A stretch of DNA of 64,000 nt from the NCBI GenBank assembly GCA_035776655.1, contig DASTWK010000017.1, positions 11,940-75,939 on the forward strand, written 5' to 3'. Made by a program: the position numbers and the translations under genes. Shown here in pieces: positions 1 to 64,000 of the stretch. The DNA is from Mycobacteriales bacterium (lineage in GTDB: Bacteria; Actinomycetota; Actinomycetes; JAFAQI01). Below the pieces are notes generated by a model that made no database searches, was not told the origin of the DNA, and saw nothing but the letters and a program-made list of their open reading frames with translations. How positions within the stretch are numbered: the stretch's first letter is position 1; each line of letters opens with the position of its first letter.

Positions 1-2
1 TG

Positions 3-299
3 TTTCTCACCGGTGAGACCTTCGACGCCCACCGAGCGGTTGCGATCGGCCTGCTCAACGCCGCGGTGCCGCCCGAGGCGCTGGATGACGAGGTGCGACG
101 CTACGTCGACACGCTCGGCCTGGCCGCACCGCGGGCACTGGCGGCGACCAAGTCGATGCTGCGGGCGCGGCGGCCGGAGTCGATGAGCGAGGACTTCGCG
201 CAGATGCTGGAGCTGTCGGCCCGGCACTTCGGGTCGGATGAGGCGCGCGAGGGAATGGCGGCGTTCCTGGAGAAGCGCAAGCCTCGCTGGGTGCCTTAG
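3..299 (+). CDS. Enoyl-CoA hydratase/crotonase family protein, C-terminal part (5' truncated by window edge)
   Basis: Frame is open from base 3: FLTGETFDAHRAVAIGLLNAAVP...EAREGMAAFLEKRKPRW, a typical crotonase C-terminus. Confidence 0.85.
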   Translation, partial: FLTGETFDAHRAVAIGLLNAAVPPEALDDEVRRYVDTLGLAAPRALAATKSMLRARRPESMSEDFAQMLELSARHFGSDEAREGMAAFLEKRKPRWVP

Positions 300-324
300 C
301 TCACGACCGACTCAGGCGGAGCGC

Positions 325-1095
325 TCATGCGGCCAGGGTCGCGTGCATCTCCCAGACGAGGACCTCCGCAGGTTCGGTGGCGGTCACTCGCTGGCCGCCC
401 GTGCCCGTGAAGCGGACGGCATCACCGGACTCGAGCCGCCCCGCTCCCTCCAGGTCGACGCTGCCGCGGGGGACGAACAGGTGCAGGAACGGCGCGTCCG
501 GAAGTTGCACGCTCTGTCCGGCGGTGAGCCGCGCAGCGTAGAGCGCGGCGTAACGGTTCTTGATGCGGATCGCGGCACCGCCGTCGTGCTTCGGCAGGCC
601 GGACGCCACCGGCACCAGGCCACCGCCCAACAGCTCGGCATCGATCTCGAGCTGCTCATAGCCGGGCTCGATGCCGCGCTCGTCCGGCACCACCCACATC
701 TGCACGAAATGCACGGGGTCGGTCGCCGCGGAGCCGAGATCGGCGCGGCCAGCGGCGTCGTTCTTCTCGGAGTGCAGGATGCCGGTGCCGGCGCTCATCC
801 GCTGCGCCAGCCCCGGATAGATGACGCCGTTGTTGCCCTGCGAGTCCTGGTGGACGAGCTGCCCACGCAGCACCCAGGTCACGATCTCCATGTCGCGGTG
901 TGGGTGGGTCTCGAAGCCGGTGCCCGGCTCGACGACGTCGTCGTTGTTGACGAGCAGGAGCCCGTGGTGGGTGTTGCGGCTGTCGTAGTGGTGCCCGAAC
1001 GAGAAGCTGTGCCGGGACTGCAGCCAGCCGACGTCGGTGCGGAAGCGCGACTGCGCGCGACGGATGTCCACGCTGGGGTTCGGCAGGTTGTCCAC
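325..1095 (-). CDS. Pirin family protein
   Basis: HSRHSFSFG, GFETHPHRDMEIVTWV and GILHSE pirin metal-binding motifs. Start moved to GTG 1095 (MDNLPNPSVDIRRA). Confidence 0.9.
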   Translation of the reverse strand: MDNLPNPSVDIRRAQSRFRTDVGWLQSRHSFSFGHHYDSRNTHHGLLLVNNDDVVEPGTGFETHPHRDMEIVTWVLRGQLVHQDSQGNNGVIYPGLAQRMSAGTGILHSEKNDAAGRADLGSAATDPVHFVQMWVVPDERGIEPGYEQLEIDAELLGGGLVPVASGLPKHDGGAAIRIKNRYAALYAARLTAGQSVQLPDAPFLHLFVPRGSVDLEGAGRLESGDAVRFTGTGGQRVTATEPAEVLVWEMHATLAA

Positions 1096-1165
1096 GTCTC
1101 GCCGAACGGCCGGCAGCGCGCAGGCATTCCCGCCGTACCGGAGGAGCGCTCCTGTGCGAGCGCGC

Positions 1166-2614
1166 TCAGCCTTCGGGGCTGTCGCTGCCGCCCGGTGGCG
1201 CCGATGGTGCGGCAACGCGCTCTTGGTGCGGCACGACGGCATAGTGGCTGTCCGCGACCATCGTCAGCACCGCGTCCGGCGGTGGGGCGAGCTCGGCGCG
1301 TTCGGCGGCCGCCTGCAACCGCGTGCAGATCTTGTGGGTGGCCAGGAAGGAGAGCGGGGGCGCGATGATGAGCAGCACCCGCATGGCCCAGGTGAAGTCC
1401 ATCATGTCGAGGCCGAACGTGAAGGGGATGACGTCGTTCGCGCCGGCCACCGACAGCACGACGTAGAACACCAGAACCGCAATGCCGACGCCGGTGCGGA
1501 ACGGGTGGTAGCGCGGCCGTTGCAACAGCTCGTGCGGCTCGTGATCCCGGGTGAGCAGTCGCTCCACGAACGGGTGCGCGTAAATCATGACGAACAGCAG
1601 CACCGGCAGCACGACGGCGGGGACGAACACGTTCCAGGGGATCGTGTGGCCGAGGAAGCGGCTCTCCAGGTGCGGCATCAGCCGGAGCGATCCCTCGAGC
1701 CAGAACATGTACCAGTCGGGTTGAGATCCGGCCGAGACGACCGCCGGGTCATAGGGCCCGTAGAGCCAGATCGGGTTGATCTGTGCGTACGCTGCGAGCA
1801 GGGCCAGCACCCCGAAGATCATGAAGAACAGGCCCTGCGACTTCATCGTGTAGTTGGGCCAGATGTGGCTGCCGACGACGTTGCGTTCCTGATAGCCCTC
1901 CTTCGGGAACTGCGTGTGCTTCTGGTGCCAGACCGCCATCAGGTGCGCCGTGATGAGCACGAGCATCAGCCCGGGGATCAGCAGGACGTGCAGGATGTAG
2001 AGCCGTGGGATGAAAGCCTCTGCGCCCGGATACTGGCCGTTGAAGATGAACGTCGCGAGGTAGGGCCCGACCCAAGGGATGGACTCGAGGATCGAGTAGG
2101 CGATGCGCACGCCGGTTCCGGACAGCAGGTCGTCCGGCAGCGAGTACCCGGCGAAGCCCTCGACGATGGCCAGGATCGCCAGGGTGACGCCGATGATCCA
2201 GTTCATCTCGCGCGGCTTGCGGAAGGCGCCGGTGAAGAAGATCCGGCACATGTGCAGCACGATCGCGGCGACGAACAGAAGCGCGGCCCAGTGGTGGATC
2301 TGGCGGATCAGCAGCCCGGCTCGGATGTCGAACGTGATGTGGATGACAGATTCGTAGGCCTCGCTCATCCGCACGTGCTGCAGCGGCAAGTACGAGCCGT
2401 GGTAGCGGATGTCGTGCTCGGACGCGTGGAAGAAGAATGTCAGGAACGTGCCCGTGACGATGAGAATGGCGAACGTGTACAGGGCGATCTCGCCCAGCAT
2501 GAACGACCAGTGATCCGGAAAGATCTTGTTGAGCTGGTTGCGCAGCAGGTGGCCGGTGCCCAGCCGATCGTCCATCGCCCGCATGGTCCGGCGGGTCTTG
2601 CTCGGCTTGCTCAC
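1166..2614 (-). CDS. qcrB: Cytochrome bc complex cytochrome b subunit (actinobacterial, menaquinol type)
   Basis: PDHWSFMLGEIALY, IRQIHHWAA..LHMCRIFFTGAFRKPREMNW, LHV...AHL heme ligands, Qo motif PDWY. Confidence 0.95.
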   Translation of the reverse strand: MSKPSKTRRTMRAMDDRLGTGHLLRNQLNKIFPDHWSFMLGEIALYTFAILIVTGTFLTFFFHASEHDIRYHGSYLPLQHVRMSEAYESVIHITFDIRAGLLIRQIHHWAALLFVAAIVLHMCRIFFTGAFRKPREMNWIIGVTLAILAIVEGFAGYSLPDDLLSGTGVRIAYSILESIPWVGPYLATFIFNGQYPGAEAFIPRLYILHVLLIPGLMLVLITAHLMAVWHQKHTQFPKEGYQERNVVGSHIWPNYTMKSQGLFFMIFGVLALLAAYAQINPIWLYGPYDPAVVSAGSQPDWYMFWLEGSLRLMPHLESRFLGHTIPWNVFVPAVVLPVLLFVMIYAHPFVERLLTRDHEPHELLQRPRYHPFRTGVGIAVLVFYVVLSVAGANDVIPFTFGLDMMDFTWAMRVLLIIAPPLSFLATHKICTRLQAAAERAELAPPPDAVLTMVADSHYAVVPHQERVAAPSAPPGGSDSPEG

Positions 2615-2620
2615 CGCGGG

Positions 2621-3712
2621 TCACTCATCCTTGTTGTCCCGCGCCCAGAAGCTCGGGCCGAGCGGCATGTCGAACGGCCGCTGAGCCCGGAAGTAGCCCT
2701 CCCGGTCGACGTAGATCGGCAGCTGGGGAAGGGCGCGCGCGGCCGGCCCGAAGATGACCGTGCACCCGCGCGGCACGTCGAACGTCGACTGGTGGCAGGG
2801 GCAGAGCAGGTAGCCGGTCTGTCGCTCGAACAGTCCGACCGGGCAGCCGGCGTGGGTGCAGATCTTCGAGTAGGCGACGTGGTCGTCGGCCGCCCAGTGC
2901 TCTCGGCCGGGTAAGGGCTGGTTCACGCCGGGGCCGAGGTGGATGAGGAGCACGACGCTCTCGGCGTTGACCGGAAAGGAGGAGTCCGGGTCGTCCTCCG
3001 GCATCACCGTCACCATGCCACCGATGTCGATGTCGCCGAGGCGCACCGGCACCCGCGTGTCGATGTCGACCAGACGGATGTCCTTGGTCCAGGAGTTCGC
3101 GCGCAGCCGCGCCACCGGCCGCGGGCCCAGGTCCCGCAACCCGACGACGAACGGCACCGGCAGCAGCCCGAGCGCGGCCAACATCGTGCGGCGGACGAAG
3201 CTGCGCTGCTGCAGGCCCATCTCGGTGACCCCGCCGATGAGCTGCTCCTCGGCGGCGAACTCGTCCTCCGGCGAGGAGTGGTGCGTCGGGCGGTGTTGCT
3301 CCGACTTGACGGCCGGGATCAGGTGCTTGCCGATCAGAATCATTCCGACGCCGAGCCCGAGCATGGTCAGCCCGAGTCCGCTGCCGAGCACGAGGTTGAG
3401 CAGGTTGCCGAGGTGAGCGTCGTGAATCGGCAGCAAGATGTAGCCGAAGGTGAACAACAGCGATCCGGCGACCGACGCGACGAACGCGACCGTCACCGCG
3501 AACGAGACCCGCTTCTCTGCCGCCGGGTCGCGGTTGGAGCGCGGCGGCTTCTCCTGCGTCACTGCCGGCGCCGGGTGGGTGTGCGCCTCCGGGTCGGTCG
3601 GCCGGTGGAGCACGGCGTCGTAGGACGTGGCCATCGTCTCCGAGGCCAGGGGATAGGCGGGCAGCGGCAACTCCGCGGGGACCCGTGGAGTCTCCTCGCC
3701 GCGTTCGGTCAT
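2621..3712 (-). CDS. qcrA: Rieske iron-sulfur subunit of cytochrome bc complex
   Basis: CTHAGCP and CPCHQSTFD Rieske boxes, three N-terminal TM segments, RRSFVRR motif. Start chosen at ATG 3712. Confidence 0.93.
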   Translation of the reverse strand: MTERGEETPRVPAELPLPAYPLASETMATSYDAVLHRPTDPEAHTHPAPAVTQEKPPRSNRDPAAEKRVSFAVTVAFVASVAGSLLFTFGYILLPIHDAHLGNLLNLVLGSGLGLTMLGLGVGMILIGKHLIPAVKSEQHRPTHHSSPEDEFAAEEQLIGGVTEMGLQQRSFVRRTMLAALGLLPVPFVVGLRDLGPRPVARLRANSWTKDIRLVDIDTRVPVRLGDIDIGGMVTVMPEDDPDSSFPVNAESVVLLIHLGPGVNQPLPGREHWAADDHVAYSKICTHAGCPVGLFERQTGYLLCPCHQSTFDVPRGCTVIFGPAARALPQLPIYVDREGYFRAQRPFDMPLGPSFWARDNKDE

Positions 3713-3722
3713 CGGGGCGCGG

Positions 3723-3747
3723 CTACCCAGGCAAACGAGCGGCAAAC
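3723..3747 (-). promoter_or_regulatory. SigF/SigB-type promoter motif for qcrAB (GTTT-N15-GGGTAG)
   Basis: Minus strand reads GTTT gccgctcgtttgcct GGGTAG, ending 10 nt before the qcrA ATG. Confidence 0.6.
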
Positions 3748-3765
3748 GCGGCGGTCGCAGGCGCG

Positions 3766-3790
3766 GGTTAGCGCCGTGATCGACGGGTAG
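3766..3790 (+). promoter_or_regulatory. SigF/SigB-type promoter motif for ctaCD (GGTTA-N14-GGGTAG)
   Basis: GGTTA gcgccgtgatcgac GGGTAG upstream of the ctaC RBS (gagggagggg). Confidence 0.5.
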
Positions 3791-3847
3791 TCGCGACTCA
3801 GCGCCCGTGTGGCGCGCCGCTGCCGGCCGAGAGGGAGGGGACCGCGG

Positions 3848-4507
3848 GTGCCCTACACGAGCGTCTTCGACCAGATCTCGACATTCGAGTGGTCACTCGC
3901 CGGCGCCGTGTTCGCCCTCGTCCTCGCCGTCCTCGCGTTCGCCGTCTTCCGCTACCGCGCCGCTGCCCGAGACCATGCCTCCCAGGAAACCGAGCACCCG
4001 AAGGTCGAGCTGGTCTACGCCGTGCTGCTCCTGCTGGTTGCCATCGGCATCGTGAGCTACACGAGCCAGGTCGGCCAGCGCGACAGCGCCGTGGCCAGCA
4101 GCCCGGCCGTCCACCTGCAGGTGACCGGCTTCCAGTGGTGCTGGCGGTTCAGCTACGTCGGTGAACCGGTCACGGTGACCGCGACCTGCCAGAACGGCCA
4201 CTATCCGACGGTGGTGCTGCCGGCGCGGGAGCCCATTCACGTCACCACGACCTCCGGGGACGTCATCCACTCCTTCTGGATTCCCGAGTTCCGCTACAAG
4301 ATGGACTCCTTTCCCCACCACACCAACTCCTTCGACCTGACGATCCCGCGTGAAGGGCAGTGGCTCGGCCACTGCGCGGAGTTCTGCGGACTCGACCACG
4401 CGACGATGCTCTTCCACGTGAAGGCGGTCTCACCCACCGCGTTTCGTGCCTGGCTGCACACCCGAGCCACGACCGCTGCCGCCGCCACCGGCGGCCCGCG
4501 CTCGTGA
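3848..4507 (+). CDS. ctaC: Cytochrome c oxidase subunit II (CuA, no fused cytochrome c)
   Basis: Two TM helices, GFQWCWRF, DVIHSFW and CAEFCGLDHATM CuA ligands. GTG 3848 follows a purine-rich RBS. Confidence 0.93.
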   Translation: MPYTSVFDQISTFEWSLAGAVFALVLAVLAFAVFRYRAAARDHASQETEHPKVELVYAVLLLLVAIGIVSYTSQVGQRDSAVASSPAVHLQVTGFQWCWRFSYVGEPVTVTATCQNGHYPTVVLPAREPIHVTTTSGDVIHSFWIPEFRYKMDSFPHHTNSFDLTIPREGQWLGHCAEFCGLDHATMLFHVKAVSPTAFRAWLHTRATTAAAATGGPRS

Positions 4508-6141
4508 CGACGGCCGAGGTCGCCCGGCCGGACGAGGTCCTGCCGTCGGTGCCGCATGTCGGGGGCTGGCTGCTCACGACTGACCACAAACGCATCGCGG
4601 CGATGACGCTGGCCGTGGCGACGTTCCTGTTCTTCGGCATGGGCGTCCTGGCGCTCATCATGCGTTCCCAGCTGGCCCAACCCGGGCTGTCGATCGTGAG
4701 CCACGACGTCTACAACCAGATCTTCACGATCCACGGCTCCGGCATGATCTATCTGGTCATCACGCCGTTCGCCATCGCACTCGGCGTCTACCTCGTGCCG
4801 CTGCAGATCGGCGCACCGGCCATCGCCGCCCCGAAGACCACCATGCTCGGGTTCTGGCTCTACGTCATCGGTGCGGTGTCGCTGCTCTCCGGGTTCGCCT
4901 TGACCGGCGGCGCCGGCAGTGACGGGTGGACGGCGTACCCACCCTTGTCGGACAGCCAGTTCACCCAGGGCAAGGGCATGGACCTGTGGATGTTCGGCGT
5001 CTTCGTCGCCGTCCTCGGCATGATCCTCATGAGCGCCACCCTGTTGTGGACCGTGCTCATGAAGCGGATGCCGACGATGACGATGTTGCGGCTGCCGGTC
5101 TTCACGTGGTCGATGGTGGTGTCGGTGCTGATGGTGCTCGGCGCGTTCCCGTCACTGCTCGCGGCGCTGGGGCTGCTCGCCGTCGGACGGATGGACCCGA
5201 GCGTGTTCGACCACAACATCTGGAACATCGGGTTCCAGCACCTGTTCTGGTTCTACGGCCACCCGGTCGTCTATGTGATGTTCTTCCCGTTCGTCGGCGC
5301 TGTCGCCGAGGTGTTGTCGACGTTCGCGGGGCGACCGTTCTCGGGCTACAAGCCCACGGTGTTCTCCCTGCTGGCCTTCGCCGCGCTGTCGATGAGCGTG
5401 TGGGGCCACCACATGTTCACGACCGGACAGGCGACGAACGGTTACTACCAGCTGACGTCCACGTTGTTGCTGGTGCCGGCCGGCATCGAGTACTTCGGCA
5501 TGCTGTCGACGCTCATCGGCGGCAAGCTGCGGTTTCCGGTGCCGATGCTGTTCGCGCTCGCGTTCATTCCGCAGTTCCTGGTCGGCGGACTGACCGGCAT
5601 CATGGTCGCCACGCCCGGCCTGGACTACCACGCGCAGGACAGCTACTTCGTCGTCGGACACTTCCACTACACGCTGCTTGCCGGCAGCGTGTTCGGCCTG
5701 TTTGCCGGCTTCTACTTCTGGTTTCCCAAGGTCACCGGGGTGATGCTGCGCGAGGGCCTCGGCAAGCTGCACTTCTGGCTGATGGTGGTCGGCACCAATG
5801 TGACGTTCCTGCCGTTCTTCGCGCTCGGCATGCTCGGCATGCCGCGCCGGGTGGCGACCTATCCCGACCTGCCGTGGTGGGGAACGCTCAACCTCATCTC
5901 CACGATCGGCGCCGGCATCCTCGGCCTGGCGATGATTGCCTTCGCGATGAACATCGCCCTGTCGTTGACGTTCCGTCAGATTGCGCCCGCCGATCCGTGG
6001 GGCGGCCACACCCTCGAATGGGTGACGTCGTCACCGCCGCCACCGATGAACTTCAACGCGGACTGGCCGCTGCCGCGGGTGACGAGCTTCACGCCGCTGC
6101 TCGACCTGCGCAAGCGGGCGGCGGCGCGGGCCGCGTCATGA
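4504..6141 (+). CDS. ctaD: Heme-copper oxidase subunit I (A-family fold, atypical proton-channel residues)
   Basis: TDHKRI, IHGSGM, GHPVVY, WGHHMF, VGHFHY, GMPRR. GTGA overlap with the ctaC stop. Confidence 0.95.
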   Translation: MTTAEVARPDEVLPSVPHVGGWLLTTDHKRIAAMTLAVATFLFFGMGVLALIMRSQLAQPGLSIVSHDVYNQIFTIHGSGMIYLVITPFAIALGVYLVPLQIGAPAIAAPKTTMLGFWLYVIGAVSLLSGFALTGGAGSDGWTAYPPLSDSQFTQGKGMDLWMFGVFVAVLGMILMSATLLWTVLMKRMPTMTMLRLPVFTWSMVVSVLMVLGAFPSLLAALGLLAVGRMDPSVFDHNIWNIGFQHLFWFYGHPVVYVMFFPFVGAVAEVLSTFAGRPFSGYKPTVFSLLAFAALSMSVWGHHMFTTGQATNGYYQLTSTLLLVPAGIEYFGMLSTLIGGKLRFPVPMLFALAFIPQFLVGGLTGIMVATPGLDYHAQDSYFVVGHFHYTLLAGSVFGLFAGFYFWFPKVTGVMLREGLGKLHFWLMVVGTNVTFLPFFALGMLGMPRRVATYPDLPWWGTLNLISTIGAGILGLAMIAFAMNIALSLTFRQIAPADPWGGHTLEWVTSSPPPPMNFNADWPLPRVTSFTPLLDLRKRAAARAAS

Positions 6142-6620
6142 GCACCCCGACGGTCATCGCCGGCTGGGGCGCCGTCAACGGGGTGCTGGTCGCCATCCTG
6201 CTCGCGTACGGCGGGGGCGTCTTCGAGCTCTCGCTCTATGCATCGGTGGTGCTGCTGCTCGAGCTGGTGGCCGTGGCGGCCTTCGTCAGCAACCAGCGGC
6301 TGGGGGACACCCCTCCCGTCTCACCGGCGCCGAGCCGCAGTCGGCAGTCCCTGCTGGCGGCGCTGGTCGTCGCTTTCGTCGGGCTGGGGCTGGTCTACCG
6401 GGTGTACATGATGATCCCGGCGGCCTATCCGGGCCTGGCGCTCCTCGGCGAGTGGGGCAAGGCGCTGTGGGAGCGCATCTCACCGGATGAGGCCGACGAC
6501 GTGCCGGAGCCCGAGCCGGCGGAAGGCGGCGGCGGTGCCGCTGGTGCGATCGCAGTGGCCGGCGCGGTGGCTGCCGGCGTCGCCACCGCCCGGTCGCGGT
6601 GGCGGCGGCGGACGGAGTGA
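6138..6620 (+). CDS. Small multi-TM membrane protein, possible oxidase subunit IV (CtaF-like)
   Basis: ATGA overlap with ctaD; about four hydrophobic segments with an acidic/Pro linker. The CtaF call rests on position and topology only. Confidence 0.55.
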   Translation: MSTPTVIAGWGAVNGVLVAILLAYGGGVFELSLYASVVLLLELVAVAAFVSNQRLGDTPPVSPAPSRSRQSLLAALVVAFVGLGLVYRVYMMIPAAYPGLALLGEWGKALWERISPDEADDVPEPEPAEGGGGAAGAIAVAGAVAAGVATARSRWRRRTE

Positions 6621-7195
6621 TGGCGATGGGCGTTGCGCACATGGCGGAGATGGGACTCGAGACGTCGGTGCTGGCTCCGGTCATCGTCCTGTTGGCGCGG
6701 CGCGTCCGGCTGCCCCTCGATCGGCTGGCCGTGCCGGCCGCTGCCGCACTCCCGCTGTTCCTCGGCGTCCACTCCGCGGTGACGATGACGATGCCGTTCC
6801 GCGAACCCCCGTTCTGGCAGCACCTCGGGCTGCACGCGCTGCTCCTTGCCGCCGGGGTCATTTTCTGGCTGCCGGTGCTCGGCGGTCGGCGCCGGCTCAG
6901 CGAACCGGGTCGCATGGTCTACCTCTACCTGGCGATGCCGACGATGGACCTGTCCGGCGTCTACGTCGTGCTGCGCGGCGACGCAGCGGGCGGTCTGGCG
7001 ATGATCGTGGCGATGCTGCCGGTCGGCCTCACCGCAGTGGCAATCACGTGGCGGTGGATCGTGGCGGAGGAACGCGCCGCGCGCGCGACCGCCTCACTGG
7101 CGGAGTGGGATGCCGACGAGCGCCGCCAGGGCGGTCACGCCGATGAACACCCAGGTGATGTAGTCACCGACGTGGCCGGAGTGCAACCGGCGTAG
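6620..7195 (+). CDS. Cytochrome c oxidase assembly protein (caa3 CtaG-like)
   Basis: AHMAEM..APVIVL and QHLGLHALLLAAGVIFWLPVL His-bearing TM motifs; overlaps the upstream stop. Confidence 0.7.
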   Translation: MAMGVAHMAEMGLETSVLAPVIVLLARRVRLPLDRLAVPAAAALPLFLGVHSAVTMTMPFREPPFWQHLGLHALLLAAGVIFWLPVLGGRRRLSEPGRMVYLYLAMPTMDLSGVYVVLRGDAAGGLAMIVAMLPVGLTAVAITWRWIVAEERAARATASLAEWDADERRQGGHADEHPGDVVTDVAGVQPA

Positions 7196-8929
7196 CCCGG
7201 ATCCCACCATCGCGAACGGGTCGAGAACGCGTTCGGCGGCGCGCCGGATCTTCTCGGCGTACAGCCCGAGCGCCGCGACGAGCAGCGCCAGCACCGTCGA
7301 GGTGAGCCCCAGCGCGACACCCAGGGTTGTCCAGTCGATGCCGGTCGGAAGGGCAACGGAATGGGCCGCTCGACCGAACAGCGCCTGCTGCGCATATCCG
7401 GCGTGGTCGACGAACCGGGTGGCGCCGCGGCCGAGGGCGTGGGTGATCGGCGAATAGATGCCGCAGACGAGGCAGCCGGCGACCAACGTGACGATCGCGA
7501 GCATCATCGTCGCGGGCATGCGTGGCAGGCTCTGGGTCTCCCGCTCCTCCTGGTCACCTGACGTCTGTTGCTGATCTTCGGCCGGCACCGGCCCCAACCC
7601 GAGGAAGATGCGGGCTCCCGCGCGCAGCACCGCGCCACCGGTGAGCGCGGAGACCGCGACGAACAGCACGGGGCCGATCCAATAACCACGCGCCAGCAGC
7701 GCGTCCTCGCCGATCGCCTTGCCCAGGCTCGTCGCGAACGGCGGCAGCCCGGACAAGGCGAGCCCCGCAACGGCGAACAGCACGGCAGTCGCCTTCGCAT
7801 CCCGCCCCTTGCCGTGCAACGTGGCCTCGTCGACGCTGCCATAGCGGGCGAGGATGACGCCGGCGAGCAAGAACAGCGCCGACTTGGCTCCGGCGTGTCC
7901 CAGCACGTAAACCGCCGCACCAGCGGTGCCGGAGTCGTCGAGGGTGGCGGCGGCACAGATGAACAAGCCGACGTGAGCGATCGTCGAGTAGGCGAGTAGC
8001 CGCTTGAGGTGGCGTTGCATCAGGCACATCACAGCCCCGACGACGGCGGTGAGGATGCCGAGGACGAGCAAGGCCCGGCGGATGTCGTCAGGCGGAAGGA
8101 TCCCGGAGAAGGTCGTCCAGTAGACGCGGAAGACACCGTAGACGCCGAGCTCGACCATGATGCCCGAGAACATGACGCACACCGGTGTCGGGGCGACTGC
8201 GTGCGCATCGGCGAGCCAGAAATGGAACGGAACCATCGCGGCCTTGACCAACCAGCCGGTGACGACGAGCACGAACGCGATGACGACCAGTGCATCGAGG
8301 GGGGACCGGTCGAGCACCTGACCGATCTGAGCGAGACCCAACTGCCCCGTGTGTGCGTAGATCAGTCCGATCCCCATGAGCGTCAGGTAGGCGCCGAAAG
8401 AGTTGACGATGCCGAAGTTGAGGGCACCCTGCACCGATGTCGGGTCCTCCACCTTGAAGCCAGTGAGGGCATAGGCCACCGCTCCCATCAGCTCGAAGAA
8501 CACGAACATGTCGAACAGGTCGCCGGTCAGCGCGAACCCGGTCATGCCGGCGAGGAACAGCAGCATCAGCGCATGGAAATGCGCCTCGACGGAGTCGAAG
8601 TAGCGCCAGGAGAAGACGAGCGCGCACAGCATCAAGGCGCCGGCGAGCAGCGCCGCTCCGCTCCCGACGCGGTCGGCCACCAGCACGATGCCGACGCTGT
8701 GCCCGTGTTTCGGGGTCCAGTTGCTTGCCCACGTCACCACCCGCCCGCCGGCGGTGTGGGCGAACAGCGCTGCGTCGAGTCCGACCGTGGCCGCGGCGGT
8801 GCCAGTGGCGAGAACGTCGATGAGCGTCCGCGGCAGCCACCGGCCCACCGACAAGAGGACGGCCGCCGCGATGATCGGGATGACAATGGCAAGCGGTGCG
8901 AGCTGTGCAGCTCCCGAGTGGAAGTTCAT
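7094..8929 (-). CDS. mrpD: Mrp/complex I antiporter-like subunit (MrpD type, with NuoL/MrpA-like C-terminal extension)
   Basis: DLFDMFVFFELM, VKAAMVPFHFWLADAH, LKRLLAYSTIAHVG, GLPPF..GK; ends RRLHSGHVGDY. Confidence 0.85.
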   Translation of the reverse strand: MNFHSGAAQLAPLAIVIPIIAAAVLLSVGRWLPRTLIDVLATGTAAATVGLDAALFAHTAGGRVVTWASNWTPKHGHSVGIVLVADRVGSGAALLAGALMLCALVFSWRYFDSVEAHFHALMLLFLAGMTGFALTGDLFDMFVFFELMGAVAYALTGFKVEDPTSVQGALNFGIVNSFGAYLTLMGIGLIYAHTGQLGLAQIGQVLDRSPLDALVVIAFVLVVTGWLVKAAMVPFHFWLADAHAVAPTPVCVMFSGIMVELGVYGVFRVYWTTFSGILPPDDIRRALLVLGILTAVVGAVMCLMQRHLKRLLAYSTIAHVGLFICAAATLDDSGTAGAAVYVLGHAGAKSALFLLAGVILARYGSVDEATLHGKGRDAKATAVLFAVAGLALSGLPPFATSLGKAIGEDALLARGYWIGPVLFVAVSALTGGAVLRAGARIFLGLGPVPAEDQQQTSGDQEERETQSLPRMPATMMLAIVTLVAGCLVCGIYSPITHALGRGATRFVDHAGYAQQALFGRAAHSVALPTGIDWTTLGVALGLTSTVLALLVAALGLYAEKIRRAAERVLDPFAMVGSGLRRLHSGHVGDYITWVFIGVTALAALVGIPLRQ

Positions 8930-8938
8930 CGTGGTCGC

Positions 8939-9286
8939 CTAGCCCTGAAGGGCCACGAGCTCGTCCGGGTCGACCGTGTCGTGCCGTTTGGCGATCTGGA
9001 TCGACAGCGCGAGCAGCAGTGCCGTGACCGTCGCGGACACGACGATGTCGGTCAGGCAGAGTGACTGCACCACAGGGTCGACGACCTGCTTGGTCGGCTT
9101 CGCGGTTGACCCGAACACCGGTGCCGGCGCGTTGGTCTGGTAGCCGACCGCCATCAGCAGCACGTAGGTCCCGGCCTGAGCGATCGACAGGCAGATCGTC
9201 GCGTGGACCAGGTTGCGGCTGCGGGCGATGCCGAACCCGCCCACCAGCACGAGGGCGCCGGCGACGAAGTAGGCGTAGTGGCTCAT
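8939..9286 (-). CDS. mrpC: Mrp subunit C
   Basis: 115 aa, three TM, DPVVQSLCLTDIVV motif. Confidence 0.88.
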   Translation of the reverse strand: MSHYAYFVAGALVLVGGFGIARSRNLVHATICLSIAQAGTYVLLMAVGYQTNAPAPVFGSTAKPTKQVVDPVVQSLCLTDIVVSATVTALLLALSIQIAKRHDTVDPDELVALQG

Positions 9287-10053
9287 CGCAGCTCACCGGG
9301 CTGCGGGACCGAGATCGACTCGCGCTGGTGACCCAACAACACGGCTTGGTCGAAGAACCGGGCCAACAGGACGATCACGCCACTGGCGACCTCCACTCCC
9401 ACGATCGCGTTCAGGATCGGAACGGTGCCCGCGGAGAACATCTGGCCGAGCGTGCCGTAGGACAACATGTTGGTCAGGTATGCCGCAGACGTGAGGATTC
9501 CGGCGATGCCGAGGATGGCGAAGCCGGCTGCGCCGATGGCTTCGCCGTGCTCGAACAGGGCCACGGGGCGCAGGCGGTCGAGGGCCTGGTAGGAGCCGGC
9601 GACGTAGAGCAGGTGGAGGCCGGTCGCGAGGATGACCCCGCCCTGGAAGCCCCCGCCGGGGGTCAGGTGCCCGTGGGTCACGACGTCGACTCCGATGACC
9701 AGCGTCGTCGGCAACATCACGTATCCCAGCAGCCGAGTCGGCTCGAGCACCCGTCCCATCGGTGACGGACCGTGCTCCTGCTCCTCCCGCGAGGGGCGGA
9801 GGAGCGCCACGGCGCCGATGACCGAACCGAAGAGGATGATCTCCTCGACCAGGGTGTCGAGGCCGCGCTGGTCGAACACGATCGACGTGACCGCGTTGGC
9901 CGCACCATGGGCGACCGCTGCCGGCACGGCCATGTCCCGATAGGGATGGAACGTGCTGCCGAACGAGGGCAGGTCCAGCGCCGCCAGCGCGTAACAGACG
10001 CCGACGCCGATCAGTCCGAGCCCGAGCAGCCACATGCGGGCGGTGCGGCTCAC
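9283..10053 (-). CDS. mrpB: Mrp subunit B (MnhB domain)
   Basis: NAVTSIVFDQRGLDTLVEE and HLTPGGGFQGG motifs. Confidence 0.9.
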   Translation of the reverse strand: MSRTARMWLLGLGLIGVGVCYALAALDLPSFGSTFHPYRDMAVPAAVAHGAANAVTSIVFDQRGLDTLVEEIILFGSVIGAVALLRPSREEQEHGPSPMGRVLEPTRLLGYVMLPTTLVIGVDVVTHGHLTPGGGFQGGVILATGLHLLYVAGSYQALDRLRPVALFEHGEAIGAAGFAILGIAGILTSAAYLTNMLSYGTLGQMFSAGTVPILNAIVGVEVASGVIVLLARFFDQAVLLGHQRESISVPQPGELR

Positions 10054-10289
10054 CGGCCCCCCCGGATCTTGCTCACGGCCAGGAGAACCATCAGTGGCAC
10101 GAAGGCGGTGCCCACGGCAAGCTGGCTCAGCGCGACATCCGGTGCTTGCAAGACGATGAACAGCACGGTGAGTGACAACCCGAACAGTGACAACGTCACC
10201 GCCTGGCGTCGGGGATCCGAGGTCAGCACCACCGCCACCCCGGCGAAGAGCACCAGTGTCAGCGCGAGGCCGACCACTGCGGTCATCAT
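10050..10289 (-). CDS. DUF4040 / MbhD-like small Mrp subunit
   Basis: 79 aa, QAPDVALSQLAVG motif; coupled to mrpB. Confidence 0.8.
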   Translation of the reverse strand: MMTAVVGLALTLVLFAGVAVVLTSDPRRQAVTLSLFGLSLTVLFIVLQAPDVALSQLAVGTAFVPLMVLLAVSKIRGGR

Positions 10290-10308
10290 CGGCGGCTCCG
10301 TTCGGAGG

Positions 10309-10617
10309 TCATTGCGGTCCCTCGGGTTCGATGATCTGGCGCTGCTGCGCCCCCACCCGTCCGATCGCGGCCTCGAGGATCGGTCCGGACAACATGACCA
10401 ACGCCGTCGTGAGGATCTCCAGGCCGGTGGCGATGCTCCACGTGCTGTCGACGACGAGTGCGGCGCAGAACAGCGGGGCCCCCACCGTGGTCACCGGAGT
10501 GATGAAGTGCAGCTTGCCGAACGTGGTCCGCATCACGACCGCGCCGAAAGCCGCGAGCACGATGATCAGCAGCGACAGGGACAGCATCACGTCTGCCGCC
10601 AGCGTCCGCCCGCTCAT
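10309..10617 (-). CDS. mrpG: Mrp subunit G
   Basis: KLHFITPVTTVG motif, three TM; ATG 10617 overlaps the mrpF stop. Confidence 0.8.
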   Translation of the reverse strand: MSGRTLAADVMLSLSLLIIVLAAFGAVVMRTTFGKLHFITPVTTVGAPLFCAALVVDSTWSIATGLEILTTALVMLSGPILEAAIGRVGAQQRQIIEPEGPQ

Positions 10618-10868
10618 GGGCGCGGCCCCAGCAGACGTGTGTAGACGAGGGTGCCCGTCACCGTCAGGACGGCCAGCACCAGCGGCACGATGAGGTAGAT
10701 GGACTGCTGCATCGCGCGGGAGAACGCGAGCAGCACGAGCACCGTGACGGCCCCGGCGATCTCGACGCCGACGAGCCGGTTCACCGCGTCTCCGCGCGAG
10801 CCCACCCAGAGGGCGGGGAACAGGCCGAGCGCGATCAACACGATGCAGGCCGCGAGCCATGTCGTCAC
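10614..10868 (-). CDS. mrpF: Mrp subunit F
   Basis: 84 aa, GDAVNRLVGVE motif, three TM; GTG 10868. Confidence 0.8.
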   Translation of the reverse strand: MTTWLAACIVLIALGLFPALWVGSRGDAVNRLVGVEIAGAVTVLVLLAFSRAMQQSIYLIVPLVLAVLTVTGTLVYTRLLGPRP

Positions 10869-11356
10869 CGCGTCACCACCACGTGCATGCTCGGGCCGCC
10901 GTCGAGCAGGCCGTGCACGACCAGCTCGCCGGTGTCGGGGTCGTCGTGCACGACGAAGCTGCCCGGCGTCGCTGACACCAGCACGATTGCCGCCGCGCGC
11001 CGGGTGTTGGCGCGCAGGTCTGCCCCCGGGGCGACCGCGACGCGCACGAACTTTCCTTCGTCGGCGCGGCGGCCCAGCAGCCGCAGCCAAGGCAGTGCCA
11101 GCACCCGGACGGTGTCGGTGACGATGATCAGCGGAAGGCGGAGGGCCCAGACACCCGCCCGCGCCGGATAGCGCCACTGCGCGCGGAGCGCGCGCCGGGC
11201 GGCGACGGCCAACACCCCGCACACGATCGCCGACGGGGTCGCGAGGATGAGATCACCGGGGGTGACGGCTGACAGCGTCAGCAGCCAGATGCCGAGGCCG
11301 GCCCCGGCCCACCACAGGGCCTCGAGCAGCCACAGGAGGATGACCACGGCGCTCAT
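10865..11356 (-). CDS. mrpE: Mrp subunit E
   Basis: N-terminal TM pair, VSATPGSFVV and LVVHGL motifs; ATG 11356. Confidence 0.75.
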   Translation of the reverse strand: MSAVVILLWLLEALWWAGAGLGIWLLTLSAVTPGDLILATPSAIVCGVLAVAARRALRAQWRYPARAGVWALRLPLIIVTDTVRVLALPWLRLLGRRADEGKFVRVAVAPGADLRANTRRAAAIVLVSATPGSFVVHDDPDTGELVVHGLLDGGPSMHVVVTR

Positions 11357-11363
11357 CTGCCCC

Positions 11364-12191
11364 TCACCCGGCCCGGCCATTCGCGGCGGCCAGCTCGGTT
11401 CGGTGCGGGTTCGGTCGCTCCCGTTCGCAGACCCAGATCTCATGTCCCGGCCGCGCCGTCACCCGCAGTCCGGCGCTGCGCAGCATGGCCTCGACGCCGC
11501 TGGCGTTGGCGAGCCACCAGTTGGTGGGGTCGCCGGCCATCCTGTTCTCGACGAATGCCATCGCCGGCCAGCCGGGGTCCAGCAGCCGGTGCCGCTCGTC
11601 GAGCGACAGGTCCTCCGGCGGGTCCACGTGCTCCTCGCCCGGCAACGTCAGCGTCTGGAAGACCAGCCGCCCGCTGACCCGTTCAGCCACCAGATCGAGC
11701 GCGAGCAGCGGATAACGCAGGTGGTAGAGCACGCCCATGAACAGGACGAGGTCGAACTGTTCGTCCAGCCGGGCCAGGTCATAGACGCCCAGCTGGCGCA
11801 GTTCCACCCGGTGGCTCAGGCCGAGCTGCTCGCGTGCCCACCGCGCCTGCTCCAGGTAGTGCTCGTCGTGGTCCACGGCCAGGACGTGGGCGCCGCGCTG
11901 CGCGAGCTCGAAGCTGTAGAACCCGGCGTTGCAGCCGATGTCCAACGCCCGGCAGCCACTCAGATCCGTCGGCACGGCGGTCTGGACCTGCTGCCACTTG
12001 AATCGGGGGAAGTCTCCGAGCGGGTGGTCCGGCGCGGTCTGTACGCCGCCGGGCAGGTGCAGGTTGTGGAACCACGGACCGAGCCGGGCGACGTCGGCAT
12101 GTCCGCCCGCAGTGCCTGCGGACTGCAAGGTGCGTCCCGCCTCACGGCGCCGTTGTGGCCGGGTCGAGATGAGGTCCCTCTGCCGCGTCAC
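11364..12191 (-). CDS. SAM-dependent methyltransferase (TIGR04290 / Rta_06860-like)
   Basis: PWFHNLHL..QTAPDHPLGDFP, LDIGCNAGFYS, LFMGVLYHLRYP, DPTNWW. GTG 12191 overlaps the upstream stop. Confidence 0.8.
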   Translation of the reverse strand: MTRQRDLISTRPQRRREAGRTLQSAGTAGGHADVARLGPWFHNLHLPGGVQTAPDHPLGDFPRFKWQQVQTAVPTDLSGCRALDIGCNAGFYSFELAQRGAHVLAVDHDEHYLEQARWAREQLGLSHRVELRQLGVYDLARLDEQFDLVLFMGVLYHLRYPLLALDLVAERVSGRLVFQTLTLPGEEHVDPPEDLSLDERHRLLDPGWPAMAFVENRMAGDPTNWWLANASGVEAMLRSAGLRVTARPGHEIWVCERERPNPHRTELAAANGRAG

Positions 12192-13288
12192 GCCGACTCC
12201 TCCACTCGATGCAGCTGTCGGACGAGCTCTTCGAGCTCGCCGGCCCGATGCTCGGCGGTGTGTTCGGCCAGCACCCGGGCCCGGGCGGCCCGGCCGATGG
12301 TCTGCCGGCGCAGGCCGCGGGGGTCGTCCAGCGCGGCCAGCACGTCGGCGGCCGCGTCGGCGATGACGATCTCCTCGCCCGGCCGGAAGAAGCTGTCCAG
12401 CCCCTCCCATCGATCCGAGACCACCGGGACGCCGCACGCCGCCGCCTCGAACAACCGCACGCTCGGCGACCAGCCGGCCCGCACCATCTCCGCGCGGGTG
12501 ACGTTCAGCGTGAACCGTTGCGCTGCGTAGAACGCTGGGTGCTCGTCGGGTGGCAGGTGCTCGATCCGCTCGACGTTTGCCGGCCAGTCGATGGCGGCGG
12601 GGTACTGCGGCCCGGCCACCACGAACCGCAGGTCGGGCCGGGCCCGCGCCGGCTCCAGCAGCAGCCGTTCGACCGCTGGCTGCCGGTCCTCGCTGTAGGT
12701 GCCGAGGTAACCGAGATCCCAGCGCAGCGGCGCTGTCACCGGCGGATAGGTATCGGGGTCGACGAGGCAGTGGAACGCTTGCGCCCGCCGCGCCCCGAGC
12801 TGCTGCTCCAGCCGGTCGAGCGTCGGGCCGCCGGTGAACGACAGATAGACGTCGTACGCCGGCACCAGGTCCGCATCGAGGTAGTCGCAGTCGCCGCGCT
12901 CCAGCGCAGCCAACGTCACCGGCGTGTCGATGTCGTAGAACGCGGTGACGCCGGTGGCGGTCGACGTGACCCACCGGCCGATGTCCCGCCCGTCCGGCAC
13001 GTAGGAGCCGACCACCACGAGGTCGGCGCCGGTGATCTCACCGTCGAGCTCCTCCTGCAACTCGGGCTGCGACGAGTAGAGGACCGTCCACCCGTAGGGC
13101 GGGCTCGGCAGGTCGCGGTGCGCGGCGTACCAAGGCACGTCCCGCTCGGCGAACACGACGTCGTGGCCGCGCGACGTCAGCGCGCGCACCAGCGCGCGGT
13201 AGTTGGTCGCGTGTCCGTTGCCCCACGAGGACGTGATCGACAGGCCGAGCACGACGATCCGCAGCGGCGACGGCAGGTCAGTGGTCAT
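12188..13288 (-). CDS. CgeB-family glycosyltransferase
   Basis: LGLSITSSWGNGHATNYRAL, FYDIDTPVT, SPSVRLFEAAACG. Confidence 0.88.
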   Translation of the reverse strand: MTTDLPSPLRIVVLGLSITSSWGNGHATNYRALVRALTSRGHDVVFAERDVPWYAAHRDLPSPPYGWTVLYSSQPELQEELDGEITGADLVVVGSYVPDGRDIGRWVTSTATGVTAFYDIDTPVTLAALERGDCDYLDADLVPAYDVYLSFTGGPTLDRLEQQLGARRAQAFHCLVDPDTYPPVTAPLRWDLGYLGTYSEDRQPAVERLLLEPARARPDLRFVVAGPQYPAAIDWPANVERIEHLPPDEHPAFYAAQRFTLNVTRAEMVRAGWSPSVRLFEAAACGVPVVSDRWEGLDSFFRPGEEIVIADAAADVLAALDDPRGLRRQTIGRAARARVLAEHTAEHRAGELEELVRQLHRVEESA

Positions 13289-14379
13289 GCCGCCGCCTGC
13301 ACCCGCGAGCGCAGCAGCTGGTCGACCTGGGCCGCACGACGGGCGTAGGTGTGCTCGCGCCGCACCCGCGCGGCGGCGCCGGCGCCGATGCGCTGAGCCT
13401 GCTCGGTGGTGACGCGGTCGACATGAGCGGCGACCTCGCCACCGTCCGCGGCCACCAGCACCTCACGGCCGGGAGCGAGAAAGTCCTCCACGCCCTCCCA
13501 CGCGTCGGTGATGAGGCAGGCGCCGGCGCCGGCTGCCTCGAACACGCGGGTGGCCGGGGACCATCCGTTGGCCACCATGCCGTCCCGCGTGACGTTGAGC
13601 ACGGTCGTCGGGCTGCAGTTGAACGCGTTGTGGTCACTCGTGCCGACGTGACCGACCCAGCGCACGTTGGCCGGCATCCGTCTGTCGTCCCAGCCGTTGC
13701 CGCCGAGCAGGAACCTGCGGTGCGGCTGCAGCGCGGCCGCCCGGAAGAAGAACTCGTCGATGCGTGCCTCCCGGTCCGGCAACCGGTTGGCCAGCAGGGC
13801 ACAGTCGGCGGCGAACCGCGGATCCGCGGGGACCTGGTGGTGCGTCGTCGGGTCGAGTGCGTTGTAGACGACCGCGCAGTCGCGCGCGCCGAGGCGGCGG
13901 TAGCGGTCGACCACCCGGTCACCGCCGCCATAGGTCAGCACGAGGTCGTAGGCCGGGAGCAGCTGGCGCAACGGGTCGCTGTCGCTTGCCTCCAACCGGC
14001 CGAGCGTCGCCGGCGCGTCCACGTCCCAGAAGATCCGCACCGTGGTGGGGGAGCCGACGGTGGCGACCGCGGCTTCGAGCACGTCGTCGAACACGCCGAC
14101 TCCCGAGGTCTTCACGACGACATCCGCCCCGGCCGCCCGGTCGACCGTCGCCCGCACCTCGTCGGCGTCCTCCGCCGGGTAGATGACGACGCGTGCATAG
14201 TTCGGATCGGGGATGTCGCGATGTTCCTGGCGCTCGTAAGCAATGGGTTCATAGAACGTCACCCGGTGGCCGCGGGCGTGCAGCTCCCGGATCAAGCCCC
14301 GGTAGTAGGTGCAGGCCCCGTTCCACCAGGCGGACACCAGGCTCGAGCCGAAGAATGCGATGTCCAGGCCGTCACCCAT
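13285..14379 (-). CDS. CgeB-family glycosyltransferase
   Basis: FFGSSLVSAWWNGACTYYRG, FWDVDAPAT, SPATRVFEAAGAG. Confidence 0.88.
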   Translation of the reverse strand: MGDGLDIAFFGSSLVSAWWNGACTYYRGLIRELHARGHRVTFYEPIAYERQEHRDIPDPNYARVVIYPAEDADEVRATVDRAAGADVVVKTSGVGVFDDVLEAAVATVGSPTTVRIFWDVDAPATLGRLEASDSDPLRQLLPAYDLVLTYGGGDRVVDRYRRLGARDCAVVYNALDPTTHHQVPADPRFAADCALLANRLPDREARIDEFFFRAAALQPHRRFLLGGNGWDDRRMPANVRWVGHVGTSDHNAFNCSPTTVLNVTRDGMVANGWSPATRVFEAAGAGACLITDAWEGVEDFLAPGREVLVAADGGEVAAHVDRVTTEQAQRIGAGAAARVRREHTYARRAAQVDQLLRSRVQAAA

Positions 14380-15541
14380 GGCTGGGACCCTCCGGCTCGG
14401 TCGGCGCCGTCGCCGCCAGTCCCAGCTCCGCGCAGATCGCGATCAGCTCGTCCACCCGATGGCCGCACGTGTGTCGTTCGTGGATCGTCTGCAACCCGTG
14501 GTCGCGCAAGGCGCGGGCGAGACCGGGGTCGTGGAGCACGTCGTCGAGATGGCGCTCCATCTCGGCCCCGTTGCGGGCGACGAGGAAGTCCTTCCCTGCG
14601 CTGAACAGTCGCTCGCTGTCCTCCCACGGCGCGCACACAAGCGGGATGCCGCAGGCCATCGCCTCGAAGGGTCGGATGGTGGGAATCCCCGGCAGCGCTT
14701 CGACATAGGGGCGGCGCGGGACGTGCACCGTCACTCCGTGCGCCGCGAACGCTGCTGCCACTCGGTGCGACGGCCGCCACCCGCCGTACCGGATGCCGGC
14801 GGCAGCCAGTGACTCCTGCGCCGCAGCGGGATAGCGGACGCCATAGGCGTGCGCTCGTAGACCCAACCGGCGCACCGGGTCGATCAGGAACTCGTGCAGC
14901 TCGGCCGTGCGCTCGCCGTCGCCCCAGTTGCCGACCCACACCAGGTCGCCGCGACGGGCAACGCCGTCGATCGGGTGAAACGTCCTGACGTCCGCCGCCT
15001 CGTGCCAGGTCCAGGCGCGGGCGGCCCAGCCGCGCTCGAGGTAGAGCTCGCGGATGACGCCGCCGAAAGCCAGCACACCGTCGTAGTGCTGCAGGTCATA
15101 GCGGGACATCTCCGCCGGCTTGGTCACGGCGCGGTGATGAGTGTCGTGGAAGAGCAGCCGATAGCCACCGGCGGCCTTGTGCCGTCCGAGCAGTGCGACC
15201 AGTGCGGGGTCGTTCCACTCGTGCACCAGGACGAGGTCGGCGCCCGCCGTCATTGCGTCGATCTCGTCGCGGCCACCTGGCGAGGCACTGATGTCGAGGT
15301 CACGCGGGTCGTACACGTTGCTCACCGGCCGGTGCATCCAACCGAAGGCATCGAACACTGCGTCGACCGCCTCGCGGCCGTGCCCGGCGACCAGATGCGC
15401 TCGGCTCCAGCCGTCGAGCGGCTCGAACACGCGGACGTCGTGTCCCCGGTCGAGCAGCTCGGCGCACACCCCGCGCAGGAAGTGCGCGTTGCCGTGGTTC
15501 CAGTCCGACACCAGCGAGTGGCAGAAGACGACGATCCTCAT
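14372..15541 (-). CDS. CgeB-family glycosyltransferase
   Basis: MRIVVFCHSLVSDWNHGNAHFLRG, FHDTHHR, PTIRPFEAMACG; true start ATG 15541. Confidence 0.88.
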   Translation of the reverse strand: MRIVVFCHSLVSDWNHGNAHFLRGVCAELLDRGHDVRVFEPLDGWSRAHLVAGHGREAVDAVFDAFGWMHRPVSNVYDPRDLDISASPGGRDEIDAMTAGADLVLVHEWNDPALVALLGRHKAAGGYRLLFHDTHHRAVTKPAEMSRYDLQHYDGVLAFGGVIRELYLERGWAARAWTWHEAADVRTFHPIDGVARRGDLVWVGNWGDGERTAELHEFLIDPVRRLGLRAHAYGVRYPAAAQESLAAAGIRYGGWRPSHRVAAAFAAHGVTVHVPRRPYVEALPGIPTIRPFEAMACGIPLVCAPWEDSERLFSAGKDFLVARNGAEMERHLDDVLHDPGLARALRDHGLQTIHERHTCGHRVDELIAICAELGLAATAPTEPEGPSHG

Positions 15542-16698
15542 GCCGGTCCTCCCGCCGCGGCCCCGGCGGTCGACAGCGGTGCGCGCGGCAATGCTTGATA
15601 GACCTCCAGGTAACCCGCCGCCATCCGCTCCGGTGTGTACGCCGTCGCACGCGATCGTGCCGCCCGGCCAGCCGACTGCAGCCGCTCCGGGCACTGCACG
15701 AGCGTCTGCACCGTCGCCACGAGCTCGTCGGAGCTGGCGGGATCGACGTAGCAGGCGGCGTCGCCCCACAGCTCGCGCAGGCTCGGGATGTCGCCGAGGA
15801 CGAGCGCGCAGCCGGCCTGCGCGGCCTCCAGCACGCCGAGCCCGAACGGCTCGTAGCGAGCGGGTGCGACGTAGACGGCCGCTCGCGACAGCAGCGCGGA
15901 CAGCTCCGCTGCCGGCAGCACACCGACGAGCGAGGCAGCGGGCTCCGGGACGTGACTCGCGTCGGGTGCGCGGGCTGGCGCGCCGCGCGCCACGACCCCG
16001 GGGGGGTGCGGGTCGCCTGCGATGACGACGGGCCAGGGGAGCCGCGGCGCGTCCGCGGCCAGCCGACGCAGGTTCTTGGCCTCGTCCCACACCCTGCCGG
16101 TGCCGACGATGAGCTGCTCTTTGTCGGCACCCGTCGCGTCCGGCGGAGCTGTCCGACCGTTGAGTACGACGGTGCCGCCACCGTAGCCGTAGCAGCGGGA
16201 GAGCGCGGCCAGCATCGCCTGGGTCGGCGCGACGACGGCGGTCGCGGCGAACAGCCCCTCCGTCACCCGTCGGCGGTAGCTGTCCCACTCGGCGGGCGCG
16301 TCGACACCGTGCACCGCCTGCCACCACGACAGCACACAGGAGTGCGCCACCACGACGGTGGGCGCGTGCCACGGCAGTGCGGCATGCGCATAACCGTTGA
16401 GGTGTACGACCTCCGGCCGCAGCTGAGCCTCGAGGTCGAGCAACCATTCGCCGGCCGCGTCCACCTCCGACCACGGATCGGCCATCCACTCGAGGGCGAA
16501 GGTGCTCTCGTGCACCCCGGCGACCGGCGTGCCGGCAACGGCCCGCCGTTGGTGTGCGTCGAGCGGCCGCCCCATCGTCGCCAGGTGCACCTCGACGTCG
16601 TACGCCGCTAGCGCGGTCACCAGCTCGAGCGCGTAGGTCCACACGCCACCGACGGTGTCGGCGGTCATCAGCAGCCGGCGTGGTGCACTGGCTGTCAT
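15538..16698 (-). CDS. GT4 family glycosyltransferase
   Basis: MTADTVGGVWTY and YEPFGLGVLEAAQAG (EX7E motif). Confidence 0.9.
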   Translation of the reverse strand: MTASAPRRLLMTADTVGGVWTYALELVTALAAYDVEVHLATMGRPLDAHQRRAVAGTPVAGVHESTFALEWMADPWSEVDAAGEWLLDLEAQLRPEVVHLNGYAHAALPWHAPTVVVAHSCVLSWWQAVHGVDAPAEWDSYRRRVTEGLFAATAVVAPTQAMLAALSRCYGYGGGTVVLNGRTAPPDATGADKEQLIVGTGRVWDEAKNLRRLAADAPRLPWPVVIAGDPHPPGVVARGAPARAPDASHVPEPAASLVGVLPAAELSALLSRAAVYVAPARYEPFGLGVLEAAQAGCALVLGDIPSLRELWGDAACYVDPASSDELVATVQTLVQCPERLQSAGRAARSRATAYTPERMAAGYLEVYQALPRAPLSTAGAAAGGPA

Positions 16699-17678
16699 CG
16701 GCCGTAGATCCGATCGATGACCTGCGCCACCTCGACCAGCTCGGCGTTGGCCGGATCGAAGCGCTCGCCGGCCGCGAGGCGGCGCGCCCAGGTGACGGCG
16801 GCCCGACCGCCCCAGTCATCCGGGGGCTCGCTGAGCCGGCGGCTGGTCGTGCCGGTGTGCTGCCAGGCGCTGAAGTCATAGAACGAACCGTCGACGTTGT
16901 GCAGTGCCAACGAACCGCGGGTGCCGTGCAGGGTTGCTCCGATGACGGCGTCGCGGCCGGCGTGCAGGAACCAGGAGCAGGTCAGTGTGACGGTGGCGCC
17001 GGTGGCGAGGTCGAGTCGAGCGGTGGCGTAGTCCTCGACGACGATGGGCGCCGGGTCCAGCGGCCGGCCGTGCGCGAACAGCCGCGCCGTGACGGCGTCG
17101 ACCTTGGGCCGGTCGAGCAGCCACAGCGCCAGGTCGATGAGATGAATACCGAGATCGATCACGCAGCCCCCGCCGGACTGGGCGGGATCGGTGAACCACG
17201 GCTTGTCCGGGCCGTAGGCGTTGTGGAAGGTGAGGTCGGCGGCGTAGACCTCCCCGATCGCACCGGCGGCGAGCGTCGCGCGGATGGGCTCGATGGCCGA
17301 CAAGTGGCGGTAGGACAGATCGACGGCCAGCAGTCGGTCGGCGCCGCGGGCGGTGTCGACAACCGCCTCGCACTCGGCCGCGGTGCGGCCGAGTGGCTTC
17401 TGGCAGAACACGGCCAGTCCGCGCTCCAAGGCACTGATGGTCTGCTGGGCGTGCAGCGCACTGGGCGTCGCGATCACGATCCCGTCCAGGCCGAGCTCGC
17501 CGTGGAGCAGCTCGTCTGCATCGACGACGTGCCCGCCCGCGGCAGCTGCTGCCGCGGCGGCGGTGGAGGCATCGCTGTCGGCCACGGCAACCACGTCAAC
17601 CGCTCCGCAGCGAGCGATGGCTTCCATGCGGTTGCGTCCGATCCAGCCGACACCGAGGAAGCCGAGCCGTGGGGTCAC
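16695..17678 (-). CDS. Gfo/Idh/MocA family oxidoreductase
   Basis: GFLGVGWIG, IATPSALH, FCQKPLG, GGCVIDLGIHLID. Confidence 0.92.
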   Translation of the reverse strand: MTPRLGFLGVGWIGRNRMEAIARCGAVDVVAVADSDASTAAAAAAAAGGHVVDADELLHGELGLDGIVIATPSALHAQQTISALERGLAVFCQKPLGRTAAECEAVVDTARGADRLLAVDLSYRHLSAIEPIRATLAAGAIGEVYAADLTFHNAYGPDKPWFTDPAQSGGGCVIDLGIHLIDLALWLLDRPKVDAVTARLFAHGRPLDPAPIVVEDYATARLDLATGATVTLTCSWFLHAGRDAVIGATLHGTRGSLALHNVDGSFYDFSAWQHTGTTSRRLSEPPDDWGGRAAVTWARRLAAGERFDPANAELVEVAQVIDRIYGR

Positions 17679-18643
17679 CGGGTCACCAGCGCTTTCACGA
17701 AGCCGTCCGGTCGGTCGGCCATCACCTCGAATGCGGCGTCGAGCCGATGCAGCGGGAACGTGTGGGTGAACAGCGGTGCCGGGTCCAGCTGCCTGGAGGC
17801 GACGGCCGCGGCCGCGGCACGGATGCCGCCGAGGCGCACCTCCGGGTCGCGCTCATGCGCGTTGACGACATCGATACCGCGCCAGTTCCACAGCTGCATG
17901 TCGACGGTGCGCGGACCGTCCTGGTGGAAGCCGGCGACAACCAGCCGACCGCGGGTCTTCGTCAGCTGCCCGGCCAGATCGAGTGGCCACTGCGCTCCGA
18001 CCGCTTCCACGACGACGTCGCAGAGAGCGCCGTCGGTGAGTCGGTGCACTTCCTCGACGACGTCGTCGCCGAGCGCAACGGTGTCCTTGGCCCCCATCGC
18101 CCGCGCGACGTCAAGGGCGAACGGGCGGCGGGAAACGGCGATCACGTGCGCACCGGCATCGGCCGCCAGTGCGCCGACCAGGGTCCCCAGGAAGCCGGCC
18201 CCGACGATGCACACCGTCTGATCCGGGCCGAAGCCGCTGCGGGCGGCGATGTTGAACGCGCAGCCCAGCGCCTCACCCGGGAACGGCTGGCCCTCCAGTG
18301 CCGCCGGGAGCACGACGACCTCGTGCGCCGGCACCTCGACCCGCTCGGCGAACGCGAGGTCCGACAGGAACGCGACGGGATCCCCGACGCCGACCTCGGT
18401 CACGCCGGCTCCGATCTCGGCGACCCGTCCCCACGCCTCGTGGCCGGGCGCGCCGGGCGCCAGCGGGTAGCTGAACCAGGGGCGGCCCTCCCACACCGGC
18501 AGGTTCGACCCGCAGACGCCGCACCCGTCGACCTCGACCTGCACCGAGCCAGCGGCGGGCGAGTCGAGATCGACGGGGACGAGCTCGGTGCGGCGGGGCG
18601 CGGCGACGACTGCTGCTCGTGCACCGCGCCGGCCCGGGCTCAG
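17675..18643 (-). CDS. Zn-type MDR dehydrogenase (threonine/sugar dehydrogenase-like), start uncertain
   Basis: CGVCGSN, GHEAWG, GAGFLG. The frame stays open upstream of GTG 18544 to CTG 18643 and encodes RAAVVAAP. Confidence 0.8.
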   Translation of the reverse strand: MSPGRRGARAAVVAAPRRTELVPVDLDSPAAGSVQVEVDGCGVCGSNLPVWEGRPWFSYPLAPGAPGHEAWGRVAEIGAGVTEVGVGDPVAFLSDLAFAERVEVPAHEVVVLPAALEGQPFPGEALGCAFNIAARSGFGPDQTVCIVGAGFLGTLVGALAADAGAHVIAVSRRPFALDVARAMGAKDTVALGDDVVEEVHRLTDGALCDVVVEAVGAQWPLDLAGQLTKTRGRLVVAGFHQDGPRTVDMQLWNWRGIDVVNAHERDPEVRLGGIRAAAAAVASRQLDPAPLFTHTFPLHRLDAAFEVMADRPDGFVKALVTR

Positions 18644-19692
18644 CTGACCTCCGCGATGAGCGGGTGGCGTTCACCCTGCAGCCACCCGACCAGGCGCTCC
18701 AGTCCGGCCTTCACGTCGACCTTCGTCGACCAGCCGCTGACCTGCTGGAAGCGGCGGGTATCGGACACGTACCAGCGCTGGTCGCCGACCCGCCAGTCGC
18801 CGAACTCGAGCCGGGGCTTCGCGCCGGTGAACGCGGAGACCATCTCGATCACCTCGAGCAGGCTGACTGCGTTGTCGGGGCCGCCGCCGAGGTTGAAGGC
18901 CTGCCCGCGGAATCGTTCGATGTCGCCGGTGGCCAGCAGCATCGCCTCGACGAGGTCATCGATGAAGAGCACATCCCGGACCTGCCGACCGTCGCCGTAG
19001 AGCGTGATCGGCTCGTTCGCGAGCGCCTGCTTGGCGAAGTGCGCGACCCAGCCCTGGTCTTCGTTCCCCTGCTGGTGCAGGCCGTAGATGCAGCTCATCC
19101 GGAACACGACGGTCGGCAGGCCGTAGCTCTTCGCGTAGTCGAGCACGTACTGGTCGGCGCCGCCCTTGGAGCAGCCGTAGGGGCTGCAGAAATCCAGCGG
19201 CCGTCGCTCGCTGATGCCGTGTCGGCGCAGTTGCGGGTCGCTCGGCTCGTAGCGGCCGGCGGCGTCGGTGACCTCCACGTCCTCGAGGCCGCCGTAGACC
19301 TTGTTGGTAGAGGTGAACAGCAACGGCACCGGCCGGTCCAGACGGCGCAGCTCCTCGAGCACGTTGAGTGTTCCCGCCAGGTTCACCGCGAAGTCGTGTC
19401 GCGGATCCGTCACGCTGGTCGTCACAGCCACCTGGGCGGCGAAGTGGAACACCCGCTCGGCAACGCGCAGAGCGGCACGCACCGTCGACCGGTCGCGCAC
19501 ATCGCCCTCACTGATCGTGAGCCGGCCCGGATGCTGCTCGCGCAACCACCGCAGGTTTCGGCGGACCCCTGGCCGGGACAGGTCGTCGAGCACCACGACG
19601 GAGCGCCCCGCCCGGAGCAACCGATCAGCCACGTTCGTGCCGATGAAACCGGCGCCGCCGGTGATGACGGTCCGACCAGTTCCCTGCTTCAT
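18640..19692 (-). CDS. NAD-dependent epimerase/dehydratase (CDP-paratose epimerase-like)
   Basis: ITGGAGFIG, STNKVYG, SPYGCSKG, RMSCIYG; ATG 19692. Confidence 0.9.
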   Translation of the reverse strand: MKQGTGRTVITGGAGFIGTNVADRLLRAGRSVVVLDDLSRPGVRRNLRWLREQHPGRLTISEGDVRDRSTVRAALRVAERVFHFAAQVAVTTSVTDPRHDFAVNLAGTLNVLEELRRLDRPVPLLFTSTNKVYGGLEDVEVTDAAGRYEPSDPQLRRHGISERRPLDFCSPYGCSKGGADQYVLDYAKSYGLPTVVFRMSCIYGLHQQGNEDQGWVAHFAKQALANEPITLYGDGRQVRDVLFIDDLVEAMLLATGDIERFRGQAFNLGGGPDNAVSLLEVIEMVSAFTGAKPRLEFGDWRVGDQRWYVSDTRRFQQVSGWSTKVDVKAGLERLVGWLQGERHPLIAEVS

Positions 19693-19741
19693 GCAGCCTC
19701 CACCTCGCCCGGCGCCCACGCGAAACGCGGGCTTCGCCAAC

Positions 19742-20869
19742 TCAGACCGTCAGACCGCGCTTGGCGAGCTCGGACGTGGCAGCGTCGACCGAGTCGACCG
19801 CGACCTGTCCCTCGAGCCATTCCGCGAGCTCCGTCAGTCCGGCGTCGAAGTCGACCTGCGGGGCGAACCCCAGCACCTCCCTCGCGAGGGTGATGTCGGC
19901 GAAGCAGTGTCGGATATCGCCGACGCGGTACTTGCCGGTCACCTGCGGCTCGATCGCCTCACGCCCGAGGATCCGGGCCAGCCGGTTGGCGACCTCGTTC
20001 ACCGAGACACTGGTGCCACTACCGATGTTGATCACCCGTCCCGCGACGTCCGGTGAGACCAGCGCTAGCCGGCAGGCTCGCGCTACGTCGTGGACGCTGA
20101 CGAAGTCCCGTCGCTGCTCGCCGTCTTCGAAGATCATCGGCGACCGGTCATTGAGCAGCCGGGACGCAAAGATAGCGAGCACGCCCGTGTAGGGGTTGGA
20201 CAGCGCCTGGTAGGGGCCGTAGACGTTGAAGAAGCGCAGGGCCGTGGTGGACACCTGATAGGCCTCGCCGAACAGCAGGCAGAGCCGCTCCTGGTCGAAC
20301 TTGTTGAGCGCGTAGACCGAGGACAGCGCCGGTGGCTTCGTCTCCGGGGTCGGCACCGGAGTCAGCTGCTCGCCCGCGGGACCGTGCGGCTCCCACTGCC
20401 CACGCGCCAGCTGCTCCCGGCTGCGGCTCGCCGCGGTCGTCGCCGTTCCTTCGCGGTCCAGGTAGAGGCCCTCGCCGTACACGCTCATGCTGGAGGCCAC
20501 GACCAGTCGCTCGACCGGGTGGTCGAGCAGCGCCTCGAGCAGCACAGCCGTTCCGACCGTGTTGGCGCTGGTGTAGTCACTGATCTCGTACATGCTCTGC
20601 CCGACGCCGACCCGCGCGGCAAAGTGCACCACCCGGTCCACGCCGCCCAGTGCCGCCCGAACCGCGCGCGGGTCACGGACGTCGCCGACGCACAGTTCCA
20701 CCTCCGGCGACAGGTAGTCCGGCCGCCCCTCCTCCGCGCCCAGCTGGTCGCCGTGCACTTGCGGGACCAGAGCGTCGAGCACGCGGACGTGATCTCCGCT
20801 CCGGAGCAGCTCGTCGGCCAGGTGGGCACCGATGAATCCAGCACCGCCGGTGATCAGCGTCGTCGCCAC
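19742..20869 (-). CDS. NAD-dependent epimerase/dehydratase
   Basis: ITGGAGFIG, ASSMSVYGEG, YALNK (YxxxK), RFFNVYG. Confidence 0.92.
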   Translation of the reverse strand: MATTLITGGAGFIGAHLADELLRSGDHVRVLDALVPQVHGDQLGAEEGRPDYLSPEVELCVGDVRDPRAVRAALGGVDRVVHFAARVGVGQSMYEISDYTSANTVGTAVLLEALLDHPVERLVVASSMSVYGEGLYLDREGTATTAASRSREQLARGQWEPHGPAGEQLTPVPTPETKPPALSSVYALNKFDQERLCLLFGEAYQVSTTALRFFNVYGPYQALSNPYTGVLAIFASRLLNDRSPMIFEDGEQRRDFVSVHDVARACRLALVSPDVAGRVINIGSGTSVSVNEVANRLARILGREAIEPQVTGKYRVGDIRHCFADITLAREVLGFAPQVDFDAGLTELAEWLEGQVAVDSVDAATSELAKRGLTV

Positions 20870-20907
20870 GACCGACCCTTCTGTCGGTCCCCGGCAGCGC
20901 CGGGGAC
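20870..20907 (-). promoter_or_regulatory. Two overlapping leader hairpins upstream of the glycosyl/Mrp operon start
   Basis: GACCGAC/GTCGGTC (20870-20889, loop carries the SD AGAAGG) and GTCCCCGG/CCGGGGAC (20887-20907) share 3 nt. Confidence 0.45.
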
Positions 20908-20993
20908 GGGAAGCATGTCGTCGTACGGCGCCTACCCGGCCCCTATGCGGGTAGTCATTGAAGATGCTGAAGCCGGTCGAGTGGTCCGGCGTC

Positions 20994-21572
20994 TCAGGCG
21001 GTCGGCGCCGCTCCGAGCAACCGGAAGTAGATGCTGGTCCGGATCGACGGACCGAGGTTGAGGCTGCCGGAGTGCTCGAGCTGCGGGTGCATGATCAGCG
21101 CGTCGCCGGCCTCGAGCGGCACCGGTGTCGGTGGCCGCCTGTTGTCCCCGTGGTGCGAGCCCGGCCAGACGTGGACGCAGCCGTCCTGCTCGCCGCTGGT
21201 GGTCAGCGCCACCCCGACGATGCCGCGATAAGACCGGCCGCCGGCCCACGGGGGGATCGCGTCGATGTGCGGCTGCAGCGGCCATTCCTGCGGCTCGTCG
21301 GGGAAGCGCAGCAGCAACTGCGGCTCCGCCCATTCGTCGCCCTCCTGCCAGCCCAACGCCTCGGCGGCGCCAGGTGGCAGCGCTCCCCACACCTCCGGCT
21401 CCCAGCGCAGGTGAGGGAAGAACGTCGCCTCCTGACACTGCACGATCTCCTGGCTGCTCAACCCGTAACGACGGATGGCCAGGTTGAGCAGGCGCAGCGC
21501 CGCTGCCACCGCATCGGGCGCGACTGCCCGGCGCAGGACGACATAACCGTCGGTCTCCAGCGAGGTGGCCAC
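20994..21572 (-). CDS. Phytanoyl-CoA dioxygenase (PhyH)-like 2OG-Fe(II) oxygenase
   Basis: LETDGYVVL, PHID (HxD), VWPGSH, EHSG. Confidence 0.75.
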   Translation of the reverse strand: MATSLETDGYVVLRRAVAPDAVAAALRLLNLAIRRYGLSSQEIVQCQEATFFPHLRWEPEVWGALPPGAAEALGWQEGDEWAEPQLLLRFPDEPQEWPLQPHIDAIPPWAGGRSYRGIVGVALTTSGEQDGCVHVWPGSHHGDNRRPPTPVPLEAGDALIMHPQLEHSGSLNLGPSIRTSIYFRLLGAAPTA

Positions 21573-21733
21573 GGCAACATCATTTCAACCGATCGCCCGC
21601 GGACTGTGGCGACGCTCCCGAGGCGGAGCGATCTCCGAGGTTTTTTGGGATCTCAGCGTGAGAGAAGCCGGATGTTCGTGAAGAAGACATTGACGGCCGC
21701 GGCGCGCTCGGACGCGGCGGGCGAGGAGGCTTC

Positions 21734-23062
21734 GTGACGCGTGTCGCCGTCGTGGGAACCGGTTACGTCGGCACCGTCACCGCCGTCTGTTTCGCCTGGC
21801 TGGGTCACGAGGTGGTCGGTTTCGACCTCGACGCCTCCAGAGTCGGGCAGCTGGCGGCCGGCCAGCTGCCGTTCGTGGAGCCGGGGCTGCCGAGCCTGTT
21901 GAGCGACACGCTCGCCACCGGCCGGCTGTCGTTCGTCGACGATCCGGCCGCGGTCGGGTCCACCGACGTCATCTTCCTGTGTGTCGGCACGCCCACGGGG
22001 CCGGGCGGGATGCCGGACATGTCACAGGTCGGTGCGGCCGCGCATGCCGTCGCCCAACATCTGCGTGACAGCGCCATCGTCGTGAACAAGTCGACGGTGC
22101 CGGTGGGATCCGGCAACTGGGTGCGGACGATCATCGAGGAAGCGCTGCCGGCGGGTCGCCGCATTCGTTTCGGCGTGGTCTCGAACCCGGAGTTCCTGCG
22201 TGAGGGCGCCGCTGTCGAGGACTTCCTCTTCCCCGACCGCATCGTGCTCGGCGGCGAGAACGGCTCGCTGGCCACCGTCGCGCGCCTCTACGACCGGGTC
22301 CTGCGGCAAGACTTCCCGGGCGCGCGGCCGGCGCGGCTGCCCGCTCTGGTGCAGACGACGTTGCCCTCCGCCGAGATGGTCAAGTACGCCGCCAATGCGT
22401 TCCTCGCCACCAAGATCTCCTTTGCCAACGAGATCGCGACGATGTGTGAGCTCGTCGGCGCGGACGCGGGGGAGGTCCTGCCGGCCATCGGCGCGGACTC
22501 CCGGATCGGCCCACGATTCCTCCAACACGGGTTGGGGTGGGGCGGATCCTGCTTCGGCAAGGACGTCGCCGCGCTGATCGCGACGGGTGAGGAGTACGGC
22601 CACTGCTCACCGATCCTGCGGGCCGCGGTCGAGGTCAACGAGGCACAGCGAGCCGCGGTGCTGCGCAAGCTGCAGATGGCGCTGAAGGTCCTCAAGGGAC
22701 GCCGCGTGGCGGTCCTGGGTCTGGCGTTCAAGCCGGGCACGGACGACCTGCGGGACTCGCCGGCCGTGGATGTCATCCGGCGGCTCCACGCCGCCGGTGC
22801 GGTCGTCAGTGCCTACGACCCGGTGGTGAAGCACGTGCCCGCGCTCGACGACCTGCCGGTGCGGATCAGCAGTGACGTCTATGACACAGCCGATCGTGCG
22901 GACGCGGTCGTGGTGGCCACCGAATGGGCGGAGTTCGCCGACCTGGACCTGCACCGGCTCGCCGAACACATGAGCGGGCGGGTGGTGCTCGACGCGCGCT
23001 CGGTGCTGGACCGGCAGCGGGCCGCAGCGGCCGGTCTCGCCCTCAGCGGTTTCGGCTGGTGA
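21734..23062 (+). CDS. ugd: UDP-glucose/GDP-mannose 6-dehydrogenase
   Basis: VVGTGYVG, NKSTVPVG, SNPEFLREG, GWGGSCFGKD, FKPGTDDLRDS. Confidence 0.93.
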   Translation: MTRVAVVGTGYVGTVTAVCFAWLGHEVVGFDLDASRVGQLAAGQLPFVEPGLPSLLSDTLATGRLSFVDDPAAVGSTDVIFLCVGTPTGPGGMPDMSQVGAAAHAVAQHLRDSAIVVNKSTVPVGSGNWVRTIIEEALPAGRRIRFGVVSNPEFLREGAAVEDFLFPDRIVLGGENGSLATVARLYDRVLRQDFPGARPARLPALVQTTLPSAEMVKYAANAFLATKISFANEIATMCELVGADAGEVLPAIGADSRIGPRFLQHGLGWGGSCFGKDVAALIATGEEYGHCSPILRAAVEVNEAQRAAVLRKLQMALKVLKGRRVAVLGLAFKPGTDDLRDSPAVDVIRRLHAAGAVVSAYDPVVKHVPALDDLPVRISSDVYDTADRADAVVVATEWAEFADLDLHRLAEHMSGRVVLDARSVLDRQRAAAAGLALSGFGW

Positions 23063-23065
23063 GCC

Positions 23066-24607
23066 TCAGGCCCGATAGCCGATCAACGGCACCCGGAAAC
23101 AGTTTCGGTCCATGTCCGGCACCTGGGTGACCCATCCGTTCCTGCTCTGGACCCAGCGCACGACGTTGATGCAGTTGCGCCGAGTGTGCGGCGGTGAGTG
23201 CAGCTCCGCGAAGTGGCGTGGGGTCAGCAAGCCGTGTGCGTCGTAGTCCTTGCCACTGTTCATGAACTGCTCGACACACCTGCGGGTGAGGTTGCCCCCG
23301 CACGAGCCCGCGGCGTCGGCGAACCACTGCCCACCGGCCCATCCCTCCAGCGCCCACTCGGAGACCTGCTCCGTGCCCCCGTGACCGTCGGCAGCCATCT
23401 GCTGACGGAACGCGCGCACCTCGGGATACTGCGTGTCCTCGAAGTTGCGGGTGTTGCCCGTCGCCCACAGCTTGCTCCGGCACCGCGGTGAGGCGCTGTA
23501 GTCCTGTCCTACCGCTTGGTCCCAGCTCTGCGGCGTGAGCACCTTCGCGGTGAAGTCGACGCCGTTGTCGTCGAGGGCCTTGCACAGCCGGACGTTGCCT
23601 TCGCGGTCGATGACGTCGTAGATGAACTGGACGCCCTTGTTCTTGAAGTCGATGGCCACGGAGTCGTAGTCGGGCAGCGCGAAGTTGACGACCTTCTCGT
23701 CGACCTTGTAACCCTCGTGCTTCAGCCCGTTCACGATGCTGGAACCGAATCGTTGGGACGCGGCCTGGTTGTAGACGACGACCCCCGCGCTGCGTGGCAC
23801 CTTCGGGAACTTGGTCTTGAAGTAGCGATAGACCTCGGTGCCGCCGAGCAGCTCACCGTGGAACCCCACCTGCTTGCCGTCGCGGGGGTATTCCTCGCCG
23901 TAGATGTCCCACAGGTGTGGGTACTGGTAGTAGGCGTTGTCGATCGGCTGGCTGCCGATGTCCGGCACCCCCTTGCTGTTCACATAGCTGGCGCCGGCGT
24001 AGTCGAGGATGCCGTTGCTCACGAGCGCGAACACGTGATCGTGGTCGATCAGCTGGTGCACGCAGTTGACGTTGCCGTCACCGCTGCCCTGGTCGTCGCA
24101 GGTCCGGAGGATGATCTGGCGCCCGTGCACGCCGCCGTGGGCATTGACCCAGTGCACGAACGCCTGGATGCCGTAGGCCGGGCCGACGAACGCGCGGGGG
24201 TCGAACGGGTTCGTCTTGCTCACGATGTTGCCGATCGTGATCGTCGTCGCAGTGACACCGGTGTCGGAAGCCGTGTTGCCGGCCGGCGTCGGGCCGGAGC
24301 CGGTGCGCGCGCCGGTGCCGGTGCCGGCGGAGCCGGCACCGCCGCCCGTCCCGCTCGGCCCGCGGCCGGTCGCGCTGCCGGGACCGGCTGGAGCCAGCGG
24401 CGTACCACCGGGTGCCGGGCCGGCGCCCGGCGCCGGGGCGGACGCGGCCGGCGCGCCTGCACCCGCCGGTGGCGCACCCGCCTGCACGAAGTCGCTGTCG
24501 GGCAGCCGGGTGCCGCATGCGCTCAGCGCGCCCAGGGCCACCGCCGTGCCCGCCATCACCCAGCGGACCCGACGCCGACGCTCCAGCCGTCTCATCTGCA
24601 CAGTCAT
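23066..24607 (-). CDS. ABC transporter substrate-binding lipoprotein (LivJ/Peripla_BP_6 type)
   Basis: Lipobox LSAC, Pro/Gly linker, GVTATTITIG, NAHGGVHGRQI. Confidence 0.85.
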   Translation of the reverse strand: MTVQMRRLERRRRVRWVMAGTAVALGALSACGTRLPDSDFVQAGAPPAGAGAPAASAPAPGAGPAPGGTPLAPAGPGSATGRGPSGTGGGAGSAGTGTGARTGSGPTPAGNTASDTGVTATTITIGNIVSKTNPFDPRAFVGPAYGIQAFVHWVNAHGGVHGRQIILRTCDDQGSGDGNVNCVHQLIDHDHVFALVSNGILDYAGASYVNSKGVPDIGSQPIDNAYYQYPHLWDIYGEEYPRDGKQVGFHGELLGGTEVYRYFKTKFPKVPRSAGVVVYNQAASQRFGSSIVNGLKHEGYKVDEKVVNFALPDYDSVAIDFKNKGVQFIYDVIDREGNVRLCKALDDNGVDFTAKVLTPQSWDQAVGQDYSASPRCRSKLWATGNTRNFEDTQYPEVRAFRQQMAADGHGGTEQVSEWALEGWAGGQWFADAAGSCGGNLTRRCVEQFMNSGKDYDAHGLLTPRHFAELHSPPHTRRNCINVVRWVQSRNGWVTQVPDMDRNCFRVPLIGYRA

Positions 24608-24653
24608 CACCAGCGGGGACCATAGATCAACATCAAGCGAGTCACCGGCTGCC

Positions 24654-24679
24654 GTTTTCCTGACGGGTGCACCGGGCAC
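24654..24679 (+). promoter_or_regulatory. SigF/SigB-type promoter motif (GTTT-N16-GGGCAC)
   Basis: Motif ends 12 nt before the GTG of the first MFS gene. Confidence 0.45.
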
Positions 24680-24691
24680 TTCGCGCACGAG

Positions 24692-26191
24692 GTGAAGACC
24701 ACTGCTGGCCGCGACGACTCTCCGGCGAGTGCGATCGCCGACCGCGTCCAGCAGGTCGCCGAACAGTCGCTGGGGCGGCTCGACGATGCGCTCGGCGGCC
24801 GAGCGCGCCGGCACGTCCTGCTGCTGCTCGCCGCGATCCTCGGTCTGAGCAGCGCCGACCAGGCGACGATCGGGGCCAGCGCGACACAACTGCGTGCTGC
24901 GCTCAACCTGAGCAACACCGACCTGGGCCTCATCGCGAGCGTGAGCGGCCTGGTCGGGGCCGCGGCCACGATCCCGCTCGGGGCTCTCGTCGACCGGGTC
25001 AACCGCACCAGGTTGCTGGCGATCGCGCTGGTGGGCTGGGCGGTGGTCATGGCCGCGAGTGCCGCGGCCACCTCGTTCCTGTTCCTCGTGTTGATCCGAT
25101 GCGCACTGGGGGGCGTCGTCGCCGTGGCCACGCCGGCGGTGGCGAGCCTGATCGGCGACTACTTCCCCGCGGCCGAGCGCGGCCGCATCTGGGGCTATGT
25201 GCTCACCGGCGAGCTCGTCGGCTCCGGCTTCGGGCTCAGCGTCGCCGGGGGGCTGGCCTCGATCAGCTGGCGGGTGTCGTTCTTCGTTCTCGCCCTGCCC
25301 GCCATCGGTCTCGCTGTGCTGTTCCGCAGGTTGCCCGAACCGGTGCGCGGGGGCGCTGCCCGGCTTCCGATCGGCGCCCCGGAGGTACGCCGTGAGCAGC
25401 CCCAGCCCGGCGACGCGGATGCCGAAGAGCCGTCCCCGATGAGCCACGCCCAGCAGGCGGCTGCCGAGGGAGAGACCGAACCGATCAGCGACCTCGTGCT
25501 CGACGAGGAGCCGACCGGCTGGCCGTTGATGCAGGCGGTCCGCTACGTGCTGCGGATCCGCACCAACGTGATCCTCATCATCACCGGCGCGGCCGGCTAT
25601 TTCTTCTTCGCCGGCGTCCGGGCCTTCGGCATCGAGTTCGTGAAGGGGCAGTACGGCATCGGTCAAGGCGTTGCCAGCATGCTCGCGCTCTTGCTCGGCG
25701 CGTGCGCCATCGGGGGAGTACTCGTCAGCGGACGGCTGAGCGACCGGTTGGGGGCTCGCGGCCACCTGAACGGGCGCGTGTACGTAGCCGCGGTTGCGCT
25801 GTCCGCTGCCACTCTCCTGTTCATCCCGTCGCTGCTGCTCACGCAGGTGGTGTGGGCGGTGCTGAGTCTCAGCGCAGCCGGGTTCTTCCTCGCCGCCGTC
25901 AACCCGCCGTTGGACGCAGCGCGGCTCGACATCATGCATCCGACCCTCTGGGGTCGCGCCGAAGCGGTGCGGACGGTGCTGCGCCAGCCGGCGGAGTCGG
26001 CCGCGCCGTTGATCTTCGGTGTTCTCGCCGACCACTTGTTCAACGGGGGACATCAAGGGTTGCAAGCGGCGTTCCTGCTCATGCTCGTGCCCCTCGGTGC
26101 CTCGGTTGCGGTGCTGCTGCGAGCCCGGCACACCTACCCCCGGGACGTCGCGACCGCGGCGGAGTCGATCGAGCGGACGTGTGATCTGTGA
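24692..26191 (+). CDS. MFS transporter
   Basis: About 12 TM; GALVDRVNRTR and GRLSDRLGARG motif-A variants. Confidence 0.9.
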   Translation: MKTTAGRDDSPASAIADRVQQVAEQSLGRLDDALGGRARRHVLLLLAAILGLSSADQATIGASATQLRAALNLSNTDLGLIASVSGLVGAAATIPLGALVDRVNRTRLLAIALVGWAVVMAASAAATSFLFLVLIRCALGGVVAVATPAVASLIGDYFPAAERGRIWGYVLTGELVGSGFGLSVAGGLASISWRVSFFVLALPAIGLAVLFRRLPEPVRGGAARLPIGAPEVRREQPQPGDADAEEPSPMSHAQQAAAEGETEPISDLVLDEEPTGWPLMQAVRYVLRIRTNVILIITGAAGYFFFAGVRAFGIEFVKGQYGIGQGVASMLALLLGACAIGGVLVSGRLSDRLGARGHLNGRVYVAAVALSAATLLFIPSLLLTQVVWAVLSLSAAGFFLAAVNPPLDAARLDIMHPTLWGRAEAVRTVLRQPAESAAPLIFGVLADHLFNGGHQGLQAAFLLMLVPLGASVAVLLRARHTYPRDVATAAESIERTCDL

Positions 26192-27474
26192 CGACCACCC
26201 ACACCAGCCAGTCGGCCGGCGCCGAGGAGGAGACGAGCGGCGACTCTTCCCTCAGCGGTGGCCAGCGGCGGTTCTTGCTCATGCTCGGGCTGCCGGCGCT
26301 CGGCATCACGTTCGCTGTCACGGTCGTCTCGACCTACGCGCCCGTGCTGCTCGGCGCCAAGTCCAGCCCGGTGGTCGTCGGGCTCGTCGTCGGCGGCGAG
26401 GGGTTCTTCGGGCTGCTTCTCCCGTTGCTCGTGGGCGCGATCTCCGACCGCAGGAGCGACACTGCTCGAGAGCGGGCCCGGGCACTACTGGTCGCGGGAC
26501 CCATTGCCGTTGCGGCCTTGCTGCTGCTCGCCCTGCCCGGCGGCTTCGCGCTCATCGTCGTGGGCGCCGCGCTCTACTTCGCCGCGCACTTCGCTTACCT
26601 CGCGCCGTTCCAGGCGCTCTACGCCGACTATGTGCCGGACCAGGCCAGTGGCCGCTCCCGCAGCTTCGAGAGCATCTGGCGCCTCATCGGCGCCGCCGGT
26701 GCGCTCATCGCCGGCGGGTTCCTCATCGAGGCGTGGAAACCGTCGCCGTTCCTCGTCGGGGCGGTGCTGATCGGCGCAACGACCACAGCCTTCTGGCTCT
26801 ACCTGCGCGGTCGCGAGGACGTTCCGGTCGACCACAGCGGGCGCAACCTGCAGGAGCTGTGGTCCACCAGCAAGGAGATCCTCGCCGACCGCGACGTCCG
26901 GCTGATCATCATCGCCAACACGCTGTGGAACGTGACGCTGTCAGCGCTGCGAGCGTTCGTCGTGCTGTTCTTCACCATCGGGCTCGGTCGCCGTCCCTCC
27001 TTCGTGTCCGGCGTCGTCTTCCCGCTGGTCGCGCTGGGGATGGCGCTCAGCGCACCGCTCACCGGGAAGGTCGCCGACCGGTGGGGCCACATCAAGGTGC
27101 TGCGGCTGGCCGTGCCGATCTATGGCCTGGGGCTGTTGCTCCCCGGCATCTGGCAGAACGCCTGGGTCCTCGGGATGGTGCCGATCGTGGCCGCCTGCGC
27201 CGCCACCGTCATGATCGTGCCGTTCGCAGCGTTGATGCGGCTGATGCCGGACGCCGACCACGGCGCAACCTCCGGCCTGTTCACCCTGAGCCGCGGGCTC
27301 GGCAGCATGCTCGGTCCGCTGCTGGCGGGTGGCGCGATCATGGCGTTGCGCGGCCCCCTCAGCGCCACCCACGGTTTCGCCGCGATGTGGTTCGTCATCG
27401 GCGGCTCCACGCTTGCCAGCTGGCCGGTGCTCACCCGGATCGGCTCCGGCCGGCGGCGGCAGCGGGAAGGTTAG
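26188..27474 (+). CDS. MFS transporter
   Basis: About 12 TM; GAISDRRS and GKVADRWGHIK; GTGA overlap with the upstream MFS gene. Confidence 0.9.
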   Translation: MTTTHTSQSAGAEEETSGDSSLSGGQRRFLLMLGLPALGITFAVTVVSTYAPVLLGAKSSPVVVGLVVGGEGFFGLLLPLLVGAISDRRSDTARERARALLVAGPIAVAALLLLALPGGFALIVVGAALYFAAHFAYLAPFQALYADYVPDQASGRSRSFESIWRLIGAAGALIAGGFLIEAWKPSPFLVGAVLIGATTTAFWLYLRGREDVPVDHSGRNLQELWSTSKEILADRDVRLIIIANTLWNVTLSALRAFVVLFFTIGLGRRPSFVSGVVFPLVALGMALSAPLTGKVADRWGHIKVLRLAVPIYGLGLLLPGIWQNAWVLGMVPIVAACAATVMIVPFAALMRLMPDADHGATSGLFTLSRGLGSMLGPLLAGGAIMALRGPLSATHGFAAMWFVIGGSTLASWPVLTRIGSGRRRQREG

Positions 27475-27504
27475 AGCTGCGACCGGCGCGGACAAGGGTC
27501 AGTC

Positions 27505-27945
27505 ATGGCCGTGTCGCAACCGATGTCACAGCCGCTCGAACCGGAGCGGCAGAGCGTGGCCAAGCCGTTGCGCGCCATGGCCATGACCGCCGCGATCGTC
27601 GTTGGCGGGATCCACCTGGCCCTGGCCCAGCAGCGCTACGAGCTGGACTCCGCCTGGATCGGCTCCGTCTTCGTCGCCGGCGCGCTCGTGCTCATCGTCG
27701 CCACCGGAGTAGCGGCCTCCGGCGACCGCTGGGGCCGCCCGCTCATGTGGGGCGGCTGGACCGTCAGCGCCGCCATCTGCGCTGCCTTCTTCGTGCTGTT
27801 CGTGCTGAGCCGGTCCGTCGGGCTGCCCGGCTATCACCGCAGTGACGTGCCGCCGGAACAGGTGCTCGCGCTCGTGGTGGAGGCGGCGTACGTCGTCACC
27901 TTCCTGGCCGCCGTCGCCCAGGCCCGTCGCTCGTCGGCACACTGA
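27505..27945 (+). CDS. Hypothetical membrane protein (about 4 TM)
   Basis: Hydrophobic ORF with GC-rich codon usage; no family motif recognised. Confidence 0.65.
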   Translation: MAVSQPMSQPLEPERQSVAKPLRAMAMTAAIVVGGIHLALAQQRYELDSAWIGSVFVAGALVLIVATGVAASGDRWGRPLMWGGWTVSAAICAAFFVLFVLSRSVGLPGYHRSDVPPEQVLALVVEAAYVVTFLAAVAQARRSSAH

Positions 27946-27976
27946 CGCGGCGCCCCACCTGCCCTAGGGTGGACGG

Positions 27977-28843
27977 ATGAGTCCTGCCCGCCGACGCCGC
28001 GGCGAGCAGCAGCTGATGCTCGACCTCGCTGCCCACCTGCAGGCGATCTCCGCGCCGCCGGCGTGCGCCGAGTCGTGGCGGCTGCAGACAGCGCTCGCCG
28101 TAGCCGACGGAGCGCCGATCGGTGGCGACTTCATGGTCTTCGCCCGCGACGAGGAGGGCACGCGGCTGCAGGCCGTCGTCGTGGACAGCTCCGGCAAGGG
28201 GGCTGAGGCGGCAACCCGATCGGTCATGCTCGCGGGCGCTCTCTCCGGGTTGCTGGGCGAGGTGCCGAGCGACCATCTGCTGCCGGCGGCGAACCGGCAC
28301 ATCCTCCGGATGGGGTGGGACGAGCACTTCGCGACGGCGGTGCACCTCGACCTCGACCTCGACTCCGGCGCTTATCGCATGGGTGTCGCCGGTCATCCCG
28401 CGCCGGCGCACTTCGACGCGGGGTCGGGCCGGTGGACGCCGCTACCCGCGACCGGCCCCGCGCTGGGCTTCTTCAGCGGAGCGACCTGGACCCAGCACCG
28501 CGGCCAGCTCGAGAACGGCGACGCGCTGCTCGTCGTGACCGACGGCGTGGTCGAAACGCCCGGGCAGGACCTGGACACCGGCCTCGACCGGCTGCTCGGC
28601 CAGGCCGAGCGGCTCGTGCTGACCGACTTCCAGGGCGGCGCCGAGCGGCTGCTCGCCCAGCGTCGACACATCGGGCAGGACGATGCCCAGGTGCTGCTCA
28701 TCTGCCGCCGCGCCAGCTCGTCCGTGACCGGCGCCGGCGAACAGCCGGGTGGGCGGTCCGTGACCGGGCCCTCGCTGGCGGGGTTGGTCGGCGGACTCGG
28801 ACAGCGCAAGCCGCCGTCGGAGCGGGTGAGCGAGCCGCGATGA
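27977..28843 (+). CDS. PP2C/SpoIIE (RsbU-like) protein phosphatase, catalytic domain only
   Basis: IGGDF, VVDSSGKG, AGHPAP, VVTDGVVE, QDDAQV. Confidence 0.85.
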   Translation: MSPARRRRGEQQLMLDLAAHLQAISAPPACAESWRLQTALAVADGAPIGGDFMVFARDEEGTRLQAVVVDSSGKGAEAATRSVMLAGALSGLLGEVPSDHLLPAANRHILRMGWDEHFATAVHLDLDLDSGAYRMGVAGHPAPAHFDAGSGRWTPLPATGPALGFFSGATWTQHRGQLENGDALLVVTDGVVETPGQDLDTGLDRLLGQAERLVLTDFQGGAERLLAQRRHIGQDDAQVLLICRRASSSVTGAGEQPGGRSVTGPSLAGLVGGLGQRKPPSERVSEPR

Positions 28844-29373
28844 GCAGCGACAGCCACGCCGTGCTCGGGCGCTACGACCCAGACCGGCCGCAGGGCGACT
28901 CGGAGCTCGTGACCGTGCAGCTGCTCAACTTCCCGCTGCAGTTGTTCGCCCAGTCCCGCGAGCACCACGACGAGCTCCTGCGCGAGTTCGCGCTCATCGC
29001 TCTCGACCCGCAGCCGCCGGACAGCCACCGCGCCGTCCCCGGGCGGCTCCTCGAGCTGATCGAGGTGCTCGGTCGCCAGTACGGCGGGGCCAGCGACCGG
29101 ATGGACAGCGCCCGCGAAGCGGCCGTCGAGCGGGGTGAGCTGGCGATGGACCTGAGCTATCACGTGCCGCGGTCGATCGGTGCCGCCATGACGCACCTCA
29201 ACGAGCTGATGGAAGCAGCGGACGAGTTCTGCCGCAGCGAACAGCTGCTGACGCTGGCCGCCACTCCGCTGGAGCGGGCCTTCCGGGTGTGGTTCATCGA
29301 GGAGTTCGTCCGCCAGGCGGCGGGCGCCCCGCCGCGGCCGTGGGACGGTCCGGCGACGCAGACCACCGGCTGA
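28840..29373 (+). CDS. Hypothetical cytoplasmic protein coupled to the PP2C gene
   Basis: ATGA overlap with the phosphatase gene; 177 aa helical protein (LLNFPLQLFAQSREHHDELLREF). Confidence 0.7.
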   Translation: MSSDSHAVLGRYDPDRPQGDSELVTVQLLNFPLQLFAQSREHHDELLREFALIALDPQPPDSHRAVPGRLLELIEVLGRQYGGASDRMDSAREAAVERGELAMDLSYHVPRSIGAAMTHLNELMEAADEFCRSEQLLTLAATPLERAFRVWFIEEFVRQAAGAPPRPWDGPATQTTG

Positions 29374-29599
29374 ACGCGGCGCCGGCGCGAAGCCGCCGGA
29401 GCCTGGTGGCGCGCATCCCCCGCCGGCGCTCAGCCTGCCCTCCGCCTGCCCTCCGAGTGCATCCAGCCGGCCGCCGCCGACGGCCGACGGCCGCGACCGG
29501 CTGTCGCACTCCGTCGCGGCGCGGGCGGCAGATCCGGACTAGTCGGATATGGCCACGGGAAAACGGCTCGGTCGAGGCATGGTGGCTAAGCGCTTGCTT

Positions 29600-29615
29600 T
29601 GTGAACCTGTACACA
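29600..29615 (+). promoter_or_regulatory. CRP/GlxR-like site TGTGA-N6-ACACA
   Basis: One mismatch to TGTGA-N6-TCACA, 49 nt upstream of the 29665 start. Confidence 0.5.
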
Positions 29616-29664
29616 AGCGGTTACCGCTCGGTACCCGAACCCCCTCGACTCCGGGAGAGTCCCC

Positions 29665-30309
29665 ATGCTCCGTCGTACCGTGCTGGTCGGCGTCGCGCTG
29701 GCCGTCGCGGTCGGCCTGCTCGTCGACCACGCCGGCCAGTTCGGCCAGAACATGACCAACGTCGCGCTGCTGGGCGCAGCGCTCGGGGCCGTCGCCGGCC
29801 TGGTGCCCGACGGCTCGCCGCTGACCCGCATCTTCGGCGCCCTCGCCGGGATGGTCGTGGCGCAGGTGGGATACGGCCTTCGCGCCGGGCTCCTGCCCGA
29901 CATTCCCGCCGGGCGGGCCATCGCGGCCACGGTCGTCGTCCTCGTGCTGACCGCCATCGCCGTGGCGAGCCGCAACCGGCTCCGCCTGTGGGCGCTGTTG
30001 CTGGGGGCCGGCGCGTTCGTCGGTGCCTACGAGACCGTCTACGACGCCAGCCCGACCTCGTTCGTTGCCGACTCGTTCGCCATGGCGACGGCCGTGTCCC
30101 TCGGCGCCGCTGTCGGTTTTGCGGTCGCCAGCTTCGTCAGCGCGCTGACGACACCGAAACCCACCGAGGCCGGCGAGGCCACGGGTGCTGCCTTCCCCGT
30201 CGAGCTGCCCCGCCAGCGGTCGACCTCCGTCGACGCCGCTGCGCGCACCACGTCGACCTCCGTCGACACCGCCGCCCCCACCACCACATCCGTTCGCTCG
30301 GAGGCCTGA
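29665..30309 (+). CDS. Hypothetical membrane protein (about 6 TM)
   Basis: RBS ggagag, hydrophobic ORF, Ser/Thr-rich tail with a 33-nt tandem duplication. Confidence 0.7.
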   Translation: MLRRTVLVGVALAVAVGLLVDHAGQFGQNMTNVALLGAALGAVAGLVPDGSPLTRIFGALAGMVVAQVGYGLRAGLLPDIPAGRAIAATVVVLVLTAIAVASRNRLRLWALLLGAGAFVGAYETVYDASPTSFVADSFAMATAVSLGAAVGFAVASFVSALTTPKPTEAGEATGAAFPVELPRQRSTSVDAAARTTSTSVDTAAPTTTSVRSEA

Positions 30310-30314
30310 CCCTC

Positions 30315-32882
30315 ATGTCCCTCACCCACCTCCCCACCGGCGGCGCGCTGCGTCGACGCGCGGTGATCGGCACCGCTGCACTCGGCATGACCGGGGCGGC
30401 ATCCGTCGTTGCTGTCCTGAGCGGCGGCTCGGCCGCTGCCGGCACCACGACCCCGGCGTCACGGATCGTCAACCGTGAGACCGTCCAGGTCGAGGCGTCG
30501 AGCACCGGCTCGATCCAGCACGCCCGCCTGTTCAACCAGCTCACCGTCTACGGCGACGGCACTTACCGGGTCGTCGACCCGACCGCGACGAAAGGGCTGC
30601 GCAACCTCGACGGTTTCGCGAAGCCGCAGATCGAGAACGGCCGCGCCATCTGGTCAGTGACTGCGGACGGCCGCGCCGACCGTCGTACCGTCGCCGACGT
30701 CCCGGCCGCGAAGCTGCCGGTGACCCTGCGCGCGACCTACACCCTCGACGGGCAGCCGATCGCACCCTCGGAGCTGGTCGGCAAGACGGGCACCGTGACC
30801 GCGACCTACCACGTCGCCAACCGCACCGCCACGCCCACGACCATCCGCTACAAGGACGGGCACGGCCGGCTGCACACGGAGACCGTCGATCTCGTCACCC
30901 CGTTCGTTGGTCAGCTGCAGACCGACCTGCCGTCGTCGTTCACGTCGATCCACACCGCCCGTGGTGACCTGGCCGGTGACGGTCGGGGCGGCACTGCCGC
31001 CGCGTTCACCCTGGTGCTGTTCGGCCCCATCGGCTCGCCGGCGCAGACCTTCGGCTGGACCGCGCACGTCAAGGACGCCGCCCTGCCGCCGGCGACCCTG
31101 CAGGTGCTGCCGGTGACCCCCGAGCGGCACCCGGAGCTCGAGACCGGTGAGACCGGTTACGCCGACGGCGCGGCCACCGGCACCCAGCTCACCGACGGGG
31201 CCGGGCAGATCGACAGCCATCTCCTCGAGCTGCAGGCCGGCGCGGCCAAGCTGCTCACCGGGCTGACCCAGCTGTCCACCGGAGCGCAGCAGCTCAAGGC
31301 CGGCCTCGCCGGCCGGGCCGTCCCCGGCGCGCGCCAGCTGTCCGGCGGCATCGACCAGATCAACAGCGGTGCCGCGCAGCTGCGCGACGGCGTCGGCGCC
31401 AAGCTCGGCGACGCCGGCAGGCTCGCCGCGGGCGCGGGCAAGGTCGCTGCCGGCGCCGGGCAGCTGTCCGCGGGTGCGAACGAGCTCGCGACCGGCACCG
31501 GGCGACTGGCCGGCGGCGCTCACCAGGTCGCGGGTGGCGCCGGGCTGCTGTACGCCGGGCTGCAGAACGTCAGCGGCGGTCTCAGCGCGCTCGGCGACGC
31601 CAAGGCCGGTCTGCCCGCGGCCGTCGCCGGGGCGCAGGCATTGCGGGTCGGCGTGGACGCGATCCTCGCCGGGCTCGGCGCGCCCAACCAGGACCAGACG
31701 GTCCTGGGCGGTCTGGCGCAGGTCTCCGGCGGACTGACTCGGCTCAACGACGTCACGACCGGCCTGCCGGCGGCCAAGGCCGGCATCAGCCGCATCCAGG
31801 ACGGGCTGACGTCATCGACCGCCGACGCCGGTTCCGCCATCACCGGGCTCAAGGGCGGCATCTCCGGCGCCCAGCAGCTGATCGCCGGTGCGCAGCAGGC
31901 GCTGGCCGCGACGCCCAACCCGACCGCAGACGCGCTGCTCACCCAGGCGGCGGGGGCACTCGGCCAGGTCGATGCCGGCCTCACCCAGTTCGCGACCACG
32001 CTGCAGGACAACGTGGCGCAGGCGGCCGGCGGCCTGCAGCAGGTGTCCAGCGGCATCGGCGACGCGATCGCCGGCGTCGACACCCTCGGTGCCGGCGTCG
32101 CCCGGATCACGGCCGGTGTCACGCAGGTCAAGCTCGGGCTCGCCAGCGGCTCGGCCGCCGAGCCGGGGCTCGCCGAAGGGCTGGACGCGCTGGTCGCCGG
32201 GCTCACCCGCGCGGTGACCGGGGTGGGCGCGCTGAGCGACGGCGTCGACGGCCAGGTGCTCCCCGGGATGGCGCAGCTCGCCAGCGGTGCGAGCGACTTG
32301 GCTGCCGGCAGTGACGAGGCCGCGACCGGCGCCGGCGCGCTGGCGGCCGGAGCTCACCAGGTGGCCGACGGCGCGCACCAGGTCGCCGATGGCACCGCGC
32401 AGTCCGCGGCCGGCCTCGAGGACCTGCACGGCCACCTCGGTGACCTCGCCACCGGCACCGGCCAGGAGAAGGCCGGCCTGCACCAGCTCAGCAGTGGGCT
32501 CGACACCGCGGCGACCGGCAGCGGCAAGCTCGCGTCCGGGCTGCAGCAGGCGGCCGATGGTGGCCGGCAGATCGTCTCCGGGTCCGGCCGGCTGCACCGC
32601 CAGGGCACGGCCAAGCTCGTCACCGCCGGCAACGACACGGCGAGGACGTACGCCCGGCAGTACGCGATCATGAAGGCGCTCGACGCCAAGGGCGCGCGCG
32701 GCGGCCTGCCTTACGGCGCTCCCGCGGGTGGCACCGGCAGCGCAGCGTTCGTCTACACCCTTGCGGCGGCCACCAACGCGACCAGCGAGGGCATGACCCG
32801 CGGCGGCGTCGCCCTCGTGCTGGCGATCGCCGGCGCGGTTGGCAGCGGCTTCGTCCTGCGCCGCCGGATGATCCGCGCCTGA
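30315..32882 (+). CDS. Secreted/anchored protein with X-X-X-Leu-X-X-Gly heptad repeats (YhgE/Pip-like coiled coil)
   Basis: Signal peptide, YTLDGQPIAPSELVGKTG domain, long GAxQLxxG repeats, C-terminal TM followed by RRRMIR; ATG 30315. Confidence 0.8.
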   Translation: MSLTHLPTGGALRRRAVIGTAALGMTGAASVVAVLSGGSAAAGTTTPASRIVNRETVQVEASSTGSIQHARLFNQLTVYGDGTYRVVDPTATKGLRNLDGFAKPQIENGRAIWSVTADGRADRRTVADVPAAKLPVTLRATYTLDGQPIAPSELVGKTGTVTATYHVANRTATPTTIRYKDGHGRLHTETVDLVTPFVGQLQTDLPSSFTSIHTARGDLAGDGRGGTAAAFTLVLFGPIGSPAQTFGWTAHVKDAALPPATLQVLPVTPERHPELETGETGYADGAATGTQLTDGAGQIDSHLLELQAGAAKLLTGLTQLSTGAQQLKAGLAGRAVPGARQLSGGIDQINSGAAQLRDGVGAKLGDAGRLAAGAGKVAAGAGQLSAGANELATGTGRLAGGAHQVAGGAGLLYAGLQNVSGGLSALGDAKAGLPAAVAGAQALRVGVDAILAGLGAPNQDQTVLGGLAQVSGGLTRLNDVTTGLPAAKAGISRIQDGLTSSTADAGSAITGLKGGISGAQQLIAGAQQALAATPNPTADALLTQAAGALGQVDAGLTQFATTLQDNVAQAAGGLQQVSSGIGDAIAGVDTLGAGVARITAGVTQVKLGLASGSAAEPGLAEGLDALVAGLTRAVTGVGALSDGVDGQVLPGMAQLASGASDLAAGSDEAATGAGALAAGAHQVADGAHQVADGTAQSAAGLEDLHGHLGDLATGTGQEKAGLHQLSSGLDTAATGSGKLASGLQQAADGGRQIVSGSGRLHRQGTAKLVTAGNDTARTYARQYAIMKALDAKGARGGLPYGAPAGGTGSAAFVYTLAAATNATSEGMTRGGVALVLAIAGAVGSGFVLRRRMIRA

Positions 32883-32897
32883 CCCTGCGGATGAGAG

Positions 32898-32937
32898 AAG
32901 GTGAGGCCGGCTGTGATGACGCAGCCGGCCTCACCTT
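32898..32937 (+). terminator. Intrinsic terminator-like hairpin
   Basis: Perfect 16-bp stem AAGGTGAGGCCGGCTG/CAGCCGGCCTCACCTT, 8-nt loop, right after the 32882 stop. Confidence 0.75.
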
Positions 32938-32964
32938 TCGCAGCCGCTTGATGAGGAGCCAGCC

Positions 32965-33642
32965 ATGACCCGCGCGACCCGCGAGCAGGCGAGCGCCGAG
33001 TTGGCGAAGGCAGCCGGCTGTCCCGGCATTGCGGCCCGCCTCGACCCCACGCTGCCGGACGCGGCGCGCACGCTGATCCTCGCCGGCCTCGCCTGCTTCG
33101 CCGCCGACGGCTACAACGCCACGACGACCCGCGACATCGCCACCCGCGCCGGGCTGTCACCGGCGGGCATGTACGTCCACTTCCCGTCGAAGGCCGACCT
33201 GTTGCACCGCATCGTGGTCACCGGTCACGACGCGATCCTCGAGGCGTTGAACGCGGTCGTCGCGTCCACCCCCGACCCATGCCAGCGGTTGCGCGCGCTG
33301 ATCGCCGCGTTCGCAACGCTGCTGGCCGAGAACTACTCGGCCGGGCGGGTGACGAACTACGAGTACCGCTACCTGCCCGATGGGCTGCGCGCTCCGGTCG
33401 ATCAGCAGCGCCTGCAGATCCGCGAGATCGTGCGCACTGCGATCAGCGACGGTGTGAGTGCGGGCGTCTTCGTCGCGGAGGATCCGGACGCCGCCGCTCG
33501 CGCCGTCATCTCCATGTGCGTCGACATCAGTCGGTGGTACACCGACGAGCAGACGGTGGATCCAGCAACGCTGGGGGACACCTACGGCGAGCTCGCGTTG
33601 CGGCTCGCGGGTGTCCGACCGGCACCTGAACAGGAGGCTTGA
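32965..33642 (+). CDS. TetR family transcriptional regulator
   Basis: GYNATTTRDIATRAGLSPAGMYVHFPSKADLL HTH. Confidence 0.92.
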   Translation: MTRATREQASAELAKAAGCPGIAARLDPTLPDAARTLILAGLACFAADGYNATTTRDIATRAGLSPAGMYVHFPSKADLLHRIVVTGHDAILEALNAVVASTPDPCQRLRALIAAFATLLAENYSAGRVTNYEYRYLPDGLRAPVDQQRLQIREIVRTAISDGVSAGVFVAEDPDAAARAVISMCVDISRWYTDEQTVDPATLGDTYGELALRLAGVRPAPEQEA

Positions 33643-33665
33643 CGCGGCCTGCTTCCCGGGTGGAC

Positions 33666-33680
33666 TGTAACGCCGTTACA
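33666..33680 (+). promoter_or_regulatory. Palindromic operator TGTAAC-GCC-GTTACA
   Basis: Perfect 6-bp inverted repeat 18 nt before the amidohydrolase start, downstream of a TTGACG -35-like box. Confidence 0.6.
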
Positions 33681-33698
33681 GACGTTGGGGGTGAGGCC

Positions 33699-34934
33699 GT
33701 GCAGCCCGACGACCACTACGTCGTCATCTCGGCCGACTGCCACGGCGGCGGTGACATCTACGACTACCGCCCCTATCTGCCGAAGCGCTGGCACGCGGAG
33801 TTCGACGCGTGGGCCGCGACGTACGAGATCCCTTACGAGGACATGAAGGGCCCGGAGGGTTATCGCAACTGGGACTCCAAGCGCCGACTGGTCGAGCTCG
33901 AAGACGACGGTGTCGTGGCCGAGGTCATCTACCCCAACACCGTGCCGCCGTTCTTCCCGAAGCCGTCGCTGTCCGAACAGCCACCGGCGGCAACCGCCGG
34001 TGATCTCGAGGCGCGCTGGGCCGGGCTGCAGGCGCACAACCGCTGGCTCGCCGACTTCTGCGCCGACGCGCCCGGCCGCCGCGCCGGCATCTGCCAGATC
34101 ATGTTGCACGACGTCGATGCCGCCGTGGGCGAGATCCGCTGGGCGAAGGAGGCTGGTCTCAGCGGCGGGGTGCTGCTGCCGGGCGCGCCGCCCGGCTCGG
34201 GTCTGGCTCCGCTCTACGACGCCGCCGCATACGAGCCGCTGTGGCAGGTGTGCGAGGAGCTCGAGGTCCCGGTCAACCACCACAGCGGCAGCGCAGCTCC
34301 GGCGGCGGGTGACGACGCCGAGGACAAGGTGGTCCTGCTCCTCGAGGTCACCTGGTGGGCCCACCGGGCGTTCACCCACCTGCTCGTCGCCGGTGTCTTC
34401 GAACGCCACCCCGGCCTGCAGCTCGTGCTCACCGAACAGGGCACGGCCTGGATCCCGGATGAGCTCATGCGGTTGGACTTCTTCTTCGACCGGATGCGCA
34501 GCGCCACCGGCTCGCAGGAGGTGGAGTGGGGTCTTCCGGTCGTCGAGCGGCTGGCGCTGAAGCCGTCGGAGTACTGGGCGCGGCAGTGCCATGTCGGCTC
34601 CAGCTTCATCCGCCCCGCCGAGGTGCAGCTGCGGCACCGGGTGGGCGTCGACAAGATCATGTGGGGCGTCGACTACCCGCACAAGGAAGGCAGCTTCCCG
34701 TTCTCGCGGGAGGCCCAGCGGGCTGCGTTCGCCGGCGTCGATTCGGCGGAGGTCGCGGCGATGCTCGGCGGCAACGCTGCGCGCCTCTATGGCTTCGACC
34801 TCGCGGCCCTGCAGCCGGTGGCAGACGCGGTGGGCCCGACCGTCGCTGACATCGCGGTGCCGCTGCCCGCGCAGTCGTTGCCGCCGGAGGCGGAGAAGTG
34901 CCCGGCGCTCGTCGGTTTCGGCCGACCGGCCTGA
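33699..34934 (+). CDS. Amidohydrolase-2 family protein
   Basis: YVVISADCH, PVNHHSG, EQGTAW, MWGVDYPHKEG; GTG 33699. Confidence 0.88.
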   Translation: MQPDDHYVVISADCHGGGDIYDYRPYLPKRWHAEFDAWAATYEIPYEDMKGPEGYRNWDSKRRLVELEDDGVVAEVIYPNTVPPFFPKPSLSEQPPAATAGDLEARWAGLQAHNRWLADFCADAPGRRAGICQIMLHDVDAAVGEIRWAKEAGLSGGVLLPGAPPGSGLAPLYDAAAYEPLWQVCEELEVPVNHHSGSAAPAAGDDAEDKVVLLLEVTWWAHRAFTHLLVAGVFERHPGLQLVLTEQGTAWIPDELMRLDFFFDRMRSATGSQEVEWGLPVVERLALKPSEYWARQCHVGSSFIRPAEVQLRHRVGVDKIMWGVDYPHKEGSFPFSREAQRAAFAGVDSAEVAAMLGGNAARLYGFDLAALQPVADAVGPTVADIAVPLPAQSLPPEAEKCPALVGFGRPA

Positions 34935-34948
34935 GCCCAGGAGGGGCC

Positions 34949-35731
34949 ATGACGAGGATCCGCTACGGCGCCCGCTCACTCGACGAGCTGCGCAACCGAG
35001 AGGTCGAGGCGACCTCGGTCGACACCTGGGCCACCACGCTCGTCGCCGTCTACGAGACCGACGCCGACGCGGTCGCCGCGGTGCTGCCTCCGCCGCTGTC
35101 GCCACCGGCGGAACCGTTGGTGCGCCTCACGATCGCGACCGTCGACGTCGGCCGGGGACATCCCGTCTTCGGCGCCGGGACCTTCGCCGTCCTCGCTTCG
35201 CACGAGGGTGTCGACGGTGACTACGCGCTGGTCATGCCGATGACGACCGAGCAGGCGGTCGTCGGCGGCCGAGAGACCTTCGGTGAGCCGAAGAAGCTCG
35301 CCGAGGTGAGCCTCGACCGCAGTGGTGACCAGGTGCGCGGCACGTTCACACGGATGGGAGTCACGTTCGTCGAGGTGACCGGTCGGGTCACGGGGTCGCT
35401 CGAGGCGACGCCCGACCGCATCCGCACCAGCTTCTACCTGAAGTTCCAACCGGCCCCGACGGGCAAGGGATTCGATGACGACCCAGCCCTGGTCTACGTG
35501 CGGCGCGCGGAGAAGACGCGCAGGGCCGAGCGGGTGGAGGGCGAGATCATCCTGCGTGAGTCGCGGTTCGACCCGGTCATCGATCTGCCCGTACGCGCGA
35601 TCCGCTCGATCGAGCTGGCCGAGCGCAGCAGCATCCAGACCGGTGAGGTCGTGAGCCGCGTGCCCGCCGACTGGATCGCGCCGTTCCTGCACCAGCGCTA
35701 CGACGACCTGTCGCCGGCCGGCTCCGACTGA
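34949..35731 (+). CDS. Acetoacetate decarboxylase family protein
   Basis: GGRETFGEPKKL containing the Schiff-base Lys; RBS aggagg before ATG 34949. Confidence 0.85.
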   Translation: MTRIRYGARSLDELRNREVEATSVDTWATTLVAVYETDADAVAAVLPPPLSPPAEPLVRLTIATVDVGRGHPVFGAGTFAVLASHEGVDGDYALVMPMTTEQAVVGGRETFGEPKKLAEVSLDRSGDQVRGTFTRMGVTFVEVTGRVTGSLEATPDRIRTSFYLKFQPAPTGKGFDDDPALVYVRRAEKTRRAERVEGEIILRESRFDPVIDLPVRAIRSIELAERSSIQTGEVVSRVPADWIAPFLHQRYDDLSPAGSD

Positions 35732-36612
35732 TGCGGCGACTCGAGCGCCGGGTGGCGGTCGTCACCGGTGGGGCCGGTGGCATCGGCCGAGCGATGGGTG
35801 TCGCGTTCGCGCGAGCCGGCATGCACGTGGTGCTCGCCGATGTCGTTCCCGAGCGACTCACCGCGGTGGTCGACGACCTGCGTGGGGACGGACTCGACGT
35901 GATCGGCGTGCCGACCGACGTCACCGACTATGCCTCGGTGGAGGCACTGCGGGACGCCGCGGTCGCGACGTACGGCGCGGTGCACGTCGTCTGCAACAAC
36001 GCCGGCATCGGCGCGGGCGCCGAAGGCCGGCAGTGGGAGCACGACCTGCGCGACTGGGAGTGGGCGTTCGCCGTCAACGTCTGGGGCGTCATCCACGGCA
36101 TCAACGCGTTCGTGCCGACACTCCTCGCGCAGGACGACGAAGGGCACATCGTCAACACGTCGTCGGGCAATGGTGGGGTGTCACCGCTGCCGAGCACGCC
36201 GCAGTACGCCGCCACCAAGGCCGCCGTCGTCACGATCACCGAATGCCTGTACGCGCAGCTGCAGGAGGTCAGTGACAAGGTCAGCGCATCCGTGCTGTTC
36301 CCCGGGCCACACATGCTGCGCACCGGGTTGTTCGAGTCGTGGCGCACCCGGCCGGACCGGTTCGCCAAGCAGCGCCCGCGGCGCACGCCCTACACCACCG
36401 TGGAACAGCTCGAGGAGCAGATGCGCGCGGCCGGCGTCGAGCCGGAGTACACGGACCCGAGCGAGGTCGCCGACCAGGTCGTGGACGCGTTGCGCACCCG
36501 GACCTTCTGGATCCAGCCGGCCAGCGACCGGATCGACGACATGATCCGGGCGCGGGCGGAGTCGATGCTCAAGCGGGAGAACCCGGCCTATCTGCGGGCC
36601 GTCCCGGGCTGA
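35731..36612 (+). CDS. Short-chain dehydrogenase/reductase
   Basis: VTGGAGGIG, CNNAG, YAATK. Confidence 0.92.
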   Translation: MRRLERRVAVVTGGAGGIGRAMGVAFARAGMHVVLADVVPERLTAVVDDLRGDGLDVIGVPTDVTDYASVEALRDAAVATYGAVHVVCNNAGIGAGAEGRQWEHDLRDWEWAFAVNVWGVIHGINAFVPTLLAQDDEGHIVNTSSGNGGVSPLPSTPQYAATKAAVVTITECLYAQLQEVSDKVSASVLFPGPHMLRTGLFESWRTRPDRFAKQRPRRTPYTTVEQLEEQMRAAGVEPEYTDPSEVADQVVDALRTRTFWIQPASDRIDDMIRARAESMLKRENPAYLRAVPG

Positions 36613-36622
36613 GAGGGGAAGC

Positions 36623-37891
36623 ATGAACGAGCCTTACGTCGTCATCTCGGCCGACAGTCACGCCGGACTGCCCACCGAGCTCTACCGGGACTACCTCGAG
36701 CGCAAGTACTGGCCGCAGTTCGACGACTTCCTGCGCGAGCGGGACGCATTCGTCGAGGAGATCCACCAGATGGGCACCTCGGACCGCGCATTCGCGAAGA
36801 AGTGGTTCGAGGAGAACGAGGAGGGGCTGCAGGGCGGCTGGGACGCCGAACGGCGCAACAAGGAGATGGACAACGACGGCATCACCGCCGAGGTCATCTA
36901 TCCCGACGCCGATGCGGTCGAGAGCCGGACCTGCGCGCCGTTCGGCACCGGGCTCGGGCTGTCCGGCGACCTCGATCCAGAGCTCGGGCTGGCCGGGTCC
37001 CGCGCCCATAACCGCTGGCTCGCGGAACTGTGCGCCGACAGCCCTGAACGCCGCTGCGGTGTCGCGCTCGTGCAGATCACCGCACCGCTGGACGACGTGC
37101 TCGCAGAGATCCGCCGGGCGAAGGCTTCTGGACTCGGTGCCGTGATGATCCCGGCGATGTGGATGCACCAGGAGCCCTATCACTCGCGGCGCTACGACCC
37201 CGTGTGGCAGCTGTGCGAGGAGCTGCAGCTGCCGGTCGTCACCCACTCCGGGCCCGCGGACAAGGAGGCCTACGACAACCATCTCGGCATCTACGTGACC
37301 GAAGTCGTGTGGTGGCCGGCTCGGCCGCTGTGGTTCATGCTGTGGTCCGGCGTCTTCGAGCGCTTCCCGGGGCTGCGTTTCGGCGTGACGGAGGCCGGCT
37401 GCTGGTGGGTGCCCGGTCTGCTGTGGTTCTGGGACCGGTTGTTCCTCGGGCAGAAGGGCGCCGAGAAGCTCGCCTCGCTCGGCATCACGATGCAACCGAG
37501 CGAACAGTTCGACCGCAACTGCTTCATAGGCTCGTCCAACACCAAGCGGCGCGAGATCGGCATGCGCTACGAGATCGGGTTGGACAACATGCTGTGGGGC
37601 AACGACTTCCCGCACCCCGAGGGGACCTGGCCGCACTCACGTGAGTGGCTGAAGAAGACCTACCACGACGTGCCGATCGCCGAGACCCGGCGCATGGTCG
37701 GCGCCGCCGCCGCGGAAGTGTTCGGGTTCGACCTCGAGGCGCTGCGGCCGATCGCCGAGCGGGTCAACATCACGCCGGCCGACCTCGGACAGACCGACGA
37801 CGCGGCCGCCGTCGAACGCTGGCGCGGCCATCGTGAGGTGGGGCGGCACTGGCTGACGGGCCACGACTTCCCGCTGGCGCCGGTCGGGTGA
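36623..37891 (+). CDS. Amidohydrolase-2 family protein (paralog of 33699)
   Basis: YVVISADSH, PVVTHSG, WGNDFPHPEG. Confidence 0.88.
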   Translation: MNEPYVVISADSHAGLPTELYRDYLERKYWPQFDDFLRERDAFVEEIHQMGTSDRAFAKKWFEENEEGLQGGWDAERRNKEMDNDGITAEVIYPDADAVESRTCAPFGTGLGLSGDLDPELGLAGSRAHNRWLAELCADSPERRCGVALVQITAPLDDVLAEIRRAKASGLGAVMIPAMWMHQEPYHSRRYDPVWQLCEELQLPVVTHSGPADKEAYDNHLGIYVTEVVWWPARPLWFMLWSGVFERFPGLRFGVTEAGCWWVPGLLWFWDRLFLGQKGAEKLASLGITMQPSEQFDRNCFIGSSNTKRREIGMRYEIGLDNMLWGNDFPHPEGTWPHSREWLKKTYHDVPIAETRRMVGAAAAEVFGFDLEALRPIAERVNITPADLGQTDDAAAVERWRGHREVGRHWLTGHDFPLAPVG

Positions 37892-38544
37892 CGGCGGGCG
37901 CCGCAGCGGCCGCGTCCGACCAACCGTCGGCTCCGCGCGACCCACGGGTGACCCGCGCGGCGGTCATCGCCGCTGCCATGCGGCTGGTGGAGGAGCACGG
38001 TGTCGAGGCATTGACGATGCGGCGGCTGGCCGAGGAGCTCGGCGTGGCCGTCACGGCCATCTATTGGCACATCGGAAACCGGGACACGCTCGTCGACCTG
38101 CTGCTGCAACGGTTGCTCGAGGACATGGGCCGCATCAAGCCGCGGGGCCGCCAGCCCCGGACCCGCATCACCTCCATCGCCCGCGTGCTCAGGGCCGGAC
38201 TGCTGGCGCGGCCACACCTCATCGCGCTGGCCGACCAGCGGGGCAAGACGGCCGCGATGTTCCAGCCGGCGCAGGCCGCGCTGGCCGCGGAGCTCGCCGC
38301 CGTCGGGCTGCGTGGCCGCCCGGCCGCCGTCGTGATCCAAGCGGTGCAGTGTCACATCGTGGCGTCGGTCGTCCTCGCCCGAGCGCTGAGCCGCAGCCAC
38401 ACCCACGACAGCACCGATCCGCAGGTGTGGCCGGATGCTCCCGACGACCCGCAGCTAGTCGCCGCACTCGCCCGGCCGCCGGACCTGGACCGGGTCTTCG
38501 AGCTCGGCTTGCAGGCGTTGCTGGACGGTCTGTTGGCCGACTGA
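37888..38544 (+). CDS. TetR family transcriptional regulator
   Basis: GVEALTMRRLAEELGVAVTAIYWH HTH; GTGA overlap. Confidence 0.9.
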   Translation: MTAGAAAAASDQPSAPRDPRVTRAAVIAAAMRLVEEHGVEALTMRRLAEELGVAVTAIYWHIGNRDTLVDLLLQRLLEDMGRIKPRGRQPRTRITSIARVLRAGLLARPHLIALADQRGKTAAMFQPAQAALAAELAAVGLRGRPAAVVIQAVQCHIVASVVLARALSRSHTHDSTDPQVWPDAPDDPQLVAALARPPDLDRVFELGLQALLDGLLAD

Positions 38545-38616
38545 GCCGGCGGCATCCGCTTTCACCGGCTTCGGCCCGCGTGGCGGCCTGCAGCGGCATA
38601 CTGCCGGTCAGGGGGT

Positions 38617-41600
38617 GTGATGTCCGAGACCGCCACCGGCACCGCCACGGTGCTGTTCACCGACCTGGTCGGTTCGACGGAGCTGCGCAGCCGGCTCGGT
38701 GAGGAGGCGGGCGAGCGGCTGCGGCGTACTCACGACCGGCTCGTCATCGACGCCATCACCGCCCACGCCGGCACGGTGGTCAAAGGTCTGGGGGACGGGT
38801 TCCTGGCGACGTTCGCGGGTGCCGCCGACGCCGTGGGCGCAGCGGTCGAGGTGCAACGGGGGCTGGACCGGCTCAACCGGCGCAGCGTGGTGCAGCTCGC
38901 CATCCGCATCGGCATCAGCGCCGGCGACGTGACGTGGGCCGACGGCGACTGTTTCGGGCTGCCGGTCATCGAGGCGTCCCGGTTGTGCGCAGCCGCGGAT
39001 GGCGGCACGGTGCTGTGCGCCGAGACGGTGCGGTGGCTGGCGCGGGGCCACGGGTCGCACGAGTTCCGGGGCCGGGGTGAGATGCAGCTCAAGGGGCTGG
39101 ACGAGCCGACCGCGGTCTGCGAGGTGGCGTGGACGCCGCACCAGCGAGAGGTGGCGCTGCCGCCGGTGCTCAGTGGCGACGACAGCGTGCGCCTGGTCGG
39201 CCGGGTGACGGAGTGGGAAGAGCTCGGCACCGCCTGGAAACGGGCGGCCACCGGCGAGCGCGCTGTGGTGCTGCTGGCCGGTGAACCGGGAGTCGGCAAG
39301 ACCCGGCTCGCGGCCGAGCTGGCGCGCAGCGTCGCCGCCGACGGCGCCCACGTGCTCGGCGGACGTTGCGACGAGGACCTCGGCGTGCCCTACCAGCCGT
39401 TCGCGGAGGCGTTGCGGCATTACGTCCGCGGCCTGGACGGGGCGCCGCCGACGCTCGGCCAGGGCAGTGGCGACCTCGTGCGGTTGCTGCCGGAGCTGGC
39501 GACGCTGGTGCCGACGCTGCCGGATCCGGTGCGGTCGGAGTCCGAGGTGGAGCGCTACCGGCTCTTCGATGCCGTCGTCAGCTGGCTGACCGCACTCACG
39601 GCCGAGGCACCGGTGTTGCTGGTGCTCGACGACCTGCACTGGGCCGCGAAGCCCACGCTGCTGCTGCTGCGCCACCTGGTGCGGGCGGACGAGTCGGATC
39701 GCCTGCTGGTGGTCGGCACCTATCGCGACACCGATCTGAGCCGGACGCATCCGTTGGCCGAGACACTCGCCGACTTCCGCCGCGAAACCATCGTGACCCG
39801 GATGGCCGTGCGCGGGTTGGACGCGGCCGGCGTCGGCGCCTATCTCGAAGCGGTCGCCGGCCACGATCTCGACGACCGCGCGCTCGCACTCGCGCAAGCC
39901 ATCCATGCCGAGACCGAAGGCAACCCGTTCTTCGTCGGTGAGGTGCTTCGGCATCTGGCCGAGACCGGCGCGATCTACCAGCAGAACGGCCGCTGGACCT
40001 CCGACCTCACCATCGACCAGGCCGGGATCCCGGAGGGGGTGCGGGAGGTCATCGGGCGCCGCTTGTCGCGGTTGTCGCAGACGGCCAACACCGTCTTGAG
40101 CCGGGCGGCGGTCGTCGGCCTCAGCTTTGATGCGCGGCTGCTGCCGTCGGTGTGCGAGATGAGCGAGGACGACATCGACCTCGCGTTGGACGAGGCGGTG
40201 AGCGCGCGACTGGTCACCCCGGCACCTGGGTCGGCCACCCGCTTCCAGTTCGCCCATGGCCTGGTGCGAGCCACGCTCTACGACGAGCTGCCGTCCCTTC
40301 GTCGCATCCGCCTGCACCAACGGGTCGGCGAGGGGATCGAGCGGCTGGCACGGGGTCGCCTCGACGAGCACGTGTCCGACCTCGCCTTCCACTTCGGCGA
40401 GTCCGCAGCCGGTGGCGACCTGCACAAGGCCATCGACTACACGATGCGGGCCGGCAACCGCGCGCTGGCGCAGCACGCGGAGCCCGACGCCGTTCGGCTG
40501 TTCGGTCGCGCGCTCGAGTTGCTCGACGAAGTCGACGCGCCGGACCCCGCGCGGCGGTGTGATCTGCTCATCGGGCTGGGGATCGCGCAGCGCGACACCG
40601 GCGATCCGTCCTTCCGCCAGACCTTGCTCGATGCCGCGGCCGTCGCCGACGAACTCGGCGACGCGGACCGGCTGGCCTCGGCGGTGTTGGCGAACACCCG
40701 CGGTTACTGGAGCAACGCCGGCATCACCGACCAGGACCGGTTGCGATTCATCGACGCCGCCCTGGCTGCCGTCGGCACCCAGGACAGCCCGGTGCGCGCG
40801 CGGCTGCTGGCATTGCGGGCGGTCGAGCTGATGTGGGTGGCGGACAGCCGCGATCGCTATGCCACCGCCGAAACCGCCCTGGAGGTCGCGCGCCGGGTCG
40901 ACGACCCGGTGGTGACCGCCCGGGTCTACGGGCCCTATCTCGCCGCGCGCTTCGGCGCCTGGTCGACGGAGGAGCGGCGGCGGTTGCTGCCGGAGATCGC
41001 CACCGTGGCCGCCGAGGTCCAGGACCCGGGACTGGCCTTCGAAGGGGCCTGGTACGGCGTGATGTCCGCCCTCGAGAGCTGTGACCGTCAGTGGCTCGAC
41101 GCGTGTATGGCGGAGTGCCGTCGGATCTCGACGGAGCTCGGCCAGCCCCGGCGGCGGTGGGAGACGGCCGTGCAAGAGGCGGCGGTCGCCCTGGCGTGCG
41201 AGTGGCCCGCGGCGGCGGAGCAGCACGCAACCGCCGCCCTGGAGCTGGGGACGGCGGCCGGCCAACCCGACGCGTTCCTCTGGTACGCCGTGCAGATCAC
41301 GATCGTGCGCTGGCAGCAAGGCCGGGACGGAGAGCTGGCCCCGCTGCTCGCCGAGCAGGTGGCGAACATGCCGTCCGTGCCGGCGTGGGAGACGACGCTG
41401 GCGGTCGCCTCCCTCACCGTCGATCCAGGGCGCTCCCGGGAGATCCTCGACCGCTATGCGGCCACCGGCTTCCGGCTCCCGCAGGATCTCACCTGGTCCG
41501 TGGGCGTCGTCGGGCTCGCGATGGTCTGTGCGTGGCTACGGGTGCGCGACTACGCGCAGGAGCTCTATGGGCTGCTCGCGCCCTACGCCGGGCAGATGGT

Positions 41601-41919
41601 GACGCAGGGCATCGTCACCAGCGGCCCGATGGACTTCCACCTGGCTCGGCTGGCCGACGTGCTGGACGAGGGAGAGACCGCCGACCGGCACTTCGCCGAT
41701 GCTCTCGGCATGTGTGAGCGCTTCGGCGCACCGGGCTTCCGCGGCTATGTGCAGGCGGGGTGGGCCGCGAGCCTGCGCCGGCGCGGGGCAGACACCGCTC
41801 GGGTGAACGAGCTCTTGGTGGCGGCGCGCCGGGTGGCCGACGAGCTCGGCTGGCTGAGCATCACGAGCCTGCTGCAGAACGAAGGTCTCGGCGCCGACTC
41901 GAACGGCCGTGATTCCTAG
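38617..41919 (+). CDS. Class III adenylate cyclase domain + AAA/STAND ATPase + helical repeat region
   Basis: LFTDLVGST, KGLGDG, GDCFG; Walker A GEPGVGKT, LDDLHWAA, TEGNPFF; no C-terminal LuxR HTH seen. Confidence 0.9.
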   Translation: MMSETATGTATVLFTDLVGSTELRSRLGEEAGERLRRTHDRLVIDAITAHAGTVVKGLGDGFLATFAGAADAVGAAVEVQRGLDRLNRRSVVQLAIRIGISAGDVTWADGDCFGLPVIEASRLCAAADGGTVLCAETVRWLARGHGSHEFRGRGEMQLKGLDEPTAVCEVAWTPHQREVALPPVLSGDDSVRLVGRVTEWEELGTAWKRAATGERAVVLLAGEPGVGKTRLAAELARSVAADGAHVLGGRCDEDLGVPYQPFAEALRHYVRGLDGAPPTLGQGSGDLVRLLPELATLVPTLPDPVRSESEVERYRLFDAVVSWLTALTAEAPVLLVLDDLHWAAKPTLLLLRHLVRADESDRLLVVGTYRDTDLSRTHPLAETLADFRRETIVTRMAVRGLDAAGVGAYLEAVAGHDLDDRALALAQAIHAETEGNPFFVGEVLRHLAETGAIYQQNGRWTSDLTIDQAGIPEGVREVIGRRLSRLSQTANTVLSRAAVVGLSFDARLLPSVCEMSEDDIDLALDEAVSARLVTPAPGSATRFQFAHGLVRATLYDELPSLRRIRLHQRVGEGIERLARGRLDEHVSDLAFHFGESAAGGDLHKAIDYTMRAGNRALAQHAEPDAVRLFGRALELLDEVDAPDPARRCDLLIGLGIAQRDTGDPSFRQTLLDAAAVADELGDADRLASAVLANTRGYWSNAGITDQDRLRFIDAALAAVGTQDSPVRARLLALRAVELMWVADSRDRYATAETALEVARRVDDPVVTARVYGPYLAARFGAWSTEERRRLLPEIATVAAEVQDPGLAFEGAWYGVMSALESCDRQWLDACMAECRRISTELGQPRRRWETAVQEAAVALACEWPAAAEQHATAALELGTAAGQPDAFLWYAVQITIVRWQQGRDGELAPLLAEQVANMPSVPAWETTLAVASLTVDPGRSREILDRYAATGFRLPQDLTWSVGVVGLAMVCAWLRVRDYAQELYGLLAPYAGQMVTQGIVTSGPMDFHLARLADVLDEGETADRHFADALGMCERFGAPGFRGYVQAGWAASLRRRGADTARVNELLVAARRVADELGWLSITSLLQNEGLGADSNGRDS

Positions 41920-42188
41920 CGGTGCACGATGCGCGGGGCCGCGGCGGTAGCATCGAAGCGTCCAGAGGTGACCGTCCTCGATCGCGCCTCGCCTCGCGCA
42001 CCCCGCCCTGAACCGGCAGGTGATCCGACCGGTTCTGACCCAGCGCCGGCACCCCCGGCCGGTCGATCGCCCCGAAGCTGTTCGGACGGTCGGGCCGCGG
42101 CGGATGCTGCGTCGCGCGTGACCAGTGGTCGCCCACGGGCGGCAAGCGTCGTGATGCACGGCGGCGGTTCGTCTTCGAGGAGAAGCTC

Positions 42189-44318
42189 GTGGTCCCACCA
42201 GGGCGGCGCCGGTCCGGCGGCGGCCGCACAGCGCCGCAGCGGGCCGGATCCAGCCCGCGGCCGGAGGAGGGACCGATCCCGGTGCTGGCGCGCGCGGTTC
42301 GCGGCGTGGAGCTCGACGTTCAGCACGGTCGCGTCTCTGCGGCGACCCGGGCCAGGTTCCAAGCCGTGTCCCTGCTGGTCCGCGAGTTGCGTGCGGAAGC
42401 GAAGTCCGGTGCCCTGAGCGACGCCCAGCGCGACGTGCAGCTGAAACGGATCGAGGGAGTCGCGACGGTGCTCGCCCGCTCTGCCGCGGGAGATGCGTCG
42501 CTCCTGGCGCTCCTGACGGACGACGCCGACCTGCTCCACGGCACGCACGAGGCGCTGCGCGAGCTGCGTCTGGCTGCCGGCATGGCCCCGGCGCCGGAGC
42601 CCGTGTCCGCGGAGCCGGAGGGGGCAGCGGCAGCCGCCGCCGATCGTCGGGTCGTGCCGCAGTCGGTCATCGCCCGGCAGTTGTCGAACCCGTTCCTCGC
42701 GCCGGACTACTCCGCCCCACTGCCTCCCCGCGGGCGGCCCCGGCTGCTGGCGGGATGGGAGCTGCTCGGCCCGCTCCTGCGCGCGTTCGAGACCGCCTCC
42801 GGTGGGGCGCCGTCGTGCATGCCGCTGCCCGCCCCGTCGGCGTGGCCCGGTGGCGCCGGCCCCGACCTCATGCCGCACCAGGCGCAGGTCGTGGCGGCCG
42901 CCGCGGCCGGCCATCGCACGTTCCTCCTGGCCGACGAGCCGGGCCTCGGCAAGACGGCTCAGGCGCTGCTCGCGGCCGAGGCGGCCAACGCCTATCCGCT
43001 GCTGGCCGTGGTCCCCAACGTCGTGAAGACCAGTTGGGCGCGCGAGGCGGAGCTGTGGACGCCCAAGCATCCGGTCACCGTCATTCACAGCGATGGTGAA
43101 ACCGTCGACGCCTTCTGCGACATCGTCGTCGTCAATTACGACGTGCTGGACCGGCACGTCGGTTGGCTGGGGATGCACGGGTTCCGCGGCATGGTGGTCG
43201 ACGAGGCGCACTTCATCAAGAACAAGACCTCGCAGCGCTCCCGCAACGTGCTCGAGCTGTCCGAGCGCATCCGCTCCCGCACCGTGCGTCCGCTGCTCAT
43301 GGCGCTGACCGGCACGCCGCTCATCAACGACATCGAGGACTTCCTGGCCATCTGGGAGTTCCTCGGCTGGATCGGCGCGTCCGAGCCCCGCGGCGAGCTG
43401 ATGGACGCGCTCGAGCGCAACGGCATGACCCCGGCCGACCCGGACTTTTATCCGGCCGCGCGATCGGCAGTGATCGACATGGGCATCGTCCGCCGGCGCA
43501 AGGTGGACGTCGCGGCCGACATCCCGGCGCGGCGCATCGCCGACATGCCGGTGGAGCTCGACGGTGCGCTGGGCAGCTCGATCCGTGCGGCCGAACGAGC
43601 GTTGGCGAAGCGGCTGGTGAAGCGCTACCAGAGCGCGCTCGAAGCCCGCACGGGTGGAGCGGTTCCCGACGGCATCGACCTCGCCCTGGTCCGCCAGGTG
43701 GCCACCTGGGAGCGGCAGGACGCGAAGGAGGCCAGCGGCGAGGACAACGTCTTCAAGCTGATGCGCCGGATCGGGCAGGCCAAGGCGGCCCTCGCTGCGG
43801 ACTACGCCGCGCAGTTGTCGCACAACGTCGGCAAGGTCGTCTTCTTCGCCAAGCACATCGACGTGATGGACGCGGCCGAGGAGACGTTCACGCGCCGCGG
43901 CATCGGCTTCTCCTCGGTCCGCGGCGAGCAGACGACCCGGGTCCGCCAGCGCAACATCGACGCCTTCGTCAACGACGACGACATCGCCATCGCGGTCTGT
44001 TCGCTGACCGCCGCCGGCGTCGGCCTGAACCTGCAGGTCGCGTCCAACGTCGTCCTCGCCGAGCTGTCCTGGACGGCCGCCGAGCAGACCCAGGCGATCG
44101 ACCGGGTGCACCGCATCGGGCAGGACCAGCCGGTGACGGCATGGCGCATCATCGCGGCGCAGACGATCGACGCCCGCGTCGCCGAGCTCATCGACAGCAA
44201 GGCCGGTCTCGCCGCCCGCGCCCTCGACGGGTCGGACGACGAGAGCGCTTCGTCCGTCGACGTTCAGCTCGAGGCGCTGGTGACGCTGCTCACCGACGCG
44301 CTGGCCCAGCTGGCTTGA
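42189..44318 (+). CDS. SNF2-like DEAH/DEAD-box helicase
   Basis: ADEPGLGKT, VVDEAH, LTGTP, QAIDRVHRIGQ; start uncertain (42189 or 42282). Confidence 0.88.
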   Translation: MVPPGRRRSGGGRTAPQRAGSSPRPEEGPIPVLARAVRGVELDVQHGRVSAATRARFQAVSLLVRELRAEAKSGALSDAQRDVQLKRIEGVATVLARSAAGDASLLALLTDDADLLHGTHEALRELRLAAGMAPAPEPVSAEPEGAAAAAADRRVVPQSVIARQLSNPFLAPDYSAPLPPRGRPRLLAGWELLGPLLRAFETASGGAPSCMPLPAPSAWPGGAGPDLMPHQAQVVAAAAAGHRTFLLADEPGLGKTAQALLAAEAANAYPLLAVVPNVVKTSWAREAELWTPKHPVTVIHSDGETVDAFCDIVVVNYDVLDRHVGWLGMHGFRGMVVDEAHFIKNKTSQRSRNVLELSERIRSRTVRPLLMALTGTPLINDIEDFLAIWEFLGWIGASEPRGELMDALERNGMTPADPDFYPAARSAVIDMGIVRRRKVDVAADIPARRIADMPVELDGALGSSIRAAERALAKRLVKRYQSALEARTGGAVPDGIDLALVRQVATWERQDAKEASGEDNVFKLMRRIGQAKAALAADYAAQLSHNVGKVVFFAKHIDVMDAAEETFTRRGIGFSSVRGEQTTRVRQRNIDAFVNDDDIAIAVCSLTAAGVGLNLQVASNVVLAELSWTAAEQTQAIDRVHRIGQDQPVTAWRIIAAQTIDARVAELIDSKAGLAARALDGSDDESASSVDVQLEALVTLLTDALAQLA

Positions 44319-44363
44319 TCACGGCAGTCGCCGGTACGGCGCGGCCGTGGTGCTTCGCCGTCG

Positions 44364-45593
44364 TCAGGCGGCGGCGCGTTCCCGCAGGTCGGTCGGCGCG
44401 GCTGCCTCGGCCGGCGCCGGTCGCGTGGTGCCGGCGACGTGACCCCGCAGCAACCGGATGAGCTTGCGCGGGCTCGTCGCCGTCTCCGCGACCGTGGCGG
44501 CCCTGACCGCAACGTCGTTGGGGAGCGCGAGCCGGAACACCTTCGACCACGCTGAGGCGACCTGCGTCGGCAGCGAGCCGACGGTGTAGCTCAGGCCGTA
44601 CCGGTCGAACAGCTCACGCACCTTGGGCGCGATCTCCTGGTAACGGTTGCTCGGCAGGTCGGGGAACAGGTGGTGCTCGATCTGGTAGGAGAGGTTGCCG
44701 GTCATCAGGTGCAGCGCCGGCCCACCGCTGATGTTGGCGGACCCGAGCATCTGCCGCAGGTACCACTCGCCACGGCTTTCGCCCTCGATCGAGCTCTTCT
44801 GGAAGGTCTCGACCCCTTCGGGGAAGTGGCCACACATGATGACCGAGTGGGTCCAGAGGTTGCGCACGAGGTTTGCGGTGACGTTGGCGGCGAACGTCGT
44901 GACCGCTGAGGGGCCGGACAGCAGCGGGTGCACGACGTAGTCGCGGGTCGCCTGGGTGCGGATCTTCGTCAGCACCTGCTTGGCCTGGCGGCGGAACTCC
45001 GGGTCGTCTTTGCGGCCGGGGAAACGCTTGGGGAGCTCGAGGTCGTAGACCGCGATCCCGTACTCGAACAGGCACGCGTTCAGGAAGTTCCACAGCGGTT
45101 GGCCGAGGTGGAACGGACTCCAGCGCTGGTCCTCGTCGACGCGCATGATGCCGTAGCCCAAGTCGTTGTCCCGGCCGAGCACGTTCGTATAGGTGTGGTG
45201 CAGCTCGTTGTGGGAGTGCTTCCACTGCGCGGCCGGGGAGGCGTTGTCCCACTCCCATGTCGTGGAGTGGATCTTCGGGTCGCGCATCCAGTCCCACTGG
45301 CCGTGCATCACGTTGTGCCCGATCTCCATGTTCTCGAGGATCTTGGACACGGACAGCCCGACCGTGCCGGCGAGCCATGCCGGCGGGAACAGCGACGCCA
45401 GCAACACCGCACGGCTGGCGAGCTCGAGCTTTCGTTGCGCGTCGATGACCCGGCGGATGTAGGCCGCGTCGCGTTCGCCGCGGCTCGCCACCACCTGGTC
45501 ACGGATGGCGTCGAGCTCGCGACCGAGGTTCTCGATGTCGGCGGGAGTGAGGTGCGCAATCGGGTTGGACGTCTTGTTCTGCAGAGCGGTCAT
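44364..45593 (-). CDS. Acyl-CoA/fatty acid desaturase (DesA3-like)
   Basis: His boxes EIGHNVMH, WKHSHNELHH, QIEHH. Confidence 0.92.
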   Translation of the reverse strand: MTALQNKTSNPIAHLTPADIENLGRELDAIRDQVVASRGERDAAYIRRVIDAQRKLELASRAVLLASLFPPAWLAGTVGLSVSKILENMEIGHNVMHGQWDWMRDPKIHSTTWEWDNASPAAQWKHSHNELHHTYTNVLGRDNDLGYGIMRVDEDQRWSPFHLGQPLWNFLNACLFEYGIAVYDLELPKRFPGRKDDPEFRRQAKQVLTKIRTQATRDYVVHPLLSGPSAVTTFAANVTANLVRNLWTHSVIMCGHFPEGVETFQKSSIEGESRGEWYLRQMLGSANISGGPALHLMTGNLSYQIEHHLFPDLPSNRYQEIAPKVRELFDRYGLSYTVGSLPTQVASAWSKVFRLALPNDVAVRAATVAETATSPRKLIRLLRGHVAGTTRPAPAEAAAPTDLRERAAA

Positions 45594-45622
45594 GGCTGCT
45601 CCTGTGGTCGGTGTGGTCAGGG

Positions 45623-46714
45623 TCAGAGGTCGAGCTGGCAGGCACCGGCGGCGGCGGAGACGCAGGTCTGGACGCGCACGCCGTCACCCGGGACAGCGGT
45701 GGTGAGGTCGCCGGTCCGCAGGTCACGCACGGCGCCCTCTCGCAGCGGGACCACGCAGCCGAAGCAGATGCCCATCCGGCAGCCCGAGGGCATCAGCACG
45801 CCGGCCGCTTCGCCGGCGTCGAGGATCGGGGTGCGGCCGTCGGCTTCCACCGACACTCCGCTCCGGGCAAACGTCACGGTGCCGCCGTCGCCGGCGACGA
45901 CCACCGTCGGACGGAACCGCTCCGTGTGCAGGCGGGCGCCGATGCCGAGCTGCTCCCAGTGGTCGCCGAGTGCGTCGAGCATCGGCGTGGGCCCGCAGGC
46001 CCAGGTCTCGCGGGCGGCCAGGTCGGGCACCAGGGCGTGCAGCTCCTCGACCGTGAGGATGCCCTCGCTGTCGGTGTGTCGCTCGACCAGCCGGATCCGG
46101 CCGCGGCGAGCCAGCTGGCGCAACTCGCCGCCGAAGATGGCATCGGCCGCGGTCGGCGCCGAGTGGACGACGACGACGTCGGGCAGCTCGTCGAGCGCGT
46201 GGCGCAGCATGCCCATCACCGGCGTGATGCCGCTGCCCGCGGTGACGAACAGCACCTGTCGCGGTCGTGGCGTCGGCAGCACGAACTCGCCGGTCGCCTG
46301 GTCGAGTTGGACGATCGTGCCGCTCCGCGCCCGGCGTACCAGATAAGAGCTGACCTTGCCGCCGTCGATCGCCTTGACGGTGATCGTCAGGCAGCCATCG
46401 GGTCGCTCCGGAGACGAGGTGAGGGAATAGGCCCGCCACTGTCGGACGCCGTCGACGTCGACGCCGATGCGCACGTACTGCCCCGGCACGTGCGGGCGCC
46501 AGCCGCGACCGGGCTCGAGGACGAGCGTCACCGCATCGCGGGTCTCCGGATGCGACGCGACGATGCGGGCGCGCAGCTGTGCGGGTGACCGCAGCGGACT
46601 GAGCACGTCGAGGTAGTCCGCCGGCACCAGAGGTGTCGTCACCAGCTCGGCCAGCCGCAGCACCCGCTCGAGCAGCGGTCGAGCGGGTGCAGCCGGCTCG
46701 GCGGTCATCGTCAT
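45623..46714 (-). CDS. Ferredoxin reductase partner of the desaturase (FNR + 2Fe-2S)
   Basis: RAYSLTS, AGSGITP, CGP, GCRMGICFGC, QTC. Confidence 0.92.
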   Translation of the reverse strand: MTMTAEPAAPARPLLERVLRLAELVTTPLVPADYLDVLSPLRSPAQLRARIVASHPETRDAVTLVLEPGRGWRPHVPGQYVRIGVDVDGVRQWRAYSLTSSPERPDGCLTITVKAIDGGKVSSYLVRRARSGTIVQLDQATGEFVLPTPRPRQVLFVTAGSGITPVMGMLRHALDELPDVVVVHSAPTAADAIFGGELRQLARRGRIRLVERHTDSEGILTVEELHALVPDLAARETWACGPTPMLDALGDHWEQLGIGARLHTERFRPTVVVAGDGGTVTFARSGVSVEADGRTPILDAGEAAGVLMPSGCRMGICFGCVVPLREGAVRDLRTGDLTTAVPGDGVRVQTCVSAAAGACQLDL

Positions 46715-46801
46715 GACTCCATGCTGATGCGCCAGGCGAGGTAAAGTCCTGGCCGTGAGGCGTGAAGAATCGTGGCTCCGCTGTTCGGAGCGAACAATCT
46801 G

Positions 46802-48061
46802 ATGCGAAAGCGGTCAGCGGACAGCCCGACCGCTCCCGGTGCGGCCGGGCTGGCGCTGGACCCGGGCATCGCGGCCGGGCTGCGGGGGCGACTGCCCGCC
46901 GTCGCCGAGCTCACCGTGGCGGCCGTGACCGCCGAGGTACCGGGGTACGCCGGGGCGCTCAGCGGCGAGATGGGCGCCAACATCGAGCAGGCGGTGCAGA
47001 TGGCCCTCGGCGGGTTCCTGCGACTGGCCGAGCAGCCGCGCGGCGCGGATGCGAGCACCCCGCTGCAGCCGGCGCGAGAGGCGGCGTATGCCCTCGGCCG
47101 GGGCGAAGCGCGCAGTGGTCGCACGATGGACGCGCTGCTGGCGGCCTATCGGGTGGGGGCGCGGGTCGCGTGGCGCGAGCTGTCGGCCATCGCGGTGGAG
47201 CACGGGCTGCCGGCACCGCGGGTGGCGAAGTTCGCGGAGCTGGTCTTCGCCTACATCGACGAGCTGTCCGCGGCCAGCGTCGCCGGGCATGCTGACGAGC
47301 TGGCCGCCGCCGGTCGGGTGCGCCGGCGCTATCAGGAGCGGCTGGCGCAGAACCTCGTCAGCGGGGCACCGGCAGACGTTGTCATCGCCAGCGCCGAGCG
47401 GGCGGAGTGGCCGGCACCGCGGACGCTCACCGCCCTGCTCGTGCCGTCGGCCGAGGTCGCGCGCGTGCTGTCGCGGCTCGACCCACGGACCCTGGAGCTG
47501 GCGGGGGACCAGGCCGGACTGGAGGCGAGCGAGGACCTCACCGTGCTGCTGGTGCCGGACGCCGACGGAGCGCGCCGGCCAGTGCTGATGCGCACGTTGC
47601 GCGGGCGCCCGGTCGCGGTAGGACCGGCCCGGCCCTGGGCCGAGGTGCGGGCGTCGTACCTGCGCGCGGTGCGCGCGCACCGGCTGTTCGGTCCGCGCGA
47701 CAGCGATCCGGCGTCGGGGACGAGCGTCTCCGTGCGGCCGCTGGACACCGACGAGCTGCTGCCCGAGCTGGTGCTCGGGGCCGACACCGAAGCCCTCGCC
47801 GATCTGCGGGAGCGGGCGCTGGCGCCGCTGGCGGAGCTGCGGCCGGAGGCCGCCGGCCGGTTGGCCGAGACGTTGGCCTCGTGGCTGCTGCACCTCGGGC
47901 GACGGGACGAGGTCGCGGCCGAGCTGCACGTGCACCCACAGACGGTGCGTTACCGGATGACTCAGCTGCGCCAGCTCTATGGCGATCGGCTGAACGAGCC
48001 GCGCACCGTGCTGGAGCTCACCGTCGCGCTGGGTCTCGATCTTCGGCCCGAGATCGGGTGA
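46802..48061 (+). CDS. PucR/CdaR family transcriptional regulator
   Basis: C-terminal HTH AAELHVHPQTVRYR; divergent from the desaturase pair; start 46772 or 46802. Confidence 0.88.
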   Translation: MRKRSADSPTAPGAAGLALDPGIAAGLRGRLPAVAELTVAAVTAEVPGYAGALSGEMGANIEQAVQMALGGFLRLAEQPRGADASTPLQPAREAAYALGRGEARSGRTMDALLAAYRVGARVAWRELSAIAVEHGLPAPRVAKFAELVFAYIDELSAASVAGHADELAAAGRVRRRYQERLAQNLVSGAPADVVIASAERAEWPAPRTLTALLVPSAEVARVLSRLDPRTLELAGDQAGLEASEDLTVLLVPDADGARRPVLMRTLRGRPVAVGPARPWAEVRASYLRAVRAHRLFGPRDSDPASGTSVSVRPLDTDELLPELVLGADTEALADLRERALAPLAELRPEAAGRLAETLASWLLHLGRRDEVAAELHVHPQTVRYRMTQLRQLYGDRLNEPRTVLELTVALGLDLRPEIG

Positions 48062-48159
48062 GAGGCGCGTGGCCGGCCTGCCGGTTCGGTCCGGCTCCGG
48101 CGGCTACGCTCCTGCGGGACTGCCGCTTGCTGCCTACGTTGTTCGGTCTGGAGGTCACC

Positions 48160-48624
48160 GTGCTTGCTCCGGGGACGAGAGCTCCCGACTTCCGGCTGCC
48201 GGACCACACCGGGCGGGTGTGGCAGCTCGACGAGCTGCGGGGCACGTGGGTGCTGCTGTGGTGGTATCCGAAGGCCAGCACCCCCGGTTGAACGATCGAA
48301 GGTCAGGCGCTGCGGGACAGGGCCAAGGAGTTTGCCGCCGTGAGCTGTGTCGTGCTCGGTGCCTCGTTCGACACCGTGGAGGAGAACCGTGCCTTCGCTG
48401 AGGCGCAGAACTTCGCGTTTCCGCTGCTGTCCGACGTCGACCGGACGGTCGGAGCCGCCTATGAGGTGGCGCGCCCGGCGCAGGACCAGTTCGCCGCATT
48501 CCCGTTGCGGGTGTCCTATCTCATTGATCCGGACCGGCTGATCCGACGTACTTATGCGGTCACCGACGTCGCCAACCATGCGGACGAGGTGCTCGCCGAT
48601 CTCGCCGCGTTGCAGCACGAGTGA
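48160..48624 (+). CDS. bcp: Bcp/PrxQ-type peroxiredoxin with in-frame TGA (48289-48291) at the peroxidatic Cys position, probable selenocysteine
   Basis: RBS GGAGG + GTG 48160; APDFRLPD...WWYPKASTPG*TIEGQALRD...GASFD...FPLLSD...RVSYLIDP is one continuous frame of 154 codons. Confidence 0.82.
48306..48324 (+). promoter_or_regulatory. Candidate bacterial SECIS hairpin
   Basis: GGC-G-CTG [CGGGA] CAG-G-GCC: 6-bp stem, 5-nt G-containing loop starting 21 nt after the TGA (folded by eye). Confidence 0.55.
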
Positions 48625-49385
48625 CGCAGCCGCCGCGCCCCACGCGCGTAGCGGCAGCGACCGGCGGCGACCGTCAAAGCGACGCGCAGGAGCTCACCGA
48701 GCGGGTCGCGCAGGTTGCTGGCGGTGCGGCTCGAGCGGCGGTGCTCGGCGTCAGTGACGGCCTCGTCACCAACGTCGCACTGATCCTCGGGGTGGCCGGG
48801 GCGAACGCCTCGGCGGCAAGCGTGCGGCTGGCCGGCTTCGCCAGTCTCATCGCCGGCGCTCTGTCGATGGCGGCCGGAGAGTGGATCTCGATGCGCAGCC
48901 AGGTCGAGATCTATCGCGGCGTGCTGGCCGAGATCAACCAGCTGGTGCAACGGAACCCGCGGCTGGTGCTCGACGAGCTGACCGATCGACTGGAAGCGGC
49001 CGGCTTCGGACGGACCACGGCGCAGCTCGCCAGCACCGAGCTGCCGCTGGACGAACCGCGGTTCCAACGGTTCACGGCCCGCACGGTGTTCGGCCTCGAT
49101 CCGGACCAGTTGGGCTCGCCGCTCGCCGCCGCGGGCAGCTCGTTGCTCTTGTTCGCCGTGGGCGCGCTGGTGCCGCTGCTGCCGTGGTTCTGGCTGGCGG
49201 ACGGCCTTGCCACCGCGGTGTCGGTCGCGGCGACGGCGGTTGCCAGCGCGATCGTGGGGGCTTACGTCAGCCGCAGTGGTGGGCGCGGCAGCGCGGTCGG
49301 GGCGTTGCGCCAGGTGGTCGTCGTGGCGGCTGCCGCCGCCGTCACCTATGGCATCGGCACGGCGTTCGGGTCGGTCATCTCCTGA
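48621..49385 (+). CDS. VIT1/CCC1 family Fe/Mn transporter
   Basis: AAVLGVSDGLVT, GALSMAAGEWIS, GALVPLLP; GTGA overlap with the peroxiredoxin gene. Confidence 0.9.
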   Translation: MTQPPRPTRVAAATGGDRQSDAQELTERVAQVAGGAARAAVLGVSDGLVTNVALILGVAGANASAASVRLAGFASLIAGALSMAAGEWISMRSQVEIYRGVLAEINQLVQRNPRLVLDELTDRLEAAGFGRTTAQLASTELPLDEPRFQRFTARTVFGLDPDQLGSPLAAAGSSLLLFAVGALVPLLPWFWLADGLATAVSVAATAVASAIVGAYVSRSGGRGSAVGALRQVVVVAAAAAVTYGIGTAFGSVIS

Positions 49386-49463
49386 CAACTTGCCCGCTGT
49401 GGCAGGAGTCGGCGGGCACAGCGCGAACTAGACCCGGACGTCACCGATCTCGGGGGATTCCAC

Positions 49464-52400
49464 GTGTTCTCACGTTCACGCCGTGCTGCCTTCGTTTCGA
49501 CGCTCGCCGCCACAATGGCGGTTGCCGTCGCCGCCCCGGTCATCGCCTGTCCGCCGGTGTTGCCCGGCACCCGCGACGCCCAGCGGGTCTATGGGGAGCG
49601 CATCACGCACATCGGCGTGACGTCCCCGGCCGCGCTCGTCGGCACGACGCGGCTGACCGCGGCACCGGCCGGCACCCGGCCGCGGCTGACCACCTTCTCC
49701 GGGCGGTTGACCCGCAACCCCGGCAGCAACAACGCGGCGGCCTTCCAGACGCCGGCTGACGCCTGCGCTCGTCCGTCCTGCATCGAGCTGCGGGTGCGGG
49801 TGCCCAAGAGCGCGCACCGGCAGACGCTCTACGCCCGCGCAGCGTGGGCGGCAACGACTCAGTACGTGCACATCTGGGGTGTCGATCCCAGCGGTCGGGT
49901 CGTCGGCAAGTCCGATGTCGCCTCCAGCTTCGACAAGCGCGTGGGCAACGCCGACGTCGCGCCGCTCGCCGAGTTCACGGTGCCCAACCCGAAGCCGGGC
50001 CTGTGGCGCATCCAGGTGCGTGCGGTGTTCGGCTACCGCATCCCGGTGCGTGCCGCGGTCGCGTTGGTCGCCGCGCCGGCGCTGCAGCTGCCGCAGCAAA
50101 ACGTCATCCAGCTGGCGAACCACTACCTGACCCAGACGTTGAACTACAACATCGTGTTCGTGAACCGCCGCTGGTCGAAGGCGGAGATCGCGGCGTTCCG
50201 CGCCTCGATGCCGACCGAGTATCGATCCGCGGTGTTGGAGAAGCAGTTCGACGACGGGTGCTCCAACCCGGCCGACGACCAGGCCTCCCAGTCCGTCAGC
50301 CAGTCCGGCGGCACACTCGTCAACTGGGGCACGTCCTACTACTGCGGAACCGAGACCGGCGGCAGCGGCAACGTGCCGTACTTCGAGCCGTTGCACTACA
50401 AGATCCAGTACCGCTTCCTGCAGGCGGACAGCACCTGGACCAACGATCTGTTCGCGACGATGCGCAAGCACACCACCATCGACCAGCCGTTCGCCGTGCT
50501 GCCCCCGGTCGGTGGCCGGCGGCAGACGCAGGGTCAGTACCTGGAGCAGTACGACGCGCAGGACGGCAAGGCCATGCGCGGTCCGGCGCACGCGGTGACT
50601 GATCCCAGCAAGGGCGACAAGATCGACGCATTCGCGGTCGAGGACTGGATCTTCAACCACCGGTACGACGCGAAGTATCGCCACTCGTTCAAGGACGTCG
50701 AAACCGGGGCGCTGCACTCGGGCGCGTTCATCACGCCGGACCCGAACGCCTACTTCGACCCGTTCTACACCGCGACCGGCAAGCGCGACCTCAACCGCAT
50801 GCCGCAGGGACCGACCACGTCGTACACGTTCTTCGCGATGGACACCTTCGACGGGCCGCTCGCGACGAAGTACTTCCGGCCCAACGCCTACCACTACTTC
50901 GACGTCAGCAAGCACATGGTCGACCCCGACCTGCACGAGCCGTCCGGTCCCGACTTCGCGCGGGCCTGGGGCGGTCGCTATCGCTTCTTCATGCACGACC
51001 TCGGTGCCGGGCCCAATGCGTACGAGAGCGCTGACACCGCGCTGACGCAGAACTACGGCGGCTCCGCCAGCGGACCGTTCGGCGACCCGCCGATCTGGGA
51101 CTACGACAACAACCCGCAATGGCAGGGCAAGCTCGCCGCCAACACTGCGCGCGACGCGCGGGTGTGGCTGTTCGCGCGGTTCCTCGGCGCCTACCTCTAC
51201 CGGCCGGTGCCGGCCGACGTCTACGCACTGGCCGACACCAACTGGCAGGACTGCTACTCCAACCCGCAGTGCTCCAAGGAGGGCATCAGCTACACCGACC
51301 TGCACAAGATCTACGACGAGTCCTACGTCAAGCGCAACCTCGGTGCGGCGCTGCCCGGCGCCACGTTCAACAGCCTCACCGGCACCAAGGGGTTCGTCGC
51401 CTACCGGCATCTCGGGTGCGCGGCCAACCGGGCGGTGGCTGCCCCGGACACCTCGCTCGTCGACAGCAGCGAGCAGGCGCAGTCACCGGTGCTGGTGCCG
51501 GACCCGGAGTGTGTCGGCAAGAAGTCCGATCCGCTGCAGCAGCTGCTCGAGATCGCCAAGGCGCGCGGCGACGAGCTCGCCGGCGGTGTGAACGACGCAG
51601 CGGCGAACCCGGCGGTCGTGCGGCACTACGTCGAGGAGCACCGGGCGCAGCTCGCTCCGCAGCCGGCCGGGCAGTTCACGCTGACGAACATCTCGGTGGT
51701 CTGGCCGGGTGCGACGACGTGGGCGCTGCCCGCCGTCGTCGGTGGCATCGCGATGGGCACGCCCAACGGAGAGGGCTGGGGCAACCTCAACAACGTCAAC
51801 GACCGGGTGAAGACCTCACAAGCGACGGACTGTGCGAAGAGCCTGCCGATCGCGCCGGGCTGTAACGGCGTGCCGCCGATCTCCAGCGGGTCGGGCTTCA
51901 GCTACACGATCGAGCACGAGTCGAGCCACTTCCTCGGTCTCACCCACCCGCACGACTTCATCGTGGTGGCCAGGGCGACCGGTGCCGGGCAGCAGCCGTG
52001 GCACTACTACGGCACCGGGTTCTCCAAGTACGCCGACTTCTCGATGGCTCCGACGACGTATGCGGGTGCGTTCGCGCCGTACAGCGTCCTCGATCAGGAC
52101 ATCATCCAGAAGGGCCACACGGCGGAGTACCTGCGCCAGATGCAGGACTACCTCGCCGACGCCTACGTCCGGGACGGCATGGCGGGACGAGTGCGCCCAT
52201 CGGGAGCGACACAGCACAAGGTCGACCAGGCGCACAACTGGATGGAGCTCGGCTCGAGCCTGTTCCGGTGTGGCGACTACCTGCACGCGGAGCGGGCGAT
52301 GCGCAACGCGTCGCTGGCTGCGCAGGGTGTCTTCGGGCCGGTGGTGGCGCCACGCCAGCTGAAGCCGGGCGAGAAGGTGCTGTTCCGCGTGGACCCGCAA

Positions 52401-52595
52401 CCGGTCTACGGGCCGGACGGCAAGCGGGTGGCCGGCTGCACTCCGCCGCGGGCCGCTGCCGCGGCGGGGGACATCGGTGGCATCGGGGCGCCGCTGGCGC
52501 CGGCGCTGCCGTTGGGTCTGGCGCTGATGGCCGCGTTCGGTGTGGCAGTGGTCCGCCCGCTGCGGCACCGGGGGCTGCGCCCCGCGCTCGTCTGA
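49464..52595 (+). CDS. Large secreted, C-terminally anchored protein with a metzincin zinc motif
   Basis: Signal peptide, PPC-like beta domain (PGLWRIQV), HESSHFLGLTH (HExxHxxGxxH) at 51915-51947, C-terminal TM followed by a basic tail. Confidence 0.75.
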   Translation: MFSRSRRAAFVSTLAATMAVAVAAPVIACPPVLPGTRDAQRVYGERITHIGVTSPAALVGTTRLTAAPAGTRPRLTTFSGRLTRNPGSNNAAAFQTPADACARPSCIELRVRVPKSAHRQTLYARAAWAATTQYVHIWGVDPSGRVVGKSDVASSFDKRVGNADVAPLAEFTVPNPKPGLWRIQVRAVFGYRIPVRAAVALVAAPALQLPQQNVIQLANHYLTQTLNYNIVFVNRRWSKAEIAAFRASMPTEYRSAVLEKQFDDGCSNPADDQASQSVSQSGGTLVNWGTSYYCGTETGGSGNVPYFEPLHYKIQYRFLQADSTWTNDLFATMRKHTTIDQPFAVLPPVGGRRQTQGQYLEQYDAQDGKAMRGPAHAVTDPSKGDKIDAFAVEDWIFNHRYDAKYRHSFKDVETGALHSGAFITPDPNAYFDPFYTATGKRDLNRMPQGPTTSYTFFAMDTFDGPLATKYFRPNAYHYFDVSKHMVDPDLHEPSGPDFARAWGGRYRFFMHDLGAGPNAYESADTALTQNYGGSASGPFGDPPIWDYDNNPQWQGKLAANTARDARVWLFARFLGAYLYRPVPADVYALADTNWQDCYSNPQCSKEGISYTDLHKIYDESYVKRNLGAALPGATFNSLTGTKGFVAYRHLGCAANRAVAAPDTSLVDSSEQAQSPVLVPDPECVGKKSDPLQQLLEIAKARGDELAGGVNDAAANPAVVRHYVEEHRAQLAPQPAGQFTLTNISVVWPGATTWALPAVVGGIAMGTPNGEGWGNLNNVNDRVKTSQATDCAKSLPIAPGCNGVPPISSGSGFSYTIEHESSHFLGLTHPHDFIVVARATGAGQQPWHYYGTGFSKYADFSMAPTTYAGAFAPYSVLDQDIIQKGHTAEYLRQMQDYLADAYVRDGMAGRVRPSGATQHKVDQAHNWMELGSSLFRCGDYLHAERAMRNASLAAQGVFGPVVAPRQLKPGEKVLFRVDPQPVYGPDGKRVAGCTPPRAAAAAGDIGGIGAPLAPALPLGLALMAAFGVAVVRPLRHRGLRPALV

Positions 52596-52623
52596 GGCGG
52601 CCCGACCGCGGGAGGGTGACGAC

Positions 52624-53397
52624 GTGGCTCGATGGGACCCGGAACAGTACGCCCGGTACGCCGACGAACGGTCCCGCCCGTTCCGCGAGCTCGTCGCCCG
52701 TGTCGGGGCGGCGGAGCCGCGGCACGTCGTCGATCTCGGCTGTGGCTCGGGTGAGCTGACGGCGTCGCTGCTCGACCGGTGGCCGTCGGCGCGCGTGGTC
52801 GGCGTCGACAGCTCAGCGGAGATGGTGGCGGCCGCAGCGACGCACGCGGTCGACGGTCGGCTGTCGTTCGTTCAGGCCGATGCGGCCGCCTGGCGGCCGG
52901 ACCAGCCGGTCGATGTCGTCGTCAGCAACGCGCTGCTCCAATGGGTGCCGGATCATCTCGACCTGCTGACGACGATCGCCGGGTGGCTCGCCCCGCAGGG
53001 GTGGCTCGCGTTCCAGGTGCCGGACAACTTCGACGCGCCGTCGCACACGTTGTTGCGCGACTTGCGCAGCTCGCCCCGGTGGCGGGACCGGCTGGGGGCC
53101 GGCGCCGACCGCGGCGCGGCGGTGGAGCGGCCGGAGCGCTATCTGCGCGCGTTGCAGGCCGCGGGTCTGGAGGTCGACGTCTGGCAGACGACTTACCTGC
53201 ACGTGTTGGTCGGCGAGGACCCGGTGTTGGAGTGGGTGAAGGGGACGGCGCTGCGACCGGTGCTCTCGGTGCTCGACCAGGACGAGCAGCGGCAGTTCCT
53301 CGGCGAGTACGGCGCCCAGCTACGGGCGGCCTATCCCGGGACGGAGAACGGCACCGTCTTCCCGTTCCGCCGCACCTTCGCGGTCGGCCACCTCTAG
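52624..53397 (+). CDS. tam: Trans-aconitate 2-methyltransferase
   Basis: WDPEQY..ERSRPF..L, VDLGCGSG, NALLQWVPDH, AFQVP, WVKGTALRP, FPFRR. Confidence 0.9.
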   Translation: MARWDPEQYARYADERSRPFRELVARVGAAEPRHVVDLGCGSGELTASLLDRWPSARVVGVDSSAEMVAAAATHAVDGRLSFVQADAAAWRPDQPVDVVVSNALLQWVPDHLDLLTTIAGWLAPQGWLAFQVPDNFDAPSHTLLRDLRSSPRWRDRLGAGADRGAAVERPERYLRALQAAGLEVDVWQTTYLHVLVGEDPVLEWVKGTALRPVLSVLDQDEQRQFLGEYGAQLRAAYPGTENGTVFPFRRTFAVGHL

Positions 53398-53451
53398 CTC
53401 CCGCGACGTCGACGACCTCCGTCGACGCCGTCGGGCTGCTTCACAGCGGCG

Positions 53452-54618
53452 TCAGTGCTTCTTGCGCCAGTGTGAGCGCGCCGGGATCTTGTCGATGTCG
53501 ACCCGGTCGACGTACTTCTCCGCGATGCGCGTGACCTCCTCGAGGAGGCCTTCCTCCAACGTGATCGGGCACAGCCCCAGCTCGATGAGCTGGTCGTTGG
53601 TGACGAGCAGCTCGTTCTCGGCCGCCTCGTTGCGCGGGTTCTCGACATGGTCGATCTCGACGCCGGTCAGCCGGGAGACGAGCTTGGCGAGATCGATGAG
53701 GCGGTGGGTCTCGGTCATCTGGTTGAACACCCGGACCCGGTCGGTGCGGGTCGGCGGGTTCTCGATGGCGAGCTGGATGCAGCGCACAGTGTCCTGGATG
53801 TGAATGAACGCTCGCGTCTGGCCGCCGGTGCCGTGGACCGTCAACGGATAACCGATCGCGGCCTGCATCAGGAAGCGGTTGAGCACGGTGCCGTAGTCAC
53901 CGTCGTAGTCGAACCGGTTGATCAGCCGCTCGTCGGTCGCGGTCTCCGCGGTCTGTGTCCCCCACACGATGCCTTGGTGCAGGTCGGTGACACGCACCTC
54001 GTCGTTCTTGTTGTAGTAGGCGAACAGCAGCTGGTCCTGGGTCTTGGTCATGTGGTAGATCGAGCCCGGGTTGGGCGGATAGAGGATCTCCGACTCGACC
54101 ACGCCGTCGTTGGTGGGGATCTGCACCTGCAGGTATCCCTCGGGGATCTTCACGCCGGCGGTGCCGTAGCCGTAGACACCCATCGTGCCGAGGTGCACGA
54201 CGTGGGTGTCGACCTCGGCCTCGACGATGGCGGCCAGCAGGTTGTTGGTCGCGTTCAGGTTGTTGTTGACGGTGTAGCGCTTGTGCCACGACGACTTCAT
54301 CGAGTACGGCGCGGCGCGCTGCTCGGCGAAGTGCACGACAGCCTCGGGTTGCCACTCCTGCAACAGCGTGAGCAGCCGGTGGTAGTGCACGGCGACGTCG
54401 AACCGGTCGAAACCGATGTCCTTGCCGGACACCTCACGCCAGGTCCGCAGCCGCACGCCCATCGGCTGGATCGGGGTCAGGGAGGACGCCTCGAGCTCGA
54501 TGTCAGCGTTTCGGCGCGCGAAGTTGTCGATGATGCGCACGTCGTGGCCTTGTGCCGACAGATGGAGCGCCGTCGGCCAACCGCAGAACCCGTCGCCCCC
54601 GAGGATCAGAACCTTCAC
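53452..54618 (-). CDS. sqdB: UDP-sulfoquinovose synthase
   Basis: MKVLILGGDGFCGWPTALHLS, HFAEQRAAPYSM, HLGTMGVYG, PGSIYHMTK, FDYDGDYGTVLNRF. Confidence 0.93.
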   Translation of the reverse strand: MKVLILGGDGFCGWPTALHLSAQGHDVRIIDNFARRNADIELEASSLTPIQPMGVRLRTWREVSGKDIGFDRFDVAVHYHRLLTLLQEWQPEAVVHFAEQRAAPYSMKSSWHKRYTVNNNLNATNNLLAAIVEAEVDTHVVHLGTMGVYGYGTAGVKIPEGYLQVQIPTNDGVVESEILYPPNPGSIYHMTKTQDQLLFAYYNKNDEVRVTDLHQGIVWGTQTAETATDERLINRFDYDGDYGTVLNRFLMQAAIGYPLTVHGTGGQTRAFIHIQDTVRCIQLAIENPPTRTDRVRVFNQMTETHRLIDLAKLVSRLTGVEIDHVENPRNEAAENELLVTNDQLIELGLCPITLEEGLLEEVTRIAEKYVDRVDIDKIPARSHWRKKH

Positions 54619-54622
54619 CGGT

Positions 54623-55531
54623 TCACCCTTCGCCGACCTCGCCGGCGGAGCCGGCCTGCGGAGGGAGCGTACCCAGGGCCGAACGCGCCGATTTGTCCGG
54701 CTGGTGCCGTCGCTGCCACAGGGGAGCGGACATCACCGCCAGCACGGTCAGCTCGGCGAGCACGGTCACGAGCCGGGAGGTCACGGCCGCCGCTTGCAGC
54801 TGGGCACGGGGATAGAGGCCGTGGAGCATCCACACATAGACCACCTCGCGGACACCGACTCCGCCGGGAGCGAAGACGACGACGAGCCCGGCCGCCCACG
54901 CGACGCACGCCGCGCCGGCGACGTACAACGGGTAGGTCGGGTGCCGGATTCCGGAGACGGCGACCTGGGTGAGGATCGACGCGAAGCCATAGGCGACGAA
55001 GCCGGCGAAGTAGATGCCCGAGGTCCGGACGACGCCGGTACGGGTGACGCGGGTACGCCGTTCCAGCCAGCGTGAGCCGAGGACAGGAAGGCCCGCCATC
55101 AGCACGAGCGGCAGCCATTGCGGGCTGTGCACGGTCATCCAGAGCGCTGCGGCTCCCAGCGCCGTGGTCAGCACCGTCACGTTCTCCGCGGCCACCGACG
55201 CCGCCTTGTCCCGGATGCGGCCGTGGACGGTGGAGGCACGCGCCACCGGAGCCCAGATCCCGCCGGGCAGGTAGCGCGCGACCTGCGTCTGACACCACGC
55301 TCGCACCGGACCCGCCGACACCCGTTCCGTGATCAGCGTCGACCATCCGGTCGCCAGCGCCACCCACCACGCGAGCGCGGCCGCGTAAGCCGCGAGCAGC
55401 GGTGCCACGCGGATGGCGGCAAGGTCCACCCGCTGGGAGGCGCGGTACCCGATGTAGCCGACCAGGACCAGCGCCAGCGGCAGGTAGACCACCCGCAGGA
55501 CGGCGATGACGCGGGGCAGCCGTTGCTGCAC
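54623..55531 (-). CDS. LPG-synthase TM / flippase-like (UPF0104) membrane protein
   Basis: QVARYLPGGIW and FAPGGVGVREVV motifs, about 8 TM; start approximate. Confidence 0.8.
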   Translation of the reverse strand: MQQRLPRVIAVLRVVYLPLALVLVGYIGYRASQRVDLAAIRVAPLLAAYAAALAWWVALATGWSTLITERVSAGPVRAWCQTQVARYLPGGIWAPVARASTVHGRIRDKAASVAAENVTVLTTALGAAALWMTVHSPQWLPLVLMAGLPVLGSRWLERRTRVTRTGVVRTSGIYFAGFVAYGFASILTQVAVSGIRHPTYPLYVAGAACVAWAAGLVVVFAPGGVGVREVVYVWMLHGLYPRAQLQAAAVTSRLVTVLAELTVLAVMSAPLWQRRHQPDKSARSALGTLPPQAGSAGEVGEG

Positions 55532-55653
55532 GACGGTCAGCCGGGCGCTGCCCGCCTGCCACAGCTGATGCCCGCGGACGAGCAGCACGTGGGCCCGCCC
55601 CGGCGGGTCGAGCCTTCGGTCGGGGTCAGCGGCCTGCTGCCCCGACTCCTCGC

Positions 55654-56472
55654 TCAACGCCCCTGGTGCGCGACGCGCCGTGCGCGCGTCCACTCGCGAA
55701 GCCACGTCTTGAGGATCACACGCGCGTATCTGCCGGCGTACAGAGCGTTGTGGCCCTTCTTGCTCTCGCCGGCGAGCCGCTTGTGCATCGTGATGGCCCG
55801 CTCCGTGACGCGGTAGCCGCGAAAGATCGCGCCGATGAGCAGCTCTGAGGTCTGGTATTGCACCTGCACCTGCGGGACCGACTGGGTCAGCTCGACCCGC
55901 ATCGCCCGGAAGCCGCTCGAGGTGTCGGTGACCCGCGTCCCGGTCAGCAGGCTGACCAGCCGCGCGAAGAAGGTGACGCCGGCATGTCGCACCGCGTCGT
56001 CGGTCTCGGCGGTGCCGAGGACCCGTGAGCCGATGACGAAATCGGCCTGGTCGCGGACCAGTGGCTCGAGCACGACCGGGATCTCCGCCGGATCCCACTG
56101 CAGGTCCGCGTCGAGCGTGACGACGTACTGCGCGCCGAACTCGGCCGCGAGCTGGTAACCCAGCCTCAGCGCGACACCGTGCCCGCAGTTGCGTTCCAGC
56201 CGGGCGAGGTGCACGCCCTCGTGCTGTTGGACGACTTCCGCCGTGCCGTCGGTGCTGCCGTCGTCGATGACGAGCGTGTCGATCTGCAGGCCGCAGGCCG
56301 TCGCCGGGATCGCGTCCAGCACCGCCCCGACGCTGTCACGCTCGTCGAGTGCCGCGATCAGCGCAACCACGGGGGCGAACTTGAGGTCGGTGTTCTCGGC
56401 GCAGAACCGCTCGAGCGCTGCCGCGCGGACCGCCTGGATGTATGGGCGGTCCTTGCGGTTGGTGGAGCTCAC
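55654..56472 (-). CDS. GT2 glycosyltransferase (polyprenyl-phosphate glycosyltransferase / DPM1-like)
   Basis: IAALDE, VIDDGSTDGT, TLDADLQWDP, DTSSGFRAM. Confidence 0.9.
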   Translation of the reverse strand: MSSTNRKDRPYIQAVRAAALERFCAENTDLKFAPVVALIAALDERDSVGAVLDAIPATACGLQIDTLVIDDGSTDGTAEVVQQHEGVHLARLERNCGHGVALRLGYQLAAEFGAQYVVTLDADLQWDPAEIPVVLEPLVRDQADFVIGSRVLGTAETDDAVRHAGVTFFARLVSLLTGTRVTDTSSGFRAMRVELTQSVPQVQVQYQTSELLIGAIFRGYRVTERAITMHKRLAGESKKGHNALYAGRYARVILKTWLREWTRARRVAHQGR

Positions 56473-56490
56473 CCGGTTACCCTACGGTTC

Positions 56491-58062
56491 GTGACCACCG
56501 GGGCTCCGGGCGCAGCGGTCGAGAGCCTCGTAGGCGCCACTGTCGATCCTCCGCGGGAGGCCTCCCGCGCTCGCTGGTTGCCGGCCGCGGTCGCCGGGGT
56601 GCTGGTGGTCAGCATCGCACTGCGGTTCCTCAGCCGGCCGCCGCTGTGGCTGGACGAGGCGCAGACGGTCGAGATCGCGCGACGGTCGTTGCCGCATCTG
56701 GTCGCGGCCTTGCGACACGACGGTGCCCCGCCGCTCTACTACCTGTTGCTGCACGGCTGGATGAGTGTGGCCGGCACCAGCACGTTCGCCATCCGTGCCT
56801 TGTCCGGGATCTTCGCGGTGGCTTCGCTGCCCGTGATGTGGTTCGTGGCCCGACGGTTCCGGCCGCCGGGCAGCGCATCGCCGTGGCCCGCCGTCCTGCT
56901 GCTGGCGACCTGCCCCTTCGCCGTCCGCTACGCCACCGAGGCGCGGATGTACGCCCTGGTGCTGCTGCTCGTCCTGCTCGGCCTGTTCCTCTTCGAACGC
57001 GCGTGGTCGACCGGCAGTCGGTGGGCGATGGCTGCTGCTGCGGTCGTCACCGGTGCGCTCCTTCTCACGCAGTACTGGGCGATGTTCTTGATCGCGGTCG
57101 TGGGGTTGGGTGCGGTCGGTTGCCTGCTGCGAGGAGACCGCCGTGGCTGGCGCGTGGTCGTTCCGCTGGCCGTCGGCTGCCTCGCCTTCGTCCCGTGGTT
57201 GCCGACGTTCGCCTACCAGAGCGCCCACACCGGAGCGCCGTGGGGCGCACCGCCGGGCCTCGAGACCCCGCTCCTGACTCTGCGCGACTGGTCCGGTGGG
57301 TGGCTGTCCGGCCCGTTGCTCGGCGTGGCCTACTACCTGCTGATCGCCGTCGCCCTGGCCGGACACCCGACGTTCGACGGCAGCGGCATCACGTTCCGCC
57401 GGCCGTTGCGGCGCCCCGCGCTGCTGCTGATCGGGCTCGCGGTCGCGACGCTGTACGTCGGGGTCGTGGCCAGCGTCGTCGCCTCCAGCGCCTACGCGTC
57501 GCGCTACAGCACGATCGTTCTCGCGCCGGCGCTGCTCGTGGTCGCCTTCGGCCTGGCGGTGCTCCCGGGCCGGGCCCGCACGGTTGCGCTGTGCGTCGTC
57601 TGCGCCCTGGGCCTGGCCGGGTCTGCCTGGTTGCCGGCGAAGCTGCGCACTCAGGCGGGACAGGTCGCGGCCCTGCTGCAGGCTGCCGGGCCGCACGACC
57701 TCGTCGTGTTCTGCCCGGACCAGCTCGGTCCGGCCGTGCACCGGCTGGCGCCGGATGCCGGGACGCAGGTCGTCTACCCGACGTTCGGCTCGGCGGCGAT
57801 GGTCGACTGGGTGGACTACGAGAAACGCAACAAGAGCGCCGACCCGATCGCGTTCGCGCGGCAGGCGCTGCAGCGTGCGTCCGGTCGGCCGATCTGGCTC
57901 GTCTATCGCACCGGCTACCCGACGCTGGCAGGTGCGTGCACGTCTCTCGTCACCTCGTTCACGGTCGCGCGCGGACGTCCGGAGGACGAGCTCGCTCCCC
58001 ACGGCGCCTTCGAGAAGTACACGGTCGCGCGCTTTCCGGCGGCCGCGCCGCCTGCTGGTTGA
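56491..58062 (+). CDS. GT-C membrane glycosyltransferase (PMT_2/GT39-like)
   Basis: LWLDE, DGAPPLYY, ATEARMY; multi-TM with an extracellular C-terminal domain; GTG 56491. Confidence 0.82.
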   Translation: MTTGAPGAAVESLVGATVDPPREASRARWLPAAVAGVLVVSIALRFLSRPPLWLDEAQTVEIARRSLPHLVAALRHDGAPPLYYLLLHGWMSVAGTSTFAIRALSGIFAVASLPVMWFVARRFRPPGSASPWPAVLLLATCPFAVRYATEARMYALVLLLVLLGLFLFERAWSTGSRWAMAAAAVVTGALLLTQYWAMFLIAVVGLGAVGCLLRGDRRGWRVVVPLAVGCLAFVPWLPTFAYQSAHTGAPWGAPPGLETPLLTLRDWSGGWLSGPLLGVAYYLLIAVALAGHPTFDGSGITFRRPLRRPALLLIGLAVATLYVGVVASVVASSAYASRYSTIVLAPALLVVAFGLAVLPGRARTVALCVVCALGLAGSAWLPAKLRTQAGQVAALLQAAGPHDLVVFCPDQLGPAVHRLAPDAGTQVVYPTFGSAAMVDWVDYEKRNKSADPIAFARQALQRASGRPIWLVYRTGYPTLAGACTSLVTSFTVARGRPEDELAPHGAFEKYTVARFPAAAPPAG

Positions 58063-59519
58063 GCAGGGCAGGTCGAGAGCACGGTCCAGCGGGCCCCCGG
58101 CGTCCCGACCGACCCCCGCAGTCGGTACGCCGCGGCGACCGCGGCCGGCAGTCGAGGTGCTCCGCCCTCCTGGAACACCGTGCCGCGCGGCGCGGCGACG
58201 ATGCCGACGTTCTCCAGATGGTCATGCAGCTCCCACGCGACCAGCGGCACCTGGAATGGCTGCGTCGTCACATGGCCGCACTGCCGGATCTCGTCGCGCC
58301 CTCCGGCGAGGGTGATGGCTGGCCCGAGCGTCGACTGCAGCCGGGCGAAGTCGCGGCCGATGCTGATGCCTGCGCGCACCTGTCGCTGCGTCGTGTGCAG
58401 CCGCGGCGCGACGAGCGCGACCAGCGCCACCGCCGTCACGGCGCTGACGACGACCGGGAGGGACGGTGACGGCCGCCGACGTACCACTGCCCGCACCAGA
58501 TCGGCGACGAAGACCCCGACCGCCACCACCGCGAGCCCCACGCCCGGGAGCAGATAGCGGGGAGCCCCGGTTGCGAAGCGGCCCTGGGCCAGCACCGCGT
58601 CGATGACCAACCAGCCGAAGGCGCCGGCACACAGCCATGCGGAGGGGGTGAGCCGGCGGCCGCGGAGTGAGGTGACGATCGCCCAGGCGGAGGCGGCCAG
58701 GAAGAGCACCAGCACCGGCCCCGACATCAGATGCCAGGTCTCCCGCACGGTTGCGATCCCGGGGTTCCGGGTCAGCAACGGCCCACCTTGGCTCGTGTGC
58801 TGAGCGGCCCCCGCCGAACGCGACAGCTGATGGGCTCCGAACAGGTCGATGACGAACCACGACGCGGGCACGATCACGGCAAGCGCCAGTGCCGACGAAC
58901 GGCGCCACAGCGGGCCGGATCGCGCCGACCAGACGCAGTAACCGAACAGGAACGGCCACGCCTCCGGGCGGAGCAGCCCGGCGACGACGAGCCAGCCCAG
59001 CGCGGCTCGACGGCGACGCGAGAGCAGGCTGTCCACCGCGGCGAGCACACCGGCGGCGGCGAACGGTTCGGACATGCCGCGCATGAACAGGTAGCCCAGG
59101 TATTCATCGGAGATCGCGAGGGCGATGACGGCGATCACTCCCGCTCCGATGCCGGCGAGCCGACGCGCGACGCGGAAGGCCAGCACCAGTGACAGCAGCG
59201 TTGCCGCCCGAGCGACGAGCAGCCACAGCACGGGTGCCGCGGCGGATCCCGTCAGCGCGAAGATCGTGTCCAAAGCGATCGGGAGCGGCTTGACCGCGGT
59301 GGCCGCGGCGCGGGTGTCGAGGTCGAGATGAAGGATCTCCCGCCCCCAGATCAGCCAGGACCACGGGTCATAGGCGACGCTGCGGGGGAGGAGCACCAGC
59401 GACACTCCGGCGAGCACCAGACACACGGCGACGACGCCCGCGAGCCCTCGACGGCGTGGACCGCCGGCGAGCTCCGGCTGCGGCCCGCTGTGGCTGGTCT
59501 CTGCCGCCGGCTCGACCAC
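57915..59519 (-). CDS. Multi-TM membrane protein, probable GT-C glycosyltransferase
   Basis: YDPWSWLIWGRE, AVKPLP, MSEP, LLRPEAW; start approximate. Confidence 0.65.
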   Translation of the reverse strand: MVEPAAETSHSGPQPELAGGPRRRGLAGVVAVCLVLAGVSLVLLPRSVAYDPWSWLIWGREILHLDLDTRAAATAVKPLPIALDTIFALTGSAAAPVLWLLVARAATLLSLVLAFRVARRLAGIGAGVIAVIALAISDEYLGYLFMRGMSEPFAAAGVLAAVDSLLSRRRRAALGWLVVAGLLRPEAWPFLFGYCVWSARSGPLWRRSSALALAVIVPASWFVIDLFGAHQLSRSAGAAQHTSQGGPLLTRNPGIATVRETWHLMSGPVLVLFLAASAWAIVTSLRGRRLTPSAWLCAGAFGWLVIDAVLAQGRFATGAPRYLLPGVGLAVVAVGVFVADLVRAVVRRRPSPSLPVVVSAVTAVALVALVAPRLHTTQRQVRAGISIGRDFARLQSTLGPAITLAGGRDEIRQCGHVTTQPFQVPLVAWELHDHLENVGIVAAPRGTVFQEGGAPRLPAAVAAAYRLRGSVGTPGARWTVLSTCPAQPAGGAAAGKRATVYFSKAPWGASSSSGRPRATVNEVTRDVHAPASVG

Positions 59520-59649
59520 GTGCGGAGGGCGGATCAACGGGCGCTCACCACGGAACCTTACGATGGCCGTTACCCGCCCAATCCGGACACGCTCGCCGGG
59601 GCGGCGTTCGAACACGTGCCCTCGAGACCGCACGAACCGAAGGAGACCG

Positions 59650-61173
59650 GTGTCCTGGTCAGGCAACCCGCACGTGGTCGTCATCGGTGCCGGTCCGGCC
59701 GGGCTGACCGCCGCCTACACGCTCACGAAGGCCGGCGAGCCGGTCACGGTCGTCGAAGCCGACGACGTCGTCGGCGGCATCAGCCGCACGGTGGAGCGCG
59801 ACGGGTGGCGGTTCGACATCGGTGGGCACCGGTTCTTCACGAAGGTGCCCGTCGTCGAAGACCTCTGGCACGAGATCCTGCCGGACGCCGATTTCCTCGT
59901 GCGGCCGCGGATGAGCCGGATCTACTACGACAACAAGCTCTTCGACTACCCGCTGCGGGCCGCGAACGCCTTGCGCAACCTCGGCGTCCTCGAAGCGATC
60001 CGCTGCGTGGCGTCGTACCTGTGGGTGCGCATCCGCCCGCCGAAGAACCAGCAGACCCTCGAGGGCTGGGTGGCGGCCCGGTTCGGCTGGCGGCTCTACC
60101 GGACCTTCTTCAAGACCTACAACGAGAAGGTCTGGGGCGTTCCCGCCAGTGAGATCGCGGCCGACTGGGCTGCGCAGCGCATCAAGAACCTGTCCCTGTT
60201 CGGCGCGGTGATCAACTCGATCCTGCCCAAGCGGAACCAGACGGACATCACCAGCTTGATCGAGGAGTTCCAGTACCCCAAGCTCGGTCCCGGGATGATG
60301 TGGGAGCGCTGCCGCGATCTCGTCGCCGCCGGTGGGGGAGACGTCGTGATGGGTTCGCCCGTCACGGCGATCCGGCGCAGCACGGCCGGCGCGATCGCGG
60401 TCGTGGCCGCGCGCGGCGGGGTCCAGGTCTCCATCCCGACCAGCGCGGTGATCAGCTCGATGCCGCTGCCGGAGCTCGTGCTCGCCATGGACCCGCCCGC
60501 ACCGGCCGAGGTGCAGATGGCGGCTCGACGGCTGTCGCACCGCGACTTCCTCACCGTCGCTCTGGTGGTGCCGGAGTCCGCCAGCTTCCCGGACAACTGG
60601 ATCTACATCCACGCACCGGACGTGAAGGTGGGCCGCATCCAGAACTTCGGGTCGTGGTCGCCGTACCTCGTCAAGGACGGACGCACGTGCCTCGGGCTCG
60701 AGTACTTCGTGTTCGAAGGTGACGATCTCTGGGCGGCGCCGGACGAGGAGCTGATCGAGCTGGCGAAGCGCGAGCTCGTCGCGTTGGGCCTGGTCGGCGA
60801 GGGCCAGTGCGAGGCTGGTTACGTCGTCCGCATGCCGAAGGCCTATCCGGTGTACGACCACGGCTACCAGGACGCGGTGGAGGTCATCCGTCGCTGGCTG
60901 TCCGACGCGGTCCCCAACGTCTATCCGGTGGGACGCAACGGCATGCACAAGTACAACAACCAGGACCACTCGATGCTGACCGCGTTGCTGTCGGTCGACA
61001 ACCTCCTGAACGACGCCGGTCACGACGTCTGGTCCGTGAACGTCGAATCCGACTACCACGAGGAAGCATCGCTGTCGCAACCGCGCGGTGACGGGGGCAG
61101 CAGCGGCGGCACCGGCCGGGACGCGCCCGTGCTCCCTACCCGTGCGGTGCTGGCAGAAGAGGGCGCGAGCTGA
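59650..61173 (+). CDS. FAD-dependent oxidoreductase (HemY/UGM-like, of the type found in glycan loci)
   Basis: IGAGPAGL, FDIGGHRFFTK, PKAYPVY, GRNGMHKYNNQDHSM; RBS aggag before GTG 59650. Confidence 0.85.
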   Translation: MSWSGNPHVVVIGAGPAGLTAAYTLTKAGEPVTVVEADDVVGGISRTVERDGWRFDIGGHRFFTKVPVVEDLWHEILPDADFLVRPRMSRIYYDNKLFDYPLRAANALRNLGVLEAIRCVASYLWVRIRPPKNQQTLEGWVAARFGWRLYRTFFKTYNEKVWGVPASEIAADWAAQRIKNLSLFGAVINSILPKRNQTDITSLIEEFQYPKLGPGMMWERCRDLVAAGGGDVVMGSPVTAIRRSTAGAIAVVAARGGVQVSIPTSAVISSMPLPELVLAMDPPAPAEVQMAARRLSHRDFLTVALVVPESASFPDNWIYIHAPDVKVGRIQNFGSWSPYLVKDGRTCLGLEYFVFEGDDLWAAPDEELIELAKRELVALGLVGEGQCEAGYVVRMPKAYPVYDHGYQDAVEVIRRWLSDAVPNVYPVGRNGMHKYNNQDHSMLTALLSVDNLLNDAGHDVWSVNVESDYHEEASLSQPRGDGGSSGGTGRDAPVLPTRAVLAEEGAS

Positions 61174-62515
61174 CCGAAGCGGCGAGGACCGGTCGCTCGG
61201 CGCTGGCAACGGCGACGGCGAGCAGGCCCAGCGGCAGTGTGTAGTGGTTGAAGAACGTCTGCTTGTTCGCCAGGTCGAACGCCCACAGAACGATCGCGCA
61301 GGCGAGGGCGAGGCCCGACGGCGTACGCGGCACCCGCCACAACACCAGGCCATAGGCGCCCGCCAGGAACGCCGCCGCGAGCCAGAATCCGACGTGCAGG
61401 TCGTAGCGAAGCAGCAGGCTCGGCAGGTTCAGTGCGCGCGGCTCGAGCTGCAACGCCAGGTTGGCATGCACCGCGTCGTGCCACAGGTCGCCAGGGCCGG
61501 CGGCGAACCACGGCAGCACGACCGCGGCCGCGGCGGCGAGTGAGACGGCGGTACGGCGCAGGCCGAACGACGGCCAGATCGCGAACACCGGCAGCAGCAG
61601 GACGATGTGTTGCTTGCACGCCAACGCCACGGCCAGCGCGATGACGGCGACGGCCGGTCGCTCGTCGAGCAACGCGAGGACGACGATCGCCAGTGCGGCC
61701 AGGAGGAGCGGTTCCGTCCAGGACCGGTTGATCAGCAGGACCCATCCAGGCAACCCGAGGAGCAGCGCGGACACCGCTGGTGCGGCCCGATGCTCCATCC
61801 GCCGGACGACCACCGCGGCCAGGACCGCGGCAGTGAGCAGTCCGAACCGGACGTCTCCGACCAGCCAACGAAACGGCGCGAGCAGCAAGGTCGAGCCCGG
61901 CAGATAGGGGTAGACGGCCTGCAAGCCGGTGCTGCCGGACCAGTGCTGCCGATACATGTCGTCCCCGTGCAGCAGCCCGCTGCTGGACTGCTGCAGTAGG
62001 TCCCACACGTCGATGCCGGGATCCCTGATCAGCACGACCGTGACCACACCGGTGGCGATCGCCAGTGCGACGAGCGACAGCCAGCAAGCCCGCTGCCACC
62101 GATGCGGTGCCAGCAACGAGGCGGCGGCCGCGACCGCAGTCGCGACACCGAGCGCCGAGACGATGTGCAGGTCCGTGCCGTGCAGGTAGAGGAACGGGTG
62201 CGTCGGGTTCACCACCGCCTCGACCACGACCAGCACCGCCGGCGCTGCGAGCAACGCGCGGTCGGGACGGGCAAGAGGTCGGCCGAGTGCCACTGCGGCG
62301 ACCAGAACCACGAAGCCCGCGAGCAGACAGCTGACAGCCGCCGACGAGTAGTAGCCGGCATGGGACGCATCAGCAATGGCGAGCAGGCACCACGCGAGCA
62401 GCACGCCGCCCGAGCTCAGCTTGCCGCCGACTGTCGGCGCCCCGGACCGGCGTGCGGCGAAGTTGGCGGTTCGTCGCCCCAGTCCCGACATCAAGGGATC
62501 GGCGTCCGTGCTCAC
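61136..62515 (-). CDS. GT-C membrane glycosyltransferase (GT87/DUF2029-like)
   Basis: IDVW, VYPYLP, SWTEP, ACKQH, NKQTFFNHY; multi-TM. Confidence 0.72.
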   Translation of the reverse strand: MSTDADPLMSGLGRRTANFAARRSGAPTVGGKLSSGGVLLAWCLLAIADASHAGYYSSAAVSCLLAGFVVLVAAVALGRPLARPDRALLAAPAVLVVVEAVVNPTHPFLYLHGTDLHIVSALGVATAVAAAASLLAPHRWQRACWLSLVALAIATGVVTVVLIRDPGIDVWDLLQQSSSGLLHGDDMYRQHWSGSTGLQAVYPYLPGSTLLLAPFRWLVGDVRFGLLTAAVLAAVVVRRMEHRAAPAVSALLLGLPGWVLLINRSWTEPLLLAALAIVVLALLDERPAVAVIALAVALACKQHIVLLLPVFAIWPSFGLRRTAVSLAAAAAVVLPWFAAGPGDLWHDAVHANLALQLEPRALNLPSLLLRYDLHVGFWLAAAFLAGAYGLVLWRVPRTPSGLALACAIVLWAFDLANKQTFFNHYTLPLGLLAVAVASAERPVLAASVSSRPLLPAPHG

Positions 62516-62639
62516 GCTTCCTGGTCGAGCCCGGCGTCACGGGTGCGGGCGTGACTGGCGCCGGGCTGCTCCACGGGCTCGACGCTACTGGGTGGCGCGC
62601 CGAGACTGCTGGCAGCAGATGGTCGGCTGCCGAGCAGAC

Positions 62640-62669
62640 TTGCAAATCAACTTATAACTTTGCTACTCT
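62640..62669 (+). promoter_or_regulatory. Housekeeping-sigma promoter TTGCAA-N18-TACTCT for hsp20
   Basis: AT-rich patch in a GC-rich window; GCAAA/TTTGC inverted repeat spans the spacer. Confidence 0.6.
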
Positions 62670-62730
62670 TCAGGCACTAGGTAGTTCGCCGATCGCTGGC
62701 CGGTCGGCGTCAGCGCACAGGAGGTGCTGC

Positions 62731-63159
62731 ATGTTGCTCGAGAGGGTCGACCCGTTCCTGGCCGAATTCGATCGGCTGACCCAGCGCGCCTTCGGCGGCG
62801 TGGACGGCATCGGCATGCCGATGGACGTCATCCGTCGCGCCGACGAACTGGTCGTCACCGTGGACCTGCCGGGCGTCGCGAGCGACAAGATGAGCTTGAC
62901 CGTGGAGAATCACGTGCTCACGATCGCCGCAGAACGCCGTGGTGGCTACGGCGACGGCGACCAGCTGCTCGCGCAGGAGCGATTCGACGGGACCATCAGC
63001 CGCCGGCTGCGCGTGCCGGACTGGGTCGATGCCGAGGCTGTCACCGCCGATTACGTCGACGGCGTGCTGACCGTGCATCTCCCGCTCGCGGAGAAGGCGA
63101 AGCCGCGCCGGATCGAGGTCAGCGTCGGCAAGGCGCAGCAGGCCCAGATCGAGAGCTGA
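62731..63159 (+). CDS. Hsp20/alpha-crystallin small heat-shock protein
   Basis: MDVIR..DLPGV, ERFDGTISRRL, ADYVDGVLTV, KPRRI; RBS AGGAGG. Confidence 0.93.
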   Translation: MLLERVDPFLAEFDRLTQRAFGGVDGIGMPMDVIRRADELVVTVDLPGVASDKMSLTVENHVLTIAAERRGGYGDGDQLLAQERFDGTISRRLRVPDWVDAEAVTADYVDGVLTVHLPLAEKAKPRRIEVSVGKAQQAQIES

Positions 63160-63167
63160 ACCCGAGC

Positions 63168-63209
63168 GTCGTGAGAGCGGCGGCTGCACCCGAGCGCCGC
63201 TCTCACGAC
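63168..63209 (+). terminator. Perfect 15-bp stem-loop between hsp20 and the MerR gene
   Basis: GTCGTGAGAGCGGCG / CGCCGCTCTCACGAC, 12-nt loop, no U-tract. Confidence 0.6.
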
Positions 63210-63218
63210 ACGTTTCGA

Positions 63219-63542
63219 ATGGCGGATGTGGTGCTGTCTCCACTCGACGATCCGACCCGTCCGATCTTCACGGTCGGACAGGTCGCGGACATGCTCGACG
63301 TACAGCAGGCATTTCTCCGCCGACTCGAGTCGCACGATCTCGTGACGCCGGGCCGGTCGGAGGGCAACCAGCGGCGCTACAGCCGAGTCGACATCGACCG
63401 AGTGACGCAGATCTGCGGCCTGATCGATGAGGGCCTCACCCTCGCCGGCGTCACCCGAGTTCTGCAGCTGCAGGCGGAGGTCGCGGAGCTGAAGGCCGAG
63501 CTCGCCGAAGCGCGCCGCCAAGCCCGGACACGTCAGCGCTGA
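63219..63542 (+). CDS. MerR family (HspR-like) transcriptional regulator
   Basis: FTVGQVADML..LRRLE..LVTPGRSEGNQRRYS; C-terminal coiled coil. Confidence 0.85.
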   Translation: MADVVLSPLDDPTRPIFTVGQVADMLDVQQAFLRRLESHDLVTPGRSEGNQRRYSRVDIDRVTQICGLIDEGLTLAGVTRVLQLQAEVAELKAELAEARRQARTRQR

Positions 63543-63655
63543 CCGAGTCGCCCGGCTCGAACCTCGCGGTTGCGACGCAGGCGCAGGCGGACAGGTGTTG
63601 CGTCTGCCACGTCTAGCCACTTGCCGGACCGTAGCGGTGTCGCTGCCGCGTGGGC

Positions 63656-64000
63656 TCAGCTGCTTCTGTCGGACTTTCGCGTCGTGAGGTAGCGCTGCAG
63701 GGTGTCGAGCCGGTTGTCCCAGTCGTTGGCGAGTGCGGCGAGGAACTGCTGGGCGAGCTGCACGGGGGCGGACTGCAGCCGGTAGCGCACTCGTCGGCGT
63801 TCACCTGGCTCGCGCGCCACGAGGCCGGCGTCGGTCAGCAGCGTGAGGTGCTTGGCGATGCCCTGACGGGTGATAGGCAGTCGAGCGGCGAGGTCGGTCA
63901 CTGTCGAGGGGCCGTCGGTGGCCAGCGCGGCGAGGATCGCGCGGCGGGTTGGGTCGGCGAGGGCAACGAAGACCTGCTCGGCGACAGCCTCGACATCAGC
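63656..64000 (-). CDS. ArsR/SmtB family regulator (5' truncated by window edge)
   Basis: VFVALADPTRRAIL...ITRQGIAKHLTLL...RVRY. Confidence 0.88.
   Translation of the reverse strand, partial: ADVEAVAEQVFVALADPTRRAILAALATDGPSTVTDLAARLPITRQGIAKHLTLLTDAGLVAREPGERRRVRYRLQSAPVQLAQQFLAALANDWDNRLDTLQRYLTTRKSDRSS

What the first reader, a model, noticed from the sequence alone, without database searches (positions are those of the whole stretch)
53452..62515. sqdB embedded in a polyprenyl/GT-C glycosylation locus rather than a sulfolipid operon
Seen: sqdB lies in a same-strand run with a DPM1-like GT2 and a UPF0104 flippase-like gene, next to three GT-C-type membrane proteins and an FAD oxidoreductase; no SqdX/SqdD-like sulfolipid synthase gene is adjacent. 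Knowledge: SqdB normally feeds SQDG synthesis, while in Sulfolobales the homolog Agl3 supplies sulfoquinovose for protein N-glycans. Inference: this actinobacterium may load sulfoquinovose on a polyprenyl phosphate, flip it and transfer it to cell-wall glycans or proteins, giving a sulfonated surface glycoconjugate.
Basis: partly seen in the sequence, partly recalled or inferred. Interest (0 to 1): 0.65.

Follow-up and report, generated by a model that had tools for sequence, protein, structure and literature searches.

The report
Lipid-carrier sulfoquinovose envelope glycosylation cluster
An uncultured soil actinobacterium keeps the gene for the sulfur sugar sulfoquinovose beside enzymes that load a sugar onto a membrane lipid carrier, flip it outward and attach it outside the cell, and it has no sulfolipid synthase gene, which predicts a bacterial use of this sugar that I could not find described.

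Summary
Seven real genes fill 53452-62515:
- A, an authentic sqdB;
- B, a UPF0104 membrane protein with the fold of the MprF flippase domain;
- C, a soluble GT2 related to DPMS, ArnC, GtrB and PpgS;
- D, E and G, three GT-C membrane transferases;
- F, a flavoenzyme that is UDP-galactopyranose-mutase-like rather than a generic oxidoreductase.

Gene presence across 36 genomes of the family splits the locus in two. sqdB, the GT2, UPF0104 and GT-Cs D and E are gained and lost together: the GT2 is in 13 of 13 sqdB+ genomes against 0 of 23 sqdB- genomes (one weak 37% hit aside). F and G also occur in genomes without sqdB, so they form a separate module.

No SqdX- or SqdD-type sulfolipid synthase tracks sqdB. 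The link between sqdB and the GT2 recurs in other actinobacterial families, in Rhodanobacter and in soil metagenomes. The flippase slot is filled by UPF0104 or GtrA, and in some lineages the GT-C is fused to the GT2.

The best reading (about 0.65) is UDP-sulfoquinovose, then polyprenyl-phosphate-sulfoquinovose, then flipping, then transfer by a GT-C to an unknown envelope acceptor. This is a new variant of the three-component glycosylation systems. It rests on computation only. Earlier agents of this scan reached the same reading in other genomes.

The parts
53452..54618 (-). A: sqdB, UDP-sulfoquinovose synthase (388 aa)
   Evidence: It matches SQD1 (PDB 1qrr) over its full length at E 4.6e-91, with T145, Y188, H189 and K192 aligned to SQD1 T145/Y182/H183/K186. 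It is 70-78% identical to SqdB of many bacteria, including cyanobacterial and Trueperaceae copies that lie next to SqdX. The NCBIfam model NF041015 scores 342 bits, below its 575 cut-off.
54623..55657 (-). B: UPF0104 / PplT (MprF flippase-domain) membrane protein. Predicted flippase for the lipid-linked sugar and/or membrane partner of the GT2. The start is uncertain (55657 TTG or 55588 GTG).
   Evidence: Pfam PF03706 gives only 16 bits (E 0.0085, below cut-off), but homologues at 60-68% identity carry PF03706 and one is named YbhN/UPF0104. The AlphaFold model (pLDDT 87.7) matches only MprF in the PDB (9j8q, 7duw; prob 1.0, TM 0.49-0.53). The gene is in 11 of 13 sqdB+ genomes and 0 of 23 sqdB- genomes of the family.
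55654..56472 (-). C: soluble GT2 of the polyprenyl-phosphate glycosyltransferase type (272 aa). Predicted polyprenyl-phosphate sulfoquinovose synthase.
   Evidence: Pfam Glycos_transf_2, E 4.7e-22. The best NCBIfam hits are dolichyl-P hexose transferase, AglJ, PpgS and ArnC, all below their cut-offs. The best PDB hits are DPMS 5mlz (3e-11), ArnC and GtrB, with the DAD motif at 121-123 aligned. It has no TM helix. This GT2 type is in 13 of 13 sqdB+ genomes and in none of the 23 sqdB- genomes apart from one weak 37% hit.
56491..58062 (+). D: GT-C glycosyltransferase of the PMT_2 family (about 10 TM helices plus a C-terminal domain). Candidate sulfoquinovosyltransferase. The start is uncertain.
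   Evidence: Pfam PMT_2, 33.4 bits against a cut-off of 26.1. D55-E56 are invariant in the first loop. Orthologues at 54% identity or more are found only in sqdB+ genomes (12 of 13). A 41-44% paralogue sits next to F in six sqdB- genomes.
57915..59537 (-). E: GT-C-fold membrane protein of a family with no Pfam model. Second candidate sulfoquinovosyltransferase. The start is uncertain (up to 59684).
   Evidence: The AlphaFold model has pLDDT 88.5 and pTM 0.86. Its Foldseek PDB top 31 hits are all GT-C enzymes: ArnT 5ezm at 2.6e-6, then ALG12, AglB, STT3, AftA and PglB. Y56-D57 are invariant in the first loop. The gene is in 9 of 13 sqdB+ and 0 of 23 sqdB- genomes. E-like genes lie divergent from C-B-sqdB in distant metagenome loci.
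59650..61173 (+). F: flavoenzyme like UDP-galactopyranose mutase (PRK07208 family). It belongs to an adjacent, separate module.
   Evidence: NCBIfam NF005548 at 793 bits (named 'hypothetical protein'). PDB hits are eukaryote-type UGMs: 3ute at 1e-22, and 4dsg at 3e-19 over residues 6-458. The gene is in 22 of 36 family genomes, 10 of which lack sqdB.
61136..62515 (-). G: GT87-like (PimE-type) GT-C membrane protein. It travels with F, not with sqdB.
   Evidence: The window protein has no Pfam hit, but homologues at 52-68% identity carry PF09594. It has about 11 TM helices. It lies next to F in the sqdB-lacking relatives G008, G011, G018 and G042.

Best explanation
The locus holds a three-component extracytoplasmic glycosylation system whose sugar is sulfoquinovose.

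The predicted steps are:
1. SqdB makes UDP-sulfoquinovose from UDP-glucose and sulfite. This is inferred from orthology.
2. The soluble GT2 (C) transfers the sugar to polyprenyl monophosphate at the inner face of the membrane. It is docked to, or helped by, the UPF0104 protein B, whose gene is translationally coupled to it. The enzyme class is shown; the donor sugar is inferred from co-inheritance.
3. B, which has the fold of the MprF flippase domain, moves polyprenyl-P-sulfoquinovose to the outer face. This step is inferred.
4. GT-Cs D and/or E transfer sulfoquinovose to an envelope acceptor, which could be a wall glycan, a lipoglycan, a teichoic-acid-like polymer or a protein. Their fold and co-inheritance are shown; the activity and the acceptor are unknown.

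The result would be a permanently anionic, phosphate-free sulfonate decoration of the cell surface. The neighbouring UGM-like F and GT87-like G form a separate glycosylation module.
For: Identity of the parts:
- SqdB.
- The GT2 is nearest to DPMS, ArnC, GtrB and PpgS and has the DXD motif.
- B has the MprF flippase fold.
- D is PMT_2 with a DE motif.
- E has the GT-C fold.

Synteny:
- All seven genes are conserved in G001, G005, G016, G023, G048, G050 and L089.
- In G013, sqdB sits on a different contig from the B-C-D-E-F cluster.
- In G012 and G020, sqdB, C and B are at one locus and D is at another.

Gene presence over 36 family genomes:
- sqdB in 13 genomes, the C-type GT2 in the same 13, B in 11 of them, D (54% identity or more) in 12, E in 9.
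- None of these is in the 23 sqdB- genomes, apart from one weak 37% hit for C.
- Within genus g5, only the sqdB+ genome G048 has B, C, D and E, while sqdB- members keep F and G.

Beyond the family:
- In 401 genomes sampled evenly from the class, 20 have a C-type GT2. Of the 10 outside the family, 7 have an SqdB homologue within 5 kb; the other 3 lie on short contigs or at a contig end.
- Of 80 metagenome loci with a B homologue, 49 have sqdB on the contig, and 7 of the 8 with at least 4 kb on both sides do. C lies upstream in 39 of 46.
- Other architectures have the same logic. Prauserella and Saccharomonospora have a membrane-domain::GT2 open frame, GtrA and sqdB. L196 has a PMT::GT2 fusion, GtrA and an SqdB-like gene. 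L023 has PMT, GT2 and sqdB. Rhodanobacter has sqdB, UPF0104, GT2 and large membrane proteins.
- One locus adds a PAPS reductase, which makes the sulfite that SqdB needs, next to sqdB.

No sulfolipid synthase:
- SqdX-like hits do not track sqdB (positive controls).
- GT8 is in 2 of 13 sqdB+ genomes and 7 of 23 sqdB- genomes.
Against: - Nothing is biochemical. No lipid-linked sulfoquinovose has been reported in the literature I could search.
- The GT2 passes no curated equivalog cut-off, so its donor and acceptor are inferred.
- In the studied cases (gpgSDF, hexSDF) UPF0104 proteins are predicted to flip finished glycolipids, not donors.
- In genus g13 the sqdB/GT2/UPF0104 trio stands without an adjacent GT-C.
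- D has a 41-44% paralogue next to F in sqdB-lacking genomes, so its link to sulfoquinovose rests on the presence pattern.
- The window's genome is a 69.5%-complete MAG.
Confidence: 0.65

Rival explanations
1. The GT2 and the UPF0104 protein make and flip a finished sulfoquinovose-bearing membrane lipid. It could be a sulfoquinovosyl glycerolipid or phospholipid, or polyprenyl-P-sulfoquinovose itself as the end product. The GT-Cs nearby would belong to other pathways.
For: UPF0104 proteins are the predicted flippases of the glycolipid operons gpgSDF and hexSDF and form the flippase domain of MprF. In genus g13, and in many metagenome contigs, only sqdB, GT2 and UPF0104 are linked. GT-C G and flavoenzyme F are clearly independent of sqdB.
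Against: The closest relatives of the GT2 all use polyprenyl or dolichyl phosphate as acceptor. GT-Cs D and E follow the presence pattern of sqdB, including in g13 where D is unlinked. GT-C::GT2 fusions and GtrA partners occur next to sqdB in other lineages. E-like GT-Cs sit divergent from C-B-sqdB in distant metagenome loci.
Confidence: 0.17
2. The organism makes the classical sulfolipid SQDG as a phosphate-sparing membrane lipid, using a sulfolipid synthase encoded elsewhere or of an unrecognised type. The adjacency to the GT2 and GT-C genes would be incidental.
For: SqdB here is 70-78% identical to SqdB of SQDG producers. The window's genome is incomplete. Prauserella, Saccharomonospora and Rhodanobacter each hold a full-length GT4 33-36% identical to SqdX.
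Against: No SqdX orthologue occurs in sqdB+ relatives that are 92-96% complete. The 35%-identical GT4 occurs equally in sqdB- genomes. GT8 does not track sqdB. The GT2 tracks sqdB 13 of 13 against 0 of 23, and the link recurs across families and phyla.
Confidence: 0.06
3. The lipid-carrier route is right but the sugar is not sulfoquinovose as such. UDP-sulfoquinovose could be modified first, for example epimerised to a 6-sulfo-hexose isomer, or the GT2 could use a different nucleotide sugar.
For: Several related loci carry an extra SDR epimerase/dehydratase next to sqdB or the GT2 (L028, L201, L016). Some C-type GT2 genes sit beside a divergent SqdB-like clade of 44-48% identity. The GT2's donor cannot be read from its sequence.
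Against: In the window and its family no second nucleotide-sugar enzyme is linked to the core trio. The only enzyme that co-varies with the GT2 is SqdB itself.
Confidence: 0.1

Closest known systems
Three-component transmembrane glycosylation systems: GtrA/GtrB/Gtr* (O-antigen glucosylation), CsbB/GtcA/YfhO (lipoteichoic acid), GacI/GacJ/GacK/GacL (group A carbohydrate), ArnC/ArnE-F/ArnT
   Same: They share the overall logic. A DPMS-like GT2 charges polyprenyl phosphate from a nucleotide sugar, a membrane protein flips the product, and a GT-C enzyme transfers the sugar outside the membrane. The genes are clustered and inherited together (PMC11127046, PMC8035078).
   Different: The linked nucleotide-sugar gene is sqdB, so the predicted sugar is a sulfonated hexose. 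The flippase slot is filled by a UPF0104/MprF-type protein instead of a GtrA, SMR, MATE or Wzx protein. The GT2 has no TM helices. Two GT-Cs (D and E) co-vary with the system. The acceptor is unknown.
PpgS (Rv3631) / Rv3632 / Rv3779: galactosamine decoration of mycobacterial arabinogalactan
   Same: It is an actinobacterial system with a soluble PpgS-type GT2 (an NCBIfam PpgS hit at E 3.5e-15, below cut-off), a membrane partner encoded beside it, and a GT-C that decorates a wall polymer with a charged sugar. The description of the system is from my own knowledge.
   Different: The sugar is different (cationic GalN against anionic sulfoquinovose). The partner is a small GtrA-like protein in mycobacteria and UPF0104 here. 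The GT-Cs are not orthologous.
Agl3 of Sulfolobus acidocaldarius (UDP-sulfoquinovose for the protein N-glycan)
   Same: It is the only established case where UDP-sulfoquinovose feeds a glycoconjugate other than SQDG (PMC4388408).
   Different: It is archaeal. To my knowledge the sugar is added to a dolichyl-pyrophosphate-linked oligosaccharide and transferred en bloc by AglB. No monophosphate carrier plus GT-C single-sugar route is known there.
sqdB-sqdX (cyanobacteria) and sqdB-sqdD-sqdC (Rhodobacter) sulfolipid operons
   Same: They share the first enzyme; SqdB here is 70-73% identical to cyanobacterial SqdB.
   Different: There is no SqdX/SQD2-type GT4 or SqdD-type GT8 that tracks sqdB. The partner is a polyprenyl-phosphate-type GT2.
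gpgSDF (Pseudomonas aeruginosa GlcN-phosphatidylglycerol) and hexSDF (Clostridioides difficile)
   Same: A glycosyltransferase gene is followed by a UPF0104 gene predicted to flip the lipid product (PMC12713373).
   Different: There the transferase is a GT4 acting on a glycerolipid and the flipped lipid is the end product. No GT-C is involved.

Membership tests
UDP-sulfoquinovose synthase (SqdB/SQD1/Agl3) | Extended SDR about 390 aa long with an N-terminal GxxGxxG motif and full-length similarity to SQD1 | tested here: met
   The motif is GGDGFCG. Pfam Epimerase, E 3.6e-22. SQD1 (1qrr) matches at E 4.6e-91 over residues 2-386.
UDP-sulfoquinovose synthase (SqdB/SQD1/Agl3) | Catalytic Thr/Tyr/Lys plus the family-specific His next to Tyr (SQD1 T145, Y182, H183, K186) | tested here: met
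   T145, Y188, H189 and K192 align to them in the printed alignment.
UDP-sulfoquinovose synthase (SqdB/SQD1/Agl3) | Score above the curated NCBIfam equivalog cut-off (NF041015, 575 bits) | tested here: not met
   The score is 342 bits. Against this, the protein is 70-78% identical to SqdB genes that sit next to SqdX in cyanobacteria and Trueperaceae. I read the shortfall as a narrow model rather than a different enzyme.
UDP-sulfoquinovose synthase (SqdB/SQD1/Agl3) | Converts UDP-glucose plus sulfite to UDP-sulfoquinovose | not testable with these tools
   This needs an enzyme assay.
Polyprenyl-phosphate glycosyltransferases of GT2 (DPMS, GtrB, ArnC, PpgS, GacI) | GT-A GT2 domain with a DXD motif, whose nearest characterised relatives use polyprenyl or dolichyl phosphate as acceptor | tested here: met
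   Pfam GT2. PDB hits are DPMS 5mlz at 3e-11, ArnC at 3e-9 and GtrB at 9e-7, with the DAD motif aligned. NCBIfam hits are dolichyl-P hexose transferase, AglJ, PpgS and ArnC.
Polyprenyl-phosphate glycosyltransferases of GT2 (DPMS, GtrB, ArnC, PpgS, GacI) | Passes a curated equivalog cut-off of a named member | tested here: not met
   All hits are far below their cut-offs, for example 88 bits against 375. This is a distinct subfamily.
Polyprenyl-phosphate glycosyltransferases of GT2 (DPMS, GtrB, ArnC, PpgS, GacI) | Membrane attachment through its own TM helices or a dedicated membrane partner | tested here: inconclusive
   C has no TM segment. The B gene overlaps the stop of C and always follows C. 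In other lineages the GT2 carries N-terminal TM helices or is fused to a GT-C. Physical interaction was not tested.
Three-component (GT2 / flippase / GT-C) extracytoplasmic glycosylation system | All three component types are encoded together and inherited together | tested here: met
   Synteny is shown.
Three-component (GT2 / flippase / GT-C) extracytoplasmic glycosylation system | GT-C fold with a conserved acidic residue in the first extracytoplasmic loop | tested here: met
   D matches PMT_2 and has invariant D55-E56. E matches ArnT, ALG12, AglB and others by Foldseek and has invariant Y56-D57.
Three-component (GT2 / flippase / GT-C) extracytoplasmic glycosylation system | Flippase of a family used in known systems (GtrA, SMR, MATE, Wzx) | tested here: not met
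   B is UPF0104 with the MprF flippase-domain fold. GtrA-family proteins fill this slot next to sqdB in Prauserella and L196.
Three-component (GT2 / flippase / GT-C) extracytoplasmic glycosylation system | A polyprenyl-P-sugar intermediate and a glycosylated extracytoplasmic acceptor | not testable with these tools
   This needs lipidomics and glycan analysis.
SQDG sulfolipid pathway | An SqdX/SQD2-type GT4 or an SqdD-type GT8 sulfoquinovosyltransferase present with sqdB | tested here: not met
   tblastn of the genome found none. The family-wide SqdX search shows no hit that tracks sqdB, with positive controls. PF01501 is in 2 of 13 sqdB+ and 7 of 23 sqdB- genomes.
UPF0104 / PplT (MprF flippase domain, PF03706) | Pfam match above the gathering score | tested here: not met
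   The window protein scores 16 bits against 33.4. Homologues at 60-68% identity have PF03706 on record.
UPF0104 / PplT (MprF flippase domain, PF03706) | Fold of the MprF flippase domain | tested here: met
   The model (pLDDT 87.7) matches MprF 9j8q and 7duw with prob 1.0 and TM 0.49-0.53. All other hits have prob 0.16 or less.
UDP-galactopyranose mutase (for F) | Full-length similarity to solved UGMs | tested here: inconclusive
   Hits to eukaryote-type UGMs are at E 1e-22 to 3e-19, and one covers residues 6-458. The bacterial UGM model TIGR00031 scores only 30 bits against 304. The substrate is unknown.

The most novel reading that the evidence does not exclude
Polyprenyl-phosphate-sulfoquinovose is a real, undescribed lipid intermediate. 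D-type PMT_2 proteins and the Pfam-less E family are dedicated extracytoplasmic sulfoquinovosyltransferases, with E founding a new GT-C family. Many non-phototrophic soil Actinomycetota, and some Gammaproteobacteria, would use them to build a phosphate-free, permanently anionic sulfonate decoration on wall glycopolymers or surface proteins. That would also be an unrecognised terrestrial source of sulfoquinovose.
Probability: 0.4. Interest if true: 0.8.

Novelty: new variant of a known kind. Interest (0 to 1): 0.6.

Why it matters
Sulfoquinovose is treated almost entirely as the head group of the photosynthetic sulfolipid SQDG. The one known exception is the archaeal N-glycan of Sulfolobus.

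A lipid-carrier route that puts sulfoquinovose on bacterial envelopes would matter in four ways:
1. It would add a new sugar, and a new flippase family, to the three-component glycosylation paradigm.
2. It would give non-phototrophic soil bacteria an anionic surface polymer that needs no phosphate.
3. It would name candidate sulfoquinovosyltransferases of the GT-C class.
4. It would add heterotrophic producers to the sulfoquinovose part of the sulfur cycle.

The idea can be tested directly, because cultured carriers exist: Prauserella rugosa NRRL B-2295, Saccharomonospora sp. CUA-673 and Rhodanobacter ginsengisoli KACC 11762.

Tried and rejected
- The raw ORF list was misleading in this high-G+C DNA. 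The (-) ORFs 59659-61353 and 61053-62099 and the (+) ORF 56442-58469 are not coding by codon-position G+C.
- Profile searches of D, E and G against PDB sequences found nothing. hhalign between the shallow D, E and G alignments showed no relationship. The fold of E had to come from structure prediction.
- An apparent B-SqdB fusion in G016 came from my own ORF-extension script; a stop codon separates the two genes.
- I considered that the GT2 might be the housekeeping polyprenol-phosphate-mannose synthase Ppm1, because in L023 it lies near an Lnt gene. I rejected this because C-type GT2 genes are absent from the 23 sqdB-lacking family genomes.
- I considered F as a modifier of UDP-sulfoquinovose. 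I rejected this as its main role because F occurs in 10 genomes without sqdB.
- The SAM methyltransferase at 52540-53397, convergent with sqdB, is not conserved in the relatives' loci. A methyltransferase does lie beside sqdB in Rhodanobacter.
- Literature searches for lipid-linked or wall-bound bacterial sulfoquinovose found nothing.

Full report
**Gene calls**

The window is G000:C17:11940-75939. It comes from a 2.37-Mb metagenome-assembled genome that is 69.5% complete. NCBI names of close homologues label the relatives as 'Mycobacteriales bacterium' or 'Frankiaceae bacterium' MAGs. The DNA is 66-76% G+C, so I called genes by codon-position G+C and not by ORF length. Seven genes fill 53452-62515:

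| Gene | Coordinates | Strand |
|---|---|---|
| A | 53452-54618 | - |
| B | 54623-55657 | - |
| C | 55654-56472 | - |
| D | 56491-58062 | + |
| E | 57915-~59537 | - |
| F | 59650-61173 | + |
| G | 61136-62515 | - |

The TTG start of B overlaps the stop of C. D is divergent from C.

**What each gene is**

- **A** is an authentic SqdB. It aligns over its full length with Arabidopsis SQD1 (1qrr, E 4.6e-91). The catalytic Thr, Tyr and Lys, and the family-specific His next to the Tyr, are all conserved. It is 70-78% identical to SqdB in hundreds of bacterial genomes, including cyanobacterial and Trueperaceae copies that sit next to an SqdX-type GT4. The NCBIfam equivalog model is missed (342 bits against 575). 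I read that as a narrow model.
- **C** is a 272-aa GT2 with no TM helix. Its nearest solved relatives are all polyprenyl- or dolichyl-phosphate glycosyltransferases: Pyrococcus DPMS, ArnC and GtrB, with the DAD motif aligned. Its NCBIfam hits are dolichyl-P hexose transferase, AglJ, PpgS and ArnC, all below their cut-offs.
- **B** only brushes Pfam PF03706. Homologues at 60-68% identity carry that domain. Its AlphaFold model (pLDDT 87.7) matches only the MprF flippase domain in the PDB.
- **D** is a PMT_2 GT-C with an invariant Asp-Glu in the first loop.
- **E** has no Pfam match. Its model (pLDDT 88.5) hits only GT-C enzymes in the top 31 PDB matches, led by ArnT.
- **G** is GT87-like, judged from its homologues.
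- **F** resembles eukaryote-type UDP-galactopyranose mutases.

**Are the seven genes one system?**

All seven genes are syntenic in six relatives and in one metagenome contig. Rearrangements are informative:
- In G013, sqdB lies on a different contig from the B-C-D-E-F cluster.
- In genus g13, sqdB is divergent from C-B at one locus, with unrelated genes around it, while D and F lie elsewhere.

Gene presence over the 36 genomes of the family:

| Gene | sqdB+ genomes (13) | sqdB- genomes (23) |
|---|---|---|
| C-type GT2 | 13 | 0 (one weak 37% hit) |
| B | 11 | 0 |
| D, 54% identity or more | 12 | 0 (a 41-44% paralogue in 6) |
| E | 9 | 0 |
| F | 12 | 10 |

G was not profiled across all 36 genomes, but it accompanies F in four sqdB-lacking genomes. 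Within genus g5, only the sqdB+ genome G048 has B, C, D and E, while sqdB- members keep F and G.

The locus is therefore two modules. One is a sulfoquinovose module (A, B, C, D, E). The other is a separate F+G module that probably handles a different sugar.

**Is there a sulfolipid synthase?**

A cyanobacterial SqdX used as query finds only generic GT4 hits in the family. The three best hits (35% identity) are in two sqdB- genomes and one sqdB+ genome. The same query recovers the true SqdX of a Trueperaceae genome at 50% identity. GT8, the SqdD type, is in 2 of 13 sqdB+ genomes and 7 of 23 sqdB- genomes. The SQDG reading has no support here.

**Beyond the family**

- Among the 80 best sqdB loci in GTDB genomes, most lack the GT2 and have other partners, including SqdX-like GT4s. 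Nine carry a C-like GT2 within 10 kb.
- In 401 genomes sampled evenly from the class, 20 hold a C-type GT2. Of the ten outside the family, seven have an SqdB homologue within 5 kb. The other three lie on short contigs or at a contig end.
- Of 80 soil-metagenome loci with a B homologue (38-73% identity), 49 have sqdB on the same contig, which is often short. Seven of the eight with at least 4 kb on both sides have it. The C-type GT2 lies upstream in 39 of 46.

The architecture varies but the logic does not:
- Prauserella and Saccharomonospora have an 8-TM::GT2 open frame, a GtrA protein and sqdB.
- L196 has a PMT domain and the GT2 in one uninterrupted frame, plus GtrA and an SqdB-like gene.
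- L023 has PMT, GT2 and sqdB.
- L195 has DUF2142 and GT2, with sqdB nearby.
- Rhodanobacter has sqdB, UPF0104, a TM-anchored GT2 and large membrane proteins.
- One locus adds PAPS reductase, the source of SqdB's sulfite, and DUF6077.
- E-like GT-Cs take the divergent position beside C-B-sqdB in the more distant metagenome loci.

**Mechanism**

The best-supported model is a three-component glycosylation system. SqdB makes UDP-sulfoquinovose. The GT2, together with UPF0104, makes polyprenyl-P-sulfoquinovose. UPF0104 flips it. D and/or E transfer the sugar to an envelope acceptor.

What is shown: the protein classes, their co-inheritance, and the absence of sulfolipid synthases. What is inferred: the donor sugar of the GT2, the flipping, and the activity and acceptor of the GT-Cs.

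The main rival is that GT2 plus UPF0104 make and flip a finished sulfoquinovose lipid, as proposed for the UPF0104 genes of gpgSDF and hexSDF (PMC12713373). The behaviour of D and E and the GT-C::GT2 fusions argue against it but do not exclude it.

**Novelty**

I found no paper that describes lipid-linked or wall-bound bacterial sulfoquinovose, and a 2026 review does not mention one. The closest known systems are GtrA/B/C, CsbB/GtcA/YfhO, GacI-L, ArnC/T and PpgS/Rv3632/Rv3779 (PMC11127046, PMC8035078), with Agl3 for the sugar (PMC4388408).

Earlier agents of this scan reached the same reading in other genomes. Those are AI notes and not independent evidence. What this window adds is the clean within-family gain and loss pattern, the separation of the F+G module, and the structural assignments of B and E.

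Noticed in passing
57915-58062: The 3' ends of the convergent genes D and E overlap by 148 bp. The last 40 or so residues of E are not conserved in orthologues and have pLDDT below 50. In relatives the two genes do not overlap. E probably lost its original stop codon here.
   Followed up: partly
59650-62515; L094-L096, L098: The UGM-like flavoenzyme F and the GT87-like G, often with a 41-44% paralogue of D, form a conserved module in relatives that lack sqdB. This may be a lipid-linked furanose pathway. Its sugar and target are unknown.
   Followed up: partly
L196:8496-10781; L028:6288-8735; L030:6354-8846: A PMT-like multi-TM domain and the C-type GT2 lie in one uninterrupted reading frame, beside a GtrA gene and sqdB or an SqdB-like gene. 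These are apparent GT-C::GT2 fusion proteins.
   Followed up: partly
L196:11520-12653; L199:7465-8604; L200:8671-9810: A divergent SqdB-like clade, 44-48% identical to the window's SqdB, also sits next to C-type GT2 genes. It may make the same sugar or a related sulfo-sugar.
   Followed up: no
52540-53397: A class I SAM methyltransferase is convergent with sqdB. A methyltransferase also lies beside sqdB in Rhodanobacter (L016:11079-11930) and in the GT2/UPF0104/E-like locus L100. It is not conserved in the family's loci.
   Followed up: partly
JGI metagenome contig of P0119 (no DNA held): This contig carries GT2, GT2, a B homologue, sqdB and PAPS reductase in a row, with DUF6077 and two sulfotransferase genes nearby. 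It looks like a sulfur-rich envelope locus. DUF6077 also precedes sqdB in L005.
   Followed up: no
L004, L009, L011, L012 (about 11140-12258 in each): In Solirubrobacterales-type MAGs that have the closest sqdB genes, a 372-aa GT4 unlike SqdX follows sqdB directly. It could be an alternative sulfoquinovosyltransferase.
   Followed up: no
44364-46714: A fatty-acid desaturase and a ferredoxin-reductase-type partner (FAD_binding_6/NAD_binding_1/Fer2) lie next to a PucR-type regulator at 46772-48061. An Hsp20 gene is at 62452-63159.
   Followed up: no
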